In this document: positions 1 through 64,000 of the stretch, in pieces
Layout of the letters: every line of letters begins with the position of its first letter
Numbering within the stretch: the first letter of the stretch is position 1
Virus record (IMG/VR): IMGVR_UViG_3300034073_003542
Coordinates: 124,001-188,000 of that record
Reading direction: 5' to 3' (one strand)
Length of the DNA stretch: 64,000 nucleotides
Program-made: the position numbers and the translations under genes
Notes under the pieces: model-generated
What the model was told of the DNA's origin: nothing
Seen by the model: the letters and a program-made list of their open reading frames with translations, nothing else
Databases searched by the model: none

Positions 1-749
1 ATGTCTTTTGGAAATCTTGTTGGGATTGTGTCTATGGGCTTTAATAGTTTTTCGTTTTTACCAAAAGCCAGAGCTACTTTCTTATAAAGATTGTATCGAT
101 TTGATGCCCATGCAGCAAGATGAATAAGTTTAATTTTATTTACATCGTCAAACATAACTCGCTCAAGCATTTCGGCAAAATTTATAACATATGTTGGGCT
201 ATTAATCACTTTTCTATAACACTCTATAATTTCACCTTTATCTAATTCATCTAATAGCCATTTTATCCACGGAGATCCACTTCCATAAAGACCAGAAGTT
301 CTAACTACAATACCATTTGAAGCATCGTTTGTTGTGATTTCTCCCAACATCTTACTAATTCCATAAAAAGTTTTGGGGTTCGCTTGACTCTTTTCTGTAT
401 AAATTCCTCCTTCATCACCAGAAAAAACATAGTCTGTTGATATATAAATAAATTTTATGTCACTAATAATTGTTTCAAGAATTGTTTTGGGTGCTTCTGT
501 ATTTATTTGTGTGGCTAATTCTTTATTTTGTTCACATAAATTAATATCTTTTATACCAGCAGCATAAATTATATGTGAATAATAGGGTTTATTTTTAGAG
601 CTAAAATATTTTCTTACATCCACATCATTGGTTAAATCAAGGTCTTTTCTTCCTATAATATGTGTGGTATACTTTTGAGAAAAAAATTTGTAAAGATTAG
701 TCCCAACAAATCCGTTTCCCACTATCAATATTTGTTTTTGTGGGTGCAT
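1..749 (-). CDS. dTDP-4-dehydrorhamnose reductase (RfbD)-like NAD(P)-dependent SDR, 3' end truncated by window edge
   Basis: Not in the ORF track. Manual translation from ATG 749: MHPQKQILIVGNGFVG (Rossmann), YAAGIKDINLCE, ISTDYVFSG, FYGISKMLGE (YxxxK), VVRTSGLYG. TAATG overlap with the upstream stop. Confidence 0.8.
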   Translation of the reverse strand, partial: MHPQKQILIVGNGFVGTNLYKFFSQKYTTHIIGRKDLDLTNDVDVRKYFSSKNKPYYSHIIYAAGIKDINLCEQNKELATQINTEAPKTILETIISDIKFIYISTDYVFSGDEGGIYTEKSQANPKTFYGISKMLGEITTNDASNGIVVRTSGLYGSGSPWIKWLLDELDKGEIIECYRKVINSPTYVINFAEMLERVMFDDVNKIKLIHLAAWASNRYNLYKKVALAFGKNEKLLKPIDTIPTRFPKD

Positions 750-1570
750 TATGTTTCTGTTTCTTGTGCCGCTTTTTTAATTCGATTAATCCAATAGCTT
801 TGACTAGTTATAGATAATTGATAAGTTTTACCAATAGTGATATTATACAAATCTTCCATATGTTGTTTATCTCTTAGTTCATCAATATCGTTTATAATAA
901 TAATAGGCAATTTTTCATACATTTCATAAATTTTGTAGTCGCCTATCTTTACAGTAATTGGAATCCTGCCAGCATACAGAGTTTCCCATAGACGATGCGT
1001 GTCAACCCCGTTTCCCGCTGGACACAGGTTCATTTTATATTTCTTGACCTCTGACACCCACTCTTTAATGGAAAGCGTAGGGGATTCGCAAACGATATGA
1101 GAGCAATTAGAAGCAATATTCCAAACCTTGTTTCTGTGTTCAGTATTTGTTTTGATGTTAAAGTTACAGTAAATAAATTCACTAATTGATTCTGGCTGCA
1201 TATAATTTAAACAGTCCATTTTTTCTTGTACGCGATTTCCCCAGCCAACTCCGTGTCCGTTTCTTATGCACTCGTCACGGTTTTCAATTCCTATTGGAAT
1301 TGGCTCTATGATTGGATTTTTAGATACTGCGTTTTGACAAAACCATTTTGTAATATTTTTGGGCGCTAAATCTAGAATATGATCAGTGATCGGATAATCA
1401 GAGTTACCTGTAATTAAAATAACATCATGATCAAGCAAGCTTATTTGTCCAAAATCTTCTTGTAAAAAATCAGTTTTACAAAACCACACCTTATCTCCAT
1501 CATGAAGATTGGCGAAATTATTAAGTTGTATAAAATCAAGATTTCTGTTCATAAGATTTTTCTTCCACAA
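749..1570 (-). CDS. Exostosin (GT47)-like glycosyltransferase domain protein
   Basis: YKMNLCPAGNGVDTHRLWETLYAGRIPI resembles the exostosin-family C-terminal motif; lies in a glycan cluster. Confidence 0.6.
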   Translation of the reverse strand: MWKKNLMNRNLDFIQLNNFANLHDGDKVWFCKTDFLQEDFGQISLLDHDVILITGNSDYPITDHILDLAPKNITKWFCQNAVSKNPIIEPIPIGIENRDECIRNGHGVGWGNRVQEKMDCLNYMQPESISEFIYCNFNIKTNTEHRNKVWNIASNCSHIVCESPTLSIKEWVSEVKKYKMNLCPAGNGVDTHRLWETLYAGRIPITVKIGDYKIYEMYEKLPIIIINDIDELRDKQHMEDLYNITIGKTYQLSITSQSYWINRIKKAAQETET

Positions 1571-1916
1571 AGTCTGATCCAGTTAAGTCGTTAAGCTTAC
1601 GTTTTAGTTCAGCTCTCTTATCATTAAATGTATATACATCACGAGCAAGCTGGATAAACTCGTCATCAAATTCTTTTAATCTTTCTTTGACACGAATTTT
1701 GTCTTCAGTTTCCCACAAAATATGATTTACTTCACTTAACGTCACATAATATTGAATAATTTCTGGACGCACCATCCAAATCGAACAAATCTCATATAAA
1801 TAATGATATTCTTTTTTAACATTAGCTAGTTTTTGTGGATCTTTTACTTTATCTAATTTAATACTTAGAATGTTCAATTTATCCAAAATCTCGCCGCTAG
1901 AAACCTCGATCTGCAT
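1536..1916 (-). CDS. DUF6165-like protein
   Basis: MQIEVSSGEILDKLNILSIK...LWETEDKIR...ARDVYTFNDKRAELKRKLN...EEKSY; start placed at the TAATG overlap at 1916. Confidence 0.7.
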   Translation of the reverse strand: MQIEVSSGEILDKLNILSIKLDKVKDPQKLANVKKEYHYLYEICSIWMVRPEIIQYYVTLSEVNHILWETEDKIRVKERLKEFDDEFIQLARDVYTFNDKRAELKRKLNDLTGSDFVEEKSYEQKS

Positions 1917-2590
1917 TATACTTCCTCCCAAATTTTGGTTGTTGTCATGTCGCTATAAGGCAATAGATGTTTATTTTTGTGATAGAATAGCTTTCCAGAA
2001 GTAGGAATTCTTTCTACAAGATGTTTAAATGATGAATTGACGCAATGAATCTCACTAGCATTCTGTATAATAAGTCCATAATTAAAAAAGTCAACACTAG
2101 GAACAGTGTAAATAGTTTTTATGTTTGGAGTAATTTTAGAGTAATCGATACCATCAATACCAAGAGAACTTGCGCTATGAATAAATGCGTAAGGCTCGTT
2201 ATTATTAACAAAATATTTGTATGTTTTATATTCTGAAGTATAATCCCTGCGATAATAAAATAGATCTCTATCAAGTGTTTCCATAGGAATGTTTGTTCCA
2301 TTAAGATAGAAATTTCTGTCCCATAAACAATTAGCTATTTTTTGACCTCCTACAGCAAAACCTAATCTATATCCTCCCATATTAGATATCTTAATAAAGT
2401 TTTCTGCGTCTTTATCATCTTCAACCCCAATAATATTGATTCTTGGATCATCTCTATACATAAATATTACATTTTTTAGATTTTTATGTTTACATATCAG
2501 ATATGATTCCCCGTGTTTCTCAGTTAGGTGTCTAACTAGTGCATTACAAATAATGTGATCACCTAATCCTAGGTGGTGATAAATAATCAA
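1916..2590 (-). CDS. Putative glycosyltransferase-like protein (GT-B-like)
   Basis: N-terminal HLGLGDHIICN and C-terminal ASEIHCVNSSF motifs; cluster context. Confidence 0.4.
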   Translation of the reverse strand: MIIYHHLGLGDHIICNALVRHLTEKHGESYLICKHKNLKNVIFMYRDDPRINIIGVEDDKDAENFIKISNMGGYRLGFAVGGQKIANCLWDRNFYLNGTNIPMETLDRDLFYYRRDYTSEYKTYKYFVNNNEPYAFIHSASSLGIDGIDYSKITPNIKTIYTVPSVDFFNYGLIIQNASEIHCVNSSFKHLVERIPTSGKLFYHKNKHLLPYSDMTTTKIWEEV

Positions 2591-2600
2591 TTTAGTTATC

Positions 2601-3218
2601 CTATTTGATATAGTTAATAAGCTTCTCTGGACAATACATTATACTTGCATCTGGCACTTTTGTCAATATAGACCTACAAAACAACCCATCTTCGCCCGAC
2701 GAACTATCTTTGTACCATAGGTTACTTTTTTTAATTGTATCAAGTTTGATAGATATTGGACCGTGACACATATTCTCTTCGAGCGGACATTGTAGATTTG
2801 TACTATTGTATCTGGCTTTTTTTGTTATTTTGTGTACAGTAATTTTTTCCATATCAATATTATTAAATTTTTGTGAACCACTATTATAACTATGTATCAT
2901 CATATCAACACTGAAGTTATTAAAAATATGTTTAACTATTTCGCATTTTTGTGGATGTACTTCATCATCAATATCACAAAAACATAATATCCCTTCCTTA
3001 CACTCTTTTATTAATTCATTTCTAGCATTTCCAGCAGATAGTCTATTTGCAAATATCATTAAGTCTGGCCCGCGTAAAATATCTACATAGGGGCTTGATA
3101 TATCGCTGACTACTATAAAAATTCTGTCTGGTCTAACTGTTTGATTTTTAATAGAAGATAAACACCTATGTATATGGTGTGCATCAACGCTATAGCTAGT
3201 GATGCCAAAGTTAATCAT
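2601..3218 (-). CDS. GT2-family glycosyltransferase
   Basis: SAGNARNELI..CKEGILCFCDIDD (DxD) and SSGEDGLF motifs. Confidence 0.75.
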   Translation of the reverse strand: MINFGITSYSVDAHHIHRCLSSIKNQTVRPDRIFIVVSDISSPYVDILRGPDLMIFANRLSAGNARNELIKECKEGILCFCDIDDEVHPQKCEIVKHIFNNFSVDMMIHSYNSGSQKFNNIDMEKITVHKITKKARYNSTNLQCPLEENMCHGPISIKLDTIKKSNLWYKDSSSGEDGLFCRSILTKVPDASIMYCPEKLINYIK

Positions 3219-3844
3219 TGTCGATATAAAATTAGTGGAAAATCTGCAAATATTCCTTTATAATTTCCTTTTACTAAAGATTGACAAAATAAGCTATCTT
3301 CTGATCTTTCTCTAGATTTGTCTTCGTCAAATTTAATTATGTTAAATATGTTGCGTTTAACTGCTATATGAGCATGATGTATTTTTTTGTCTCTACATTT
3401 TACATTAGTGCTATGTTTTCTTCCTGTTGGCAATTCTATATCTGTAAATGTGTTTATTTTATTTATATCGGTTAGATTTAGAGACGGATATTTATTTGAT
3501 TTGAATTTGTTGTAAGAGTGTAGCATATAGTCATAATCACCCAATATTTTCTTAGTTGTCTCTATTTTTTGTGGATGTGGAATATCGTCAACATCGAAAA
3601 ACACAATTACTTCATTCTGAGCTAACTCTGCTCCTTTATTTCTTGCCCACGCGGCATTTTGTCTGTGTTTATTGTAATGTATAAGAAATTTTGGAAGGGT
3701 CGTATTGATATCCAGATGAGTTGCTTCGCTACATACGATTAAAGTTTCATCTGGTAACTGAGTTTGTCCCTCAAATAAAGGCAAGAGAGAATGTAAATAG
3801 TGATGATCACCACTATAACACGTAATACATAAAGTTATTTTCAT
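3215..3844 (-). CDS. GT2-family glycosyltransferase (paralog of neighbour)
   Basis: AAWARNKGAELAQNEVIVFFDVDD, HPQKIE (shared with neighbour HPQKCE), SEDSLF. Confidence 0.8.
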   Translation of the reverse strand: MKITLCITCYSGDHHYLHSLLPLFEGQTQLPDETLIVCSEATHLDINTTLPKFLIHYNKHRQNAAWARNKGAELAQNEVIVFFDVDDIPHPQKIETTKKILGDYDYMLHSYNKFKSNKYPSLNLTDINKINTFTDIELPTGRKHSTNVKCRDKKIHHAHIAVKRNIFNIIKFDEDKSRERSEDSLFCQSLVKGNYKGIFADFPLILYRQ

Positions 3845-4163
3845 TAGTTTTACCCTGGTATTTTGATAATACTCAGGATAATTTACACCTTTTTAATAGC
3901 TTTTATATTTTTCCTCTAATTCTTTTAAAGCCTCCATTACAGATAATTTCTGCATATCTGTATACACCTGATAGCTCTTAAGATTGTTCTTCATTCCTTC
4001 CAAAAAATAAATTGATGTTGTTATATCTTTGTTTTTTTGTTCTTCAAAATATCTTGTTATTGGATTACTAATACATTTTGTGTTGTTTAGGTGGCTTTTT
4101 AAGATGATGATCAGGTCACATATTCTTGTTTCTGGTGTTTTATGACTTATTTTCCATAAATGA

Positions 4164-4829
4164 TCACTCATTGTCAGGTATATATAAATAATGTTGTGGA
4201 TGACGTATATCATATTCGTCAAATACTTCGCCCACAAATCCTCTGTTTACCCTTTTTGTAGGAAATGGCTTTTTTTCAAAAAATGGATCATGAACTACTT
4301 TGTCGTTACCTATAATGGGATAAAGTACTTGCGAGAAAAAATCATAGTCTGTTCCATATTTATCTTGTTTATTAAAACCATTTAATAATTTCTTCATATC
4401 GTATAAGTAATTTTTACGATACCCCCACATTCCCCCAAGAATAGGGAATCCATGATAAGGATGATCACGCATAATATGAAAAGATTTATCGGTATTGAGC
4501 CATTCGTCAACAGCCGCCTTTTCTCTTAAAGATAAGCGACTATCGGTATCTCGAAATATAGAAATATCGATATTGGGGTAATATGATGTTTCAAATCTCC
4601 AAAACATTCCTCGCCAATCAGCAGGACCGCTCTTAATATAAAGATACGTATTTGGAAGAGAAGATAGGGTCTCTAATATATCGTCTGGAACATCTGACGC
4701 TACATGATAATGACACTCCCAATCTGGATAAAGATCAAGAGCTATTTCAGCGTTACGAATAGCCCCAACGGTATATTTTGGATTACTTCCCCATAAACTA
4801 AAACTAATTACTTTAAGTTGTTCTGGCAT
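4164..4829 (-). CDS. Conserved GT-A-like protein
   Basis: KVISFSLWG..PKYTVGAIRN, MFWRF, IFRDTDSRLS.REKAAVDEW, HIMRDHPYH..PILGGMWG, DYDFF; DxD-like motif. Confidence 0.55.
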   Translation of the reverse strand: MPEQLKVISFSLWGSNPKYTVGAIRNAEIALDLYPDWECHYHVASDVPDDILETLSSLPNTYLYIKSGPADWRGMFWRFETSYYPNIDISIFRDTDSRLSLREKAAVDEWLNTDKSFHIMRDHPYHGFPILGGMWGYRKNYLYDMKKLLNGFNKQDKYGTDYDFFSQVLYPIIGNDKVVHDPFFEKKPFPTKRVNRGFVGEVFDEYDIRHPQHYLYIPDNE

Positions 4830-5365
4830 TATACTCTTTGTGTTCTATTTTTAGCAGGAGAATAATTGTAGATGACTACTGGTATATTCTTCCAGATATC
4901 ATCAATAAGGTCAGAAATGAAGGCCCAGTCGCCGCCTGCGAGTTGACTACCGAATTTATTGCAGTGCAGTTCTACTTTATCAAATCCACTATTCTTGATA
5001 TAATTGCGAACATTAACCATACAATTGACTAATGCTTCGTAGTTTAGTGGGCGAGGATTGGTTTTTGGATTAATGATTCCATTTTGGGCGACCATATTCG
5101 CAAAAATTAAACGGTGGTTATGAAGGGGACTTTTAACTGTCTCTACATATTGTACATAACCTAGAGGTGGTTTTGTAAGCAAATCAAAGTTTGCTGCCAC
5201 TTCTGGAAATGCGTTACGAACAGCTAGAGCAAATCCACTACCAAATCCTCTAACGTTATTACAAACGTGTGGAATGATTACAGAACTACCCAAATTACCG
5301 CTTAAAACAAGCTTTTTTGCTGTGCTGAAAATTTCGCTATTAACAACACGTACATATGGATTCAT
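4829..5365 (-). CDS. Macro domain (ADP-ribose-binding/hydrolase) protein
   Basis: IIPHVCNNVRGFGSGFALAV, FANMVAQNG, LNYEAL, KFGSQLAGGDW..I. Confidence 0.85.
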   Translation of the reverse strand: MNPYVRVVNSEIFSTAKKLVLSGNLGSSVIIPHVCNNVRGFGSGFALAVRNAFPEVAANFDLLTKPPLGYVQYVETVKSPLHNHRLIFANMVAQNGIINPKTNPRPLNYEALVNCMVNVRNYIKNSGFDKVELHCNKFGSQLAGGDWAFISDLIDDIWKNIPVVIYNYSPAKNRTQRV

Positions 5366-5402
5366 GATATTTCTCCTTACTTAGAATGTCCTCACACCCT
5401 TC

Positions 5403-5431
5403 ATTATATCAGACGCAAGAGTACTTGTCAA
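5403..5431 (-). promoter_or_regulatory. sigma70-type promoter
   Basis: TTGACA-N17-TATAAT on the minus strand, upstream of the macro-domain gene. Confidence 0.85.
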
Positions 5432-5517
5432 GCACCAGACTACTGAGAGTCTAGTGTCTTACCCATATTTATATATAAGGTGAATGTATAATAGTGAATT
5501 ACTAAAATTATAAATAT

Positions 5518-5545
5518 TTGCGTTCCAAAATTTTGGGTGTATTAT
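5518..5545 (+). promoter_or_regulatory. Putative promoter of DUF1559 gene
   Basis: TTGCGT-N16-TATTAT, containing the GGTGTATT motif. Confidence 0.45.
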
Positions 5546-5579
5546 TAAGGTAGATTATAGCTAGTAATATATCCCACCT

Positions 5580-6776
5580 ATGGAGAAAAATATGAATATC
5601 AAAACTCGCCGCTCTGCATTTACCCTTGTCGAACTTCTAGTTGTAATTGCTATTATTGGTTTATTAGTAGCAATTTTACTCCCAGCCCTTTCTTCTGCTA
5701 GAAATTCTGCTCAGGCAGCAGCAAGCGGATCAAATTTAAGCACATTTGGTCGTGGTTTCATGATTTTCTCCACAGAAGATAAGCGATCACGCATGAGTAG
5801 CGGCGCTTTTGATCATTTAAGAGATGGAGATGTTAGAAAAGTTGGATGGGTTGCTGATATTATTAGGATTAAGGTGTCAAATCCAGGTAAGGCGCTTGAT
5901 CCAGCTAATACTTATCAGGTAAATGAAAAGGTTGCCGACTATATTGGAGCTACCAATACAACTAAAGCTAATCCTGTTCGCTGGAATAATAAAACAGCAG
6001 ATGTTCATTTTGGTGGAGCTAATGGCCCCACAGATTTTGCTGGATCACCAACACAAGCACAAAAGAATAAATTATGGGAAGACGGATATAACACAAACTA
6101 TGCAACAACATGGCAGTTTAGTCGTGGCGATGTTGTTCCTGGGTCTGACGGAAAGATTAATTCTAATGGAGCTATGAATCCTGTAACATCTGATCCTTCT
6201 AAATGTCCTCTAGATGGTGACGGCCCATTAACAGAAAAGAAATTAACTGGTGGAGGAGTAAGTCGTGATAGAGTTGCTGTAATGGGTGCGGCTCGTCCAG
6301 GCGACGGTTCTGATGCTCTTGTTACTGATGCAATGTTTACCACCTTTAATAATTTCTTTGGAACAGATCAAACAATGATTACAACTGGAGGTATTTTAGT
6401 TGAATCATTTACTGATGGAATGAATTGTCCTTTTACTGATGTTACTCTTGGTGGTGGCACAGATCAAAAAATTCATGAAATTAATGATATTTTCCCTATT
6501 CATGGTTCTCGTAAAACAACTGTTGGAGCAAATACTCTTCTTACAGGAGGATATGCCCAAGTTTTATTTGCGGACGGTCACGTTGCCAAAATTGAGGATG
6601 TGGGCGGTTATCAAGATAATCCTGACAGTTGGCTAGGCCCATATAAAACTGGTGGTGTTCCAACAGCCTCTTCGTTTGAAATTAATAAGAGTGGCTATGA
6701 TGAAGTTAGAGAACTGATCTGGCTCCATCAAATAGGTAACTCGTCAGGTGGTGTTGGCGGAGGTTCTGTAGAGTAA
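5580..6776 (+). CDS. DUF1559-type prepilin N-terminal cleavage/methylation domain protein with H-X-DG C-terminal motif
   Basis: RRSA|FTLVELLVVIAIIGLLVAILLPALSSAR...SNL; C-terminal H...GGYAQVLFADGHV. Likely start at ATG 5592 after GGAG. Confidence 0.9.
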   Translation: MEKNMNIKTRRSAFTLVELLVVIAIIGLLVAILLPALSSARNSAQAAASGSNLSTFGRGFMIFSTEDKRSRMSSGAFDHLRDGDVRKVGWVADIIRIKVSNPGKALDPANTYQVNEKVADYIGATNTTKANPVRWNNKTADVHFGGANGPTDFAGSPTQAQKNKLWEDGYNTNYATTWQFSRGDVVPGSDGKINSNGAMNPVTSDPSKCPLDGDGPLTEKKLTGGGVSRDRVAVMGAARPGDGSDALVTDAMFTTFNNFFGTDQTMITTGGILVESFTDGMNCPFTDVTLGGGTDQKIHEINDIFPIHGSRKTTVGANTLLTGGYAQVLFADGHVAKIEDVGGYQDNPDSWLGPYKTGGVPTASSFEINKSGYDEVRELIWLHQIGNSSGGVGGGSVE

Positions 6777-6811
6777 TTTTATAAGGGACTTACAAAAATC
6801 CTTGACTACTC

Positions 6812-7060
6812 TTATTTAACCTTTGTCCACTTGGGCGTGGGTAACGGACACTCCTGATCTCTCCACGCAAGTTTATTCATAAGAATTTCTTTGTCGTTAA
6901 TGTTACAGCCGCAATGGTCGCATCGCTCTAGTTGAGCATCATAATATTCGCAGCTTTTGCAAATAGCTAGACGTTGTAAGATTAATTCTTTGGAGCTTTT
7001 TGGTGAGCCATTTTTAATATGTGTCCAAAGAGCTTTTATAAATCTAAGTATTCTTTTCAT
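6812..7060 (-). CDS. Cys-rich small protein (DUF6171-like)
   Basis: RLAICKSC...CDHCGC...K..W..QECP..KW pattern. Confidence 0.55.
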   Translation of the reverse strand: MKRILRFIKALWTHIKNGSPKSSKELILQRLAICKSCEYYDAQLERCDHCGCNINDKEILMNKLAWRDQECPLPTPKWTKVK

Positions 7061-7520
7061 TTTCTTTCTTTCCTATTTTTTGAATTGTAGAATCAGCTCC
7101 AACTATCTCATACAGATCAACTTTATTGACTATCTCATTATCTTTAATCCAGCGTATTTCTCCGGTATTTAGACACACGCACATCCTTGTGCCACTTTTC
7201 TTAAAGTCTGTAGTTAATATATACCGTAAATGATTGGTTTTACAATCACACGAACATATAGAAACCTCAAAACTATCTCCTGGAGATAATTCTTCGAGAT
7301 AAAATTCACCTATGGCTTTATCGCTCATCTTCTTGCCATCTGCTAAAATACTCAGAATATTTTTCTTCTTCGTATTCTTGCTCTTTCTCCTTTTTATTTA
7401 GTTTATCAACTCGATGTTCTCTGTTGATATCTTTGATGAATTTTTTATCTTTGCGCTTTTTCCCATAATTATTCTTGCGGGAAAATGCTTTGCCTTCAAA
7501 CTCGTCGTTGTGTGACATAA

Positions 7521-8270
7521 TTAGTCTTTTACCTTATTCTCCTCTATCCACTTAATATACGAACTCACCCTGGTGTGACCAGACTCTTTATTATAGCGTC
7601 TACGTGTCTTTGTGTCAATCGTTTCCGATACAAAACTATTTACACCAGCTAATTTGCCGTCGATAAATAAACCGCCCCCACTATCACCGCTCTGTATAAA
7701 AAATCCAAGCTCTTTTTGTTGGCGTGTCCCAACAGGAAACGGACAAAAAATCATTTCTGGTTTTGATCTATAGATATAGTTTAATCCAGCCCTCTTATTT
7801 CCGTCATTATATAGTTTTTCGTCATGAAATCTCCCAGTAAATCCATAGCCAGCAACTTCCACCTTCTTACCTGTTTCGTTGCGATCAGTAAATAGTTCTG
7901 GATATTTATCTAATTCAAAGCTTTTCTGAGAATATCCTAGAGCTAAATCTACAGTCGCAAATGTTTTTGAGTTATAGTCTTTATGTATAAACACTTTTTC
8001 TAAAAGAAACTTTTTGGTCCCATGAACCACAACACAAATTTCTCTGTCATCAACAACATGAGCAGCCGATAAAACGTGGTGATCGTCAATCATTATACAA
8101 GAACCACAATAAACTCCACCCTTGTCATCAGAAGCAATCAATAAACACACAAAAGGAAACTCGTTACCTTTTTCTATGTATTTTTCGTCTTTAGTATTTG
8201 GGTCAGTAACGCCCCCATAAGATATGGCTGTTAGAAATATAGCTAACAATAGTTGTTTTAAATATGTCAT
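7521..8270 (-). CDS. Secreted trypsin-like (S1) serine protease
   Basis: Signal peptide; catalytic motifs VLSAAHV, DLAL, GDSGGGLF. Confidence 0.92.
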   Translation of the reverse strand: MTYLKQLLLAIFLTAISYGGVTDPNTKDEKYIEKGNEFPFVCLLIASDDKGGVYCGSCIMIDDHHVLSAAHVVDDREICVVVHGTKKFLLEKVFIHKDYNSKTFATVDLALGYSQKSFELDKYPELFTDRNETGKKVEVAGYGFTGRFHDEKLYNDGNKRAGLNYIYRSKPEMIFCPFPVGTRQQKELGFFIQSGDSGGGLFIDGKLAGVNSFVSETIDTKTRRRYNKESGHTRVSSYIKWIEENKVKD

Positions 8271-8333
8271 ATTATATATCCTCCAGATGAGAAATTAACA
8301 TATTCTTATACACCTATTGAATTATGTGGGGAA

Positions 8334-8711
8334 TTATTCTATAGATTTTAGCCATTCCCTATATCTTTTGGGCATATATCCTATTATTTTTCCTTTTTCT
8401 TTATCTTTATCAAATATCCTTGATTCTGGTATAGTCTTTATTCTATATTTCTTTTTAATCTCTTCGTCTTTTTCAATATCGATATAACACACGATATATT
8501 TATCTGATTCTGGAATACCGCCCAACAAAATGTCTCTTTTAAGTTTATGACAATAGGTACAGTATTCTGCCCCGAATATCACAAGGATCGGCCTGTTGGT
8601 TTTTTCGGCCAATTTTTGCGCTTCTGGTAACGACTCAATTATAAATCCTTCTGCTAAACTTGATGAACTAATGACTAGACCCAGAAATATCGCAATTAAT
8701 ATTTTTCGCAT
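8334..8711 (-). CDS. Exported thioredoxin-fold protein
   Basis: Signal peptide; FGAEYCTYCHKL (CxxC); cis-Pro loop TIP. Confidence 0.85.
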   Translation of the reverse strand: MRKILIAIFLGLVISSSSLAEGFIIESLPEAQKLAEKTNRPILVIFGAEYCTYCHKLKRDILLGGIPESDKYIVCYIDIEKDEEIKKKYRIKTIPESRIFDKDKEKGKIIGYMPKRYREWLKSIE

Positions 8712-9600
8712 GTTTACCTAGAATCCTTCCTTTTTGAGTTCTTTGAACCATCCCGGTTCTTAATAGATACGGCTCAATACTGTTTTCAATAGTGTCGATG
8801 GCAATACCTGTCATCGAACTAATTGCTTTCAGCCCTAATGGATTACCAATATTCTGTTGCAGAACTTGGATGTATATTCTATCATACACATCTAGCCCAT
8901 TTTCGTCTATCCCCTGTGTAGAAAATACTTCATCGACAGACAATTTGTTGTTATCTCCTGATGCTGTATACATTTGAAACCATTGAATACGGGCGTTTAA
9001 GATTCGGGGCGTTCCTTTACTACGCTTTGCAATCTCGCTCAGAGCTTCATTATCAAGATTTAATCCAAGACGCTCGGTATTAGCTTTTGCTAATTGTACA
9101 AGCTCTGGGGTATTATAAAATCTCAGATGTTCTTTGATTTGAAAACGATCATAAAACGGCTGACTAAGACTTCCTCCACTAGTTGTGGCCCCAATAAGAG
9201 TAAAGGCTGGAATAGCAATTTCCTCTGGTTCTTTTTCCAAAACGATATTGATTTTGAAATCTTCCATTACTGGATAAAGAAATTCTTCTACCAAAGTTGG
9301 CAAACGATGAATTTCGTCAATAAAAAGAACAGAGCGTTTAGTCATTCTCAATAGGTATGGAAGTATATTTTTGACCTTCCGAAGATTGGCGGCGTTTGTG
9401 ATATGGAGGTCAACCCCTAGCTCATGGGCAATAGCACCCGCCAACGTCGTTTTACCGAGGCCAGGAGGCCCGTCAATTAAAACATGGGGGTGGACGACCC
9501 CTGCGTTTTTACAGCCATCAGTAGTTACCCTAAGACGCTCTACCGTTTCGGTTTGACCAATAATATCACCAAAAGTTGTGGGACGAAAAGCAAGTGTCAT
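8668..9600 (-). CDS. ruvB: Holliday junction branch-migration AAA+ helicase RuvB
   Basis: FRPTTFGDIIGQ, GPPGLGKTT, LFIDEIHRL, EEFLYPVMEDF, FTLIGATT, DRF, RSKGTPR, C-terminal winged helix (IEPYLLR.G.VQRTQKGR). Confidence 0.96.
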   Translation of the reverse strand: MTLAFRPTTFGDIIGQTETVERLRVTTDGCKNAGVVHPHVLIDGPPGLGKTTLAGAIAHELGVDLHITNAANLRKVKNILPYLLRMTKRSVLFIDEIHRLPTLVEEFLYPVMEDFKINIVLEKEPEEIAIPAFTLIGATTSGGSLSQPFYDRFQIKEHLRFYNTPELVQLAKANTERLGLNLDNEALSEIAKRSKGTPRILNARIQWFQMYTASGDNNKLSVDEVFSTQGIDENGLDVYDRIYIQVLQQNIGNPLGLKAISSMTGIAIDTIENSIEPYLLRTGMVQRTQKGRILGKHAKNINCDISGSSH

Positions 9601-10037
9601 TTTAGACTCTCCAAGTTACTCAAGATATATTTCAACAAAGCGCCAACTTCATCTATTGGATTTTTAGCAAACCCCTTATCAATTAAGAGTTTTGCTTCTT
9701 TTTCCGTAAAGCCGTAGCCAACCAAAATTTTAGCACACTGGTTTTGCTTGTCAAGCGATAGGATTGGCTTAGACACTTCCTCAATTTCAATTGGTTCTAT
9801 AGGTTTAGTCGCTGGTGTTGGAGCCTCTTTTGGTTTCTTCTCTTTATAGAGAATCTTGAGCTTGTTGATTTGTTTGGGTTTAAAAATCTCCCCACAATCA
9901 CAAACAACCATAAAATTCTTAGTCTGACATTCCTTCAAAGAAAGCCAATGAGTATATCCACAAGTTTTTTGTGGACATACATATTTTAGGTGAACATCAA
10001 GTTCAATCGGTTTCTGGTAGCTCTTCTTCTTTTTCAT
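9597..10037 (-). CDS. Zn-ribbon protein with C-terminal RuvA domain III-like (UBA-type) module
   Basis: CPQKTC...CDC; Pro/Glu/Lys-rich linker; C-terminus QNQCAKILVGYGFTEKEAKLLI...VGALLKYIL resembles RuvA_C (EAVxALVALGYxxxEA...LIRxAL). ATGA overlap with ruvB. Confidence 0.65.
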   Translation of the reverse strand: MKKKKSYQKPIELDVHLKYVCPQKTCGYTHWLSLKECQTKNFMVVCDCGEIFKPKQINKLKILYKEKKPKEAPTPATKPIEPIEIEEVSKPILSLDKQNQCAKILVGYGFTEKEAKLLIDKGFAKNPIDEVGALLKYILSNLESLK

Positions 10038-10422
10038 TGTCTTGGTCTGCAATATAAAACACCCAATCATCTTTAGTGTCGTCAAAACAAGTTTCAATCA
10101 ATCCCCTATTAGCAAGACTGTTTAAGATATTACTAACCAATCTTGAATTTAGGTTCTGCAAAAATTCACTGTATATTTCAGATGTCATAAAATATCGCAA
10201 CTCTTTTGTTTTCTTATTGCGTTCTTGTTTGAGAACCTGTTTAGCAATAAGCAGTGATTCATTGTATGACAACAAATGATCTAGTCTTTTTTGTTCTTCT
10301 TCTGTAGGATCTTCTATATCTTCTATGTCGATAGAGTTGGGCCTGCCAAAACTTTGAAAAACCATAGTTCTAGCAAAATTGATAAACTGATCTAGGTTTT
10401 CAATAACATATGTTTCCTGCAT
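10003..10422 (-). CDS. Hypothetical protein (paralog of 22151..22516)
   Basis: ORF track; shared motif SLANRGLIETCFDD...WVFY. Confidence 0.6.
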   Translation of the reverse strand: MQETYVIENLDQFINFARTMVFQSFGRPNSIDIEDIEDPTEEEQKRLDHLLSYNESLLIAKQVLKQERNKKTKELRYFMTSEIYSEFLQNLNSRLVSNILNSLANRGLIETCFDDTKDDWVFYIADQDNEKEEELPETD

Positions 10423-10831
10423 TATAGTTCCTAATTAAGAATGTCAAATAAATTTTTGTAATATGGCGGCTCCTTGATTAGATATTCGGCATTACTAATT
10501 TTGTAGTTTTTATACTGAACACCTAATTTATCGCAAATAAATATGTAATCTTTCCAATATTGTGCTTTTTGTGGACCAAAAATAGAATTAACTATATCTT
10601 TGGCTAGTTTTTGAATATCGTAACTGTCTTCTTTGTTAATTTTACTAGCTGGAAAATCACCAAAAGAGAAAAAGAAACAGTCAGCTAAATGATTGCCAAA
10701 ACCTATACTAAATATATCAGAATAGTTAGTTGGAGGAGTAGAAAATATCCCTGATCCAAATAAACCAAATGGATCATAAGGATTTATGTCTTCGGATTCT
10801 TCCTCGTTGTCTTGATAGTCGTCGTACATTT

Positions 10832-11800
10832 TTATCCAATACAAAATTTGTTAGCTATTTTTTCGGCCAGCTTATAGCCCTGACTACTCAAATATTTGTT
10901 ACCAGAGTAGTATAGAGTTTTGCTGGTGTGCTTGATAAACTCAACAACCTCTACTAGCAATTGATTCTTTGAATCATCTTCTTCTAGATTTTCATCTATC
11001 AATTCAGCTACGTATGTATATATGGGATCATTATTAGTAGTAACTGTTTTACAACCCTTTGCTACATCATTCAATGTATGCGTATGCCATTGAGTGCTGC
11101 ATTTTTTATAGTTGTGTTTTACAGTAGTAGAAACTCCCTCTAAAGCCTTTTGAAGTTCTTCGATTGTATAACGACCATTACCAACTCCCTTATAGTCTAA
11201 CAAACTAGTAAAGAATGGAGCTTTACTTTCCCAAGGCTTTCTCCACCAACTAAAAGGAACACGCAAAAGTTGGTTGGGTTTAATAGCTAAAGTATCGCCC
11301 CCAAAACGGTTTGCTAGTTTCTTCTGTAGACCATTCCATACAATACGCGAGACACGCCTAGCAGATTCTTTAAGAACCCAATAGACTTGATAGCCGTTGC
11401 GAGTCTCTACGATCCATGTAGGGACGAGAGGGAACGCCCCAATTTGTTTAAGAAAACCAGCCTTCGCCGTGTTTACTTGACGAGCAGGAAGATACTTGCC
11501 GTCTGCACCACGACCAGCATCTAAATCAACAAAACAAGTTTTATGAGAACGAACTTCGTTGAGAGTTGCATAGCCATTAACATAGAAATACAAATCTCGA
11601 TCAGTATTTTCTGTTTCCTTAATAGCCTTATCTATAGTCCCACATTTAAGCATAGGACTGGTTTTCTTTTTGGGGTTTTGATTATAGGCAAAAAGAGTTG
11701 TTGCTTTTAGACTCTTTAGAAACTTATCAATTTTTACCTTATGATTTTTGGAATGATTTGTTTTATCGAACGGATTCTTAATTGTTGAATTAACTTGCAT
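10832..11800 (-). CDS. RepB-type DNA primase (AEP superfamily)
   Basis: DLYFYVNG, CFVDLD, PTWIVETRNGYQVYW, GGD...KPNQLLRVP. Confidence 0.75.
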   Translation of the reverse strand: MQVNSTIKNPFDKTNHSKNHKVKIDKFLKSLKATTLFAYNQNPKKKTSPMLKCGTIDKAIKETENTDRDLYFYVNGYATLNEVRSHKTCFVDLDAGRGADGKYLPARQVNTAKAGFLKQIGAFPLVPTWIVETRNGYQVYWVLKESARRVSRIVWNGLQKKLANRFGGDTLAIKPNQLLRVPFSWWRKPWESKAPFFTSLLDYKGVGNGRYTIEELQKALEGVSTTVKHNYKKCSTQWHTHTLNDVAKGCKTVTTNNDPIYTYVAELIDENLEEDDSKNQLLVEVVEFIKHTSKTLYYSGNKYLSSQGYKLAEKIANKFCIG

Positions 11801-11832
11801 ATTTTTTCCTTTGTTTTCCTAAAAGTCCAAAT

Positions 11833-11871
11833 AAAAATGAGCGAGTTAGTTTTTTACGCTAACCCGCCCAT
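11833..11871 (-). terminator. Rho-independent terminator after rIIB
   Basis: Minus-strand hairpin GGGCGGGTTAG-N9-CTAACTCGCTC followed by ATTTTT. Confidence 0.75.
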
Positions 11872-11879
11872 CTTATTTA

Positions 11880-12761
11880 TCAGCGACACCAACTGCATCC
11901 ATTAGGGCCACACATTCCATCATCCTCATCTTCATAATCTTCGTCGTCAGCATATTCCTCTTCGTCATACTGACTCCAATCATAATCCTCTTCATCGTAT
12001 TCTTCCTCGTCTACATCATCGTAAGAGTAGTCAGAAGCATAAAGAGGCTTTTTCAATTCGCCTTCATACTCTCCGACCACTTCATACTTACAAGTACGCA
12101 GCTTTTCACAATTGCAATCTGTTGGTACAGAAACAACGTCTGCTGGATTAACCTTGCAAATCATCAAATGATCGCCATGATCAACAGAACCAAATCCGGC
12201 AGCATAATTCAATGCTCCAACATGGTATCCATTAGAACAACCACGAGAACGATCATCGTCAACCTTTGCTCGTGGCATTTCAGGCTTATCTCCTACCATA
12301 TTTCTAGTCTTACCAGTATGCTTATCTGTATAATCTGGACGCACACACTTATACGCTAGGAAACATCCATCTTCGGTAATTGGCAGATGTTCATGATCAA
12401 GAAAATCATACAATTCCTTTTGACTTGTCATGGAAGGATTTTGCATGAGATTCTCAAGAAACTTAACAAGTCCATCGAAAGGAATTGATTCTTCCATAAA
12501 CTTGATGATTCTCTTCGCAATAGAAGAGTGAACAACTTCTCCGTCGAAATATACCTGACCATCCTTAACTTCGACACGACCTCCGCTAACGGCTGGTAGA
12601 GCTTTCTTGACATCAACAATCTCTAGCAACTGTTCAACAGTAGCAGTTGGAAGATTTTCCAAAATCATCTTACGATTAGGATGATCTTGTAGCACAGTAA
12701 AAGTCTTGTTACCAAGAACAAGGGTTAAAACACCATCAGTATAAATAAACGGAACGCTCAT
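11880..12761 (-). CDS. rIIB: RIIB-like protein
   Basis: FLENLMQNPS...ELYDFL...LPITEDGCFLAYK.V..DYTDKHTG, MPR.KVDDDR..GCSNGYHVG..NY; adjacent to rIIA. Confidence 0.85.
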   Translation of the reverse strand: MSVPFIYTDGVLTLVLGNKTFTVLQDHPNRKMILENLPTATVEQLLEIVDVKKALPAVSGGRVEVKDGQVYFDGEVVHSSIAKRIIKFMEESIPFDGLVKFLENLMQNPSMTSQKELYDFLDHEHLPITEDGCFLAYKCVRPDYTDKHTGKTRNMVGDKPEMPRAKVDDDRSRGCSNGYHVGALNYAAGFGSVDHGDHLMICKVNPADVVSVPTDCNCEKLRTCKYEVVGEYEGELKKPLYASDYSYDDVDEEEYDEEDYDWSQYDEEEYADDEDYEDEDDGMCGPNGCSWCR

Positions 12762-12778
12762 CTTTTCTTTCTCCTAAA

Positions 12779-15334
12779 TTAAGAATTAATCAAACCACCA
12801 ATAGCTACTTTAAACGCCTCATCTTTTTTAACCGCAGAAAACCACTTATTGCGATAATCTCGATTATTATCAATCTCTGTGAGACTGCCAGGATTGCTTG
12901 TTCTCATAGTATACTTGAAAGCTGGTGACTTGTCAAGCTCACTCTTTAGCTCTTGTCGTAGTGTTTTAATGTCTAGAGGAGCAAAGCTAGTAGAACTGCT
13001 TGCAAAATCAATCTTAGTAGCTTCGTCTGTAATAGTTCTTTGTTGCATATCCATTAGTCTCTTCATTTTCTGAATACCGCTATAAATAGATCGACTACTA
13101 ATTTGATCTAGGCCATATACCTTTAGAATACTATCAATATGAGCATAGTATTCGTCTAGCTTTAGTTCACAAGCACCAATCCTGATTTTATCTGTTTGGT
13201 TAGTAAAGAAGTCGCCCATAATCAAGTAATCAATATGGTCTACAATTTTCTTGTTCTTAACATACTTCTTATAATCAAACCCAAAAACACTAATCATATG
13301 GTACAGAATTTGACCGACAGAGGAATGATTGGCTCCATAACCCCACTGACTATCATCAATATTATCCATTGACACACGGATTTTATCAGCAATAGACATA
13401 TAATCCAAGTACTTGTCTAGCTTTTTGGCTGACTTTTTGATTTCACGGATCATCCATGTATTAAAGTCGATCAACTCATAATCTTCTTTCAGTTTTTCCA
13501 CAGACTTTTCTTTGATAGCATAGATATTTCCAGAAACACCCAAAATGTCTTTCATTTCAAGATAATAATTATGGATTGTATTGAGTCCCACAAATCCTTC
13601 ACAAGAAATATATCTGGTGATAGGAATGTATACAATCTCTTCCATATCTTCAAGAGACTCCAAATGATCTTCATTAAGAGTTTTTAGATAAGGAGCGTGA
13701 CCATAGTTAGTATCCAGAGCAACTGTGTTAGAATCATCGCCACACAAGAAGAATAGATCATCACTACTTACAGAACCCGTCTTAGCTCTTGCCTTGCGGG
13801 TTTGAGCGATAAGGTATTTGTAGTCTGAAACCTTCTTGAAGTTTTCAAGACCAACATCATTGATAAGATCATCAACACCCACAAGACTTTCGGTATGATC
13901 CTTGGTATCTACAATAAGATAACAATAACAGTTATTCTGCTTGTAATACGCACTAAGAATCTTTTTAGCTTGATTGAGACTCTTTATATCGCAATAGAAA
14001 AACTCAACATTAGACTCTGTATAACCTCCACCCCAACTACTAGTTCCTAGAGTTCCAGAGTAGATTTGCGTGGTAAGAGCAATCTTAGTACGAGAACGTC
14101 TGGCAGCATAATAGTAGCCGAAAACATACAAAGCTTTATCGGCACTGAGATTATATGATAGGTCTGCTCTATCACTAAGATTATAGGTCTTTTGTGTTGT
14201 TGGACAAGTCCAAGACGCACCAACTCCCCAATCATTAATACTGCGGAGCTTATTAAAGGTCTGGATTGCTTCTACACGAGTTTTGCAGGTAGAAATCTTG
14301 TCGGAAAATTCCTTTTTGAGAGAATCGTAGATTTCTTGTGTCTTAGCTCTAAGAGTCTTGATAACAGCTTTAGTGTACTGCAATCCCTCGCGGCTTATAT
14401 CCATGTCGAGTTCACCAATTCCAAACTCGATTTCTAGATAAAGATTCTTGCTATTAATGTTAGACAAAAAGGACTTGTAATTAGTGGCGTTTTCTTTTGC
14501 TTTTTGATTCCATTGAGCAATGTGGGCTTGTTCCTCTTTTTCTACATCACCAATAAGATGTGTAGTATCTACTGGATAAGCAATATTTCCCATAATAGCG
14601 ATAACATTAGAGCCAACATTATGATACGCATTAGGAAATAGATTGTTGGAATTAGTATTACAAACATTCCAATTATCTCCAGAAAGAAGAATATTACGAT
14701 TGGAATAATCCTTCTTGAAGTCAATACCATATCCACCAAAAATGGTAGGCTTTTGCTTTAGGTAGTGAAATACTCTGACTGCTTTTTGAGAGAACTCAGA
14801 ATAATCGTATCGCTTAACGGCAAAACTGATTTCCAAACCATTTGGTTCAGTTGTATCGCAAGAGTGCATCAAATTAAGTGTTGGGATTCCATCATCACCA
14901 ATACTGGCGATATATGTATATTGCTTACCATTAAAAAAGCTTGTTGAAGTAAAGCTCTTAGTATAAGCAAAAGGACTCTTACTTCCTAGACCAAGACATC
15001 CAACAAAATCATTGCTGGTATTTTTGGTTGAAGCTCCATAAGTTGTATAAAGCTTCTCCATATCGGTCTGACTAAGACCTGTGCCAAAATCCCGAACCTT
15101 AAAATTAGGGTCGGTATCACTTGGAAGATAAACATGAAAAGGATTGGTATTTTTTGCAGCAATATGTGCGTCGTTTGCATTGGTGCAAAGTTCACGAATT
15201 ACGGCCCCAATTTTATCTGAATATAAAGAATTGCTCAAGACGTTAAACATCTTGGCGGATTGCTGAATAGTGAACTGATTTTCGCTCTTAACACCACGGG
15301 AATGAACTTCAACTGTCTTATCTGCCAATTTCAT
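12779..15334 (-). CDS. rIIA: RIIA-like protein with N-terminal GHKL (Hsp90-like) ATPase
   Basis: LYSDKIGAVIRELCTNANDAH, VRDFGTGL, YGASTK, GCLGLGSKSPFAY, LDMDISREGL. Confidence 0.88.
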   Translation of the reverse strand: MKLADKTVEVHSRGVKSENQFTIQQSAKMFNVLSNSLYSDKIGAVIRELCTNANDAHIAAKNTNPFHVYLPSDTDPNFKVRDFGTGLSQTDMEKLYTTYGASTKNTSNDFVGCLGLGSKSPFAYTKSFTSTSFFNGKQYTYIASIGDDGIPTLNLMHSCDTTEPNGLEISFAVKRYDYSEFSQKAVRVFHYLKQKPTIFGGYGIDFKKDYSNRNILLSGDNWNVCNTNSNNLFPNAYHNVGSNVIAIMGNIAYPVDTTHLIGDVEKEEQAHIAQWNQKAKENATNYKSFLSNINSKNLYLEIEFGIGELDMDISREGLQYTKAVIKTLRAKTQEIYDSLKKEFSDKISTCKTRVEAIQTFNKLRSINDWGVGASWTCPTTQKTYNLSDRADLSYNLSADKALYVFGYYYAARRSRTKIALTTQIYSGTLGTSSWGGGYTESNVEFFYCDIKSLNQAKKILSAYYKQNNCYCYLIVDTKDHTESLVGVDDLINDVGLENFKKVSDYKYLIAQTRKARAKTGSVSSDDLFFLCGDDSNTVALDTNYGHAPYLKTLNEDHLESLEDMEEIVYIPITRYISCEGFVGLNTIHNYYLEMKDILGVSGNIYAIKEKSVEKLKEDYELIDFNTWMIREIKKSAKKLDKYLDYMSIADKIRVSMDNIDDSQWGYGANHSSVGQILYHMISVFGFDYKKYVKNKKIVDHIDYLIMGDFFTNQTDKIRIGACELKLDEYYAHIDSILKVYGLDQISSRSIYSGIQKMKRLMDMQQRTITDEATKIDFASSSTSFAPLDIKTLRQELKSELDKSPAFKYTMRTSNPGSLTEIDNNRDYRNKWFSAVKKDEAFKVAIGGLINS

Positions 15335-15384
15335 CTTATCTGCTCCAAGTTAGGTTTACTGCTCCAATCGTTACTGATACGTCA

Positions 15385-15412
15385 ATTGTATCACACTACT
15401 AAGGTCTGTCAA
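15385..15412 (-). promoter_or_regulatory. sigma70-type promoter of rIIA/rIIB
   Basis: TTGACA-N16-TACAAT. Confidence 0.8.
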
Positions 15413-15787
15413 GCGTCAGTCATCATCACTATCTTTTTCCCAAAAGTCTTTTTCCTCGGGAACCCATGTCGAATCATTATCGTAACCTTCTTCGTCGTCA
15501 TAATCGCCATAATCTTCTATTTCGTCATCGTCTTCATCATAATCTTCTTCGTCGTCTTCGCTGACCATAATAGAAAAAGTGTTAAGAATCTCTAGAACAA
15601 TATTTAGTTTCTCATTCATTTCTGATAAACTTTTTGCCATCATAGAAAAAGCTTCGCTAGATTTTGCTTGAAAAAGCTCGATTTTGGCAATTTTTTCGGT
15701 AATAGATTCTTCATTTGGATTAGATTCTGACATTAAAAACTCCTATTTAATAATATCTTTATTAGACCAATAAAATATACACCAACA

Positions 15788-15832
15788 AAAATAAGAATAA
15801 GCCGGGACTAAAGCTAACCATAGTCCCGACTT
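15788..15832 (-). terminator. Rho-independent terminator
   Basis: CGGGACTA-N10-TAGTCCCG followed by a T-rich tract on the minus strand. Confidence 0.75.
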
Positions 15833-15855
15833 AATCTCAATTCTTGTTAAATTAC

Positions 15856-16143
15856 TCACGAACCAGCGTGAGCGGCCTGTAAACGACGAACAATGTCGGC
15901 CATAGCCTCAACATTATCCACAGTCTTAACAGGCTTACGACGCTCCATAGCAGGCAATTCAATACCCTTTGCCTCAAGAGCCTTCTTTACTCGGGCATAA
16001 CGAGCCATTGTGGACGGAATCTTCTGTCCCGTCTTTTCAGCAATTTCGGCATAATTCTTACTGCTATAAACAGCCTCAAGAAAAACCTCGTCACTGCAAT
16101 GAACACGCTTCTGAACACCGCTTTCCACAACTACATCAGCCAT
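15856..16143 (-). CDS. Small putative DNA-binding (HTH-like) protein
   Basis: YAEIAEKTGQKIPSTMARYARVKKAL; strong RBS GGAGG; own promoter and terminator. Confidence 0.5.
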   Translation of the reverse strand: MADVVVESGVQKRVHCSDEVFLEAVYSSKNYAEIAEKTGQKIPSTMARYARVKKALEAKGIELPAMERRKPVKTVDNVEAMADIVRRLQAAHAGS

Positions 16144-16226
16144 AATAGAACCTCCAATTAAAAGTTACAAACCAACCAAATTTGTGTGTCTTTGCCACGC
16201 TGGCATCGCTCACACGCTACTACCTT

Positions 16227-16254
16227 ATTGTATCACGCCTTGATTCTTTGTCAA
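16227..16254 (-). promoter_or_regulatory. sigma70-type promoter
   Basis: TTGACA-N16-TACAAT. Confidence 0.8.
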
Positions 16255-16897
16255 GCACCCCTTCTTCGATTTTCTCAATCCTTCAATCCAAGGATTTCGC
16301 CCACATTGAGATTTTCAAAAGTGTCTGTATGAAACCGCCCCAATATTTCTTTTTGATTTTGCTTTATTTCAACGGGAATCTCATCCAACACTTGTATCAT
16401 ATGATTAAGTTTAGTAATAGCATCTTTTACTGGTGTCTTTAATTGCTTCGACAAATTAGCAAAAGTTAAAGATTCCGCCTCAATTTTACTAATGATTTCA
16501 TTAACAAAACTAATAATTGCAGGATCTTCGTTGTATTTGTGAACCAGTCTTTTAGCTATCCATTTAAGCTTATCAATATCTTTACTGTTGACCATTATTA
16601 TCATCTTCACAGATTGTATTGAAAAAGTCTCTAATTTCTTTAATTTTTTCCATACGGATACTTGTCATACCCTCATAAACCTTATATCCAAATAGAATCC
16701 TTACTGCCAATTTAATTTTTTCCCATAATGTATTTGGGTTTGTAGGATAGTATGAAAATAGACCAATAGAAAGATCGCAATCGTTTTCATTGCCATATTC
16801 GCCCCAATAATAATAATCGAACGTAACTACTTCTGAATGACAATCACAGCGAACGATTAATTCTTGATCTGATTTTTTCATCATACACTCCTAGTTA

Positions 16898-17062
16898 CTA
16901 GTCGTCTATTATAAAACTAGCAACAAAATACACGAGGATGCCTGGAACAACGCCAGTCATTATAATACCAACAAGAGTTGCTAGTCTAAGTAATGTAACA
17001 TCAACATTGTATTTGTTAGCTAAAAAACTACAAACACCCATAAATTTTGGTTTAGCGTTCAT
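16898..17062 (-). CDS. PspC-domain membrane mini-protein (54 aa)
   Basis: Below the ORF-track cutoff. Manual translation MNAKPKFMGVCSFLANKYNVDVTLLRLATLVGIIMTGVVPGILVYFVASFIIDD matches the PspC pattern GVCxxLA...xxR...xYxx. ATGA overlap with the ligase stop. Confidence 0.75.
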   Translation of the reverse strand: MNAKPKFMGVCSFLANKYNVDVTLLRLATLVGIIMTGVVPGILVYFVASFIIDD

Positions 17063-18186
17063 CTATCCTCCTTTAAACAATTATTAATATCAACTCTTGC
17101 AAAATTAGGTGTTCCTAATCCTGTTAATCCATTATAAAGGAATTCTACCTTTTTGCCAATCCACTTCTTTTTATCGGCCAGAAATTGGACAGCCTGTTCA
17201 TACGAACCTTTGAATGTTGCGTCAAACTTCAAGCCGTTCCAATCAAGACTGATTCTTTTTCCCGTTCCACTCCAATTTCCTTCGCCTTCTGTGATATCGG
17301 TAATAATAGCATCGTCAGAATCTTCGGGCTTAATTTTCAAGAGATTCTTACTTCGCTTGTTTTCATATCCCATATCTTTTAGTCGTAGCATAGCTCCTTC
17401 ATGTCCCATATCAATTAACTGTAGATAATAATCATTTAGATCATTTTCTGAATTAATATCAAATGAAGGAACTTCAATTATATAGTCTAACGGAACTACG
17501 TAAGTATCAATAAACCTCTTACGTTCTGTATAACAGCAAGTTTTATCTATTCCGAATCCATATCCATCATAAACATAATAGCGAACCATTTTTTCACCTT
17601 GTTCTAAATGGTCATCAGTAATATGTACTGTTCTTCTAATTAGTTTCATTAACTCATTTAGTTGTTGCTTCAAATCTTCATTAAATAGCTCTCCGTCCAA
17701 AACTGCATCTGGATATTTTTCAAAGAATGGAGCTAGAGATTTCTCGATATGAGGACAAGTCAAATACTTTTCTCCCTTACGAGTCCATAATCCATCCTTA
17801 GTTGCAACACATCTTCCACCATTGTACTTTGTTTGTAGTAAATATTCTCCCTTAGTTAAATCAATTTTGTGTTTGTAATCCTTATATTGTTTGGCAAGCA
17901 TAGGCTCAACATAAGCCATGTTGTCGATTTCATTTTTGTTCTCAAAATAGCCTGTTTTTTGCTGCTTTTTGTACTTATTTTCCACTTCTTTTTGAGCTTG
18001 TTCGCTACCAGTAGTTTCGTTCTTTTTGCCTACATTTTTTGGTTGGGCAATTGTCCACTCAGAAGTAACTAGCTCACCCGCTTCAAGTCCACTAACAGTT
18101 CGATATTTATCTCCCTGTTGTTCCATTCGCCAAATACGAACGCGGCCCATAGAATCTCGTGAATATAGTGTTGGGTATGATTTCAT
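17059..18186 (-). CDS. ATP-dependent DNA ligase
   Basis: PMLAK, QTKYNGGRC (adenylated K), LDGELF, YVYD, EGAMLR, LLKIK, OB domain. Confidence 0.93.
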   Translation of the reverse strand: MKSYPTLYSRDSMGRVRIWRMEQQGDKYRTVSGLEAGELVTSEWTIAQPKNVGKKNETTGSEQAQKEVENKYKKQQKTGYFENKNEIDNMAYVEPMLAKQYKDYKHKIDLTKGEYLLQTKYNGGRCVATKDGLWTRKGEKYLTCPHIEKSLAPFFEKYPDAVLDGELFNEDLKQQLNELMKLIRRTVHITDDHLEQGEKMVRYYVYDGYGFGIDKTCCYTERKRFIDTYVVPLDYIIEVPSFDINSENDLNDYYLQLIDMGHEGAMLRLKDMGYENKRSKNLLKIKPEDSDDAIITDITEGEGNWSGTGKRISLDWNGLKFDATFKGSYEQAVQFLADKKKWIGKKVEFLYNGLTGLGTPNFARVDINNCLKEDR

Positions 18187-18460
18187 TTTTTCCTCAATAA
18201 TTAGAAGTGTTATATTCGTCCAAATTAAATATCTGACTCATTGTATCATGCAGCTTATTGATATTTAAACCCAATAAAGCTTTTGTGCCGAGTAAAATAT
18301 TAACTGTTTCATCTTCAGTTAAATTATCTTCTAGTACATTTTCGGCCAAAATATGAAGATTCTCATAAATAGCCCACAAGCTATTAATATCTGTTTCTAA
18401 ATCAAACCGATCTTTCATTGTTGTTCTCCAAGATGTTAGTGTCGATAGCTCGATTATATC

Positions 18461-18835
18461 CTACTGTTGGGGTTTGTCAAGCTGATTTCTGTTTCTAACC
18501 TTTATAAGATAATTCAGGGCATTAATGAGAGAAGGAATATCATCACCCAATTTGCCAAGTCCTTCGTTACACCGACTGCAAACGTGACCACGAAAAGTAT
18601 CGTCTGTATGATCGTGATCTATTACCCATTTCCAAGGAACCTTACCACAAATTTCACACACTTCGGGTCTAGGTGGTGCTTCCTTCTTTAATTTCTTTCT
18701 GACTTTTGCGTGATGCTTGATGCACTCTCTACATCTTGTATCAAGACGATCTTTATAAAGACGATGTTTCGGAAACTCAGAAAGTTTCTTAGTTTCTTTA
18801 CAGTATTGACAAGGTTTTTCTTTTTTGTTTTTCAT
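18461..18835 (-). CDS. Endonuclease VII-family (His-Me) nuclease, probably free-standing homing type
   Basis: N-terminal CxxC...CxxC; CEICG, IDHDH...RGHVCSRCNEGLGKLGDD. Confidence 0.85.
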   Translation of the reverse strand: MKNKKEKPCQYCKETKKLSEFPKHRLYKDRLDTRCRECIKHHAKVRKKLKKEAPPRPEVCEICGKVPWKWVIDHDHTDDTFRGHVCSRCNEGLGKLGDDIPSLINALNYLIKVRNRNQLDKPQQ

Positions 18836-18844
18836 TTTTTGTAT

Positions 18845-19194
18845 TGGTGGAGATGTTGGCATACGATAGCCAAGTCCTAAAAATATTTCAGATAGCTTTT
18901 CTACAAGTTTATTTTGTTCTTTTTAAGAGAAATTATAGAACAAACAACATTCTTTTCTCTTTGCTTGTTTATCTTAGTTTGTTGATACAAGCTTCAACAA
19001 AAGCAAAAGGATTTTACATCAACTTTTTGGACGCCTCCTTTTAGCTTCCTAAAGTTGTCGTAGCCGTTATTAGGCTGCGAGAGCTAATTGATTTACGTCA
19101 ATTAAACGTTTTTATCGACTTGTTAAAGTGGCCTGTCGATAAACCACTACTTGCTTTACTAACCTCTTTATTCTAGTCGAAACCTTTCATCCCC
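18845..19194 (-). ncRNA. ssrA: tmRNA (SsrA), 350 nt
   Basis: 5' GGGGAUGAAAGGUUUCGAC; 3' ...UUGGC-UAUCGUAU-GCCAA-CAUCUCC-A-CCA; acceptor stem with G3-U70; tag ORF (D)VNQLALAA followed by TAA TAA at 19099..19067; dedicated promoter. Confidence 0.95.
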
Positions 19195-19204
19195 GTATGT
19201 TCTT

Positions 19205-19232
19205 ATTATACACCATCAGTTTGGTTTGTCAA
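19205..19232 (-). promoter_or_regulatory. sigma70-type promoter of tmRNA
   Basis: TTGACA-N16-TATAAT about 10 nt upstream of the tmRNA 5' end. Confidence 0.85.
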
Positions 19233-19649
19233 GAAAGAGCTAATTCTATGAGTTTTTGCGCTCTTTTGCTGGGTTTCTTATATCCGTTCTGAAATCCCTT
19301 ACAAATACCATTTTTATACATTTCTTTGATATCAATATCTTTTTTGATCTGATCTATTGTTGGATCTAAAATTTTCCCTTCTTTGTTTACTAACCACCAA
19401 TGAGTTTCAATAACTGGATCGTTAGGTCTATTGACATAAAAATCTATTGGAAAAGATATACATACTGGTTTATATCCAGAATTTTTCCCTCCCAACATAT
19501 GAAATAAGGCTTCTGTAGCAATATAGCAAAAACCAACCGAATGAACATTTTTGTTTTTATTTTGCTCTCTCCAATATGGAGTCAATAACTTTTTTGCTTC
19601 CGGTGTCTTGAATGTTTTTCTAATTAATTTAATGGTCTTTTGTTCTTTT

Positions 19650-19988
19650 TTATTCATTTCTGAAATCCCAAATTTTTAAGCCATATTTTTTTGCTGTCTC
19701 ATACATATTCTTGGTTCCTTTTCCTCCAGGAAACAAAATAACAGCATCAGCATAGTCAGCCATTTCTGCATTACGAATTGGACCAGCGGCCTTTTTGTGC
19801 TTTATCCATTCTGCTGGAAACATTTTTATGGGAATTTGATTTTCTCTCGCCCATCTTTCTCCACAAGCATCAGCACCCTTAGCTCCACCAGAAACAACTT
19901 CGGTAATTTGATCCCTAAGTTGATCTAGTTTAAGTTCATCTGCGTCAGTAAAATAGTAGTCACGACCACCCGCAATAATTACTCGCAT
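19650..19988 (-). CDS. SLOG-family (DUF2493/YspA-like) protein
   Basis: RVIIAGGRDY, VVSGGAKGAD, AAGPIRNAEMA, FPGGKGT.NM. Confidence 0.88.
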   Translation of the reverse strand: MRVIIAGGRDYYFTDADELKLDQLRDQITEVVSGGAKGADACGERWARENQIPIKMFPAEWIKHKKAAGPIRNAEMADYADAVILFPGGKGTKNMYETAKKYGLKIWDFRNE

Positions 19989-20837
19989 GGCATACTCAAA
20001 CATTCTAATTTTAATTGCAATTCATGAAGTTCTCTAGCTACTAATTTCCATCTTGGTGTTACTAGACATATATCTGGAATATAACCATTATAATCCGGCT
20101 CTACTCCATGCTTAATAATTTCTTCTGGATCTAATCCTTTTTTATTACAATATTCTCGTGCTGCTTTTTCTAGTTGTTGATCTGACATAATTTACTCCAT
20201 TTGTTTATATGGTTCCCAACCTTGTAATTTATGATATTGTATATTTGCTTCCACCCAATTATCAGCCCAAATCTCCCATAATAACTCATACTCTCCATCT
20301 TGTACTGCGGCAGTATATTTGGGATGAAGATCTTTCCCTTTAATAAGTAAGAAGCCACCATCTTCTTTTTTGTCTTCCCAAGCGGTATAAAGAGTTTTAT
20401 TGTTATCTGTCATTTTTTATATCTTTTTTAATTTCGTTTAAAGCTTGATTTAGACTAATTAATATTTCATTGCTAGTATCTACTAGATTGTTTGCTCGTT
20501 TTGTTGCTTCTTCAGAAATTTCTTTTAGTTCTAATACGGAGTAACATAATTCTATAACTAATTTCGTTGTGTCATTATTAGTAAAATCTAGCGTCAGTAT
20601 TTCTTGGATACTTTGCTTTGATATGCTTTCGTTTTCTATTAAGGTTATAAGTTTCTTTTTTACTTCTCCATTAATCAGCTGTTTATATGGAGATTTAGTA
20701 AGCATCTTTAATATTTGGTTTATAGAAGGAATATATTTTTGATTAGTGGTCATTTTTAGTCCTTATGGTCTGGGACACAAAGTTTTATGCTCTTCTTTGG
20801 AAAAACAGTGAAATTTGTTTCAAAGGTTAGATTCATT

Positions 20838-21218
20838 TTATCCACCAAAAACCACACACCAATATAGTCGCCCATTTCTATTAGGGCTGAAAGAATATCC
20901 CATATATTTGTATGAGGCACTTAGAATATTCTTCTTATGTCCCCAACTATTCATCCATACTTTCATAACTTCGTTTGTATTTTTTTGACCCCACGCAATA
21001 TTTTCGCCCGCCCTATCAAAACCCAAGTCCATAATATCTCTCATTGAACTATGTTTTAGTTGGTCATTTTCTGCCATCCAATCACAATGCTCAAACGCAT
21101 ATTTCATTAATTTGTCATTCAGAACCAAAAGATTGAGTGGTTTTGGTTTGCGCCAAATACTCCAAGGTTTATATTCAGAACGATATTGATTATGTAGAGT
21201 TAATAGACTCTCACTCAT
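20838..21218 (-). CDS. CAP/SCP-domain protein
   Basis: HNQYR, AFEHCDWM, LKHS, AGENIAWGQ, WMNSWGHKKNIL, YWCVVF. Confidence 0.9.
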   Translation of the reverse strand: MSESLLTLHNQYRSEYKPWSIWRKPKPLNLLVLNDKLMKYAFEHCDWMAENDQLKHSSMRDIMDLGFDRAGENIAWGQKNTNEVMKVWMNSWGHKKNILSASYKYMGYSFSPNRNGRLYWCVVFGG

Positions 21219-21397
21219 TATTTTCTCCGTTTCTAAAATCTTTTATTTTTTCGTCCGCGACCAACTTCTTTTTCTTATACTTATGTTGTCGCCCACTTTT
21301 ACAATAAGGGCAATCTCCACCAGGGCGACATGAGGGATCAAAAGCCTTACTCTTATAATAAGGCTTCCTGTGTTCTTTGCCGTGATTTATTCCTTTG

Positions 21398-21979
21398 TCA
21401 AGGCTCATACGATTTCGCCCCGGAGTTTTTTGTTTCGATATATTTTCTGTATTCGCTCATTATAATACCGCTTACAGTACCAACATTTAGAGAACGAACA
21501 CTTCCCCAATCCTTAATAGTATAAATCTTATCACAAGCTCCCAAAACATAATCGGAAAGCCCATGATTTTCTGACCCAAATACGAACAGGGGACTAATTA
21601 GATTTTTAAAATCCGCCCCATAAAGATCCTCTGTCTTATGAGAATACTTAGGGATATTGTTTTCGATAGCCACAATAGTACGATGTTGTTGACTATTAAT
21701 CAAGACTTCTTCTGTTTCGTAGTAATAAAGGGGCGTATAATTATATGTACCTACAGCACCCCTCTTATCCCACTTCTTTTTTCCAGCATAATGAACAGAA
21801 CTAAAACCAAAGAAATTGGCATTACGAACCAATGTGGAAAGATTAAAATCCCCCTCAACATTAATCATACATACAGACGCATCAATAGTATTATTGCGAC
21901 AATATTGTGCGATTTCTTCTACAGAAAGATTCTTTAGTGTGTCTTTTACGTTGAATGAATTAAATGAGTCTGGTGACAT
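21398..21979 (-). CDS. TrmH/SpoU-family RNA methyltransferase
   Basis: NVEGDFNLSTLVRNA, FVFGSENHGLS, VRSLNVGTVSGI (SPOUT motifs). Confidence 0.88.
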   Translation of the reverse strand: MSPDSFNSFNVKDTLKNLSVEEIAQYCRNNTIDASVCMINVEGDFNLSTLVRNANFFGFSSVHYAGKKKWDKRGAVGTYNYTPLYYYETEEVLINSQQHRTIVAIENNIPKYSHKTEDLYGADFKNLISPLFVFGSENHGLSDYVLGACDKIYTIKDWGSVRSLNVGTVSGIIMSEYRKYIETKNSGAKSYEP

Positions 21980-22150
21980 GATTATGTATTGAGGTTTTCT
22001 AATATTTTTAGTTGCGATTTAATATTTTCTATTTCTTCTTCTGTCTTTTTTATTTCTCTATATATTAGTTTATGTTCCTCGATTGTCTTGATAAAATCTG
22101 TATGAGAATAATCTCGTAACTCGATCAATTTATTTTCTAGATGTACGAGT

Positions 22151-22516
22151 TCATCCTTTTTCTTTTGAATTATTTGTTGCGGACTCATTATTGGGCCTCC
22201 AAAAGACCATTTCGTTTTTCTCATCATCCCACGCACACTCAAGCTCACCTTTTGCTGCCAAGCTTATTTGTGCTGAATTATGAATCCAAAGCACAGCTTC
22301 TTCAAATAGTTTTTGGTTTGTGTTCTCGTCAATTACTGGATTATCGTTCACAAAATTAAGGGCATTACTATGGACTAGCTTTTTGACTTGATCAAGAGTT
22401 ATATACTTATCAAGATCATCCATATAGTAATCTTCTGTAATAGCTTTTGCTGCTTCTGTTCTAATGCGATTGCAATAACCAACAATGTCTGTAATTATGA
22501 ATGATTTGTTTGACAT
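22151..22516 (-). CDS. Hypothetical protein (paralog of 10003..10422)
   Basis: SLAAKGELECAWDD...MVFW. Confidence 0.6.
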   Translation of the reverse strand: MSNKSFIITDIVGYCNRIRTEAAKAITEDYYMDDLDKYITLDQVKKLVHSNALNFVNDNPVIDENTNQKLFEEAVLWIHNSAQISLAAKGELECAWDDEKNEMVFWRPNNESATNNSKEKG

Positions 22517-22956
22517 TATACAACTTCCTTAGTAACGGTTTCAACTGGCTCACGACGCTTGAGTTTGAGAATCTTGTGCGGAACCTTAGTTACACCAGTC
22601 TCCTTATTATAGTATTCTGGCCCCATATAGATATGGGCGATTCCGCCACTCTTATCAATGCCCCACGCTAAAATTCCTTTATCGTCAATCGATTCAACAG
22701 AAAACTTGCCACGATAACCCATAGGAATGAGTTCACCTTCTTTTAGATAATACGGGCCTTGGGCTACCTTGATTTTATCGCCTTTCTGTAAAGATCGCCA
22801 ATCAAAGTTCTTGATACCTTTATGAGTACGCTTTTCTTGGGCGGATACGGTTGTATCTTTCTTACTAATAAAGACATGGTTACAGTTTGAACACACATAA
22901 GTTCTCGGCCCTGTTTCACCCAAACAATCCGGGCAGACCTTTTTGCCTCTCGCCAT
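22516..22956 (-). CDS. Hypothetical protein with N-terminal Zn ribbon and SH3/KOW-like domain
   Basis: CPDC...CSNC; LQKGDKIKV. Confidence 0.45.
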   Translation of the reverse strand: MARGKKVCPDCLGETGPRTYVCSNCNHVFISKKDTTVSAQEKRTHKGIKNFDWRSLQKGDKIKVAQGPYYLKEGELIPMGYRGKFSVESIDDKGILAWGIDKSGGIAHIYMGPEYYNKETGVTKVPHKILKLKRREPVETVTKEVV

Positions 22957-22992
22957 GAAAATTCTCCAAAGTGTTATCGTTCTTATGCTGCT

Positions 22993-23020
22993 AGTATACC
23001 AGAAGAAGCTGGTGTGTCAA
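22993..23020 (-). promoter_or_regulatory. sigma70-type promoter embedded in the 3' end of ORF 22983..23237
   Basis: TTGACA-N16-TATACT. Confidence 0.7.
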
Positions 23021-24358
23021 CAGACTTAGGTAAACCGTCTACGATAGTCAAGTTTCCTGCTGAATAATGACAAAAATAACTTTGGGCAATTTTTCTCTTC
23101 ATCAAACCTTCTTGCTCAATTTCAATATAGACATTAATACGATAACGATTATCCCATAGATTAATAACCTTAGTCATATAGTGATGCTTAGGTTTTTTAA
23201 CTTGCTTGTATAGAAGAGATTCAATTTCTAGACTCATGTTATACTCCGTTTCTATTCAAAAATTGTATCAGAATTGATAGTTAGAACAGTTTTGTCTCCA
23301 AGCCGAAATATATCTACACCTTTTTCTTCGCCCGTGTTGGCGTCGTGTAAGACTATTTCTTCTTGCCAATTAAATTCGCCCATTTTCTCCATATCATGAG
23401 CTTGATCGTACAGATAATTATAGAGGTCTAACCAGTTCAAAATATTCTCCTTTATTTAGTCTATTCTAATCATACTGCCTTTTAACCAACCGGACGTAAC
23501 TGCTCCAGTAATAATTTGTCCAGATGGTGATTTTGCTCGGAAACCTGTAGAAAACGTATCTTCTTTTCCTGCCATAAATGGTCGCCAACCCGTAATTTCT
23601 ATTTCGCTATATCCTTGCGATTCTAGAACCCGTGTTGCATCATCTGGTCTAATTAGTCCTTGTGGTAGTGCTATAGAAAAAAGTGTTACAAGTAAGATCA
23701 CTCCAACTGATACAGCAATAATTTTTAGAACACCAGACATCATAGCTTTATTTTCATAATAAGCTCTGTTCAAAATACTTTCTCCTTATTCATATGACAC
23801 TCTAAGCAATGTTGACAATGTTTACATATTGTGATTTCGACATTATTATATTCCTCAAAATTACTACATATTTCAGGAATATTATCTGGATCAAACCAAT
23901 CATCAATATCACAAATACATCCAGTAGGAATATATGACTCATCCATTAGAATAAGTTCAGATTTTGAAACTCTTTCCATACAATGAGGACAAACATGATA
24001 TTGCTTTGGTGTCATTTTTGTATTGTACCAGCGATCTTGGTTTTGTCAAGTCGAGCAGGGTCGTTTGGCTGAAACTCCACATCTATTTCTGGTTGAGGTA
24101 ATGTTGGAGCTATTGTCACATCTTCCTCATTAACATCAGCAACAGAGAATAATCTAATACGTTTTGGTTCTGGTTTGTTTAGTTTTTCATCCATCATTAA
24201 TCTCCTCTATACTATAAACCTTAACGATATTATATATAAGCCCGCAAGTTCCCTCAAAAGCTAATTGTGCCTCTTTTTCTGTATTTGCATTAATTACGTC
24301 ATTATAAAGAATTGTTTGTTTATATGGATCGGCCTTCTTATAAACTTGTGCTGTTACA

Positions 24359-25297
24359 TTAAACTGTTTCGACTGCATTATATTTTTCTCCATAATCTTT
24401 TAGGAATTGAGATATAGCCACGTTTTTTTGCTTGAACTCATAGTCTATGGTTGCTGGTAACAAAAATAGCTCTTCGTGAAGCTCATAAACATAATCTGAA
24501 TGAGCTTTGTCTGTAGGAGATGCTTTGCCATTACTAAAGTGCATAACTGGCGTAATATCTCGCCATGTTTCATAACACATTACCATAGCAGTCTCAGGAT
24601 CAATACCAACATTATTTAGTCGATGATGGTGAGAATCGTATGTTATGGGAATTTGTGTAGCAGGATGGAAAATCTCTACTAATTCTTGTACATTCCAACA
24701 ATTAGGTTTGTCGTCAATTTCGATAGTAATGCGCGATTTACAATTATCGTGCAATTGGTCAAAAGATTTGAGAAATCGCCCAATAATTTCTTCGTGGGAG
24801 CCTTGCTTGTTATTGATATGAAAGTTAATGGGCGAATTATGATTAGTTGGAAGTCCGATGCGGTCGAAAAACCAACTATAGAAATTTAGTTCTTGAATAG
24901 AGTTCTTGACGGCATTTTCATTAGTAGATGCTAATACCACATAAGGACTCGGGTGGTTTGAAATTCTAACACTAGATTGCTCGATTGTTGATTTGATATT
25001 AGTAAATTCATTATCAATATCGTTATAATTAGGCAAATCTTCTAGCTTAACATTAGCTTCGTCCATTGTGATAAGGGGAAACAGAGAAGAAGAACAACGA
25101 TAATCCCAACCTAATTGATCGCACGTTTGAATAATTTTGGTAGTTACTTTGAGATTATTAAGAATTCGCCCACCTAATATTGCTAGGGCATCTTGTCTAG
25201 GTAAAGCTGAAAATCTAGAAAATGTCATTGTCTGGAACTCGTATCCAGATTTCTTTTTATCTGCCAAATAAATACAGCATAGAGAAGGTTTGTTCAT
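24359..25297 (-). CDS. uvsE: UV-damage endonuclease UvsE/UvdE
   Basis: YRCSSSLFP, RISNHP..YVVLAS, SIQEL, IEIDD, PITYDSHHH, TW...P.MHFS, AHSDYV, DYEFKQKNVA. Confidence 0.9.
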   Translation of the reverse strand: MNKPSLCCIYLADKKKSGYEFQTMTFSRFSALPRQDALAILGGRILNNLKVTTKIIQTCDQLGWDYRCSSSLFPLITMDEANVKLEDLPNYNDIDNEFTNIKSTIEQSSVRISNHPSPYVVLASTNENAVKNSIQELNFYSWFFDRIGLPTNHNSPINFHINNKQGSHEEIIGRFLKSFDQLHDNCKSRITIEIDDKPNCWNVQELVEIFHPATQIPITYDSHHHRLNNVGIDPETAMVMCYETWRDITPVMHFSNGKASPTDKAHSDYVYELHEELFLLPATIDYEFKQKNVAISQFLKDYGEKYNAVETV

Positions 25298-25303
25298 AAC
25301 CCT

Positions 25304-25331
25304 ATTATACCCTAGTCCGTGGATTTGTCAA
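25304..25331 (-). promoter_or_regulatory. sigma70-type promoter of uvsE
   Basis: TTGACA-N16-TATAAT. Confidence 0.8.
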
Positions 25332-25945
25332 GCTTCGGTTGCGTCTTGATATTCTGTGAGTAAGGCTTGTCTCATTTGTGGATTAATATTTATTGGATCA
25401 AAATAATAATTAACATCTTCAACAAATCTATCTGGCATCACTTCCATGATTTTGGGTGTATAGATTGTATTTTTAGATTTTAGTCTTAGTTCTTTGGCGA
25501 TATGGTACGACCACAAATAAGCATTTACCGCCCTAATATATTTTGGGCGATCAAAATCTTCGATTCCAAGTTGTTCAGCTAAATTAAGAACCCTTGATTC
25601 GCAATCATGTTCAAATCGGATTATTGTTTCGAGACTTTTTTGGAGTTGTTCTTCGCTGTATTCTTTATCTAAGTGCATGATCCAAGTAAATAAAAGATCA
25701 TAGTCTGGTGTTTGTTCTTCCCACCCCTCTTTATTCTCTCGCCATTGTAGGTAATGACAATATTCATGAATAAAAATTTCGAAGCTTAATTTGTGTTTCA
25801 TAGCGACAACAAGCTCCATTTTATCTCCAGCTTCAAACCATCCTCCATATCCTCCTGCCAGTTGTTCTTTGTTGTGAAGAAAAACAGAGATATTGTCTCC
25901 AAGAAGTTCTTGGATAGCTTTTGCTAAGAATTCAGATTTGGTCAT
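25328..25945 (-). CDS. Putative zincin-like metallopeptidase
   Basis: FIHEYCHYLQW (HExxH) plus a downstream E (FEHDC). Confidence 0.5.
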   Translation of the reverse strand: MTKSEFLAKAIQELLGDNISVFLHNKEQLAGGYGGWFEAGDKMELVVAMKHKLSFEIFIHEYCHYLQWRENKEGWEEQTPDYDLLFTWIMHLDKEYSEEQLQKSLETIIRFEHDCESRVLNLAEQLGIEDFDRPKYIRAVNAYLWSYHIAKELRLKSKNTIYTPKIMEVMPDRFVEDVNYYFDPININPQMRQALLTEYQDATEA

Positions 25946-26311
25946 TTTCGCTTGTTCCTTGTGCTAACCCACATAAATACGCTAGTTTCATCAATTCTTT
26001 TGGAGAAGTATTAGCTAGATCTATCTTGTTTTGAATAAATGGTTTATTGAACCACTTTTCGAATTTCCACTCTCTTACTTTATCGTGCGTTATACAATAT
26101 TTGTAGTTTAGTAGAAATACTCCAGAATGATATTCATTCGTTATTGTCACATGAAAATTAATATCATTATCAGTATTGATAATTTTACTAACATAACCTA
26201 AATGTACATAATTTCTCTCTGGAGTATGATGATCTAGAGGCATCATATCCCACTCTTCTCCAACATATAAAGAATCTCCCGGTTGTACTTTTTGTGCTTC
26301 TTCTAGTGTCA

Positions 26312-26971
26312 TTAGATAATCCACTCCTGTTCTAGTCCGCCCAAAGCTTCACTCACTATCGGTAATTGTTCGCAGAATATCTTCTTACATCCTTTTGCTA
26401 TCTCTTGATGTTCTTTTTGAGTGCCGTTCTTTTCTCTTAAAGCTATATAGGTAATCCATGAACGAATTGTTCCATTGGCATATAGTCGCGTTGGAGTACA
26501 AAGAGGTAATACATTTCTAGCACACTCTTTAGCAACTCCGTCTTGTAACATACCTTCATAAATAGCTTGAGATTTAGCTATATTTTCTCTTAGCTTCATA
26601 TTCCACTTAAAAACAATTTCTTGATCTAAGTCATTAGTGCTGTTTTGTCTATTTTTTGTGTCTTGTTTACGAAGCTCAAATAGTGGAATTTCTTCTGCTA
26701 ACAATTTTGTATTCGAATATCTTTGAGAAAATTCCTGAAATGAAAAACTTCTATGTCTCAATATTTGTGCAGCAATAGCTCTAGTGGTATTCAGCTCTAG
26801 TATTAGGTTAGCCATTTCAAATATAGACCAGTGTTTCTTCTTTATGCAATATCTAATAAGTTTTGCTATATCGTCTGAATCTTGATTTTCTGGATTTGAT
26901 ACTCTCGCACAATAAGCTATTAAACTCTCTGCTTCTGGAGTTATTGCTACTAATTTTACTTTATCTGACAT
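26312..26971 (-). CDS. thyX: FAD-dependent thymidylate synthase ThyX
   Basis: IAYCARVS, HWSIFE, QILRHRSFSFQEFSQRY, AKECARNVLP, HQEIA. Confidence 0.96.
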   Translation of the reverse strand: MSDKVKLVAITPEAESLIAYCARVSNPENQDSDDIAKLIRYCIKKKHWSIFEMANLILELNTTRAIAAQILRHRSFSFQEFSQRYSNTKLLAEEIPLFELRKQDTKNRQNSTNDLDQEIVFKWNMKLRENIAKSQAIYEGMLQDGVAKECARNVLPLCTPTRLYANGTIRSWITYIALREKNGTQKEHQEIAKGCKKIFCEQLPIVSEALGGLEQEWII

Positions 26972-28456
26972 ATTATTTTTCTCCATATTGTTTATTTGTG
27001 TAAGATATATCAAATTCATCAATACTACACATTTCTTCGTCCCAATTTCCATTACGCAAACCTAATCCTAGAAATGATTCTCCATCTCCATACAACATTG
27101 ATCCACTTTTCCATGTTTTATCAAAATACTCTTGAGTTATCCTTATTGGTTTGTCTCTATTTATGTATGCTGTGGCATCAAATACTTCGGTTCCTTTGTC
27201 AAACCATTCTCCTTTAGATATAAATACCATATATTTTTTGGATGGTTTCCAAAACTTTGTGATTTGATTCCAAATTGGTCTAAATATATATGCACCAATA
27301 ACGCTTGCCGCCCCACTAATCAAACCGTTAGTTACTGGAACTAAAATTGGGGCGCAAGTATATTGGATTTCTTTTTCTTCTGATTTATCGGTCATCTTTT
27401 TCCCATCCATCACAATGCCCCCATTTGTCAATTAGTAATCTTTCTGGTAAGCCTTCTGGTGGTGGTTCTCTACCGCACCACATTTCGTCATGAAATGAAT
27501 CATACTGACGGTATTTACAGTACATACATGGTTGTTCTGCATTTGGTTCAGAATACCATAAAAAATTATTTTCAGTCATTATTAATATATTCCGTTGTCA
27601 TAATCTATTTCGCCCTTATCTATTCGTTCTTTATATTCTTTTTGGTATTGAACCCACTTATAGTCTGTCATATGATTATACATTTGTAAATAAGCCTCAC
27701 GAAGATTAGTGTGGCTATCAGTAACAAGAGGATCAGTCCCAGGCTTTGTCCATCTATAAATACTTGGCTCAGTATCTTTTCCTTTAATCTTTTCAAAAGA
27801 GTACCCAAATTTTTGACACCAGTTTTTAACTTCTTTTTGTGTAAGTGGCATAATTATTTGTTTAGTTTATCTTTCTTATATACTTTTAATATATCAACTA
27901 CATACGACCTAAATTGAATCCAACCCTCTCCAGTATAAGGATAATATGATTCTATTCCACTAAGATAACTAATCGCAACATCTATATTTTTATGAACTAT
28001 TCGCCCAAAAACAAAATTAATTAACGAATTTACTGGTGGATTTCCCCCAAAATCTTTAACGGTATCTATACCAAGATAAGATTCTGCTAAACATCGCCCA
28101 CAGCTATTATAGTGATACTCACAATCTCCGCAATGAGGATTTTGTAGGTCTTCGATTAGATCTTTTATCTCTTCTTCGTTATATTCTATCTTATCAAATT
28201 TTTTCCATAAATTATCGATATTGTCTATTAGATATTTATTGGGCGATTTACGAATGCGCGAATAGTTTTCTTCTATCCATTCATTTTCGTGTTGAGTTGT
28301 TCTAGTGGTGGCTTGATCGACATTATATTGGATATCAAAAAGATTGTTACATAATTTGTCTAATTTCACCCTATAAAACAATAGCTTCTTTTCTGTGTCG
28401 TTTAGAAAAACTTTTGTTTCAAGAGGATTTTGGGCGTATTGTATAATCATACTGTT

Positions 28457-29026
28457 TTAGACACTCATTTCGCCCGTTCTTGTTTCCATCACAGCTTTAA
28501 TTTCATCGAAACTCCACGGCTCACCAAAGATTTTACCATAGTTTACACAATTGTCAACTCCAACATCTAGAGTTTTTCTTTTAAGGATTCTATCTTCCCT
28601 ATCTAGATTTCCATGAACATGACCAAAAAGATGCCAACTTCCATGAAAACTCTTTGCCCAGCTACGCATTGGGTAGTGCATCATAAATATCCATTGTCCT
28701 CGATGATTAATCTCTATATACTTATCAACTAGTTTTACTTTGCCGTAAGTCTTTTGTAGTTCATAAAGATCTTTTGCTCGGTCATGGTTCCCAATTGAAA
28801 TATAGATATTATTACAGTTAAGAGTCTTAAGGTAATCTCTAACTGGACTTCCTCTATAGCTCACATCGCCCAAAAGGTAGAGATGATCATTTTGTTTGAC
28901 TACTTTATTTATTTGATCAGTCATGAATTGATTCATATCGTGTATATTGTCAAATCCACGATTACAATGTCTATTGATATTTCCGTGGCCCCAATGCTGA
29001 TCCGAACTTATATATATATCGCCCAT
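28457..29026 (-). CDS. Calcineurin-like metallophosphoesterase
   Basis: SDQHWGH, LLGDV, GNHD, HYP, HLFGHVH, DVGVD. Confidence 0.92.
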   Translation of the reverse strand: MGDIYISSDQHWGHGNINRHCNRGFDNIHDMNQFMTDQINKVVKQNDHLYLLGDVSYRGSPVRDYLKTLNCNNIYISIGNHDRAKDLYELQKTYGKVKLVDKYIEINHRGQWIFMMHYPMRSWAKSFHGSWHLFGHVHGNLDREDRILKRKTLDVGVDNCVNYGKIFGEPWSFDEIKAVMETRTGEMSV

Positions 29027-29493
29027 TATCTTGCCCTCGGAGGCATATCTCCTGTTCTTTGAATTTTATCAAGACGATCTTCTACTATATCAAGCCTATC
29101 TCTCATTTTTAGAAGTTGTTCAGTATCCTTACAGCTTTCTTTGGTAAAATAAAGCACATGCTCTACAAAACAATTAGTTTCATATTTATTGAGTTCTGCA
29201 CGAACAATAGCTACTATAGAAAGCAATATAGCGCCAACAGAAACAATCCATACGGAATAAGACTTCATAATATATTTCTCCTTTATTTATCTGTTCTAAT
29301 ATTTTTTACGCTATCTACTAATTCATCATTGATATAAACATCTATATAACAATCGCAGTTTGTGCCTTCTTCATACGTTTCTACATCAATTCCGCTCTGT
29401 AGTCTAGCATTATATTTATTTAAGAGCGACTTTAATTCTTGATAAAACGGTCCTGTTTTTTCATCAATCCACATAATATACCTCGATTAAAAA

Positions 29494-29685
29494 TATTGAT
29501 GGACGTTTTGCGTGAGCTTTTCAGGCTCCACCAGAAGTGCCTGCTAGTTGTTGTAGCGTTACACACCCAAGTATACCCCTGATTAACAACCGTATACTTG
29601 CTCTATCTCTGTCGCAATTAGTCTCCCGAAGGTCAGAATACGTCTGATCATGGCGGAATCTGCCGCCCCATCCCGTCCATCAATA
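29494..29685 (-). ncRNA. Unassigned structured ncRNA (~190 nt)
   Basis: ORF-free, GC-enriched intergenic segment closed by a perfect 12-bp terminal stem, with several internal hairpins; begins about 7 nt below a consensus -10. Confidence 0.7.
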
Positions 29686-29692
29686 CATACTT

Positions 29693-29720
29693 ATTATAGC
29701 ACAGGGATGGGGTTTGTCAA
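29693..29720 (-). promoter_or_regulatory. sigma70-type promoter (extended -10) of the candidate ncRNA
   Basis: TTGACA-N16-TATAAT with TGn. Confidence 0.85.
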
Positions 29721-31328
29721 GTGAGCAGATTGACACAATTTTAGTATCTCCATCCAGTTGTTTCACCAAAAGCATTATAAGAATTATCTCTATAAAGAGC
29801 TATTGACACTTTACCTTTTTCTCTCGCCTTATTCATTTCTCGCTCTACTATTTTTCTGTATTTTGGTTGAAGTCTATATTGATCTGAAATATTATCGAAA
29901 TAACACTCAACAAATTGGGCTAAAACTTCCGGTGGCCCCTGAATCCTCACCATAAATCCTTCTTCATCTAATTCAATATGAAGTTGATCTAATTTATCAA
30001 ATTCACCTACAACCCAATCGTCCGCAGCGAGTAGTATACCACAACTCAAAATAAGTGTCAATAAGGCGCGCATTTATCTTTTTGTTTTGTAGTTTTTAAG
30101 TTTCTTTCCATTCAATTTCGTGCTATCTAATTTTGATTCTAATTGATCTAATTCTTTAAGGGCTTCACCCAATTGTTTGTGAAGTTTTCTAATTTCTTTT
30201 ACTCTGAGTTTGTGAGTGGCATCTTCTTGCCAAATATTGTAAATGTTGGACTTTACTTCTAGTTCGCCAGAACCATCCTCAAAAATATTCCCCTTAATCT
30301 GCTTACCCTCAAAATCAACCCTATAAGCAATCTTATCAGAAGGTGGCTCTGATATATAGACCTTAATCATTTATTTCTCCTTATCATATATTTCCTGTAA
30401 CTTCTTTCCAAATTCTCCAAGAACAATAAGTTCTCCCAGCGTATCTGTAATATAATCATGAACCTCGTCATAAATTATATCTATAAATTCTTGTCTAAGT
30501 TTAGGTTGTGCGTTGAATAGGTCTAATACTTTTTTCTTATCTTGTCTCCATAGAAGATGTTCTACTAATTCAGATATAAGGAAATGAAACTTGAACTCAA
30601 ATCCGTCTGTTTTTTTATTCATTTTTATCCTTCTTAAACCCATCATTTATCATTAGTGGTCCCGTATGAAACACAGACAGCTTTTCATTATATAGAGGTA
30701 AATGAACTCCTACAACCCTATTTGTCTCTTGACATCTAAGTAAACAAATATCTGCCCCTTCACCCTTAATCCACTCTCCATAATGAGAAACAGTTGGATC
30801 AACTATTAATTCTACGGAATGACCATCCATATCGACATAAATAGACATTGATGGCTCATAGTTCTTAGCTTCTTCAATCAGTTTTGACATCATATAATTA
30901 AATCTGTCTACGTCATATTTTTGTCTCTCTTTAAAATCTTCATCATTTTGATCGGTCATTTTCTGGTTCCTTCTCTATTGTTAGAACATTAAGTGGGCCA
31001 GACAAATACCAGAATCCTCCCGATCCTTTTGTAGCAAGCCATTCTTTGCCCTCAATTACAACGATAGTATATTTTATATCACTGTTTGGGTTATGTACTT
31101 TAGTAATACCTCTTTCACAACCACAAAATATCAATAATAGCATCAATATTAGAGAATATTTCATTTTTCGTCCTTCTTTTTCTTTTTCTTCTTTTCGCTT
31201 CCTTGTTTTAGTTCTGCATACTTCTTGACGTTTTTCTCAAGACGTTTTATATATTCTTCTTGTTCTTCGGCTTTTTTACAAACTTTTTTAATTCGCTTTT
31301 TTGTCCAGTAGTCCCAAAATCCCATGTC

Positions 31329-31889
31329 TCAAAATGGCGACAGCCTATCCTCCTTGGTATTATCTGATAGTAATTTTAGATTTTCATATTTAGTAATAAT
31401 TTCAGAAAGCTCATTAACTAAATCTGGATCTGAATTTCGTAAAGCTCCTAGTAACAGTTTTGTTTCTTCAAAATATAATTTTGCAAATGATTCATTCCAA
31501 GGAATATCGAGACAGTTATCAATACGATCTATAAGTTTGATTGAGCGACATTCTCGCGGAATTAAAGCTAGATGTTCTCTGTCCATCCTTTTTCTTTGTT
31601 CTCTATTATATTCTGGATGTTTTTTGGATACATTTGTCAAGCACGAAACGTAATGACCTACTGTGCTTCCAAAAATATAATCTATTTCATTTTGAGTAAC
31701 TCCACAATCTTCTATAACGTCATGTAAATATGCCGCACACACAAGTTCCTCTGTGCTATAGTAAAGCATCATGGTCTTGGAGGCAACCCTCATTGGATGA
31801 AAGATATATGGATCGCCCGAATATTTACGAGTTTGATTTTTATGGGCTTCTCTAGCAAAATGGGCGGCTTGAATTATTCGGTTTTGCAT
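31329..31889 (-). CDS. HD-domain (p)ppGpp hydrolase-like (SpoT/Mesh1-type) protein
   Basis: AAHFAREAH..Q.RKYSGDPYIFHP..VA, AAYLHDVIED, IKLIDRIDN. Confidence 0.85.
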   Translation of the reverse strand: MQNRIIQAAHFAREAHKNQTRKYSGDPYIFHPMRVASKTMMLYYSTEELVCAAYLHDVIEDCGVTQNEIDYIFGSTVGHYVSCLTNVSKKHPEYNREQRKRMDREHLALIPRECRSIKLIDRIDNCLDIPWNESFAKLYFEETKLLLGALRNSDPDLVNELSEIITKYENLKLLSDNTKEDRLSPF

Positions 31890-32467
31890 TTTTTAAGTTC
31901 CTGTTCTAGTTTTACGATATACTCTTGAAATTTTGCTAGTTTTGATCGGGTTTCTTCTAGTCTTTTCCATATTGATTGTACGCGAATATCTTCGTGATTT
32001 TGGGCAAATTCACGCATTTCTGTAATGCCAAATTTCATGTTTAAGTATGATCTTGTTTCCATTTTTTAATTGCTGTTACAGCCTCCAACAAATAATACAT
32101 ACGTTCATCATCATCAAACATTCCATCTCCATTTGGTGCTGCACTATAAATAGTTTCGCCACCACAATGAGGAACATCTACTGTAAAACGCCCATGTCTG
32201 AGTCGTAAATATCCAACCAGTTTTCCTCGACCATCAAACGCATCGTATTGTTCAGGACAAGCAAAGCAAGTTAGTATAAGTTTTAGTCCGTCAATAATTA
32301 TTTCGTTCATATTTTTACTTTTCTAATACAAAGTATGTTATCAATATCAATATCGTTGAATATATCTGAATTACATTCTATAATATCAATAACTTCTCTA
32401 ATACTATCGGCATATAATTCTTGAACTTTTATTGTTGTTCCATAGTAATATAATATTTCAAATAATA

Positions 32468-32863
32468 TCATAACAACTTTAGATGTCCGCACAATTTATC
32501 TAATTCCTCAGAAAGATACGGCCCAAAAGCCGCACAAGTATTTGTGGGAACTCCATGAAATTCTGTAGCTCCATTATCTGTAATTAGGTGTGTTTCAATT
32601 CCTAACTCTTTTCCCTTTTCTACAAGTGCTAGTAATTCTTCTTCGGAGTCTACTGAGACACAAATTTTGGTGAAACTATTTTCGAGCCAGTGTTTTTCAA
32701 CTTCTGTTAGAAGAGTAGTATATTCATACAAAAGTCCACACTCTAAAGCTTGTTGCATACGTCTAGTTATAAAAGACATTGAGGCGTGAGAAACTTGTGC
32801 TGCGATTTTTCCTTTGCGCATATTGAGCTTTTTATTTACGACAATAACTTGTTTAGTGTTCAT
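32468..32863 (-). CDS. pth2: Peptidyl-tRNA hydrolase, Pth2 type
   Basis: KQVIVV...LNMRKGKIAAQVSHAS, TKICV, ITDNGATEF, TC.AFGP, LDKLCGHLKLL. Confidence 0.93.
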   Translation of the reverse strand: MNTKQVIVVNKKLNMRKGKIAAQVSHASMSFITRRMQQALECGLLYEYTTLLTEVEKHWLENSFTKICVSVDSEEELLALVEKGKELGIETHLITDNGATEFHGVPTNTCAAFGPYLSEELDKLCGHLKLL

Positions 32864-33074
32864 TTAATCAATCCGTTAAGTTCTCTAAGATGTTCACACG
32901 TTAATTTCCATTCTTCCCCATTTTGGGGAGGATATCTTTCTTTCAAATACGCAATATATCTATCCCATGCCGCTTCTATCTTTGTTAAAATATCGGCAGC
33001 TTCGTCAATCTCTCCGTCATGACAATAATCATAGTTCATTAATCTACTAACTAGATTTTTGGTCTTTGACATGA

Positions 33075-33410
33075 CTATACCTCTCTCCAATACTTTACAA
33101 CCTTTTCGGCCTGCTGAACTTCAACAAAACCCAAATAGTTATCAAAGCGTGTAGTTTCATAGGAAGAATACCAACCATCCAATTTGAAGTATTTGGTTTC
33201 TCCATTCTTTTTTGCTGAAAAAATTACCCAATAATCTGATCCTTCATAAGAAGTAGAACTTGCTTCAATAAAATCAAGGGTAAATCCGTGGATAATTGCG
33301 GATCGCTTATTTCCGTTATCAATAAGTGTCTTAAATCTAAGAAAATCGTTATGATTTTGCTTACCGCTAAGTGCTGCTTTTAGCTCATTGATCATTATAC
33401 ATCCTTCCAA
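33075..33410 (-). CDS. Hypothetical protein, tandem paralog 1
   Basis: EGSDYWVIFS...KYFKLDGWYSSYE. Confidence 0.65.
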   Translation of the reverse strand: MEGCIMINELKAALSGKQNHNDFLRFKTLIDNGNKRSAIIHGFTLDFIEASSTSYEGSDYWVIFSAKKNGETKYFKLDGWYSSYETTRFDNYLGFVEVQQAEKVVKYWREV

Positions 33411-33730
33411 TAGTCAATCATTTTTTGAGCCTTTTCTACTTCATTAAACGCAAAATAATCATCGAAAGTTGAACCTTCATAAGAAGCATACCAACCTTCT
33501 AGCTTAAAGTATCGTGTTTGACCATCCTTAGTGGCTGAAAATACTACCCAATATTCAGATCCCATATCTTCGCCGCCATATCCGTCCTCATGCTTGAGAG
33601 TAAAATCACCGAAAGTCTCTTCGCCGTAACCATCATTGATAAAATCTTGAAAATTATCGTAGTTTTCATCCTTTTCGAGCGTATTTTTCAATTCTTCCAA
33701 CATTATAAGCCTCCTTAAAATCTTTGACAA
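33395..33730 (-). CDS. Hypothetical protein, tandem paralog 2
   Basis: GGEDMGSEYWVVFS...RYFKLEGWYASYEGS. Confidence 0.65.
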   Translation of the reverse strand: MSKILRRLIMLEELKNTLEKDENYDNFQDFINDGYGEETFGDFTLKHEDGYGGEDMGSEYWVVFSATKDGQTRYFKLEGWYASYEGSTFDDYFAFNEVEKAQKMIDYWKDV

Positions 33731-34568
33731 AATCTTTCTGTGTAGTACGAATTTCCCACCAATTATCTATTGCAAAATCTCTAAACCATCCACTCGTGAG
33801 CGTGGTACAAATTTTCTCTTGCGCTGCGCTGAACGCTATTCTACCAGGCATTTGTGGTTTGTCAAGCACTAGCTTTGGAATAATAAATCTTTCCAGAGCA
33901 ATAACATACGCTTCTTCTTGCACACATCGTATTTTATCTTCATGAGATAATTCATCCCACAAATCTCGTTCGCACTTAGCGAGTTCTGGATTTCTCTTGA
34001 GTCGTTCATAAATCGGTTCCGCATAATAAGCAACTATACGATGAAGAGAATCATGGTCGAATACTTTGTCTACAAAATCATCAAAAAACTCTTCATTAGT
34101 TTTATTAAGAGAAGGAACACGATCTTTGAATTGTTCTTTGGTAAGCTTAATTCGCTCTTTTAGAATAGGATGATCCAATGAAGTAATATCACTCCCCAAA
34201 AGCTCCTTAATTTTTTGTAGTTCAGAGATATGTCTCATGAATTTGATAGGACGCCAAACATGACTTCTTTTTTGAATATAGAGTTCTTGAGGAGTACAGA
34301 CTACAAATCTAAAAATCTCCTTATCGTCAACTTTGTAAGAAGCTTCTGTGTTAGAATCGCCCACAAATTTATTATTGTTTAGAGAATCTCTATTGATAAA
34401 CTCAATATTGTTATCGTATGAGACAGCAGACTTCCCCTCAAAACTTAGACCGATTTTATTTAAGTCGGCTTCTGAGGCAATAAAGTCCCAATCTGAACTA
34501 TTGGAGTTAGATTCATACGAAGTGCCTTGCCAGTATCTCAAAGCTCTTGAACCAGTTAATAGAATCAT
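33666..34568 (-). CDS. Nucleotidyltransferase-like phage protein
   Basis: N-terminal LTGSRAL...SDWDFI (GS + DxD, pol-beta-like); C-terminal HDSLH...EE.YVIALER...CTTLTSGWFRDFA. Confidence 0.5.
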   Translation of the reverse strand: MILLTGSRALRYWQGTSYESNSNSSDWDFIASEADLNKIGLSFEGKSAVSYDNNIEFINRDSLNNNKFVGDSNTEASYKVDDKEIFRFVVCTPQELYIQKRSHVWRPIKFMRHISELQKIKELLGSDITSLDHPILKERIKLTKEQFKDRVPSLNKTNEEFFDDFVDKVFDHDSLHRIVAYYAEPIYERLKRNPELAKCERDLWDELSHEDKIRCVQEEAYVIALERFIIPKLVLDKPQMPGRIAFSAAQEKICTTLTSGWFRDFAIDNWWEIRTTQKDFVKDFKEAYNVGRIEKYARKG

Positions 34569-34962
34569 TATGCTCCACCCCCAATAGCTTCTGCTCGTCC
34601 AGCTTCAATCCTGTGTTTTCTTAACTTTCCCCAATTAGTAATGGGCCATTTCCGTCTTTTTTGTACAGCGGCTTTTGCTTCTGTAAGATTATAGGCAATC
34701 GCAAAAGCTAATCCGCCCGACCAATCCGGCTCAAAACCGTGCCATACATACAATTTCAGTTTTGGTTTCTTTTCCATAAGAAAATTTGGCCGGTGTGGAC
34801 ACATTGGGGCATCACCCCCTCCCGCCACTCCGTTTAACAATCGGGTGAAATTATACCGTGTAGTGATGTTCTTAGGTATTCACTTAACCCCTGCTCCCGC
34901 TTCCCACTACGGTCTGCTCCTGCCAATATCTCCTGTTTGTTTTGATTCTTGTCGATACACCT

Positions 34963-34990
34963 ATTATAGCATAGAAGTCGATACTGTCAA
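34963..34990 (-). promoter_or_regulatory. sigma70-type promoter (extended -10)
   Basis: TTGACA-N16-TATAAT; the -10 is flanked by a GTATCGAC direct repeat. Confidence 0.8.
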
Positions 34991-36630
34991 GCCTCAGACG
35001 ATCCCAAAATGCCGCATGATCTTTTCAACTATTGCATAAATTGCGTATGGAGGAAAAAATATAGCAAGTAATTTCCACCAACCTTGGGCAACAACCATTC
35101 CTGCAAAATACATAAACATTAACCAAACAGACGCCATATTTAAGGTTGGATATTTTTTAGCCTGCTTTTTTTTCTTTTTGGAGATTGGGGCGGGATTCAT
35201 CGGATACTCCTTTTTCGGTAGGATTATATAGGGTCTTAATTTTAATCATGAAGAATGTTCCGCAAAATGCTCCTGATGCTAATGGAATTAAATAGTAAAC
35301 ATTCTCCGAATAAGATATTACACCATAAGCAAGTAAAGAATAAATAACGCTTGTTGTTACTGCTCCCCTTAAAGCTTTGCCTTCATTGACGCATATTATA
35401 TAGTATGAATAAAGAGCATCTATAATAAAATAACATATGAAGATTTGTAGGGCTGTTATATATGAGAAGTCTGTACTATTCATGTTCGACCTTGGTACTT
35501 TAGATTAGACATATCAATCTGATATATCAAATATTTTCCGCCCAATAGCTCTTATTTCTTCTATGCTAATATCTTCAACAGTAGTCCAACTAACTTGGGG
35601 CAATTTTCTCCAGCCAGGAGGTTGCCAGATGCGATAAACCTGAAATAGTATTCCCCCTATTGCTCTAATTTCACCCTTTTTTAAGCCCTTTTCACTGCTT
35701 GTTAGAATTGCCCCAAATCCTCCCACCCATTCATATTCGATATGGTCAATAATAGCCGTAAAATGAGACGCTCTAAATCTTGCTTTTGTTAAGTCCACAT
35801 TGACCCCCTTAATTCTATGAGTTTGATTAATTTTTCTGTATCTTCTTTTTCGTATTGTTCTTCTAATTCTTCCGCTTGTTTGTATCTTTGTTTTTTGTCT
35901 AAGTAGTGAGATATTGGATTTTTGTTTTCTTTTTCTTCGTAGAAGTCCATCGGATCTTTTCTATTAGGGCGATGGATTGTCCACCATTCATAAAGTTCTC
36001 GAAATTGTTTCGCTGCTTCTATTTGGTGATCGGGACAAGGATATTCTTCATTCACACTGTTTTCGGCCCAAGCGACATATCTATAAAATCCTTCCTTACC
36101 TTTTTCGTTCTTTTTTCCAGATCGCCCACCTATTTCGCCCTCACAAAATTCATAACAGAAAGCATCAAACAAACAATGTAAGATACGAGTATCCATGTCG
36201 TACCATTCACCACGAGGAAGTTTACTTACAAGAGCGTGTGTATGATTAACGAAACGATTTCTATATTCGCACTGGATACTCCACCATAAATCACCTGGGA
36301 AGTATACAATATTTTGTAGTGTATCTAGGAATTCTTCAGCAAACCAATATCTCCAAGAATGTTTGGCTTTTAATTCTTTTCTCCAATTATCCCATCCTTC
36401 AAAAGAAAGATAGTGTGGTTTTTTCTCACCTCTGATCCAGTTCGCAAATTTAGAACATGACCAGTAATTGATTCGTGTGCGTTTTCTTAGCATCATACAA
36501 TTCGTGTTTATAAAAAAAGATAGCGTTTAGTCTTACAAAAGCAGCTATCAGTAAATCTACGGTTTTGCCTCGGACTTTTATATCCTATCGGGATACCCGC
36601 GACCCGAAACTTGTGTTTGGCAATATTACT

Positions 36631-36658
36631 ATCATAGCACAACAAACCAGTTTGTCAA
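36631..36658 (-). promoter_or_regulatory. sigma70-type promoter
   Basis: TTGACA-N16-TATGAT with TGn. Confidence 0.7.
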
Positions 36659-36694
36659 GCTCAAATCCACAGATTGCCACAATCACAATTTGGG

Positions 36695-37510
36695 TTACTT
36701 GTTTACTTTAATTAAATTTTTAACTTTGTTATATTTTCTTTTTAATCCAATATCTAAACGATCTTGATATAAATAGTTAGCTATTTTAACTACAGCATCC
36801 AAACTAGAAACACGTATTCTTGAATCTTTATGTCCTTTTTTTGATATATTTTTTTGAATTTTGTATTTTTTGATTTTGATCTTATTAAATAAAGATACTA
36901 TACTGGACCAATCTTGCTCGTATGTAGAACCAAGAATAAACTGTTTTGCTTTATTTGTAATATAAAAACATCCGTCTCCATCAAAATATCCTCTATAAAA
37001 TAGATAGTGCTTATTTTTAGGTATCAGTTTTAATAATTTATTTGGAGGAGTATAGTTTTTTTTGTTAAAGTCAAAAGATATTAATTTAGAAACAAGGGCT
37101 ATATCATTAATTGCAAGTGTAATATTTTTTTGTCTTTTAACTCCTTTTTTATCCACCCTCTCTTTTCTAATAAATAAACTCCACTTTCCTACTTTAGTAA
37201 AACAGTTTTTTAGGATCTTATAGTCAGTAAATAAAATTTGACACTGTAAACTACAATATTTATGATTTTTTGATGATTTATAAAGGAATCCATCAGCCCA
37301 TAAAAACCCTAAAATATAAATTTCTTCATCTGTTAAGTCTTTAAAAGATTTATTGTACCAATCTGTTTTTCTAGGAGCATATCTTCTAATATCATATTTA
37401 GAAAGTTGACCATAAACGTGATTGGTTGTACATCCTAATTTTTTAGCTATTAGAGAAGCGGGATTATTTTCTTTAATAAATAATCTATATAATAATTTCT
37501 TTGCTATCAT
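36695..37510 (-). mobile_element. Free-standing LAGLIDADG homing endonuclease
   Basis: Two motifs, YILGFLWADG and FYRGYFDGDG; N-terminal HTH. Confidence 0.88.
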
Positions 37511-38150
37511 GATTGTATTTTAGTCTATAAATTTCTAGCTCATTTAGGCATTTAAAAAAGGTATTGTTGTAATAAATTTCTTTTGAGATATGGTAATGAC
37601 AGAAAAACCAAGCTTTAGGAGCATGAATATTCCATACTTCTTCTAGTCCCCAACCAGTTCTATTATTAAATAGTGGAGCGTTTGGAGGTATAAGTTGTGG
37701 TGTCAAAAACCTTGGACAATCATGTGTTAGAACAATATCTGGTTTAATTTGTTTATATAGTTTAAAACATTCTTCCCATTTATCTATAGTCATTTCCTCT
37801 GTCTCAAACCAGTCCAAATTAGGAGTTCTATACATCCTATCAATAGAATACGCTCCTCCTATTTGGAAAAATTTAACACCATTTAATTCTTCATAACTAA
37901 AATAATCTTGGTAATAATGAGGAGTAAGATGTATTAAGTCGTGCCGACAATGATTGCCTCTAATGATGCGCACTTTATCACTATCAACATTCTTTAGAGT
38001 ATCTCTTGGGTCACACATACAAAAATCGCCCAACTGAACTATAAATTTATTGCGATCCTTCTCTCTTACTATTTCGTGAAACAAACGTAGCTTCTGATGA
38101 ACGTCTCCACAAAGTAAAATTTCACCAAATTGTTGTTTTTTTATAGTCAT
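37485..38150 (-). CDS. Metallophosphoesterase
   Basis: CGDVH, QLGDF, GNH, GGAYSID, VLTHDCP, WFFCHYH. Confidence 0.88.
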   Translation of the reverse strand: MTIKKQQFGEILLCGDVHQKLRLFHEIVREKDRNKFIVQLGDFCMCDPRDTLKNVDSDKVRIIRGNHCRHDLIHLTPHYYQDYFSYEELNGVKFFQIGGAYSIDRMYRTPNLDWFETEEMTIDKWEECFKLYKQIKPDIVLTHDCPRFLTPQLIPPNAPLFNNRTGWGLEEVWNIHAPKAWFFCHYHISKEIYYNNTFFKCLNELEIYRLKYNHDSKEIII

Positions 38151-39557
38151 TTTATTGCCTTAAATTATGCTTTATCTTGTCTGTCTTGATAGTCTCTTCC
38201 TTCTCTAAATCCAATACAATATGCGTTTTTAATCCAAAAATGAATCATATCCCATTGTTTATCTTTATCTTCATTGCGTGGAACCATGATATCATTGTAT
38301 ATTCGCTCACCACGAATACTAAATCCTTCAATGTCTTGATACCAATTTTTGAAATGTTCTTCTGTGTCGATATCTTCTTTAGACACTTTCTTGCCTCTTC
38401 TCCAATTCGTCCTGTACAATCAATGCCATAACATAATGTGCAGTAAATGGCACTTCTCTACCCTCAAGCAAATAACCTCCAATAAAATCATAAAACCGCC
38501 CAGGATTCTTCTGAAATTCCTCATAAACAGAAGGATATTCCCATGCCAAATATCGCCCAACAGAAATCATATAATCATCAATTTGATGTCGCAGTTTCTT
38601 AGACATTATATTGCTCCAAAGTTGTGTTTGTTTCTCAACTACTGTGTATCGAGTATACCATACATCTAACCTTTGTCAAGCGTCACTTATGGGAATAGAT
38701 TTGATCTTTTTTATTTTATTTTGTTTGTCTTCGTTTATAAGTTCAGCTATTTTTGCTCTCGCCATTTTTTCAAGAGGGTATTTTTCAATTTCTTTATAAT
38801 ATCCAACGACAGCACTTGCATATGTCTCTTTATAATACCAACTAAAAATAAACCAATGTTTCTTTATCTGAAACCAAGATTCTCCAGTACCGTCTTCAAA
38901 TTGTACGATAGAATATCGAGTCATTCATAGCCTCCAGACTTATATTGATTTGTTTTGAATCTTGATTCTTTCTTTTTCTTGGTTTTATGTCTATATCCAC
39001 AAACTTTACATATTTCTCCATCCCCTATAATATTCCGATCACAACCACAGCACCAACTTTCTCCTAATTTTGCTATACGGCTTTTTTGTCTATTAGACAG
39101 AATTTCTTCTTCGTTATAGTCTAAATCGAAATCTTTTGAGCTTGACATACTTATATTTTATCACACAGTCTGAGATTTGTCAACTAAAGCTCTATATTGG
39201 GTGGAGAAATTTCTACTCGCCATCCATTTGGAATATGTTCTTTATTGCTTCCTAATCCTTTTGGATAAGTTTTTAAGAAAGATACTCCTTCGTCTGCTTC
39301 TACTTCTGGTATATTTCTACTTTGAACTTGATATGTTCTATAAACTTCTCCATCTGGTTTAACTAAGGCTATATTATATGTTAGAATAGGTTTTGCTTTT
39401 TCTGCTTGGATACCTAAATATACTATAGTAGGAGTACCTATAAACAGTAATACAAACACAAAATGTAATAGAACTGCTAAAAATCTATCCAATAAAAAAT
39501 CAATATCAAACCAACGCATAAATCTTTCCCATCTTTTTTGTCTAAGGTATTCTCGTA

Positions 39558-40118
39558 TCATTTAAAAGCTAACTCCCAATGACTTGCACAAACAGGCAAA
39601 TATTTTTCTTCGCATCCTAATTCCACAGAATTACCTTCGATGGTAGGAATCCCATCTATCATTTTCAGATTGAATACAGCCTTTTGTCTACAATAAAAAC
39701 ACGTAGTCTTAATTTCATCAATAACATCAGCTATAGATAATAATAAAGCAGAAGCAGGAAATGGTTCTTTTCTAAAATCAGTTCTTAAACCATAACAAAT
39801 AATAGGTGGACTACCTGTATATGTAGCTCTCCTCATACATTTAATGATTTCGGTTGATAAAAATTGTACTTCATCAACTAAAATAATATCAGCATCTTCA
39901 TGCCAGCCAAACATAGTTTGGTCTTGTTGAATAATAAAATCCGCCTCGGTTTCTAATCCGGCTCTAGATTTTACCGTTCTTTCTCCAAAACGAGTATCAA
40001 TAGCTGGCTTAACTACATCTACTTTCTTACCTTGTTGACGATAAGAATGAGCGGTTGCTAATAAATCAAGCGTTTTGGCACTTCCTACAACCCCATACTT
40101 AAAATAGAGTTTAGCCAT
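39558..40118 (-). CDS. tdk: Thymidine kinase
   Basis: LYFKYG...AKT, VKSRAG, ILVDEVQFL, YGLRTDF, CxxC...C Zn site, YLPVC..H. Confidence 0.95.
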   Translation of the reverse strand: MAKLYFKYGVVGSAKTLDLLATAHSYRQQGKKVDVVKPAIDTRFGERTVKSRAGLETEADFIIQQDQTMFGWHEDADIILVDEVQFLSTEIIKCMRRATYTGSPPIICYGLRTDFRKEPFPASALLLSIADVIDEIKTTCFYCRQKAVFNLKMIDGIPTIEGNSVELGCEEKYLPVCASHWELAFK

Positions 40119-40987
40119 TATTTATATTCCTTATAACATTTATTGTTAGCTATTGAATTAATTATTCCATGACTGATATTATAGTCCTTAGCTATATGTC
40201 TATGTGTTTCTTTTCCTTTAGATAGTCTTTTTCTTATTTCTTTAACTTGTGTAAGATTTAATTTTCTTTGACTTAATAAATATTGTTCATATTTTATTCT
40301 TTGTTTTATTATCTTATCAAAATTTTTCTTTTTTCTTTTTAGGAATATTGTTGCGTCCTTATACATAAAATCCATTAGTTTTTTAATTTCTTTGTACCCA
40401 TATAATCTAATATCGCAAGTATAAGTGTTTTGTTTGGTTTTTTTATATTTTACCATAAAAGAAGATATATTTAATTTTCTTTTAAAGAACCTTAATAAAT
40501 ATTCACTAAAGTCACTATTAGAAATAATCATAAAGGTATATTTATTTTGATTTTTACTCTTCGTAACAGATATACCTCCATCACCATCAAAATATCCTCT
40601 TATAAAGTGATGAATTAAATTTTTAGGTATGTGTCTGTATGGAAATTTTAAGGTATAACTTTTTTGATTATCTAATCCCTTATTAATTAAGTGATTAGTA
40701 AAAATTTCTCCGTATATTTTGATATATTTATATTTACTTTGTTTATTTTTGTTGTTTGGAGTATAATGTTTCGAATCTCCTATTTTCCCAGAATATTTTG
40801 TGTACTTTTTAAAGTAACGCAATATCTCTATATCTCTAGCCTGTAATTCAATTTGAACGTACTTATTACTTTTCTTAGTAGAGATATGACCATCTGCACA
40901 TATAAATCCAAATAAATACGCTTTATCTTCTGTATCTATGACTTTAAAATAATCGTGATCTTTATTATGTATATGTTTATTATTCAT
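40118..40987 (-). mobile_element. Free-standing LAGLIDADG homing endonuclease
   Basis: AYLFGFICADG and HFIRGYFDGDG; C-terminal HTH. Confidence 0.88.
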
Positions 40988-42005
40988 TTTCTTTTAGCAG
41001 AAAGTTATTGTTGATGACTTTAAAACTTATATCTGAATCTTTACTTCTAACAACTATCCCCTCTGCTTGTTGTTGTGGAGAAGCGTTTGGAAAGAAGTCT
41101 TTATATTTTATGTCGGATAAAGTAAATAGCTCATTAATTGTATATTTAAAATTATCTCCTTGTTCGATAATTGGAACAAATTTAAGTTCTATTCTCTTTA
41201 TAATATCTAACGCATCGTCAATTGGTAGCTTTTTATTTGTTTCAATATCTACAACGTTGAATATATAGATGTCTGGTTCTGTTACCTTCATCTTATTTCC
41301 TTGTATATTTCCAATTACCTCTCCCTGAATAGCTACTTTAAATCCATCTTGATGTAATTTTCTAAGCTTATTTTCTATGTCATACTTCTCGCTTAGTTTC
41401 CAGAACATATGGTCGGGTTTTTCTTTGTATGAATAATTTCGCCCACAAACATGATAATCTCCCGCTGCATCAATTAAAAATGTGGATGATGTACCATCCA
41501 GCTTTAATGATATATAGTATGGGCGACCCCAAAGAGCCTCGATAAAACGATACTTGTCGTTATTCTGAACTCTTTCTTCGTCTGTCTTAGAAATAGGCCA
41601 ACTAAATCCGCCCTTAACATCTCCTTGAATAGCTGTTGGTACTGGTGGTTCATATTTTTCTATTCCTAGAAACTCTGTAACATCAGCACCTTCAACCGCT
41701 AAACCTATTTCTGGGAATTTATCTATAGGCATAGCAACGCCTTGGGATAAGACTTTTTTTAATTTTATGCTCTTGAGTCTATACTTGTTGATACCATCAC
41801 GCCAGCAGGATTTTTTAAGAAATTCGTAGCGAGGCTCGTCTGGCAATAGGCTGTCTATCTCAAAAAACAAACAGAGGTCGTCTACATTAAATTCATCTTT
41901 CTTGACAACGCATTGCCAATCAAGAATCTTAGCAAGAACAATCTGATCTGCCACCTCAATAGGAAGAATTTCTTTGATTTTTTGTATTGATGCTAGCTGA
42001 CGCAT
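40980..42005 (-). CDS. ATP-dependent RNA ligase (DRB0094/Rnl2-like)
   Basis: RQLASIQKI...ADQI..A.ILDWQCVVKK, KLDGTS, VCGRN, IQGEV, EGIVVR, FKVINNNFLLK. Confidence 0.92.
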   Translation of the reverse strand: MRQLASIQKIKEILPIEVADQIVLAKILDWQCVVKKDEFNVDDLCLFFEIDSLLPDEPRYEFLKKSCWRDGINKYRLKSIKLKKVLSQGVAMPIDKFPEIGLAVEGADVTEFLGIEKYEPPVPTAIQGDVKGGFSWPISKTDEERVQNNDKYRFIEALWGRPYYISLKLDGTSSTFLIDAAGDYHVCGRNYSYKEKPDHMFWKLSEKYDIENKLRKLHQDGFKVAIQGEVIGNIQGNKMKVTEPDIYIFNVVDIETNKKLPIDDALDIIKRIELKFVPIIEQGDNFKYTINELFTLSDIKYKDFFPNASPQQQAEGIVVRSKDSDISFKVINNNFLLKENE

Positions 42006-42194
42006 TTTATTTCTTTCTTGTAAAATCCACCCAAAGCTCTTTTCCGACAGTAATTAGTAGAGCTAATGTAGTGAATAGATGAACTATTATAGCAAAAGCT
42101 ATTCTGTTTTTGTTTTCTAGAGTTTGTGGGATAGCTAAAAGAATTTGTCCAACGATATAGTTTATCAACAACAAATACGTTAGATATGACATTA

Positions 42195-42503
42195 TTAAAC
42201 TTCTACCTTATCTATAAAATCGCCCAATTCTCTCTTAAAAGCATTCCCAATATTCCTATTATAGTTGATAAGACGGATGTTCGCCCCAAAAAATTCTTCC
42301 CCCTGTTCCTTTAAAATCCGCCCAAGGCAATTCTCAATCCAAGATTTAGATACAGAATCAACATCCTTAAAATCAAGCTCAATATGCAATTCTGTGTCAA
42401 TTTCTTCCATCATAGACAGATAAAGCTCTTTACTCTGCTTAACGGATTTCAAAGTTTTTCCCTGTATTTCTTCCAATGGATAGTAAATTACTGGACCCTT
42501 CAT
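42195..42503 (-). CDS. STAS-like (DUF4325-like) domain protein
   Basis: IELDFKDVDSVSKSWIENCLGRI resembles STAS lDFxgV..isxSF. Confidence 0.6.
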   Translation of the reverse strand: MKGPVIYYPLEEIQGKTLKSVKQSKELYLSMMEEIDTELHIELDFKDVDSVSKSWIENCLGRILKEQGEEFFGANIRLINYNRNIGNAFKRELGDFIDKVEV

Positions 42504-44082
42504 TTTAGCTCCTGTTCTGCTTTGTTATATATAGGCTGGATTAATACCCATACTCCGTTCTCGTCTGATTTAACTTGTATATTATTTTTAGTATTTTGTA
42601 GTATTGCTAGTTTTTGACATTCGTATGAATATCCACACCAAATAGCAAATAAGATAACAGCAAATATCCCACTAATAATTACTGTTAGACAAATATTATC
42701 ATAATCTCTCATCTTCGATTAACCTTTCTTGCTGGATCGCGTATAGGAGTTTTTGCAATTTGTGGATTAGGAAGTTCTGTTGTAAATTTTGTAAAATGCC
42801 ATTGATTAATAGGATTATGATATTCTCCCCATCCTTGTTTATCGTATAAGTCTTGTATCTTTTCGTCAATTTCTTTTGATAGTTCTTTATATGATTTTGA
42901 TGGAAGTATCCAGCTAAAAATTGAACACATTCCTTCTCCAATACTTTGAAATCCCTTCATTATAGACATTATGATACTTCCTTCTCTGTTACATTAGTAA
43001 GTTTGGTTAAATAAACCTCAAAGATGTTAATATGGGAGTATTTAAAAATATGATTATCTAAAAGTTCAATTATAACACCTTCTCCTATACAATCTTTAGC
43101 AGATGAGAATTTTCCGCAAACTCTTGCTTTGCCCTCATAAATACATGGATGATTAACTTGTACAATATCTCCAAACTGTAGATTCAATAAACTATCCATC
43201 AAACACTTCTCCTCATACACAGGGTCTTTGTCTCGATTGTACCATAATCTTTGTGTTTGTCAAGCTTAGTCGAAAACGCCCCCAAAAACTATTTTTCTAA
43301 ATCCTCTTTCATCAAATGTATTTAAGTCCTCAAGATTTCTCTTAGCAAATAGACCATCCTCTTTGTCGATTTGTTCGCTCAATTCTTTTCGATATTGATT
43401 AATGTCGAAATCGCAATAATCTATAACGGTACATACAATTGACTGAGGTTTCTTTTCTTTCATTAGAACCATAATAACAGTCATTCTCTTAACTACTTTT
43501 CCTTCTTCGTATTCGCTTTCTTCTGTTTCTTTTATGATTTGTATATCGGAATTGTTATCATAATACGCTTGAGGAAAATGGCTATAATAATCTTTTCTAG
43601 GTTTACCATCTAGTATCGGATCATCTGTTTTTACTCCTACATCTATCCACGGTTCTATAATATGTTCTTTATTTGCTGAACACCCTCCACCTCCAATAGA
43701 AATTACTTCTCTATCTGCTTTGATATTAACCCACGCTTCTTTTACTGGCATTATAGTTGTGCGACCCCATATATGACCTATTTCGCACTCTCCTGTCACA
43801 TTTTGTGTACGATATACTTGTCCTATATGTTTGCCTCCAACTTTAATTTGACCGTAGGCTACATCTATATATCCAATTAGATATCCAAATAACAAAACTC
43901 CGACTGTTATTGTTAATATGAATAATAGAGTTTGCCAACGAGTTAATTCTTTTGGTTGTTTGATCATGATTTTTATAGTTTGTTAATTGTTCCTATAATA
44001 TGTAAATACATGATAACAAAAGGAAGTAGTATAAAAACTATTTGACCTATTATATCTAATATTTTGTAGATCATTTCTTTTC

Positions 44083-44110
44083 TTGACAAGTCTTAATTTG
44101 GTTTTATAAT
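44083..44110 (+). promoter_or_regulatory. sigma70-type promoter driving the inverted HNH gene
   Basis: TTGACA-N16-TATAAT on the + strand. Confidence 0.75.
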
Positions 44111-44156
44111 AAGGTGCCGCGATGTATGAGCAGATACTTCACGAATACTACCATAT

Positions 44157-44185
44157 ATTCTACCAGACACCCAGGGTTTTGTCAA
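44157..44185 (-). promoter_or_regulatory. sigma70-type promoter, face-to-face with the previous one
   Basis: TTGACA-N17-TAGAAT. Confidence 0.65.
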
Positions 44186-44230
44186 CTGCTCTTGACATTA
44201 TCTTGGGTTGTTTGTTTTTGGGATGTTAGG

Positions 44231-45076
44231 ATGAAAAAAACAAAGAAATGTAAACAGTGTGGAAAAAGAAAATCTATAGACAAATACTATAAACACAAGA
44301 CTTGTAAAGATGGATATAGAGATATTTGTAAGATATGTATTAATAAATTATCTAAAGAATATGTAGAGAAAAATAAAGAAAAAATTGCCCAACGACAAAA
44401 AAAATATAGAGAAAAAAATAAAGAAAAGCTTTCTCAACAAAGAAAAGACTATAGAGAGAAAAATAAAGAAAAGGTCAAAAAACAAAAACAGGCCAACTAT
44501 TTAAAACACAAAAATAAGACATTACAAAAAAGTAAAGAATATAAAGAAAAACTTAAAAAAGAAAATCCAGAAAAATTAAAATTATGGCGAAAAAATTATT
44601 GTATTAGACATAAAAATAAATTAAAAGAATATAAGCGAAACTATCACCAAAAAAACAAAGTAAAAATAAGAAATATAAGGAATAAATATAGAAAATATAA
44701 ATACGATTCAGATATTGGATATAGAATGCAAGAGAATATTAGGAGTAGAATGAGATATCTCTTGAAAGGATATTATAAAAGTAAAGCCACACTAGAATTA
44801 TTAGGATGTTCGGACGATCAACTTAAAAAACATCTAGAAAAACAATTTGAGCCAAGTATGACTTGGGATAATTACGGATATTATGGGTGGCATATTGACC
44901 ATATCAGACCATGTTCTAGTTTTGATTTATCTGATCTAGAACAACAAAAACAGTGCTTTCATTATACGAATTTACAGCCATTATGGGCAAAAGACAATTA
45001 TATTAAAGGTAATAAGATACCTATTTCTTCCAGTGATGATCTTCATGGCCTGCCATTAAACACCCATACGGAATAA
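44231..45076 (+). mobile_element. HNH homing endonuclease (inverted orientation)
   Basis: CKQC...CKIC, Lys-rich helical repeats, WHIDHIRPC...CFHYTNLQPLWAKDN; start placed at MKKTKK. Confidence 0.85.
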
Positions 45077-46409
45077 TTTCATCCACTATATTTCCAAGAT
45101 TAAATTTTTGGATTTGGTTCTTTACTTTTTCAGCATTTTTATAAGCAGATGGAAGTTCTGTTATATCCATTTTTCCTGTGTAGAATCTTACATCTAGACC
45201 CCTAGTATCTTCATCAAACAATTCATATCCTGTTTTGTTTTGTAGAGATATTTTAGTGTATTCAGTTCTACTCATTTCGCGGCCAGCACCATGACTTGTA
45301 AAACCTAAATTAGTTTCGGTTTCTTCTCCATTAACAATAAGAATACCATCTCTCATATTAAGAGGTATTAATCTTAGACCATTAGTTGAGTCAGGAACAA
45401 ATTCATTTAATAATGGTGTTGCTCCTTTGGCATGGATGTAAGTATTATCTTTTTTAAACACAAAATTATGTTCATTCCAATAATTGTCATGTATATTTAC
45501 ATTAATTTTACTAGCAATTTCCGTATGAATAAGCGTATGATTTAGCTTTGTCCATTCTCTAACTACTTGTAAAGCGTTCCAATATGTAACACCTTCTTCT
45601 GTGTCCATTGGAATCCAGCCTAAATTATCATTAACGTTTGGAGCTATTTCTTTACGAAACTTCTCAGCTATGTCATTTCCCTTCTTGAATAATAAAGCTC
45701 CGAAAGAGCGACTGCCATGATGAGTAACTAATACTGTTTCTCCAGAGCTTTTTAAGTAGCCTACAAATAGGAAATGGTTGCCGTTTCCTTGAGTTCTTAA
45801 ATCTTTTTGGGCTTTATCTAGACTTTTTTCTCCAGATAAATATAGATTGTTAAGAATATCGTTCTTTAAAGGTTCTGGTATAATATCTTTTGGATTTTGT
45901 CTTCCACCAGCACCAAAATGTGTTATTTTTTCTGCTTTATCTAGGACAATTTTTGGATCTATTTTTCCTAGATTAGAAAACATAACTGAACAACATACGT
46001 CGGCACTGTGAAATTTTGGGTGGATTGCATTTAAAGTTTGTATGACTCCACCCACAGGAATATCAAACTCGCCCGTAGGGCAAGCGTCAGGCATCACAGC
46101 AGCATTTATAGCGGTTGGAGCCACCAAAATATTGTGCATAGCCCGCGTGACCGAAAACATATTGTTAACTTCGGCCTCATTTTTTGGGTCGATTTCTATA
46201 TTGCAATGAAAATTGATTGGTTCATCCCTTGGTTCCATTGTTTTTGGTGGAAGAGGAACAAAACGTGTCTGAATTTCGTTATACAGATTTTCTTCGCTGT
46301 ACTTGTCTCGATTTTGATTTGCCCACTCAATAGCTGACTTAAACCATTTCCCAGGGGTAAAACCCATACTGATTAAAGATTGACCAGTAATTGACATCAT
46401 ACACCTCAC
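45021..46409 (-). CDS. rtcB: RtcB-family RNA 2',3'-cyclic phosphate ligase
   Basis: VMPDACP, IPVGG, ADVCC, GNGNHF, THHGSR, HN, HAKGATP, SHGAGR.MSR, ELPSAYK. Confidence 0.93.
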   Translation of the reverse strand: MRCMMSITGQSLISMGFTPGKWFKSAIEWANQNRDKYSEENLYNEIQTRFVPLPPKTMEPRDEPINFHCNIEIDPKNEAEVNNMFSVTRAMHNILVAPTAINAAVMPDACPTGEFDIPVGGVIQTLNAIHPKFHSADVCCSVMFSNLGKIDPKIVLDKAEKITHFGAGGRQNPKDIIPEPLKNDILNNLYLSGEKSLDKAQKDLRTQGNGNHFLFVGYLKSSGETVLVTHHGSRSFGALLFKKGNDIAEKFRKEIAPNVNDNLGWIPMDTEEGVTYWNALQVVREWTKLNHTLIHTEIASKINVNIHDNYWNEHNFVFKKDNTYIHAKGATPLLNEFVPDSTNGLRLIPLNMRDGILIVNGEETETNLGFTSHGAGREMSRTEYTKISLQNKTGYELFDEDTRGLDVRFYTGKMDITELPSAYKNAEKVKNQIQKFNLGNIVDEIIPYGCLMAGHEDHHWKK

Positions 46410-46446
46410 TTAAACACAACCGAGCCAGGATTCGACACGATATCCT

Positions 46447-46474
46447 ATTATATCGGAATGGATGTGTCTGTCAA
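46447..46474 (-). promoter_or_regulatory. sigma70-type promoter of rtcB
   Basis: TTGACA-N16-TATAAT. Confidence 0.8.
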
Positions 46475-48170
46475 TCTACGAGTTTTTTCTCGGTGATTAT
46501 TACTCGTATGGGTGCTGGCCTATATTGTATAACAGTTGGTACTTCAAACATACCTGGCCTATATGCGTTCATATCGTAAACTTCAACTTCTCCAGTTTCA
46601 GTATTACAATAAGTGCAGTAATTTATAGGAACACCTTCTGCATCAAACAATATAGTTGGTTGACCAACCGTATTTTCAAGTGTTAGAATCATGATTATTT
46701 TCTAAATATGATTCCATAATCTTAGAAAACTCTTCTGGTTCTTCCTTAAATAGCCACATTAGCCAATCGGGCAATCTTTGGTCTTTTGGTTTATGTCGTA
46801 GCATACGACGCCACAATTCTGCTCCAATTTGGATCAAACGAGGTTCATCCTCTACCCTATCTGCAAATGAATAAATCGTGGCGAGTTCTTCTTCATCAAA
46901 ACATTCTAGGGAATGGAATGAAATTACTTCAAGAACCCCCTTAGCAATCTCCTGGCATAAAACAGGGAATGTCAAAGCATGAGCCGATACTTTTGGTTGA
47001 TCTTCTTCGTATTCTACTTTTTCGCTACCAACAGCAGGAATAATTCCCATCATGCTCATCATTGCAGAATAATCTGTTACATAATAAGAAAGAAGCGACT
47101 CTAAGGTAAGATGAGAATATATAGTAGGTAAATCCTTATTAAGCTCTTTTAGTTCCTCACTAACCAAATGGTGCATACTGATATAAATATGCGTGGATGC
47201 ACCTTGAAGGATTGCATTTATCAAAATTCGTTTGTGAATTTCGTCTTTTATATACTGAGGAAGTTCTTCATAAGACTTAGTTGGCTCAGGAGTATTATTC
47301 AATTCTACTTGAGCGTTTTCATTAAGCTGTGCTTCGATATTGATTTCATCTAAATCAAACTCAAGACATTCGCTCACAGCTTTTTTGGCTAATTCTTGTA
47401 ACGCTTGAGTGTGCGGGCGTTCTGCTCTTGGTAATTTGTCTCTCAACCCTCCTCCACCAAGATAATCTAGTTTTTGGTATCTCTCTACTAGATATTCGTA
47501 TCCATCACAAAACAAATCTTTTCCAAAAAATACCATATGAGGATTGTAACAATATACATGATCCTTATGGGATTTTAACTGACTCCAGAAATTTAGCAGA
47601 CTATTGTTCATCGTCATACACTTCGTACAGTTTGGATTAGTGATTTGAGTATCATTCTACTACAGCTTCTTCTTTTGTCAATGCTTGTGCGTTAGCATGA
47701 GGATATTCTAGCTGAAACTTTCTATAGTATTTCTTTAGTTCATAATCATCAGAACTATCTTTAGCTACATTCTGTTTAGCCCAATATTCTTCGGCATCCA
47801 TCCATCTTTCCTTCAAAACGTCACACACATAACAATACATAGTTTTAGGATCAGTCATTATGATTGGTTCTGCTTCCGGCCAACGTCCCCCAATAATGAA
47901 TGTCGCATATACAGCCAAGTTGTATGGCTTAGTATTATTGTAAAGAATAGTTTGTTCGGCTTCTTCCCATCTTGATTCAATATAAAAGATAGAATAAGCA
48001 AGTAGAAGATCGGCTCGGCCAGATGCTAAAATCTTTTTGCGTAATTCTGGAGAGTCTTGCGTAGAATAATATTCGAGACACTTCAAAAATTCTTTGTGTG
48101 TAGCTTCTTTAATAGCGAGATCAATGTCAGTAAACTTTGGTACGTATTTCTCAAACATCATACACCTTTC

Positions 48171-48195
48171 TTTTGCGATACTTTTCTAAAGTATC
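48171..48195. repeat. 25-bp palindrome-containing element, copy 1
   Basis: TTTTGCGATACTTTTCTAAAGTATC, identical at 61966..61990. Confidence 0.8.
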
Positions 48196-48307
48196 AGTTC
48201 TTTGGTTCTGGAAGTTTTGCTGGTTGCGGTGGATTAAATGGCGACTCTGTTTTATCTGGAGATTTAGTAGGAGTAGTTGTAGGTGTTGTTGTTGGAGCAG
48301 TTGTCAT
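48194..48307 (-). CDS. 37-aa Thr/Pro-rich micro-ORF
   Basis: MTTAPTTTPTTTPTKSPDKTESPFNPPQPAKLPEPKN; fills the gap between ORFs, with purine-rich AAGGA upstream. Confidence 0.5.
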   Translation of the reverse strand: MTTAPTTTPTTTPTKSPDKTESPFNPPQPAKLPEPKN

Positions 48308-49660
48308 TGTTATTCCTTAAAAAGAGATTCTAAAATTTCGATCAGTTCAGCCTTGAGAGTATCAACTGAGCGGTCATCAGTATCCATGAATTGTCCCACA
48401 CTATTATTCTTAATAGAGAATTGATAGAGAGGCTTACCTTCTTTCCAAACGGCATAGATATCATCATGAATATAGTATGAGTAGTATGTTCCTACTGGAT
48501 TTGCCGTACACCACTTAGTATCCTTACCAATAACGCAATACTTTAGGTGCTGCAATTCCTTTTCTTCTTCTGTTGGATTTGGTTGAAGTTTGGCTACTTT
48601 GAAAACCTTATATATTTTATCTTCATAAGCAACATCAATTTTGGTTCCCTTTGGGAGAGTACCATCGGTCTTCATTTTAATCCACTGATTTTTGCTGGTT
48701 TGCTTAATTTCCAGCATAGTTGCTTGCAATTGATCATGTGATAATCCTAATTGAGTAGGAGTAGCTTCGTTAAGCTTATCGTAGCCCTTTTCTTCATAGA
48801 GATGTTTATTTTCTCGGAAAAATTTTGCTGTATCAATAGCAGCTTCAATATCTTCGATATAAGCATTGGGTTTAGTAGTAAGATAACCCAAAACATAGTC
48901 GATATAATATTGCTGATGCTTTTCGTTAGAGACTTTGCTCTCAATTGAGCAAATAATATCCTTCTTTAATTTTTCTAGTTGTGGATGAAATTCACGATTT
49001 CCTGCGACCATTCCCAAATAAGATTCTTGGGTGAATTCTTCTTTTTTACCTTTGAGTCGCTTAATTGTTTCTGCAAACTTTTCTTCAAGATTCATCATAC
49101 ACTCCGTTTGAGTTGGCTTCCCGTGCTTTGTCTCAATTGTACCACAACCAAACTATCTGTCAATCGCCCAATTCATTTTCTTGAATAGGCCCAAAAACAT
49201 CAGCAAAAGTAAATCCTTCTAAATGGGTAAATAGTGATGGAATGTTATACATAGGTATTTTAATAGTAAATGACAGATCCATTCCGTCTGGTGGATCATT
49301 TGTTGTCCAGCTAATATTTGTTACTTGTTGATCTAAAATAAACTTTTTTAGAGCTATTCGTTTTTTCTTACGGTCCTTAAAATATCTACGAATCATTGGA
49401 ACAAGTTGTGGGCTTTTTGGGTCCAAGCAATACTAAAAGAAAAACAATCTCTACTAATTCTTAAATCTATAAGATTCATTTCTATCGCTAGTCCTGCTTT
49501 TTTCTGGTTACAAAATTTTGTTAAAAGGTCTTGATGATTTATTTCTGGAGATTTATATATCTCGCGTAATATTTCTATTACATATTTCTTTTCATTAAAA
49601 TATTCTTCAATCATATTATCTCTATTATAATGTGGTGTATTTATAACAAAGGAGAAAATT

Positions 49661-49993
49661 ATGTGTGATAATAGTTACCCAATATGTTCTACTATTTTAC
49701 CTATTCCACCTATAGAGGTGTTTGAAAAAGCTATTGATCCTTCTGATCGGCACTTTTTAACCAGTTATCCTCATGCTACATTTTTTAGAGACATTGGTCA
49801 ATTTAATCACTGGTTTTATGAATACAAAATAGATTCCCTAGAAATTTATCAACCTATGATTATGCCACCCTTTGTTATTCCTGTTGTTTTATCTCCGCAT
49901 CCTGTTCCAGAACCTTCTTTATTTATGGTGGCTCCTATTGTCTTTCTAAGTATTTTTGGGGGCAGATTTCTACTAAAATCCATACGGATATAA
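49661..49993 (+). CDS. PEP-CTERM sorting-domain protein (no obvious signal peptide)
   Basis: C-terminal PVPEPSLFMVAPIVFLSIFGGRFLLKSIRI; RBS AAGGAG. Confidence 0.7.
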   Translation: MCDNSYPICSTILPIPPIEVFEKAIDPSDRHFLTSYPHATFFRDIGQFNHWFYEYKIDSLEIYQPMIMPPFVIPVVLSPHPVPEPSLFMVAPIVFLSIFGGRFLLKSIRI

Positions 49994-49997
49994 CCGT

Positions 49998-50025
49998 ATT
50001 GTATCAGACCTGGGCGATCTGTCAA
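49998..50025 (-). promoter_or_regulatory. sigma70-type promoter firing antisense across ORF 49661..49993
   Basis: TTGACA-N16-TACAAT. Confidence 0.7.
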
Positions 50026-50714
50026 GTTCTATTCTTTGTCTTATAATATAGAATAAGACCCAATGGTATAATTCCATAGATTAAAATATTTAACGATGGC
50101 TCTGGAACTATAACCCAAGATATAGTTGATGCAATATTGCTGCTAATATTTAATCCATTACTTCCTTGTCTTATATCGTTAATAATGAAACTAAATGTAT
50201 AGTTTGTTCCTCCTAATAGGGGAAATACGATATTGCTATTGTTGTTTAATGTTTGAGAATCTCCATAGTTATTTTGAACTGTTAGACCATTAATTCCGGT
50301 ATTACTTCCAGATATTTCTCTTGCGTATGATACCAAAAATTCTCCATCATAAATAGGAATAAAAGAATATGACCATACTAAATTATTAGATACTCTAGCT
50401 AATGTACCTGACCCGTTTGTATTGCTACTCCAACCATATTCAATATTGATATTTCCAGTAATTTCGTTTATAATATCTGACTCAAGATTAATATATGACG
50501 TAGTTGTTCTAGCTCCAGAAGTTAGTTGAGCAAATGTTGCAATATCTGTAGGATTTGATAGGGAGGAATTATTGCTAACAAAAGTATTTGATAATTGAGT
50601 AACCGATGAAGATATTGTTGAATTAGAAGTCGATCCAGGCAAAAGAATAGAAGAATAGCCATATTGAGATAGGGCTAGAAAAATAGACAAAAAAAGAATC
50701 GTTGTTTTTAGCAT
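50022..50714 (-). CDS. Secreted Ser/Thr/Asn-rich PEP-CTERM protein
   Basis: Signal peptide; C-terminal IVPEPS, then TM helix, then KTKNR. Confidence 0.85.
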   Translation of the reverse strand: MLKTTILFLSIFLALSQYGYSSILLPGSTSNSTISSSVTQLSNTFVSNNSSLSNPTDIATFAQLTSGARTTTSYINLESDIINEITGNINIEYGWSSNTNGSGTLARVSNNLVWSYSFIPIYDGEFLVSYAREISGSNTGINGLTVQNNYGDSQTLNNNSNIVFPLLGGTNYTFSFIINDIRQGSNGLNISSNIASTISWVIVPEPSLNILIYGIIPLGLILYYKTKNRT

Positions 50715-51783
50715 TTTAGGTAGGATTTTGTTAAAGGTAGGAAGCGTATAATTAACTTATACACCAATTTGTTTATATTCCAGCTTTGGAATCAGTTCAT
50801 TGGTTTCCGAGGCAATTGTCTCGATTGATATTTTTAAGACTTTGTTAGTGTTTGGATTTTCTGTGTTAGCTATATTTACGATCTTTTGAATTGCTTCTAT
50901 AATCTTATTGCCGTCAAGATTTTTATTAAGAGAGAAATAAGTAGTAGTCAATCCTCTTCTCCTAAATCTCGTAGTCTTTCTCCTGTTTCTGGATGACAAT
51001 ATAGGTTTCCTATATATTCACCATAAATTTTTTCTGATCCAGAAATATGTTTTCCCATCCATAATGATCCCTCAATTTCGCCACCTAGTGATCTGATAAA
51101 TTCCGCAACTTTATCGTAACAGCTTTCACATAAATCGCATGAGTGTGTTTGACAATCTTTGTTAGATGAAAATCCCCAAGAAGCAAACATTGAACAATAT
51201 TCAACATTTCCAAATTCGTCTACGCAACTATTTTTGCAGACATTACAGATAACGTCTGTGACTGTTTCTATTTGTTTTTGTCCGAAGGTTTTCATTTGCC
51301 CTTTGTTCTAATTGCTATGAACAAATCTAGTAGTTTCGATAAAAATTTCATGGTGAGCTAAATATAACGAATAATAGGAGAGCTATCACGAATGTTATTA
51401 TTTGGGCTTCTTGCATTATTTTGTCTCGGGCGGTTTATATCCGCATGTCCAGTTTTCTACTCCTGCATCAATTAAAGATTGTGTTTCTTTGTCTTTTTCT
51501 GAGATAGTATAACCCTTAGTTTCTTTAGAAGTTCTGACAAATTCTTCATCCCATGATCCAACGGGACCATCACCAATCAAAGATTTCCATTCATCTATTT
51601 TTTTTTGTGAAAGAGGCGGGACATAATGAAATCTCTTATCTTTTAGTTCTAATTCCGTTAGAGTTTCCAATAGCTTTTTTTCTATAGTTGGCTCTACTTT
51701 TTCAAAAGATTCCATATATCCTTTTAGCCAATAACAGAAATTTTCCGGCGTCATCTAATATGTCCTTTTATAAAGTAAAAATA

Positions 51784-51855
51784 AGACCGCAGTTGGAATC
51801 GAACCAACAAATGCTGTTTTGCAGACAGCCACCAACGCCAATTGATTTTGCGGCC
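51784..51855 (-). tRNA. tRNA-Cys(GCA)
   Basis: GGCCGCA/TGCGGTC acceptor stem, GCTGT-CTGCAAA-ACAGC anticodon arm, GTTGG-TTCGATT-CCAAC T-arm, U73 discriminator; no encoded CCA; promoter at 51882..51909. Confidence 0.92.
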
Positions 51856-51913
51856 AGACCGGCGAACGTCCTAGCAATTCTATATTACACCAATTTGCCG
51901 GTTTGTCAATGGT

Positions 51914-52561
51914 TTAATTTTGACCTCCCATTGCACTAAGTTCTTCTGGAGTATAAGAGCAATTAACTTCTGCTCCCCTACTTTTAGCCGTTCTCATTCT
52001 CTTGACGTTAGAAGCCGCAGAACTAAATGCTGCAAAAGAATTTGCCGCCGCATAATTTGCCACTCCAAGAGCATTAATTCCCATAGAAGTAGCATTAGAG
52101 AAAGCGTCTTGATTAGCTCCAAGGAATGTAAATTTCCAACTATAAACATTAGTCTGATGTTCAATCATTTGTTTAATTTGGTCTAATTTAAATTCATGGC
52201 TAGAATTTTCTCCTCCATCAGTAACTATAACAAAAGTTACCAATCCTGGGCGGTCTTTTTCTTCCATATTACTTAATCTTGCACCAGCTTCATTAATAGA
52301 ACGTCCTACTGCATCTAGAAGTGCCGTCATTCCGCGAGGAACAAGATTATATTCTTTTACATTTTGAATAGATTCACCCTTATATACAAAATTATATTCA
52401 TTATCAAACTCTACAAGAGTAAGCAAACATTCTCCAGGTTCCTTTTTTTGTTCAGAAATAAAGTGGTTGATACCGTTTTGTGCTTCTATTTTTGTAGCCT
52501 CCATTGAACCACTTCTGTCAACAATTAATGTTACGTCTGTTAAATCGTTTCTCATTTTCAT
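51914..52561 (-). CDS. vWA-domain protein
   Basis: IVDRSGSM (MIDAS DxSxS), GMTALLDAVG, IVTDGGENSS, FTFLGANQDA. Confidence 0.92.
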   Translation of the reverse strand: MKMRNDLTDVTLIVDRSGSMEATKIEAQNGINHFISEQKKEPGECLLTLVEFDNEYNFVYKGESIQNVKEYNLVPRGMTALLDAVGRSINEAGARLSNMEEKDRPGLVTFVIVTDGGENSSHEFKLDQIKQMIEHQTNVYSWKFTFLGANQDAFSNATSMGINALGVANYAAANSFAAFSSAASNVKRMRTAKSRGAEVNCSYTPEELSAMGGQN

Positions 52562-53309
52562 ACTCCTTTTGTTTAATATCTAATTGCTAGATTGTTAATT
52601 CTTTTTTCTGTTTCTTCTAGTTTCGCTTCTATCTTCTTAAGTTTTTTAAGTACGGCTTCCAATACTTCATCTTCACCTATAGGATAATTTTCATCCTCGT
52701 ATATTTCGATTGCGTCTATTATATCGTAAAATAGATCATTACCACTATCCTCTGATGTAAGAGTTGTGTCATCCATATATCTCATACATAAATCAATAAA
52801 AGATGTTGCTCTTTCCAAATCTTCATCGTTTTCAATTACAAATTTCATCATACCTCCTCGTCTGGCTCGTGCGATAAATATAAAGCTGCTGATATTTGAC
52901 GAATAGCATTGCGTTCGTTTTCTGTCATAGCATACCAAGGGGCGTCTAATATGTCGCGCAAATCATCTGCTTCTGGATGGTCGCCTTTTCCTGCCACTAT
53001 TAATTTATGTAACTCTATACATCCATAGAGTGACTTGAGAAAGTTTTCGCTCATATTTTAAAGTCCTTGAAATCATCCCAAGCGGCAAACCCACACAAAT
53101 ATCTTCTACTACATTCCCAATCTAAAGTCCACAAACAAGTTCCCACAGCACCCCAATGGTCGCTTAATCTAATTACTCCGTTTTCTAAATGCCAGTAAGA
53201 AGAACCAGAAAAAGACCAATAATCTGGATTAGTTCTTGGCGTTTTACACGATTGATAATTTGCCCATGTTCTAAAAAAGAAGTTTGTTTTGTCGTACCCC
53301 ATCAATATA

Positions 53310-53762
53310 TTATAGGTTTGGTTTGGTGTTTGTCAAGTAGTTCCATAGACAATTTGGTGTAATTTGATCCGTCTTGGATTGGATTAAATTTTCCATTATC
53401 AAAGATCGCCCGCAAATTTCCGAACAAAACCATTTTGATCTTGTATTTGTTTGTTTTTTGATGGAAAATCTGCTTCCAGCAATTATTGCTCCAAACCAAT
53501 CATAGGGTTTTCCGACTTGAGATTCGCACCAGACATACATCCTAAATTCTTGTGAGTCTGAAACTTCAATTGTTGTATAATCCCAATGTTCAGGATTGGG
53601 CATAATTTTTTTGAATCTTACTCCTCCATCTCTTGTTGATGAAGAAAACCATTCGCCAGTTTTGAAAATTAGTTCAACATGAGAATATTTACCTCCTGTA
53701 GCCCACGCTATCAATTTATCTTGATAGTCTCCATATTTAGCTAGATAAAAAGCTAACTGCAT
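53310..53762 (-). CDS. Permuted papain-like NlpC/P60 (YiiX/YebB-like) protein
   Basis: KYSHVEL, VGKPYDW.G, KWFCSEI, ITPN.L. Confidence 0.8.
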   Translation of the reverse strand: MQLAFYLAKYGDYQDKLIAWATGGKYSHVELIFKTGEWFSSSTRDGGVRFKKIMPNPEHWDYTTIEVSDSQEFRMYVWCESQVGKPYDWFGAIIAGSRFSIKKQTNTRSKWFCSEICGRSLIMENLIQSKTDQITPNCLWNYLTNTKPNL

Positions 53763-54270
53763 ATAATTTCCTCTAATTCCTTAAGCTCCTTTTGTTCAGC
53801 TATATAGGTTTTTCCATAACCTAGTGACCCTAATCTTTTGGGTGTTAGCAATTCTCCTGCCCTCATAAATCCCTTAAATGTATAGCTTGGAAAAACTCCC
53901 ACCATTAAAGCAAATAAGTCTATATGACGAGATTTCCACGGCACAGCCAAAAGTTTACCTGTAGCATATTTGGTAGTTTTTACATCAACTGATTTTCCAC
54001 ACGGTAATAGGGCATCGCCCTTATCTTCTTGAGAAGTTCTAGTATAAATAGAAAAGTCTAGAAAAACATTGAATAGTTTACAGAAAGCCCACTCTGCTCC
54101 AATTCCTTCTATATCGGTTTCTTCGTTTGATTGATTGCCTATTTTAGAGTTTTTAATTTCTTCTAATCTATTGTTGTCATATCTCATTTTAGCTAGAAGT
54201 AGACATATATCTTGTTCTATTTTAGAGAGATAAACTTTGGAATTAATAGGAACTCGCATTGACATAACTA

Positions 54271-54705
54271 TCATCCGTTTAAGTGATTAATGACTTTCTC
54301 TGCAATCCTAGCTGTTAATCCTTCATCCATATATGTTTGAAAATAACTATCCTCTCGGCTAACACCAGCATAAATATCATCATCCAAAATAGCATATTTA
54401 TTAACTGGTAAACAAGCTTTTTCTTCAAGCCATAAACCTATTTCATGTCCTCTATGTCCACCAAAAGTTTGTGGTGTAACATCATATATTTCCATTCCGT
54501 GAGATAGTAATACAGCTTTTACCATATCAAAATCTTCTTTACGGATTCTCCATGTGCTACTTAATACTATTTTTGCGTCAGTAGCATAAACTATTGCTTT
54601 CAATAAGGAGACTCTATCCGCATCTATATAATGGATTCCATATTGGGAAAGACCTTCCCAGGTATTCAAAACTCCGTCAATATCGAGCATCAGTACCTTC
54701 ATCAT
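54271..54705 (-). CDS. HAD-family phosphatase, Swiss-Army-knife RNA-repair-like (HAD_SAK_2)
   Basis: LDIDGVLN, IVLSSTWR, RGHEI..WL, YAILDDD. Confidence 0.85.
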   Translation of the reverse strand: MMKVLMLDIDGVLNTWEGLSQYGIHYIDADRVSLLKAIVYATDAKIVLSSTWRIRKEDFDMVKAVLLSHGMEIYDVTPQTFGGHRGHEIGLWLEEKACLPVNKYAILDDDIYAGVSREDSYFQTYMDEGLTARIAEKVINHLNG

Positions 54706-55691
54706 TCACTTCCTTAGTTTTTTTAGTATATCTATGTATTATAGCATACTGATGGAGTCTGTCAATAGTGATAAATATTTCCTGGCATCCTTGGCTCACA
54801 AGGATATGTACTTGGTGGTTGTTGTAGTGGATAATATGTGGGCGTCAATTTTTGATTTTGTGTTGTAAATAGCATTAAATTAGTTTCTAGAATATTAATT
54901 CTTCCTATTAGGTCTTTAGTTACTAATTCTAGGTTTAGCAGGGAGGATAAGATAACATCTAATTTTTGGTCAGTTGTTGGTGGTTTGATAGCTTTCTTTT
55001 TGGGCGATTTTGTTTTAGTTTGTTTTGTTTTCTTTTTCATTAGACCACTCTCGTTTAGTTAATTGACTAATTAAATCCATTAAAAGTACTGGAACTATAA
55101 AAATTGCTCCAATAAAAAATACTGAAAACCAATATAGTCTTTCATATCCTTCTTCAATCATTCCTTCTCTATTCCAAGATAGAAAAATAATAATTGTTGT
55201 ATAGACTAATAAATAATTTAATAGTTTTGTCATATTATTTATAGATAAATTCCTATCATATATCCAACTATATAAGCAAAAAAAGCTATCATAGCCAGTG
55301 TCATGAATTCTTTCATCTCATTATATTCCTAACAAACATCCCAAACCCAATTAAAACGTGTAGCACGAATACATACCATAAAACAGGAAATAAAAACGCT
55401 CCACAAAATAATCCGGCAAAAAGTACCTGAAATGTTAGATTAAAAAAACTGGCTGTTTTATCTGTAATTTTCATTATAGATAGAAACGGATTAAAATATA
55501 TCATTAATAGAGTTGAGATTAACGATATCATTATTTTGGCTCAAATTTAAGAGATAAAATTAGTAATGTTGGAACCCATATACCAATAAAAATTCCTGTT
55601 TCATGATTAATAGAGTACCATGCAGATATACTTGTAGCTATACTAACAAGTCCACACACAAAACATATATCGCTAAGAAGTTTATTCATTA

Positions 55692-56543
55692 TTATATTGT
55701 AACCTTTTGTTTAGATGAAATAGTGTAACTTTTAATAATATCTTGAAATCGCCAAAAATCTTTAAAACAGCACAAAAATCCAGACGCATGAGTAAAATGA
55801 GAGTAAGGATTTGGTTGAATCTTGATGTTGTCAGTATTGATTGAGATTAAACGATATCCTGAATCTTCTCTACTATCTTGAGTTAAAATTAAAGAAATGT
55901 CAAGTTTCTTCATTTTACAGAAATATTGCGTAGGTAGCTTATCAAAATCGTTACGGTTAACACCAACGCATCCTGTTACATCTAATATATTGTGTCCGCT
56001 AACTTCACCAAGAACATAGCCGTCCTCGATTATATCAATTAGATTTTTCTGTTCTTCTATTGTACGACAGATATTTTCTCCGATCTTAGCCATCAAAATT
56101 AAGATTGGGCCATTAACTCTACAATCTTGAAATTCGCTGAATATTTCAAGTACACCCTCAACAATGGGTGATCTTGTCATCTTAACAGACTCAATATCAG
56201 TTTTGATTAACTTAGCTGCGGCAGTAGGACCGAATGAATCACAAACTTCAATAAATCTTAGCTCTGGCATGAAATCTCTAAATTCAATATCTCCATAAAA
56301 ATATTCCAGAATTTGTGTAAAAGAACAAATTTCTTGCTTGAATTGGTGATGGTCAAAATTCTTTAAGTTAGGATTAAACTGTAGACCTTGATCTATTACC
56401 CAAATATTAGGATCGCCCAAATCTTCTTGGGTGAAATCACGCCGATAGATTTCACATTGAGGTAATTTATAGAGAAGCACACAAGCCGCCAAAAAATCGT
56501 CGGAATGAGCCGAATACTTGTGAACTATAACTTTTTCAATCAT
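55692..56543 (-). CDS. MYG1-family (DHH-like) exonuclease
   Basis: H...AHSDDFLA, IYRRD, VIDQG, NFDHHQ, FTHASGFL. Confidence 0.75.
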   Translation of the reverse strand: MIEKVIVHKYSAHSDDFLAACVLLYKLPQCEIYRRDFTQEDLGDPNIWVIDQGLQFNPNLKNFDHHQFKQEICSFTQILEYFYGDIEFRDFMPELRFIEVCDSFGPTAAAKLIKTDIESVKMTRSPIVEGVLEIFSEFQDCRVNGPILILMAKIGENICRTIEEQKNLIDIIEDGYVLGEVSGHNILDVTGCVGVNRNDFDKLPTQYFCKMKKLDISLILTQDSREDSGYRLISINTDNIKIQPNPYSHFTHASGFLCCFKDFWRFQDIIKSYTISSKQKVTI

Positions 56544-58248
56544 TTGATCCCAATAAAACTAATGCCTGCTCAACAAAGTCTTTCGTTTCTTGTTCATGCC
56601 ACGAGTATTGTAAATCCCAATCCCTGTCTCTGATAAAAGCATGAAGTTCTTCCTTAGAATCATACCATAATATAGAATTAAAAAGAGATTCTCGTAACTC
56701 TTCAATTTCCTTGAATGATTCACACGCTTGTAAAGCATCACAACCCGAACAACTTCCCCATCCAAAAATCAACATACCATAACGGTTTCCGTCACGCAAA
56801 ATTAAACGAGAATCACCCTGATAATCACTATCATCAACCTGTAAAAGTGTTTCAAAACCCATAGAGTTAATTAAAGCCCCATAATCTCCTGGGCCATAAA
56901 ATCGCCCATATTTCTCTTCATCCTCTGCTAAACAAGGATAAACTTCTCTAATAGGTTGCATCATTCACTCCATTTTTCCTCAATGTAAAACATTGTCTCT
57001 TCTGCTTTCATTGTGTCGTAAAAACAATCAATATCTGTCTCGTATGTAATTTCGTCATACAGTTTTCTATCAACCGTATGTAGAGTATCCATAAGAGCTT
57101 GCCCAAATCTTAGGTCAGGATTATTGCAATACTTTTCGTCAACAAGCTCCATAAAATCAGAAAATTTACTCATTCAATCGCCCTTATTATCCATCCTGCA
57201 CCAGTATTCAAATGAACTAACTGGTGGTGATATATGTGTCGTTCTTTCATGGTCATTTTTTGTCATATACATAATATTAGGCGGAAGTTTACCGGGTGGC
57301 GAAACCCAAGGTTTGTTATCTTCTGGATCAGGAATATACGGCCATGTTTTCTTTTTAGGATATTCTGGGAGAGGAATAGCTGGAGGAATAATCTTGATTG
57401 GTTCACTATTAGCTAATATAAATCTTCCATTACTTTCAATGGTTGCATGAATCTCAACAGATTGTATCGGACTATCAACGAGTTGCTCTAGTTCTGCTAA
57501 ATCTCTAGCTACATAGAATGATGTATGATTTACTTTATATACATATTGAATAGTAACAGATACTTCTTTATTTACTTGTTTTCTAGCCATTGCTTGCCTT
57601 TCTTTCTATTATACGGGAGTTCCTGTGTTTGTCAACTACCTAGTTAAGTTCATGCACTCTTTTTGGGCGGATTTATAATATCTGGGGTTTTCTGTTTTGA
57701 GATATGTTATATATAGATCGAATATTCCTTTTGTTACTTGTTTGTATGTATTTGTCGATCCACAAATCCTGTCAACAAAACTCTTTTTATCAGTATTGAT
57801 TGTATAAAGAGGAAATGGATCGTGTGGTTTCTTGCCATCAAATCTGATATAATATTTAGTGTTAGTTGGATTAACTTCTCTAACATCTCTATTTAATCCT
57901 GCAACCAATTCTTTAGCGAATACTTTATCGTCATCCTTATTTCGTAGAGAATTTTCATATTCATCTTCCAATTCTTGATATTGTAGAGTAGTATAGAATT
58001 TATTTTGTTTTGGTACTTTACTCATTTGCCTTAATTTCTTCTTGAGTGGAAGTGGTTCGATCTTGAGTGATTGGGTGATACAAACTCACCACATATTTCG
58101 TTGAGAACACACCAAAGACCGTTAAAAATAGGGCCACTAATAAAGTTCTTGTGAAACTTTCAGTATAATCAACATCATGTTCGCTGCTCATATTTTCATC
58201 CTATAAGTAAAGGTATTCTGTCTTATTATAACAGAAGTAGAGAGATTG

Positions 58249-59724
58249 TCAACCTTCCTTGATAGTTTTTTCTGTTATTTTCCCCGTTTTTTCTAGTCTC
58301 TCTTGTTCTTCATACTCCATTAATCCAACTACAAGTAAAGATATTTTATCAGCTATTGTTTGTCTTTCTTCTTCCGTCCAACTATCAAAAAAATGATCTA
58401 TACTATCTTCAGCCATTGTAATTCAGTTTCTATGATTTTCTTTGTTATTTTTTCGCCTTTTTCTAATTGAGTTAATTCTGTTTGGTCAACAATTCGTCTC
58501 ATAAATTTAGTCCAATAGTCCATAACATTAGTGGTGTTTTCTTGATTGCTTGGAAATTTGTCGAAATATTCTTCGTTCATTGTATTGTTTTTCTTGTCTG
58601 ATATCCTTCTTGATATCCTTCTGGACTAAAACTGTGAGATATACATTCAGGAACAAATTGCCAATCCCTACTAACGTATTTTACATATAGCCCAGTATTA
58701 TTGTCAATATATCCTCCATCTACAATTACTGTAACTTTATCTGGCGACGATTTTTCTGGTTTCAAAGCCATGTTGATATCCTTCTTCGTAAATATTATGT
58801 GGATCTCTATATTCTATACTTCTAGTTGTTCCATCTAAGTATGTGATATCAATATTGTGTGTCATTCTACCAGCAATATCAGCAATGTTTGGAGCAAATC
58901 CATCCCATATTTGGTCTATTTCTCTTGTACTAGAAATAGTTAGACCTGAAATATTTACAGCTTCTTCTCTTGATATACCAAATGACGCTAATATTGATAT
59001 GGTTGCTTCATCCATTGATTATTCTTGTATAATAAGTCTTGTCTGGTATCCTTTTCGATATCCCATTTTATATCTGTCAAGAAAAACATTTTCAAAACAA
59101 CCAGAACCCATAAAAGCAAAATCGCCCAATAAATATTCAAAATTAACAACTCCAGATGAAAAAGGTAGAGGTTCTTCTATTTGCATCTCTGGTATCCCTG
59201 GTATTGTTACGCTTTCAGGTTGCAATAATTTTTCTTGTTTCATAGCCATGAGTATATCCTGCTTCTAATTTTTGTAGAGAACCAAATAGAAAATCCATTA
59301 ATCGTTTAGTATATGGCTTCTCTTCGTTAGCTTCACAGTAACGATATATTGATTCAATATTGTAAGATTTTTCTTGTTTCATAACCTTCCTCGTAACCTT
59401 CTGGATTACCCAATTCATAATTAATGAATTGAAGACTTCTTCTATCCATAATAATTGGACCCATTGTTTGGTAAGCAAAAAAGGGCATTCTATAACGATC
59501 TTCGTTTTCTGGTATTTCTGGTTTGACTAATCCTCCTGTTGCCATTATTATTCACTCTCGATCTTTTTTAGTGTTTCTTTTCCTGGGATATATCCTTCCC
59601 AATCAGTCATGTCATCCAAAATTATAGTAGCGGCTGATCTTTCAAAAGCCAACTCCAGTTCTCTGAACAAAATAGCTGTAAGGTCTATATGACACGCCCA
59701 AAAATTGTCGATTTCATCAGGCAT
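58249..59724 (-). repeat. Array of 8 overlapping micro-ORFs with a shared C-terminal module
   Basis: ORFs 59548..59724, 59354..59545, 59215..59382, 59019..59249, 58737..59015 and 58577..58771 end in xGYxxG(Y/F/K)(E/Q)T(R/L)xx; 58398..58580 and 58249..58416 carry LEKxxKITxKxI. Confidence 0.8.
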
Positions 59725-59985
59725 CATTTCCGCCCCAAAACTCTTTTAACACTATCTTTAAGTTTATATTATTTTTTCTGTTATATATACGAGCCATTAA
59801 TCTTTTATCAGATGGATCAGACGGCCTCCAAAATTCAACAACATTATCATTAGGAAATCTATAACTATGTGGTGGATCATATTGTCGTATATAAGATATT
59901 TCTCTACTATATCTTTCATAAACATAATATAGTTGCTCTTTAGCTTCATCAAGTAATTGTTTTCTGTTTTCGAAATATTGTTTGA

Positions 59986-60153
59986 TCATATATTATTTAT
60001 AGCAACGATTGTTGAAGCTATTTCTATAATTAGAAAAGATATCAATAAAGCCATTGATCCTAATATAAAACCCGTTGCACTTATAATAATAGTCTGTAAG
60101 GCTATATAACCATATTTTTCTCTTCGTTTTCGTTTAAAGTATTGTCGAATCAT
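59986..60153 (-). CDS. 55-aa membrane micro-protein with MIRQYF N-terminus
   Basis: Manual translation MIRQYFKRKRREKYGYIALQTIIISATGFILGSMALLISFLIIEIASTIVAINNI; overlaps both neighbours at their start/stop codons. Confidence 0.6.
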   Translation of the reverse strand: MIRQYFKRKRREKYGYIALQTIIISATGFILGSMALLISFLIIEIASTIVAINNI

Positions 60154-61391
60154 TATACGGTAGCACCAATTATTTCTATCAAAGTAGTTTGTTTTGATTC
60201 TATTTCAGATAGGTCTTTCTCTATAAGATCAAGAATGTTTGATTTGAAATAGACTTCTTGTAGATGAGCATAAAGAGTTCCGTGATATTCTGACTCAAAA
60301 CCTGACTCACACATAAGAGGAGAGGTTGAATATGGATCTTTTTCCCATACATAAAGATATCCTCTTCTGTCATATTCGCCCAATCTAAGAAGATTTGAAT
60401 ATTTTCCCAGTTCTTTATATCCATATTTTATTACTGCTACATATAAATCTTCTATAAAGGTTAGTTTTTCTATTATATTATTGAGAATCTTAAAACCAAA
60501 ATGTCTTTTAATAGCTCCGTATTCTGGTAATTTTAACTCACTAATAGTAGTATAGATTTGATTTATTCTATTTCTTATTGAATCAATCTGTGAAGATTTA
60601 GTTTCTAGTTGTAACATATAGCTGGACTTCTTGTTTGATTTGTTTTAGGTCTTGATTCAAAAGATCAATAAGATTATCTTTAAAAGAGCATATAATATCT
60701 CCATTTGGATCTATTCTTAGAACCTCAAGATATTTTTTGTATTCATGATATACACTCTCATGTACAGGAAATGTATTAAGCATAGAATAATTTATACTAT
60801 TATTAATCATATCTAACTTTCTTTCAAAGAAGTATCTCTTAATAAGACTCATATCTTTGATTAGATATTTAAGTTCGGTGATCTTATCGTATATTGCTAT
60901 CATATCATTTTATCTAGTTCTTTCTCGATAAGGTCTAATACATTTGGCTTAAAGTACATATCTGGAAGTAACGATTGACCAAATTGATTGCAATAATGTC
61001 CTATGTCAATATATTTATCTGATATAATCATATTAAATGTTTCGTATGTATCGTAATTATATATTACGAAACTAAGTTCTGTAGTTACGCCACATTCTTC
61101 ATAAGAACAATATTGAGATATAGTAGTACAATATCTATTAAGATTTTCTTCTCCATACATATCAAAAAGAGTTAATACGGATTTAAACTCATTTAGTTTA
61201 TCAAATACACTTCTTCTTTTTATTGTCTCGAAATGTTTTTTAATCATTCCAAGCTTAGAATAATCACCACCAACAAGAGAATTTCTAGTTTGATGAATTT
61301 TATGGAGAAGCTCTTTGATAGTCATACATTTTCTTTCTCTTGATTCTGTTAGATATAATCTGTTTGGTTTGATCTTTATTGATAACCCCAA
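60153..61391 (-). other. Three tandem paralogous hypothetical genes (60153..60617, 60598..60903, 60900..61391)
   Basis: Shared IK(R/K)(H/Y)F and C-terminal FKxN(I/L/V)(L/I)DL(I/L)xx(D/E)L motifs. Confidence 0.7.
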
Positions 61392-61945
61392 TATAATTCA
61401 AACCCAATAAATAAGACAAATCTTCTGGATCAATACCGCACTGATCTACTTTGACTCGCTCTTTTTTGCAGATTCCTAGAAAATCATTTAGAAAAAATCC
61501 CGAGACAAATTGATTAAAAGTTTTCATCAGACACCTTCTTTTTTCCCTGAAACTAAAGTTAGCGGGCCTTTAGAAATCCATACAAAGTCATCAAAACTAT
61601 AAGGAAAGATTTCATTATGTCTGTATATTTGTACGTGTTTTCCTGGTTCTCCAGGCATCATATCTCTAACCAGAATTATCTCTGATCCAGCACACGAATG
61701 TCTTTTTGCCCAATAATATCCAGGCTTTCTAGTTTTAGTCATTATTATTGCCTTCCACAATAATTAAGTTTCTATCGCTCCCAAAATCGTAATCGTCATT
61801 ATCGGCCAGAATCTCTATCTGTTTGATTCTCCAATCCAACTCATTCGTATAGTAATCAGCTATAGCATTTAGACTTGGGCCGACTACCCAATCAGTTGTT
61901 TCTTGTTTAGTTGCGGTTGCGTGAGTAATTTTACAAAGTATCATA

Positions 61946-62008
61946 TCTCAATTGGCGATGGCCTTTTTTGCGATACTTTTCTAAAGTATCTCTCAAACGG
62001 CGACGGCC
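61946..62008. repeat. Direct repeat - palindrome - direct repeat element (copy 2 of the 25-bp element)
   Basis: TCTCAATTGGCGATGGCC (61946..61963) and TCTCAAACGGCGACGGCC (61991..62008), 15/18 identical, flank GATACTTT-TCT-AAAGTATC. Confidence 0.75.
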
Positions 62009-64000
62009 TGCTGCTCCTATTTTAGTTTCTCTATTACTTGTTCTGGAGAAAATCCTTCGCTTAAAACATCAACGATTTCAAAACTATATCTTTGATGTGA
62101 TCCTGGTGCAATAAACATATTGTCATTTTGACATTGTATGATATCTTTTGCTTTACTGGCTCGAAATTCTACGACATAATACTTCCCAGGAATCAATTTA
62201 GGCTTAGGTTCTGGAATTGGGTTTGAATCAATCCAATCAATTTCTGAAAGATAAAATCCAACACCGCAATGAAAATACCAAGTACCATCAAATCTAATAA
62301 TTACATTAGTTTTATCTCCCCTGAATCTCGCCCAATAATATCCCGGTTTACGTTCCTCTTTGCTCACAAAGCACCTCCAAAAAGTCTCTTACGATTTCTG
62401 TTTCGCTCAACCATCCCCTTAATATCTTTTAGATTCCACTTATTAGCCCACTGAAAATGCCACGCATCACCAAGGGGAAGATGAATCAAAGTTAAAGGCT
62501 TAGACTTAAATACCATATATTGAGCGTATCCATCTGCCACTCCCTCGCGGACTATTTCTCCGCAAAGATCGCCAGAACCATTTGCGAGACACCATTCTCG
62601 CATCTTATCAAGCCATGCTTCTTCACGTTGCTTCCAATTTTCGATTGGAAAAAGGTCGGGCGTTTCTCTTAGTTCTTGCGGCGGCGAATAAATCTGAGCC
62701 ATTATTTTCTCCTGTGTTTCTTGAACGATTCAGTTTTCTACAACAACTTCTTTTGTATTGTTCAATATTCTCAGAAATTTATTACCATCAGTATGAGGAT
62801 CACAACAAACCATAGTAAAATCTTCTCCTCTATAAACCCATTTTGGTAGGAATCGTTGTGTATAAATGCTATCACTATAGTAATCGCCTGTTTCGTTTAC
62901 TAATTCTTCTTTGGTTTTAGCGTAATGTAATTCTCCTCCTCGACCCTCTCCGTCCAATCTCCAATACATTTCGCGGCAATCATCCAAAGGAATAACTACC
63001 CAATCTTCTACATATCCAAAATACTCGTAAATTTTTTGTTGAATTTCAAAGTATTGATCTAACAGCTTCATAGTTGTCTCCGTTGTTCCCTCTATCGTAC
63101 CACACCTTATTGGTTTGTCAAACGCTCACGAAAATCAAGTAATTTATCTAAATGTTTTTGTTCTATATCTGTTCTTTTTCTTTGCCATTTTATTCTATTA
63201 TCCAAATCTTCTTGAGTTGCTAAACGGATATATTTGCATGGTCGTAATCCATAGTACCAATCTTTTGATCCAAACCAACCCTCTGCATAAACGGGATCAT
63301 GTTCTGCCTCAGAAATACATACAACATTACCAGTATAATCATGCAAAGAAGCAATTATATCTCCCTTTTTCCAGTTTGGTTCATTTGTCATTTAAAATAT
63401 CTCCTCGTAATTTACCACGATTCCAACTAATAGGTGAATCTTTCTCCATTTTATCCCAATTAGCATAAATTTCTCGTACCTTCTTCATAGCCTCTTCTTT
63501 GGCTAGTTCGGCGTGTAGTAATTCCATACGAGCATAATACATAGCTTTATGTCTACCTTGTTTGAGAAAAAGAGGTTCTGTTTCTCTTGTTGGAATAGAT
63601 ACTTCTTCATCTTCAAGATCGTATTCCCAAGAAATTAAGTTCATATGCGACATAATAGCCATAAAACTTTCTTGTGGCAACCCTTGAATTTGATCCACAA
63701 TTTTTTGTTCCGCTTCGTTTAGTTTTGGTAAAGGTGCTGTCATTAAATTGCCTCCTCAAATACGTATGACCAATAACGACTATCGGGTTTGTCTTGAATA
63801 CCATCCCAATAGATCGACCTTGCTATATAGGACGGAACCTTTAGTCGCCCACAATTTACTTGCCAATGCCGTTCTAGTTTTTTGTAAAGTTGCAATCCTG
63901 TGCCAGTTTTATACTTCAAATCTTCCGCTCCATACAATCTTAAGATATGAACATCTGAACAAAGAACTCGACACTCATTTGGATGAATCATTTCAAGACT

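What the first reader, a model, noticed from the sequence alone, without database searches (positions are those of the whole stretch)
49661..50714. Two convergent phage-encoded PEP-CTERM (exosortase-target) proteins
Seen: VPEPS, TM helix and basic tail on both; one has a signal peptide and a Ser/Thr/Asn-rich body, the other has no signal peptide. Established: PEP-CTERM proteins are sorted by exosortase to the surface of Gram-negative, often EPS-forming bacteria, including PVC. No exosortase is in the window. Inference: the phage uses host exosortase to display a (possibly glycosylated) surface protein, and the signal-less copy may act as an exosortase decoy or inhibitor. With DUF1559, PspC, the protease and the glycan cluster, this suggests an envelope-remodelling or superinfection-exclusion programme.
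Basis: partly seen in the sequence, partly recalled or inferred. Interest (0 to 1): 0.65.

Follow-up and report, generated by a model that had tools for sequence, protein, structure and literature searches.

The report
Phage-borne PEP-CTERM envelope protein gene pair
A 210-kb phage that most likely infects a planctomycete carries two tail-to-tail genes whose products end in the tag read by the bacterial exosortase sorting system, so the phage probably plants its own proteins in the host envelope, which I found described nowhere for this sorting system.

Summary
ORF A (49661-49993 +, 110 aa) and ORF B (50022-50714 -, 230 aa) both end in VPEPSL, a hydrophobic helix and a basic end. They are the only two such ORFs in the 209,847-bp phage, against 0 in 60 simulations. 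ORF B nevertheless has real homologues. Its four closest sit on phage or mobile contigs. Eight more distant ones carry canonical PEP-CTERM or VPDSG-CTERM tails at the aligned position, and the PEP residues are nearly invariant. ORF B is therefore a divergent, AT-drifted member of a jelly-roll PEP-CTERM family. ORF A is an orphan with a good ribosome-binding site and no signal peptide; its tail is the only link to the family. The phage has no exosortase. Its pseudopilin is 75-83% identical to proteins of three Planctomycetota genomes. Each of those genomes has one exosortase and 8-30 PEP-CTERM proteins, nearly all with VPEPS. A promoter-like motif, GGTGTAT, precedes ORF A, ORF B, the pseudopilin and a secreted protease. 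Use of the host exosortase is likely but not shown. The decoy idea for ORF A is untested.

The parts
50022..50714 (-). ORF B, 230 aa. It has a signal-peptide-like N-terminus, a Ser/Thr/Asn-rich jelly-roll beta-sandwich (residues about 22-204), then VPEPS, a C-terminal helix and a basic end.
   Evidence: ORF. Homologues at E 3e-38 to 4e-4. Alignment with nearly invariant PEP. AF2 model with pLDDT 78. ESM Atlas feature score 0.97 and TM 0.80 to PEP-CTERM clusters.
50649..50714 (-). Codons 1-22 of ORF B: the predicted Sec signal peptide.
   Evidence: Hydropathy peak at residues 1-20. Helix 3-17 precedes the first strand. Aligned homologues have the same N-terminal hydrophobic segment. No dedicated signal-peptide predictor was available.
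50094..50108 (-). VPEPS codons of ORF B, directly after the last beta-strand.
   Evidence: P204, E205 and P206 are nearly invariant in the 13-member family.
50025..50093 (-). C-terminal transmembrane helix and K/R end of ORF B.
   Evidence: Hydropathy. Helix 208-227.
49661..49993 (+). ORF A, 110 aa. It is Pro-rich with a net acidic N-part, has no signal peptide, and ends in VPEPSL, a hydrophobic helix and an R/K end. It is an orphan.
   Evidence: ORF. Only itself was found in the word search and in IMG/VR. Called as a gene on 4 contigs. GC3 is 0.21, like real genes. Codon score is 0.089, which is intermediate.
49650..49654 (+). AGGAG ribosome-binding site, 6 nt before the ATG of ORF A.
   Evidence: The same GGAG(A) spacing is seen before many genes of this phage (output).
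49904..49990 (+). VPEPSL codons (49904-49921), then the hydrophobic helix and basic end of ORF A.
   Evidence: The two motif-coding stretches form the best inverted repeat of the region (49904-49926 and 50086-50108, 78%).
49634..49640 (+). GGTGTAT promoter-like motif, 20 nt before the ATG of ORF A.
   Evidence: It occurs 13 times in upstream windows, against a mean of 1.4 for the 140 permutations of the same letters.
50759..50765 (-). GGTGTAT promoter-like motif, 44 nt before the ATG of ORF B. It overlaps the end of the upstream gene.
   Evidence: The same motif lies about 40 nt upstream of the closest ORF B homologue on related phage contig L003.
49998..50025 (-). Sigma-70-type promoter (TTGACA, 16 nt, TG-TACAAT) whose -35 box contains the stop codon of ORF B. 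It fires antisense through all of ORF A towards the next minus-strand gene at 49614.
   Evidence: It is one of 47 perfect matches on the minus strand, against 4 on the plus strand.
49982..49999 (-). Short hairpin with a T-tract between the two genes. It may be a terminator for the ORF B transcript.
   Evidence: It has a 6-bp stem with 3 G-C pairs, so the evidence is weak.

Best explanation
ORF B is a phage-carried accessory gene for a Sec-exported jelly-roll protein with a divergent PEP-CTERM sorting tail. After export, the C-terminal helix holds the protein in the inner membrane with its basic end in the cytoplasm. The VPEPS motif then sits at the outer face, where the host's own exosortase can cleave it. 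The protein is thereby passed to the envelope or surface of the infected cell, most likely a planctomycete. ORF A is a real, lineage-specific small membrane protein with the same VPEPSL tail. It has no signal peptide, but its acidic, Pro-rich N-part and basic C-end fit an N-out/C-in topology, which would present its motif to the same enzyme. Both genes have their own GGTGTAT promoter-like element, shared with the phage's pseudopilin and secreted protease. They therefore look like part of one co-regulated set of envelope-directed proteins. What is shown: the tails, the family membership of ORF B by homology, the absence of a phage exosortase, and the presence of an exosortase and VPEPS substrates in the only bacteria that share a near-identical gene with the phage. 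What is inferred: export, cleavage by exosortase, topology of ORF A, co-regulation, and any role such as receptor masking or superinfection exclusion.
For: The tripartite tails are unique to these two ORFs and far beyond chance. ORF B has 12 homologues in 1.84 billion representatives, and PEP and W200 are nearly invariant among them. Seven of 13 family members hit PF07589 and 3 hit VPDSG-CTERM; P0007 hits PEPxxWA-CTERM at 54 bits. The family profile finds the tails of curated PEP-CTERM proteins in G001-G003. Atlas feature score is 0.97, with 24 of 30 neighbours being PEP-CTERM clusters, and TM is 0.80 to one of them. The five phage or mobile copies keep VPEP although their contigs range from 34 to 62% GC and the helix sequences differ. 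They are split from the rest of the family by a 100/99 branch. The phage has no exosortase. The phage pseudopilin is 83, 82 and 75% identical to proteins of three Planctomycetota genomes, against at most 41% in 400 other genomes of the phylum. Each of those three genomes has one exosortase that passes TIGR02602 or PF09721, next to an EPS tyrosine autokinase, plus 8-30 PEP-CTERM proteins. Of the 36 tails I read from those genomes, 35 have VPEP and most have VPEPS. For ORF A: an AGGAG site at the right distance, GC3 of 0.21, gene calls on 4 contigs, and its own GGTGTAT motif.
Against: Neither protein is scored by PF07589, TIGR02595 or any other NCBIfam sorting-tail model, even at E<=10. HMMs I built from family tails and from host tails give only 7-9 bits. 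The helices are Ile/Tyr/Phe-rich and the basic ends are weak (K-T-K-N-R rather than RRRR). The phage is 35% GC and the candidate hosts are 65-70% GC. The 25 phage tRNAs, mostly for A/U-ending codons, soften this gap but do not remove it. Exosortase is common in the phylum (85 of 201 genomes), so 3 of 3 is only mildly informative. ORF A has no homologue, a mediocre codon score with a better-scoring antisense shadow frame, a very low-confidence Atlas structure, and a strong antisense promoter reading through it. No expression data could be obtained.
Confidence: 0.55

Rival explanations
1. The tails are relics. ORF B descends from a PEP-CTERM protein, but in this AT-rich phage the tail now works only as a plain C-terminal membrane anchor. 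The jelly-roll stays tethered on the periplasmic face of the inner membrane, where it acts much as the small early membrane proteins of T4 (Imm, Sp) do. No exosortase is involved.
For: No curated or home-made tail model scores the tails above noise. The basic cluster is weak and the helix composition is atypical. The closest homologue, P0003, has grown an extra hydrophobic segment after its tail, so the phage-branch tail is not under canonical constraint.
Against: VPEP is kept in all five phage or mobile copies across a 34-62% GC range, while the helix sequence drifts freely. That is the pattern expected if the motif itself is read by an enzyme. ORF A carries the identical VPEPSL hexapeptide with no other similarity to ORF B. 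The candidate hosts use VPEPS almost without exception.
Confidence: 0.22
2. ORF A is not a functional gene. It is a chance or decaying frame in the 376-nt leader of the minus-strand transcript that starts at the promoter at 50025-49998. It may be a remnant of an inverted partial duplication of a PEP-CTERM gene end.
For: A perfect sigma-70-type promoter reads antisense through the whole ORF. The codon score of 0.089 is 1.6 sd below real small genes, and 28% of known spurious frames score as high; the shadow frame scores 0.227. There are no homologues. Atlas pLDDT is 0.35. About 4 frames of this length are expected by chance in an AT-rich 210-kb genome (my estimate from base composition).
Against: A full tripartite tail with the neighbour's exact hexapeptide is not expected by chance (0 in 60 simulations). 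AGGAG lies 6 nt before an ATG. ORF A has its own GGTGTAT motif, 20 nt upstream. GC3 is 0.21 in frame. No other ORF fills the 407-nt gap; the longest minus-strand frame after the promoter is 44 low-complexity codons. No Rfam RNA was found there.
Confidence: 0.2
3. ORF A is a decoy or inhibitor that occupies the host exosortase. It would block sorting of host PEP-CTERM proteins, or time the sorting of ORF B.
For: ORF A has the same recognition hexapeptide as ORF B, which is also the modal host motif. It is small, has no folded cargo and no signal peptide. It lies next to ORF B and carries the same upstream motif.
Against: There is no direct evidence. No family of exosortase inhibitors is known to compare it with. 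Small cellular PEP-CTERM or VPDSG-CTERM proteins of 79-128 aa exist as ordinary clusters, so small size alone does not indicate a decoy. ORF A is absent from the related contigs L003-L006, which do keep ORF B.
Confidence: 0.12

Closest known systems
PEP-CTERM/exosortase protein sorting (Haft et al. 2006, 2012; TIGR02595, PF07589; exosortase TIGR02602).
   Same: Both have an N-terminal signal peptide (ORF B) and a C-terminal PEP motif, helix and basic end at the very C-terminus. The body is Ser/Thr/Asn-rich. The candidate host has one exosortase next to EPS chain-length and tyrosine-kinase genes, and dozens of substrates.
   Different: Here the substrate genes are on a lytic-type jumbo phage and the enzyme is not. 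The tails fall below every curated cut-off. One of the two proteins lacks a signal peptide.
Small jelly-roll PEP-CTERM families named by NCBIfam (NF038129, the FxDxF family NF038126, and the PEPxxWA-CTERM proteins of alphaproteobacteria).
   Same: They are similar in size (170-270 aa) and built as a signal peptide, one beta-sandwich and a tail. Distant homologues P0007-P0014 hit these models.
   Different: ORF B and its phage relatives hit them only weakly or not at all (18.9-20.9 bits against cut-offs of 50-65). They form their own branch.
Phage or prophage proteins that ride on host envelope-sorting machinery. Examples from my own knowledge: the Ltp lipoprotein of Streptococcus thermophilus phage TP-J34 (superinfection exclusion), T4 Imm and Sp, and prophage LPXTG proteins anchored by host sortase.
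   Same: In each case a phage gene product carries a host-type sorting signal, is placed in the envelope by host enzymes, and changes what the cell surface does during infection.
   Different: They use other sorting systems (lipoprotein signal peptidase, sortase A, or plain membrane insertion). None uses exosortase. The function here is not shown.
PEP-CTERM-domain protein HOG10 of the Dehalococcoides IME1 virus-like elements (bioRxiv 10.64898/2026.09.15.751708).
   Same: It is a mobile or viral element with a PEP-CTERM-annotated membrane protein.
   Different: That is a passing annotation in a small integrative element of a different phylum. No exosortase link is discussed in the passage read.

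Membership tests
PEP-CTERM sorting domain (TIGR02595 / PF07589) | Score above the curated cut-off of the domain model. | tested here: not met
   Neither ORF A nor ORF B hits any family in Pfam or NCBIfam at E<=10. A six-frame search of the whole phage with PF07589 gives no candidates. The phage-branch relatives P0003 and P0005 reach 11.0 and 13.9 bits against a cut-off of 16.
PEP-CTERM sorting domain (TIGR02595 / PF07589) | Tripartite tail at the extreme C-terminus: PEP motif, transmembrane helix, basic cluster. | tested here: met
   Both ORFs have it. They are the only two in the phage, and none appear in 60 simulations. The basic clusters are weaker than the usual RRRR.
PEP-CTERM sorting domain (TIGR02595 / PF07589) | Homology of the whole protein to proteins whose aligned C-terminus is a recognised PEP-CTERM domain. 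| tested here: met
   This holds for ORF B only. It has 12 homologues, PEP is nearly invariant, and 7 of 13 members hit PF07589 while 3 of 13 hit VPDSG-CTERM. ORF A has no homologue, so for ORF A this feature is not met.
PEP-CTERM sorting domain (TIGR02595 / PF07589) | N-terminal signal peptide, so that the protein is a Sec substrate. | tested here: inconclusive
   ORF B has a typical n-h-c segment by hydropathy and a helix at residues 3-17, but no dedicated predictor was available. ORF A has none, and an in-frame stop lies 10 codons upstream.
PEP-CTERM sorting domain (TIGR02595 / PF07589) | An exosortase in the same cell. | tested here: inconclusive
   The phage has none. All three Planctomycetota genomes tied to the phage by a 75-83% identical pseudopilin have one. 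In G003 the exosortase and the pseudopilin homologue lie on the same 92.1-kb contig. The host itself is inferred, and the baseline in the phylum is 85 of 201 genomes.
PEP-CTERM sorting domain (TIGR02595 / PF07589) | Cleavage at or near PEP by exosortase. | not testable with these tools
   This needs expression and mass spectrometry. The complex prediction gave no verdict.
DUF1559 / H-X9-DG pseudopilin of the PVC bacteria (context gene at 5580-6776) | A prepilin N-terminal methylation domain, plus the DUF1559 body, plus the H-X9-DG C-terminal motif. | tested here: inconclusive
   N_methyl scores 28.7 bits (cut-off 21.2) and TIGR02532 scores 23.7 (cut-off 16.3). H-X9-DG scores 12.6 (cut-off 19). 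PF07596 is not hit. The protein is 83% identical to Planctomycetota proteins.

The most novel reading that the evidence does not exclude
The phage runs a co-regulated envelope take-over set, marked by the GGTGTAT promoter-like motif, made of proteins that each hijack a different host-specific sorting machine. A near-perfect copy of the host pseudopilin would use the prepilin peptidase and pilus or T2SS machinery. A secreted protease would use Sec. ORF B would use exosortase. The signal-less ORF A would act as an N-out/C-in mini-substrate that jams or times the exosortase. That would be the first viral substrate-and-inhibitor pair for the exosortase system.
Probability: 0.12. Interest if true: 0.8.

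Novelty: new variant of a known kind. Interest (0 to 1): 0.58.

Why it matters
Exosortase sorting is widespread, yet almost nothing is known about how its tag is read. Direct biochemical evidence is scarce, and I know of no viral use of it; two literature searches found only one passing annotation. This is a phage lineage that keeps VPEP through a swing from 34 to 62% GC while everything after the motif drifts. That makes it a natural mutagenesis series showing which parts of the tag matter. It also gives two small, easily expressed test substrates, one with cargo and one without. If the host link holds, the locus adds a third host sorting route, after lipoprotein and sortase routes, by which phages may remodel the surface of infected cells. 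It is also one of the few functional clues to phages of Planctomycetota.

Tried and rejected
So there were no reads, no expression data, no sample description, and read laying was not used.
- Complex prediction on the G003 exosortase (residues 50-345) with the ORF B tail (residues 186-230) scored 0.06, which is no verdict. It counts neither for nor against binding.
- Single-sequence AF2 of ORF B failed with pLDDT 34. Only the 13-row alignment gave a usable model.
- Foldseek against PDB and BFVD, and VIA-align wide, gave only generic jelly-roll or CBM/GOLD/MAM-like matches (TM below 0.3, Z at most 8.8). No functional lead came from the fold.
- Home-made HMMs from the 12 family tails and the 36 host tails rank ORF A or ORF B first among 1,786 phage frames. 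The scores are only 7-9 bits (E 0.1-0.4), so this is not significant.
- No close relatives of ORF A, ORF B or the neighbouring vWA gene were found in IMG/VR, GTDB genomes, the JGI metagenome scan or GenBank phages.
- The profile word search added nothing new.
- Phage RuvB is 46-47% identical to that of G001-G003, which says nothing about the host.
- Contigs of the same phage from other samples have no SNPs in ORF A or ORF B, so no selection test was possible.
- No Rfam family is present in 49300-50900.
- The other GGTGTAT-bearing genes could not be named, so the temporal class of the motif is unknown.
- A CCCACCTA element before the start codons of the pseudopilin and the ORF B homologues is not present upstream of the host genes. 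I dropped it as too weak.
- I considered and rejected a virion role for ORF B, because of its signal peptide and C-terminal membrane helix. I also rejected a spanin or holin role, because the topology is wrong.
Full report
WHAT IS THERE. The window is bases 124001-188000 of a 209,847-bp IMG/VR virus record that CheckV rates complete. It is 35% GC, and almost every gene lies on the minus strand. At the reported place there are two convergent ORFs whose stop codons are 28 nt apart. ORF B (50022-50714, minus strand, 230 aa) starts with a signal-peptide-like segment. Its body is 42% Ser/Thr/Asn with no cysteine. It ends in VPEPSL, about 16 hydrophobic residues, and a K/R-containing end. ORF A (49661-49993, plus strand, 110 aa) is one of very few plus-strand ORFs. 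It has AGGAG 6 nt before its ATG. Its N-part is Pro-rich and net acidic (9 D/E against 4 K/R) with no hydrophobic N-terminus. It ends in the same VPEPSL, a 15-16-residue hydrophobic stretch, and an R/K end. An in-frame stop lies 10 codons upstream of its ATG, so no signal peptide is hidden there.

IS IT MORE THAN CHANCE. I applied a rule requiring PEP, an uncharged hydrophobic 14-mer and at least two K/R within the last 40 residues. It selects exactly these two of the 1,786 stop-to-stop frames of the phage. It selects none in 30 second-order Markov genomes and none in 30 shuffles of every frame's tail. The two proteins share nothing but the hexapeptide. The DNA that encodes the hexapeptide is the best inverted repeat in the region, at 78% over 23 nt. 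With identical peptides and strong codon bias, that repeat does not prove a duplication.

Pfam and NCBIfam give no family for either protein at E<=10. A six-frame PF07589 search of the whole phage finds no candidate. HMMs that I built from the tails of the ORF B family, and from 36 PEP-CTERM tails of the candidate hosts, place ORF A or ORF B first among all phage frames. The scores are only 7-9 bits, and the models match little beyond VPEPS. The reason is visible in the sequences. The phage helices are Ile/Tyr/Phe-rich and their ends are Lys/Asn-rich, as expected in 30-34% GC genes. The curated models expect Ala/Gly/Leu helices and an RRRR end.

HOMOLOGY RESCUES ORF B. The word-index search found only the protein itself. 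An exhaustive HMMER search of 1.84 billion representatives found 12 relatives with E from 3e-38 to 4e-4. In the 13-row alignment, the PEP residues and the Trp four residues before them are nearly invariant, alongside a GW motif and several Gly and Phe of the body. Seven of the 13 members hit PF07589 and three hit VPDSG-CTERM. P0007 hits PEPxxWA-CTERM at 54 bits and lies in an ordinary bacterial chromosome next to cox genes. The family profile also picks up the tails of curated PEP-CTERM proteins in three Planctomycetota genomes. The ESM Atlas agrees: its best feature hit scores 0.97 with 198 shared features to a PEP-CTERM cluster, 24 of 30 neighbours are PEP-CTERM clusters, and structural TM is 0.80 to another. 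An AF2 model built from the alignment has pLDDT 78. It shows a signal helix, an all-beta sandwich over residues 22-204, the motif directly after the last strand, and a helix at 208-227. Fold searches return only generic jelly-rolls such as GOLD, CBM61, MAM and the VesC C-domain, with Z at most 8.8. The body therefore gives no functional lead. My conclusion is that ORF B is a divergent member of a jelly-roll PEP-CTERM family by descent, although it fails the domain model.

A PHAGE BRANCH OF THAT FAMILY. The four closest relatives (48-29% identity) sit on short contigs full of small unannotated genes. Three of these contigs (L003 at 43% GC, L004 at 56%, L005 at 61%) also share other genes with this phage at 30-65% identity. 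The fourth (L006 and L007, 62% GC) lies next to an integrase, and it occurs in one of the JGI samples that also hold this phage. The five phage or mobile copies are separated from the rest of the family by a branch with 100/99 support. Their neighbours differ: a CAP-domain gene, a thioredoxin, and homologues of genes that lie 90 kb away in this phage. So this is a mobile accessory gene. All five copies keep VPEP, while the helix that follows drifts with GC content. I read this as selection on the motif itself.

ORF A. Several points support it being a real gene. Its ribosome-binding site has the spacing used by other genes of this phage. Its in-frame GC3 is 0.21, compared with 0.18 for ORF B and 0.22 for the pseudopilin. 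It was called as a gene on four contigs. It fills a 407-nt gap that has no other frame longer than 44 codons. Its tail cannot be a chance product. Other points count against it. It has no homologue anywhere, and it is absent from the related contigs. Its codon score of 0.089 lies between real small genes (0.24 +/- 0.10) and spurious frames (-0.05 +/- 0.20), and the antisense shadow frame scores higher. The Atlas structure has pLDDT 0.35, and the feature hits to PEP-CTERM or VPDSG-CTERM mini-proteins reach only 0.88 with 103 shared features, which is a lead and no more. I put the chance that it is a real gene at about 0.7-0.8.

TRANSCRIPTION SIGNALS. The phage has 47 perfect TTGACA-N15-18-TAnAAT sites on the minus strand and 4 on the plus strand, usually 20-60 nt before a start codon. 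One of them, at 50025-49998, has the stop codon of ORF B inside its -35 box. It points through the whole of ORF A to the next minus-strand gene, 376 nt away. Host-polymerase transcription should therefore run antisense to ORF A. A second signal is the 7-mer GGTGTAT. It is the most enriched of its 140 letter permutations in the -75 to -12 windows of 300 gene starts, with 13 occurrences against a mean of 1.4. It lies 20 nt before ORF A, 44 nt before ORF B, 37 nt before the pseudopilin gene, and 37 nt before the signal-peptide-bearing trypsin-like protease. It also precedes eight other genes, several of them in the part of the genome that lacks TTGACA promoters. It recurs about 40 nt before the closest ORF B homologue on L003. 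I take it as a phage-specific promoter element. I could not determine its timing.

PHAGE AND HOST. The phage gene content includes an rIIA homologue. It also includes endonuclease VII, RuvB, ThyX, thymidine kinase, DNA and RNA ligases, RtcB, PTH2 and two LAGLIDADG genes, and 25 tRNAs. There is no exosortase. The 398-aa prepilin-type protein at 5580-6776 is 83, 82 and 75% identical to proteins of three MAGs. These are labelled Pirellulales, Planctomycetaceae and Candidatus Kuenenia. Only that one gene is shared, and the bacterial loci are 65-70% GC. In 400 other genomes of the phylum the best match is 41%. This points to one narrow planctomycete clade as host or gene donor. The GC gap of more than 30 points is large. 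The phage tRNA set is rich in readers of A/U-ending codons, which is what an AT-rich phage on a GC-rich host would need. Each of the three genomes has one exosortase (E 1e-50 to 1e-62). The two I checked pass TIGR02602 and sit beside an EPS tyrosine autokinase. Each genome also has 8-30 PEP-CTERM proteins above cut-off. In G003 the exosortase and the pseudopilin homologue lie on the same 92.1-kb contig. Of 36 host tails that I read, 35 have VPEP and most have VPEPS, which is the phage motif. Exosortase occurs in 85 of 201 sampled genomes of the phylum, so its presence in all three is only modest evidence.

MECHANISM. I consider the following most likely. ORF B is exported by Sec and held by its C-terminal helix, with the basic end on the cytoplasmic side. 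The host exosortase cleaves it at VPEPS and passes it to the envelope. ORF A inserts N-out/C-in, as its acidic N-part and basic end allow, and presents the same motif. The export, cleavage and topology steps are all inferences. What the proteins then do is speculation, whether that is masking a receptor, excluding other phages or changing aggregation. The main rival is that the tail is now only an anchor (0.22). Others are that ORF A is not functional (0.20), and that ORF A is a decoy (0.12, a sub-case of the main reading).

COMPARISON AND NOVELTY. The system works like PEP-CTERM/exosortase sorting, and ORF B is a member by descent but not by model score. ORF A meets only the architectural definition. 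Full-text searches for PEP-CTERM with phage, and for exosortase with phage-encoded, found no study of viral PEP-CTERM proteins. The only trace was one passing annotation in a 2026 preprint on Dehalococcoides elements. The nearest functional analogues use other sorting routes: the Ltp lipoprotein, prophage LPXTG proteins, and T4 Imm and Sp (my own knowledge). I rate this a new variant of a known kind.

WHAT LED NOWHERE. The complex prediction gave no verdict. Scans of IMG/VR, GTDB genomes, JGI metagenomes and GenBank phages found no further close relatives. There is no Rfam RNA between the genes. There are no SNPs on which to test selection.

Noticed in passing
window 5580-6776 (+): A prepilin-type protein is 75-83% identical at the protein level to a protein of three 65-70% GC Planctomycetota genomes, although the phage gene is 40% GC with GC3 of 0.22. 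In 400 other genomes of the phylum the best match is 41%. It looks like a strongly constrained copy of a host pseudopilin, and it is the best host clue.
   Followed up: yes
whole phage; in the window at e.g. 58707, 58252, 57635, 54765, 53336, 50025, 49163, 47681, 46474 (all minus strand): There are 47 perfect TTGACA-N15-18-TAnAAT promoters on the minus strand against 4 on the plus strand. Many have a TG extension, and almost all lie in genome coordinates 99-209 kb. This is a dense, host-sigma-70-driven gene block.
   Followed up: partly
window 49634, 50765, 5536, 8314, 15783; genome 2958, 6215, 16100, 96388, 98418, 104361, 105733: GGTGTAT, usually preceded by T-rich sequence, lies 20-58 nt upstream of 12-13 genes. 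It occurs 13 times against a mean of 1.4 for the permutations of its letters. It is also conserved upstream of the ORF B homologue on L003. It is a candidate phage-specific promoter of unknown timing.
   Followed up: partly
window 51784-51855 (-) and genome 203300-205998: A tRNA-Cys lies 1 kb from the finding. A cluster of 24 further tRNAs lies outside the window. Most read A/U-ending codons.
   Followed up: partly
window 40980-42005, 45021-46409 and elsewhere in the window: There is an RNA-repair set: an RNA ligase with a PHA02142 OB domain, RtcB, a HAD_SAK_2 domain protein and PTH2. The last two were found in a pooled scan and I did not locate them.
   Followed up: no
window 36695-37510 and 40118-40987 (-): Two ORFs look like LAGLIDADG-type homing endonucleases. 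One lies directly beside the RNA ligase gene. The pooled Pfam scan found 2 LAGLIDADG_3 members; I assigned them to these ORFs by reading the sequences.
   Followed up: no
window 12779-15334 (-): The 851-aa ORF is an rIIA homologue, 32-38% identical over its N-terminal half to rIIA of T4-like phages. The best hit is a 595-kb uncultured phage.
   Followed up: no
window 16901-17047 (-), 7521-8270 (-), 2601-3844 (-), 51914-52561 (-): Other envelope-related or secreted candidates are a PspC-domain mini-protein (42 bits), a trypsin-like protease with a signal-peptide-like N-terminus, two GT2 glycosyltransferases, and a weak vWA-domain protein 1.2 kb from ORF B. A CAP-domain protein also appeared in the pooled scan; by similarity to the CAP gene on L004 it is probably the ORF at 20838-21218.
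   Followed up: partly
genome 190133-190324 (outside the window, minus strand): A second prepilin-like N-terminus in the phage is 42-60% identical to the N-terminus of the host pseudopilin.
   Followed up: no
L065 (G001:C64) and L067 (G003:C10): In the candidate hosts the single exosortase sits next to a 754-760-aa chain-length-determinant and tyrosine-autokinase gene. In G001 a 288-aa ORF that looks like a prepilin peptidase by eye lies on the other side, but it got no NCBIfam hit.
   Followed up: partly
window 5573 (+) and 50724 (-); L003 and L004 upstream of the ORF B homologues: A CC(C/T)ACCTA element lies just before the start codons of the pseudopilin, ORF B and two ORF B homologues, in place of a GGAG site. 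It is not found upstream of the host pseudopilin genes. It is unexplained and may be chance.
   Followed up: partly

What the first reader, a model, noticed from the sequence alone, without database searches (positions are those of the whole stretch)
58249..59724. Cassette-like array of micro-ORFs with variable bodies and a shared dual-coding C-terminal module
Seen: six consecutive 55-92 aa ORFs with unrelated N-terminal bodies end in EGYIPGKETLKKI, EGYEEGYETRKI, AGYTHGYETRKI, MGYRKGYQTRLI, EGYQHGFETRKI and EGYQEGYQTRKT. Two further ORFs end with LEKGEKITKKII and LEKTGKITEKTI. Unit spacing is irregular (about 140-280 nt). Third-position variation (GGA/GGT/GGC, TAT/TAC, ACA/ACC) suggests protein-level selection. 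In three junctions the same DNA also supplies the next ORF's start in another frame (GGTTATGAAACAAG gives MKQEK; CATGGCTATG gives MAMKQEK; CATGGCTTTG gives MALKPEK) with GAAGGA upstream as a Shine-Dalgarno-like site. Established: GxxxG repeats mediate helix packing, as in FliH-type GYxxG repeats. Inference: a modular diversification system in which the constant module is both a recombination/translation-coupling joint and a docking tag that brings variable peptides (e.g. anti-defence effectors) to one partner. Candidate undescribed system.
Basis: partly seen in the sequence, partly recalled or inferred. Interest (0 to 1): 0.8.

Follow-up and report, generated by a model that had tools for sequence, protein, structure and literature searches.

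The report
Phage small genes sharing one tail
In an uncultured T4-like phage, five neighbouring tiny genes with unrelated bodies all end in the same roughly 15-residue peptide, and the DNA encoding that peptide is where co-existing strains gain or lose whole genes, which makes it a protein-coding version of the "linker" sequences known to shuffle phage genes.

Summary
On the minus strand, ORFs B–F (58577–59545) end in xGYxxG[YF][EQ]TR[KL] three to four residues before the stop. The motif occurs nowhere else in the window. The strict DNA pattern occurs in no other IMG/VR contig. The five bodies show no detectable protein, DNA or cross-frame similarity.

The tail is selected as a peptide: 12 of 13 third codon positions vary, against 6 and 5 at positions 1 and 2. 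The synonymous:nonsynonymous count is 29:12 in the tail frame and 4:42 and 7:43 in the other two frames. Three tails also carry an SD-like site and the ATG plus first codons of the next ORF.

Array content is polymorphic. About 26–29% of the population in two runs lacks cassette D, through an exact in-frame tail-to-tail hybrid. One relative has an extra 54-aa ORF between E and F. Another bubble replaces G.

Best reading: a coding, partly dual-coding linker that mediates cassette shuffling in an early hyperplastic region. This works like T4-type PeSLs, but the linker is also a conserved C-terminal tag, as the capsid-targeting sequence is for T4 internal proteins.

The docking and anti-defence roles are untested, and the FliH link is unsupported. 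ORF A is a borderline member. G and H are ordinary tandem paralogs.

The parts
59354..59545 (-). ORF B, 63 aa, ends NPEGYEEGYETRKILQY*. Its tail contains the start of C.
   Evidence: The first 34 codons are identical in L004.
59215..59382 (-). ORF C, 55 aa (MKQEK...), ends AGYTHGYETRKIIAT*. Its tail contains the SD-like site and start of D.
   Evidence: AF2 predicts two helices with the tail continuing helix 2, pLDDT 69.
59019..59249 (-). ORF D, 76 aa (MAMKQEK...), ends MGYRKGYQTRLIIQE*. This cassette is absent from about 26-29% of the population in runs X1 and X2.
58737..59015 (-). ORF E, 92 aa, ends EEGYQHGFETRKIVAR*. Its tail contains the SD-like site and start of F.
   Evidence: Ortholog P0005 is 64% identical, with a different tail half.
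58577..58771 (-). ORF F, 64 aa (MALKPEK...), ends SPEGYQEGYQTRKTIQ*.
   Evidence: Ortholog P0009 has a mosaic body. AF2 model is low confidence: beta hairpin plus coil.
59548..59727 (-). ORF A, 59 aa, ends EGYIPGKETLKKIESE*. Borderline or degenerate tail member.
   Evidence: Ortholog in L004 with crude pN/pS of about 0.4.
58398..58580 (-). ORF G, 60 aa, with LEKGEKITKKII ten residues before its end. Tandem paralog of H. Replaced by another sequence in about 20% of run X2.
58249..58416 (-). ORF H, 55 aa, ends LEKTGKITEKTIKEG*. Paralog of G and last gene of the unit.
59354..59401 (-). Tail module of B (E-type, with an internal ATG at 59380-59382 that starts C).
59215..59262 (-). Tail module of C (AGGA, then 7 nt, then the ATG at 59247-59249 that starts D). 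It is the left breakpoint (59225) of the D-less haplotype.
59019..59066 (-). Tail module of D (Q-type, no internal start). It is the right breakpoint (59029) of the D-less haplotype.
58737..58784 (-). Tail module of E (AAGGA, then 7 nt, then the ATG at 58769-58771 that starts F).
58577..58621 (-). Tail module of F (Q-type, no internal start). The G start overlaps F's stop (ATGA).
58225..58252 (-). Perfect sigma-70 consensus promoter (TTGACA, 16 nt, TATAAT, with TG) at the 3' end of the array. It marks the end of the polycistronic unit.
59746..59748 (-). Site where relative L004 carries a 218-nt insertion (an 82-aa gene). The site lies inside the 3' end of the 90-aa gene, about 25 nt before A's start. 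The inserted gene inherits the C-terminal ...FGGENDA*.

Best explanation
This is a hyperplastic early-gene cluster of an uncultured T4-like or huge phage (IMG/VR UViG_3300034073_003542). In it, five ORFan genes with unrelated bodies are joined by a conserved, translated linker of about 42-48 nt.

The linker consists of two 12-nt GAAGGWTAYSAR units, then ACAAGAAAAAT, then 3-4 codons and a stop. It does three things.

1. It encodes the C-terminal peptide EGYxxG[YF][EQ]TRKI..., which is itself under purifying selection. This is shown.

2. In its 'E-type' form it also carries an SD-like AGGA/AAGGA site, plus the ATG and first 5-7 codons (MA[ML]K[QP]EK) of the next ORF in the +1 frame. The sequence shows this; translation is inferred. 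In the 'Q-type' form, GAA is changed to CAG. That removes the ATG, and the next gene starts after the stop.

3. It is where cassettes are added, lost or exchanged between co-existing strains, always in frame, so every recombinant keeps an intact tail and an intact downstream start. The breakpoints are shown. That the phage's own homologous recombination uses the roughly 40-nt patches is inferred.

The peptide most likely acts as a common interaction or oligomerisation tag for otherwise unrelated early proteins. This last step is inference only.
For: Motif specificity and position.

Unrelated bodies: blastp, Smith-Waterman against shuffles with minimum p about 0.03 in 28 pairs, and no DNA or cross-frame similarity. 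C is predicted helical and F a beta hairpin plus coil.

Peptide-level selection: variable sites by codon position are 6/5/12. Amino-acid identity is 0.65 in the tail frame and 0.38 and 0.41 in the other two. No column shuffle out of 20,000 reached the observed value. Synonymous:nonsynonymous counts are 29:12 in the tail frame, against 4:42 and 7:43.

Starts and SD.

Cassette polymorphism with breakpoints inside tails:
- The joint 59029 to 59225 has depth 4 against 11.5 in X1 and 30 against 73.3 in X2. Reconstructed, it gives C ending ...GYETRKIIVQE* followed directly by E's start.
- The ENA relative has the order D'?-E'-X(54 aa)-F'. X overlaps F' by 32 nt, and E' has a different second tail half, GYQTCKKLI.
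- A bubble replaces G in X2.
- L004 is mosaic, with 27%, 0%, a tail patch, then 0% divergence.
- In L004 an inserted gene inherits the resident C-terminus.

Setting: 14 perfect sigma-70 promoters against 0.12 expected, no terminators or promoters between cassettes, and an rIIA-like gene.

Precedent: T4-type phages recombine on homology patches of less than 50 bp, and conserved linkers shuffle ORFans (PMC2839356).
Against: Only one phage lineage carries the module, so everything rests on 5 copies and 3-4 haplotypes.

The copies are only 70-85% identical. That is poor substrate for homologous recombination.

The D-less junction is one codon off the in-register product, and its flanks carry 1-2 other changes. 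It is therefore an old allele, not a fresh crossover, and insertion cannot be told from deletion.

The read evidence is from assembled Logan contigs, not raw reads.

The sequence of ORF X was never seen. Its tail is back-calculated from coordinates and from the N-terminus of F'.

There is no expression data and no partner or function for the peptide.

Neighbouring genes (G/H, and the 101/154/163-aa family) are ordinary diverged paralogs. Extreme divergence of a single ancestral gene therefore cannot be excluded.
Confidence: 0.58

Rival explanations
1. This is an ordinary tandem-duplicated family of tiny early proteins. The C-terminal motif is the only constrained part, and the bodies have diverged beyond recognition. 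Recombination between the repeated 3' ends is an incidental consequence of repeats in a recombination-proficient phage.
For: Adjacent G/H are such paralogs. The 101/154/163-aa genes just upstream share N- and C-terminal motifs around a variable middle. F and F' already differ almost completely over residues 8-35 while their C-terminal halves are identical, so bodies change fast. C, D and F share both an N-terminal motif and the tail.
Against: Body lengths range from 40 to 77 aa. There is no similarity by Smith-Waterman against shuffles, blastn or tblastx. Predicted secondary structures differ. The shared N-terminal motif is simply the previous gene's tail read in the +1 frame. The second half of each tail travels with the downstream gene and not with the body: E and X both end HGFETRKI in front of F and F'.
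Confidence: 0.25
2. The tail is a passive by-product of where new genes insert. Insertions land just upstream of the next gene's translation-initiation region, inside the 3' end of the preceding ORF. Each newcomer then inherits the same last codons, and the peptide has no function of its own.
For: This happened next door. In L004 an 82-aa gene is inserted about 25 nt before A's start, and it ends ...KKFGGENDA* like the displaced 90-aa gene's ...KEFWGGNDA*. The tails contain the SD-like site and start of the next ORF in three joints.
Against: Substitutions are overwhelmingly synonymous in the tail frame and nonsynonymous in the downstream gene's frame. Q-type tails (D, F) carry no start yet keep the peptide. 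The tail's position is fixed relative to its own stop, not relative to the next start.
Confidence: 0.12
3. The motif is a nucleic-acid signal on the mRNA or DNA, such as a translational operator, an RNase site or a site for a dedicated recombinase. The ORF endings are coincidental.
For: The module is a direct DNA repeat with two SD-like GAAGGA units.
Against: There is no shared RNA fold (z-scores from -1.9 to +1.0). No inverted repeat was found, and no recombinase was identified nearby. Third-position wobble destroys nucleotide identity while keeping the peptide.
Confidence: 0.05

Closest known systems
PeSL cassettes (promoter-early stem-loop linkers) of T4-type phages (Arbiol et al. 2010, PMC2839356; Comeau et al. 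2014, PMC4122927)
   Same: Both are short conserved repeats flanking ORFans in early, hyperplastic regions rich in sigma-70 consensus promoters. Insertion, deletion or replacement of single ORFans between close relatives has its breakpoints inside the repeats. The proposed mechanism in both is phage homologous recombination on patches of less than 50-100 bp.
   Different: PeSLs are intergenic and consist of a promoter plus a terminator stem-loop. Here there is no intergenic space, no promoter and no stem-loop at the joints. This linker is coding, is selected as a peptide, and is partly read in two frames. Mini-circles were not tested.
T4 internal proteins sharing the capsid targeting sequence (reviewed in PMC3012670, which cites Repoila et al. 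1994)
   Same: Both are sets of small, highly diverse proteins, some of them anti-restriction in T4. What they have in common is a short conserved peptide tag, and they are encoded in a polymorphic locus of T-even phages.
   Different: The CTS is N-terminal and is cleaved by the prohead protease, and the genes are late-expressed virion components. Here the tag is C-terminal, the genes lie in an early-promoter region, and no link to the capsid is known.
Glycine-rich motifs of gp38 adhesins in T-even phages (PMC3157838)
   Same: Both are short conserved coding motifs that separate variable segments and allow them to be interchanged while the reading frame and structure are kept.
   Different: GRMs lie inside one protein and form its structural core. 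Here each conserved motif terminates a separate ORF.
Integron gene cassettes (attC-bounded, promoterless ORFs). This comparison rests on my own knowledge and was not tested against a library.
   Same: Both are arrays of unrelated small ORFs, each followed by a repeat at its 3' end. Cassettes depend on the platform for expression. Here D takes its SD-like site, ATG and first 7 codons from the resident joint.
   Different: No integrase was identified near the array, and there is no attC-like imperfect palindrome. The repeats here are translated.
FliH/YscL GxxxG repeat segments
   Same: Both show a G-aromatic-x-x-G-aromatic periodicity of four, compatible with one face of a helix. C's tail is modelled as helical.
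   Different: There are only two units. There is no FliH or any other Pfam or PDB match. The context is unrelated.

Membership tests
PeSL regulatory cassettes | Located in intergenic space between ORFans | tested here: not met
   The modules lie inside ORFs. Neighbouring genes overlap or abut, from a 3-nt gap to a 35-nt overlap.
PeSL regulatory cassettes | Contains a strong sigma-70-like early promoter | tested here: not met
   None of the 14 perfect promoters lies in a tail. The nearest is at 58252-58225, after H.
PeSL regulatory cassettes | Contains a terminator stem-loop | tested here: not met
   There are 0 terminator-like sites in 57000-61500. The tails share no fold.
PeSL regulatory cassettes | ORFan gain, loss or replacement between close relatives with breakpoints in the repeats | tested here: met
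   The D-less hybrid tail. The extra ORF X between E' and F'.
T4 internal-protein / CTS system | Shared N-terminal targeting peptide removed by the prohead protease | tested here: not met
   The shared peptide is C-terminal. The N-termini differ except where they are encoded by the joint.
T4 internal-protein / CTS system | Proteins are packaged in the virion | not testable with these tools
   This needs virion proteomics of an uncultured phage.
T4 internal-protein / CTS system | Unrelated bodies behind one short tag, in a polymorphic locus | tested here: met
FliH-type GxxxG repeat proteins | Match to the FliH family, or long runs of [AG]xxxG repeats | tested here: not met
   No Pfam hit at E up to 10. 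No PDB hit. There are only two GYxx units.
Integron cassette array | attC-type imperfect inverted repeat at each cassette end | tested here: not met
   No inverted repeats lie within the modules, and there is no stable fold.
Integron cassette array | Adjacent tyrosine-recombinase integrase | not tested
   Only ten large window proteins were scanned against Pfam, and none was an integrase. The rest of the 210-kb contig was not examined.
Tandem paralog family (ordinary duplication) | Collinear similarity over the whole protein | tested here: not met
   For B-F, there is none beyond the tail and the joint-encoded N-terminus. For G/H it is met.

The most novel reading that the evidence does not exclude
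This would be a recombinase-independent, integron-like platform in a phage. 'Startless' ORFan cassettes plug into a dual-coding joint. The joint gives each newcomer its ribosome-binding site, start codon and first residues on one side. On the other side it gives a selected C-terminal docking or oligomerisation tag. Unrelated early effectors, for example counter-defence proteins, can then be swapped between strains while always being expressed and always being delivered to the same partner.
Probability: 0.2. Interest if true: 0.8.

Novelty: new variant of a known kind. Interest (0 to 1): 0.55.

Why it matters
Linker-mediated modular shuffling is the classical explanation for phage mosaicism, but the documented linkers are non-coding (PeSLs) or lie inside a single protein (the gp38 motifs).

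Here one 45-nt element appears to be three things at once: a recombination joint between separate genes, the translation start of the next gene, and a peptide kept by selection.

If that holds, it shows how a phage can exchange whole ORFans with very little risk of producing dead junctions. It would also give a handle, the common tail, for finding what a set of otherwise uninterpretable ORFans act on.

The practical limits are that the element is known from one uncultured subsurface phage lineage only, and that its host is unknown.

Tried and rejected
1. Chance or artefact. Rejected by motif counts and by the collection scans.

2. Decayed long gene or frameshifted pseudogene. Rejected because every unit ends with the tail at a fixed distance from its own stop, and because the orthologs A', E' and F' keep the ORFs.

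3. Hidden relatedness of the bodies at DNA level or in other frames. None found.

4. RNA structure or operator. No shared fold.

5. Family assignment. PHROGs, Pfam, PADLOC, PDB, the ESM Atlas and GenBank phages gave nothing usable.

6. Exhaustive search with E. It found only its ortholog, plus weak matches to beta-sandwich repeats in two long proteins. I do not interpret these.

7. Getting DNA for the ENA relative. It failed because the sample file is too large.

8. Listing tail-only matches in the 5.8-billion-protein database.

9. Alignment-driven locus search.

10. Searches with flanking genes. They returned only the window's own contig.

11. G and H. They have no relatives outside this phage.

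12. RNA runs. None was listed.

13. Long gene overlaps are not rare in my crude gene set for this window: 13 overlaps of more than 20 nt. I therefore did not use overlap length alone as evidence.

Full report
**Setting**

The window is positions 124001-188000 of IMG/VR contig UViG_3300034073_003542, which is 209,847 bp long. It has 34% G+C, and almost all its genes are on the minus strand.

It encodes an rIIA-like protein that is 32-38% identical to those of T4-like phages and of a 595-kb uncultured phage. It also encodes RtcB, an RNA ligase, an ATP-dependent DNA ligase and UvdE. There are 14 perfect TTGACA-N16-18-TATAAT promoters where 0.12 are expected, and 13 of them are on the gene strand. 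This is an early, hyperplastic-type region of a distant T4-like or huge phage.

No GenBank phage is close at the DNA level. The DNA comes from subsurface or soil metagenomes of a single study.

**The observation**

On the minus strand lie eight tightly packed ORFs:
- A 59548-59727
- B 59354-59545
- C 59215-59382
- D 59019-59249
- E 58737-59015
- F 58577-58771
- G 58398-58580
- H 58249-58416

B-F end in xGYxxG[YF][EQ]TR[KL], followed by three or four residues and a stop. The strict motif occurs five times in all six frames of the 64 kb, only here, and always 4-5 residues from a stop.

Among 178 minus-strand ORFs, the ten B-F tail pairs score 43-69 and the background is about 36 or less. The only other outlier is a pair of genuine full-length paralogs at 33.1-33.7 kb.

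At the DNA level the tails form a direct-repeat family of 32-67 nt at 70-85% identity. A DNA profile finds exactly five copies.

The back-translated pattern is absent from every other IMG/VR contig. Its 11 hits in the metagenome collection are chance: non-coding frames, or internal to unrelated proteins.

A's tail (EGYIPGKETLKKIESE) is only borderline.

G and H carry LEK..KIT.K.I, but they align collinearly over their whole length (29% identity, E = 0.001). They are therefore an ordinary tandem paralog pair.

**Are the bodies related?**

With the tails and the joint-encoded N-termini removed, no pair of bodies exceeds shuffled controls. The minimum is p about 0.03 in 28 comparisons (blastp). 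There is no DNA or cross-frame similarity beyond 7-10-nt words.

AlphaFold2 models C as two helices, with the tail continuing the second helix (pLDDT 69). It models F as a beta hairpin plus coil (pLDDT 49). This is weak evidence, but it points to different folds.

No family library, defence library, PDB profile or Atlas search explains any of the eight ORFs.

**Is the tail a peptide or only DNA?**

Over 13 aligned codons of B-F, the variable sites by codon position are 6, 5 and 12. Mean pairwise amino-acid identity is 0.65 in the tail frame and 0.38 and 0.41 in the other frames. None of 20,000 column shuffles reaches 0.65. Single-nucleotide codon differences are 29 synonymous to 12 nonsynonymous in the tail frame, against 4:42 and 7:43 in the other two. 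The pairs are not phylogenetically independent, but the direction is unambiguous: the tail is translated and is selected as a peptide.

The tails share no RNA fold.

**Dual coding**

In three joints the next ORF starts inside the tail in the +1 frame: C inside B (29-nt overlap), D inside C (35 nt) and F inside E (35 nt). This gives the shared N-termini M(A[ML])K[QP]EK.

The phage's SD signal is G/A-rich at -12 to -8. The AGGA/AAGGA of the first 'EG' codons lies 7 nt before the D and F start codons.

In the D and F tails, the Glu codon GAA is CAG (Gln). That removes the internal ATG, and the next genes (E and G) start after or on the stop. The peptide is therefore conserved with or without the second reading frame. 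It is also the more constrained of the two frames: for example, ACA to ACC is silent in the tail but changes Gln to Pro in the downstream N-terminus.

**Variation among relatives**

1. Contigs of two runs contain a minority path that joins 59029 to 59225 with two letters between. Its depth is 4 against 11.5 in X1 and 30 against 73.3 in X2, which is about 26-29%. Reconstructed, C ends ...AGYTHGYETRKIIVQE* and is followed directly by E's start. This is an exact in-frame hybrid of the C and D tails, with cassette D absent. It is one codon longer than the in-register crossover product, and its flanks carry 1-2 other changes. It is therefore an established allele, and insertion cannot be told from deletion.

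2. An ENA contig encodes a 48-aa fragment, then E' (64% identical to E, tail EEGYQKGYQTCKKLI), then an extra 54-aa ORF X, then F'. X overlaps F' by 32 nt. From F's N-terminus MALKPEKLLTDN and the gene coordinates, X must end ...HGFETRKIIN*. This is inference, because no DNA was available. So the second half of the tail travels with the downstream gene, and the first half travels with the body. X matched none of the six profiles, so its body is new.

3. In X2 a 21x path replaces 58444 to about 58600 (G) with other sequence that includes a stretch like the E-tail/F-start.

4. L004 (JGI, 1,145 bp) compared with the window is mosaic: 21 differences in 79 nt at A's 5' end, none in the next 72 nt, five inside A's tail, and none in the following 127 nt into B. 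The same alleles are present at about 24% in X2.

5. L004 also lacks the window's 154-aa and 55-aa genes. It has a 218-nt insertion (an 82-aa gene) about 25 nt before A's start, inside the 90-aa gene. The inserted gene inherits the C-terminus ...KKFGGENDA*.

Array content is therefore not invariant. The events that could be resolved break inside the junction modules and preserve the frames.

Orthologous comparison gives a crude pN/pS of about 0.4 for A and 0.23 for the 90-aa gene, so these are real genes.

**Mechanism**

I commit to a coding linker. The recombination system of a T4-type phage works on homology patches of less than 50 bp, according to the discussion in PMC2839356. It would exchange or excise cassettes at the 42-48-nt modules.

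Because the module is at once the end of one ORF and, in its E-type form, the ribosome-binding site and start of the next, any in-register exchange yields two intact genes.

Shown: the repeat family, peptide-level selection, the overlapping starts in the sequence, and cassette polymorphism with in-tail breakpoints.

Inferred: that homology causes the exchanges, that the overlapping starts are used, and that the peptide is a common interaction or oligomerisation tag.

Against this reading: the copies are only 70-85% identical, the sample of haplotypes is small and contig-based, there is no expression evidence, and true paralog families lie next door.

**Comparison with known systems**

Functionally the array behaves like PeSL-mediated modular shuffling (PMC2839356, PMC4122927), but it fails three of the four PeSL criteria. 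It is not intergenic, it has no promoter, and it has no stem-loop.

The 'one short tag on unrelated bodies in a polymorphic locus' logic matches the T4 internal proteins and their capsid targeting sequence (PMC3012670). That tag, however, is N-terminal and linked to the virion.

Conserved coding motifs that separate exchangeable segments are known in gp38 adhesins (PMC3157838).

The FliH analogy finds no support.

I found no description of a translated, dual-frame inter-gene linker in the searchable literature. That is weak negative evidence.

**Verdict**

This is a real and unusual feature. I file it as a new variant of linker-mediated modular shuffling, with the peptide's function unresolved. 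Interest is moderate to high. It is limited by being confined to one uncultured lineage and by the lack of expression or partner data.

Noticed in passing
window 2638-58252 (14 sites, e.g. 57608-57635 and 58225-58252): There are 14 perfect TTGACA-N16-18-TATAAT promoters where 0.12 are expected, and 13 of them are on the gene strand. This is a T4-style early-promoter landscape across the whole window.
   Followed up: partly
window 60153-61391 (ORFs 60153-60617, 60598-60903, 60900-61391): Three adjacent genes (154, 101 and 163 aa) look like diverged paralogs. They share an N-terminal IK[RK][HY]F motif and a C-terminal FKxNxxDL[IL]xxxL motif around a variable middle. L004 lacks the 154-aa member.
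   Followed up: partly
window 59746-59748 versus L004:621-838: A relative carries an extra 82-aa gene inserted inside the 3' end of the 90-aa gene. The newcomer takes over that gene's last residues (FGGENDA) and A's upstream region. So 'tail inheritance' at junctions also occurs outside the GY array.
   Followed up: yes
window 59546-59581 (A tail end and B start): A 573-nt contig in runs X1 and X2 (depth about 7 in X1) matches only these 36 nt, with 6 mismatches, and is otherwise unlike the window. The A-tail/B-start junction therefore exists in another, unseen context.
   Followed up: no
window 59665-59743: The 5' third of gene A and its upstream junction differ by 27% between the window and L004, while the flanking DNA is 0-2% different. 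This is a sharp mosaic patch, and both alleles co-exist in run X2.
   Followed up: partly
window 33075-33730: Two adjacent ORFs of about 111 aa each have clearly similar C-termini (score 55) and appear to be ordinary tandem paralogs.
   Followed up: no
window 40980-42005 and 45021-46409: An RNA ligase (OB-fold plus RNA_ligase domains) and an RtcB-type ligase lie within 5 kb of each other. This suggests a tRNA or RNA repair module, perhaps a counter to host anticodon nucleases.
   Followed up: no
window 5580-6776 (+ strand): One of the few plus-strand genes encodes a 398-aa protein with a prokaryotic N-terminal methylation (pilin/pseudopilin) motif. That is unusual for a phage early region.
   Followed up: no
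window 58737-59015 (ORF E, residues 22-59): The body of E weakly resembles a repeated beta-sandwich-like unit in two long, probably secreted proteins (E = 1.5e-5 and 1.5e-4, inflated by the repeats). The significance is unclear.
   Followed up: partly
window 58018-58191: The first gene after the array's terminal promoter encodes a 57-aa protein with one hydrophobic, probably membrane-spanning, segment. A 55-aa hydrophobic ORF also sits at 59986-60153.
   Followed up: no
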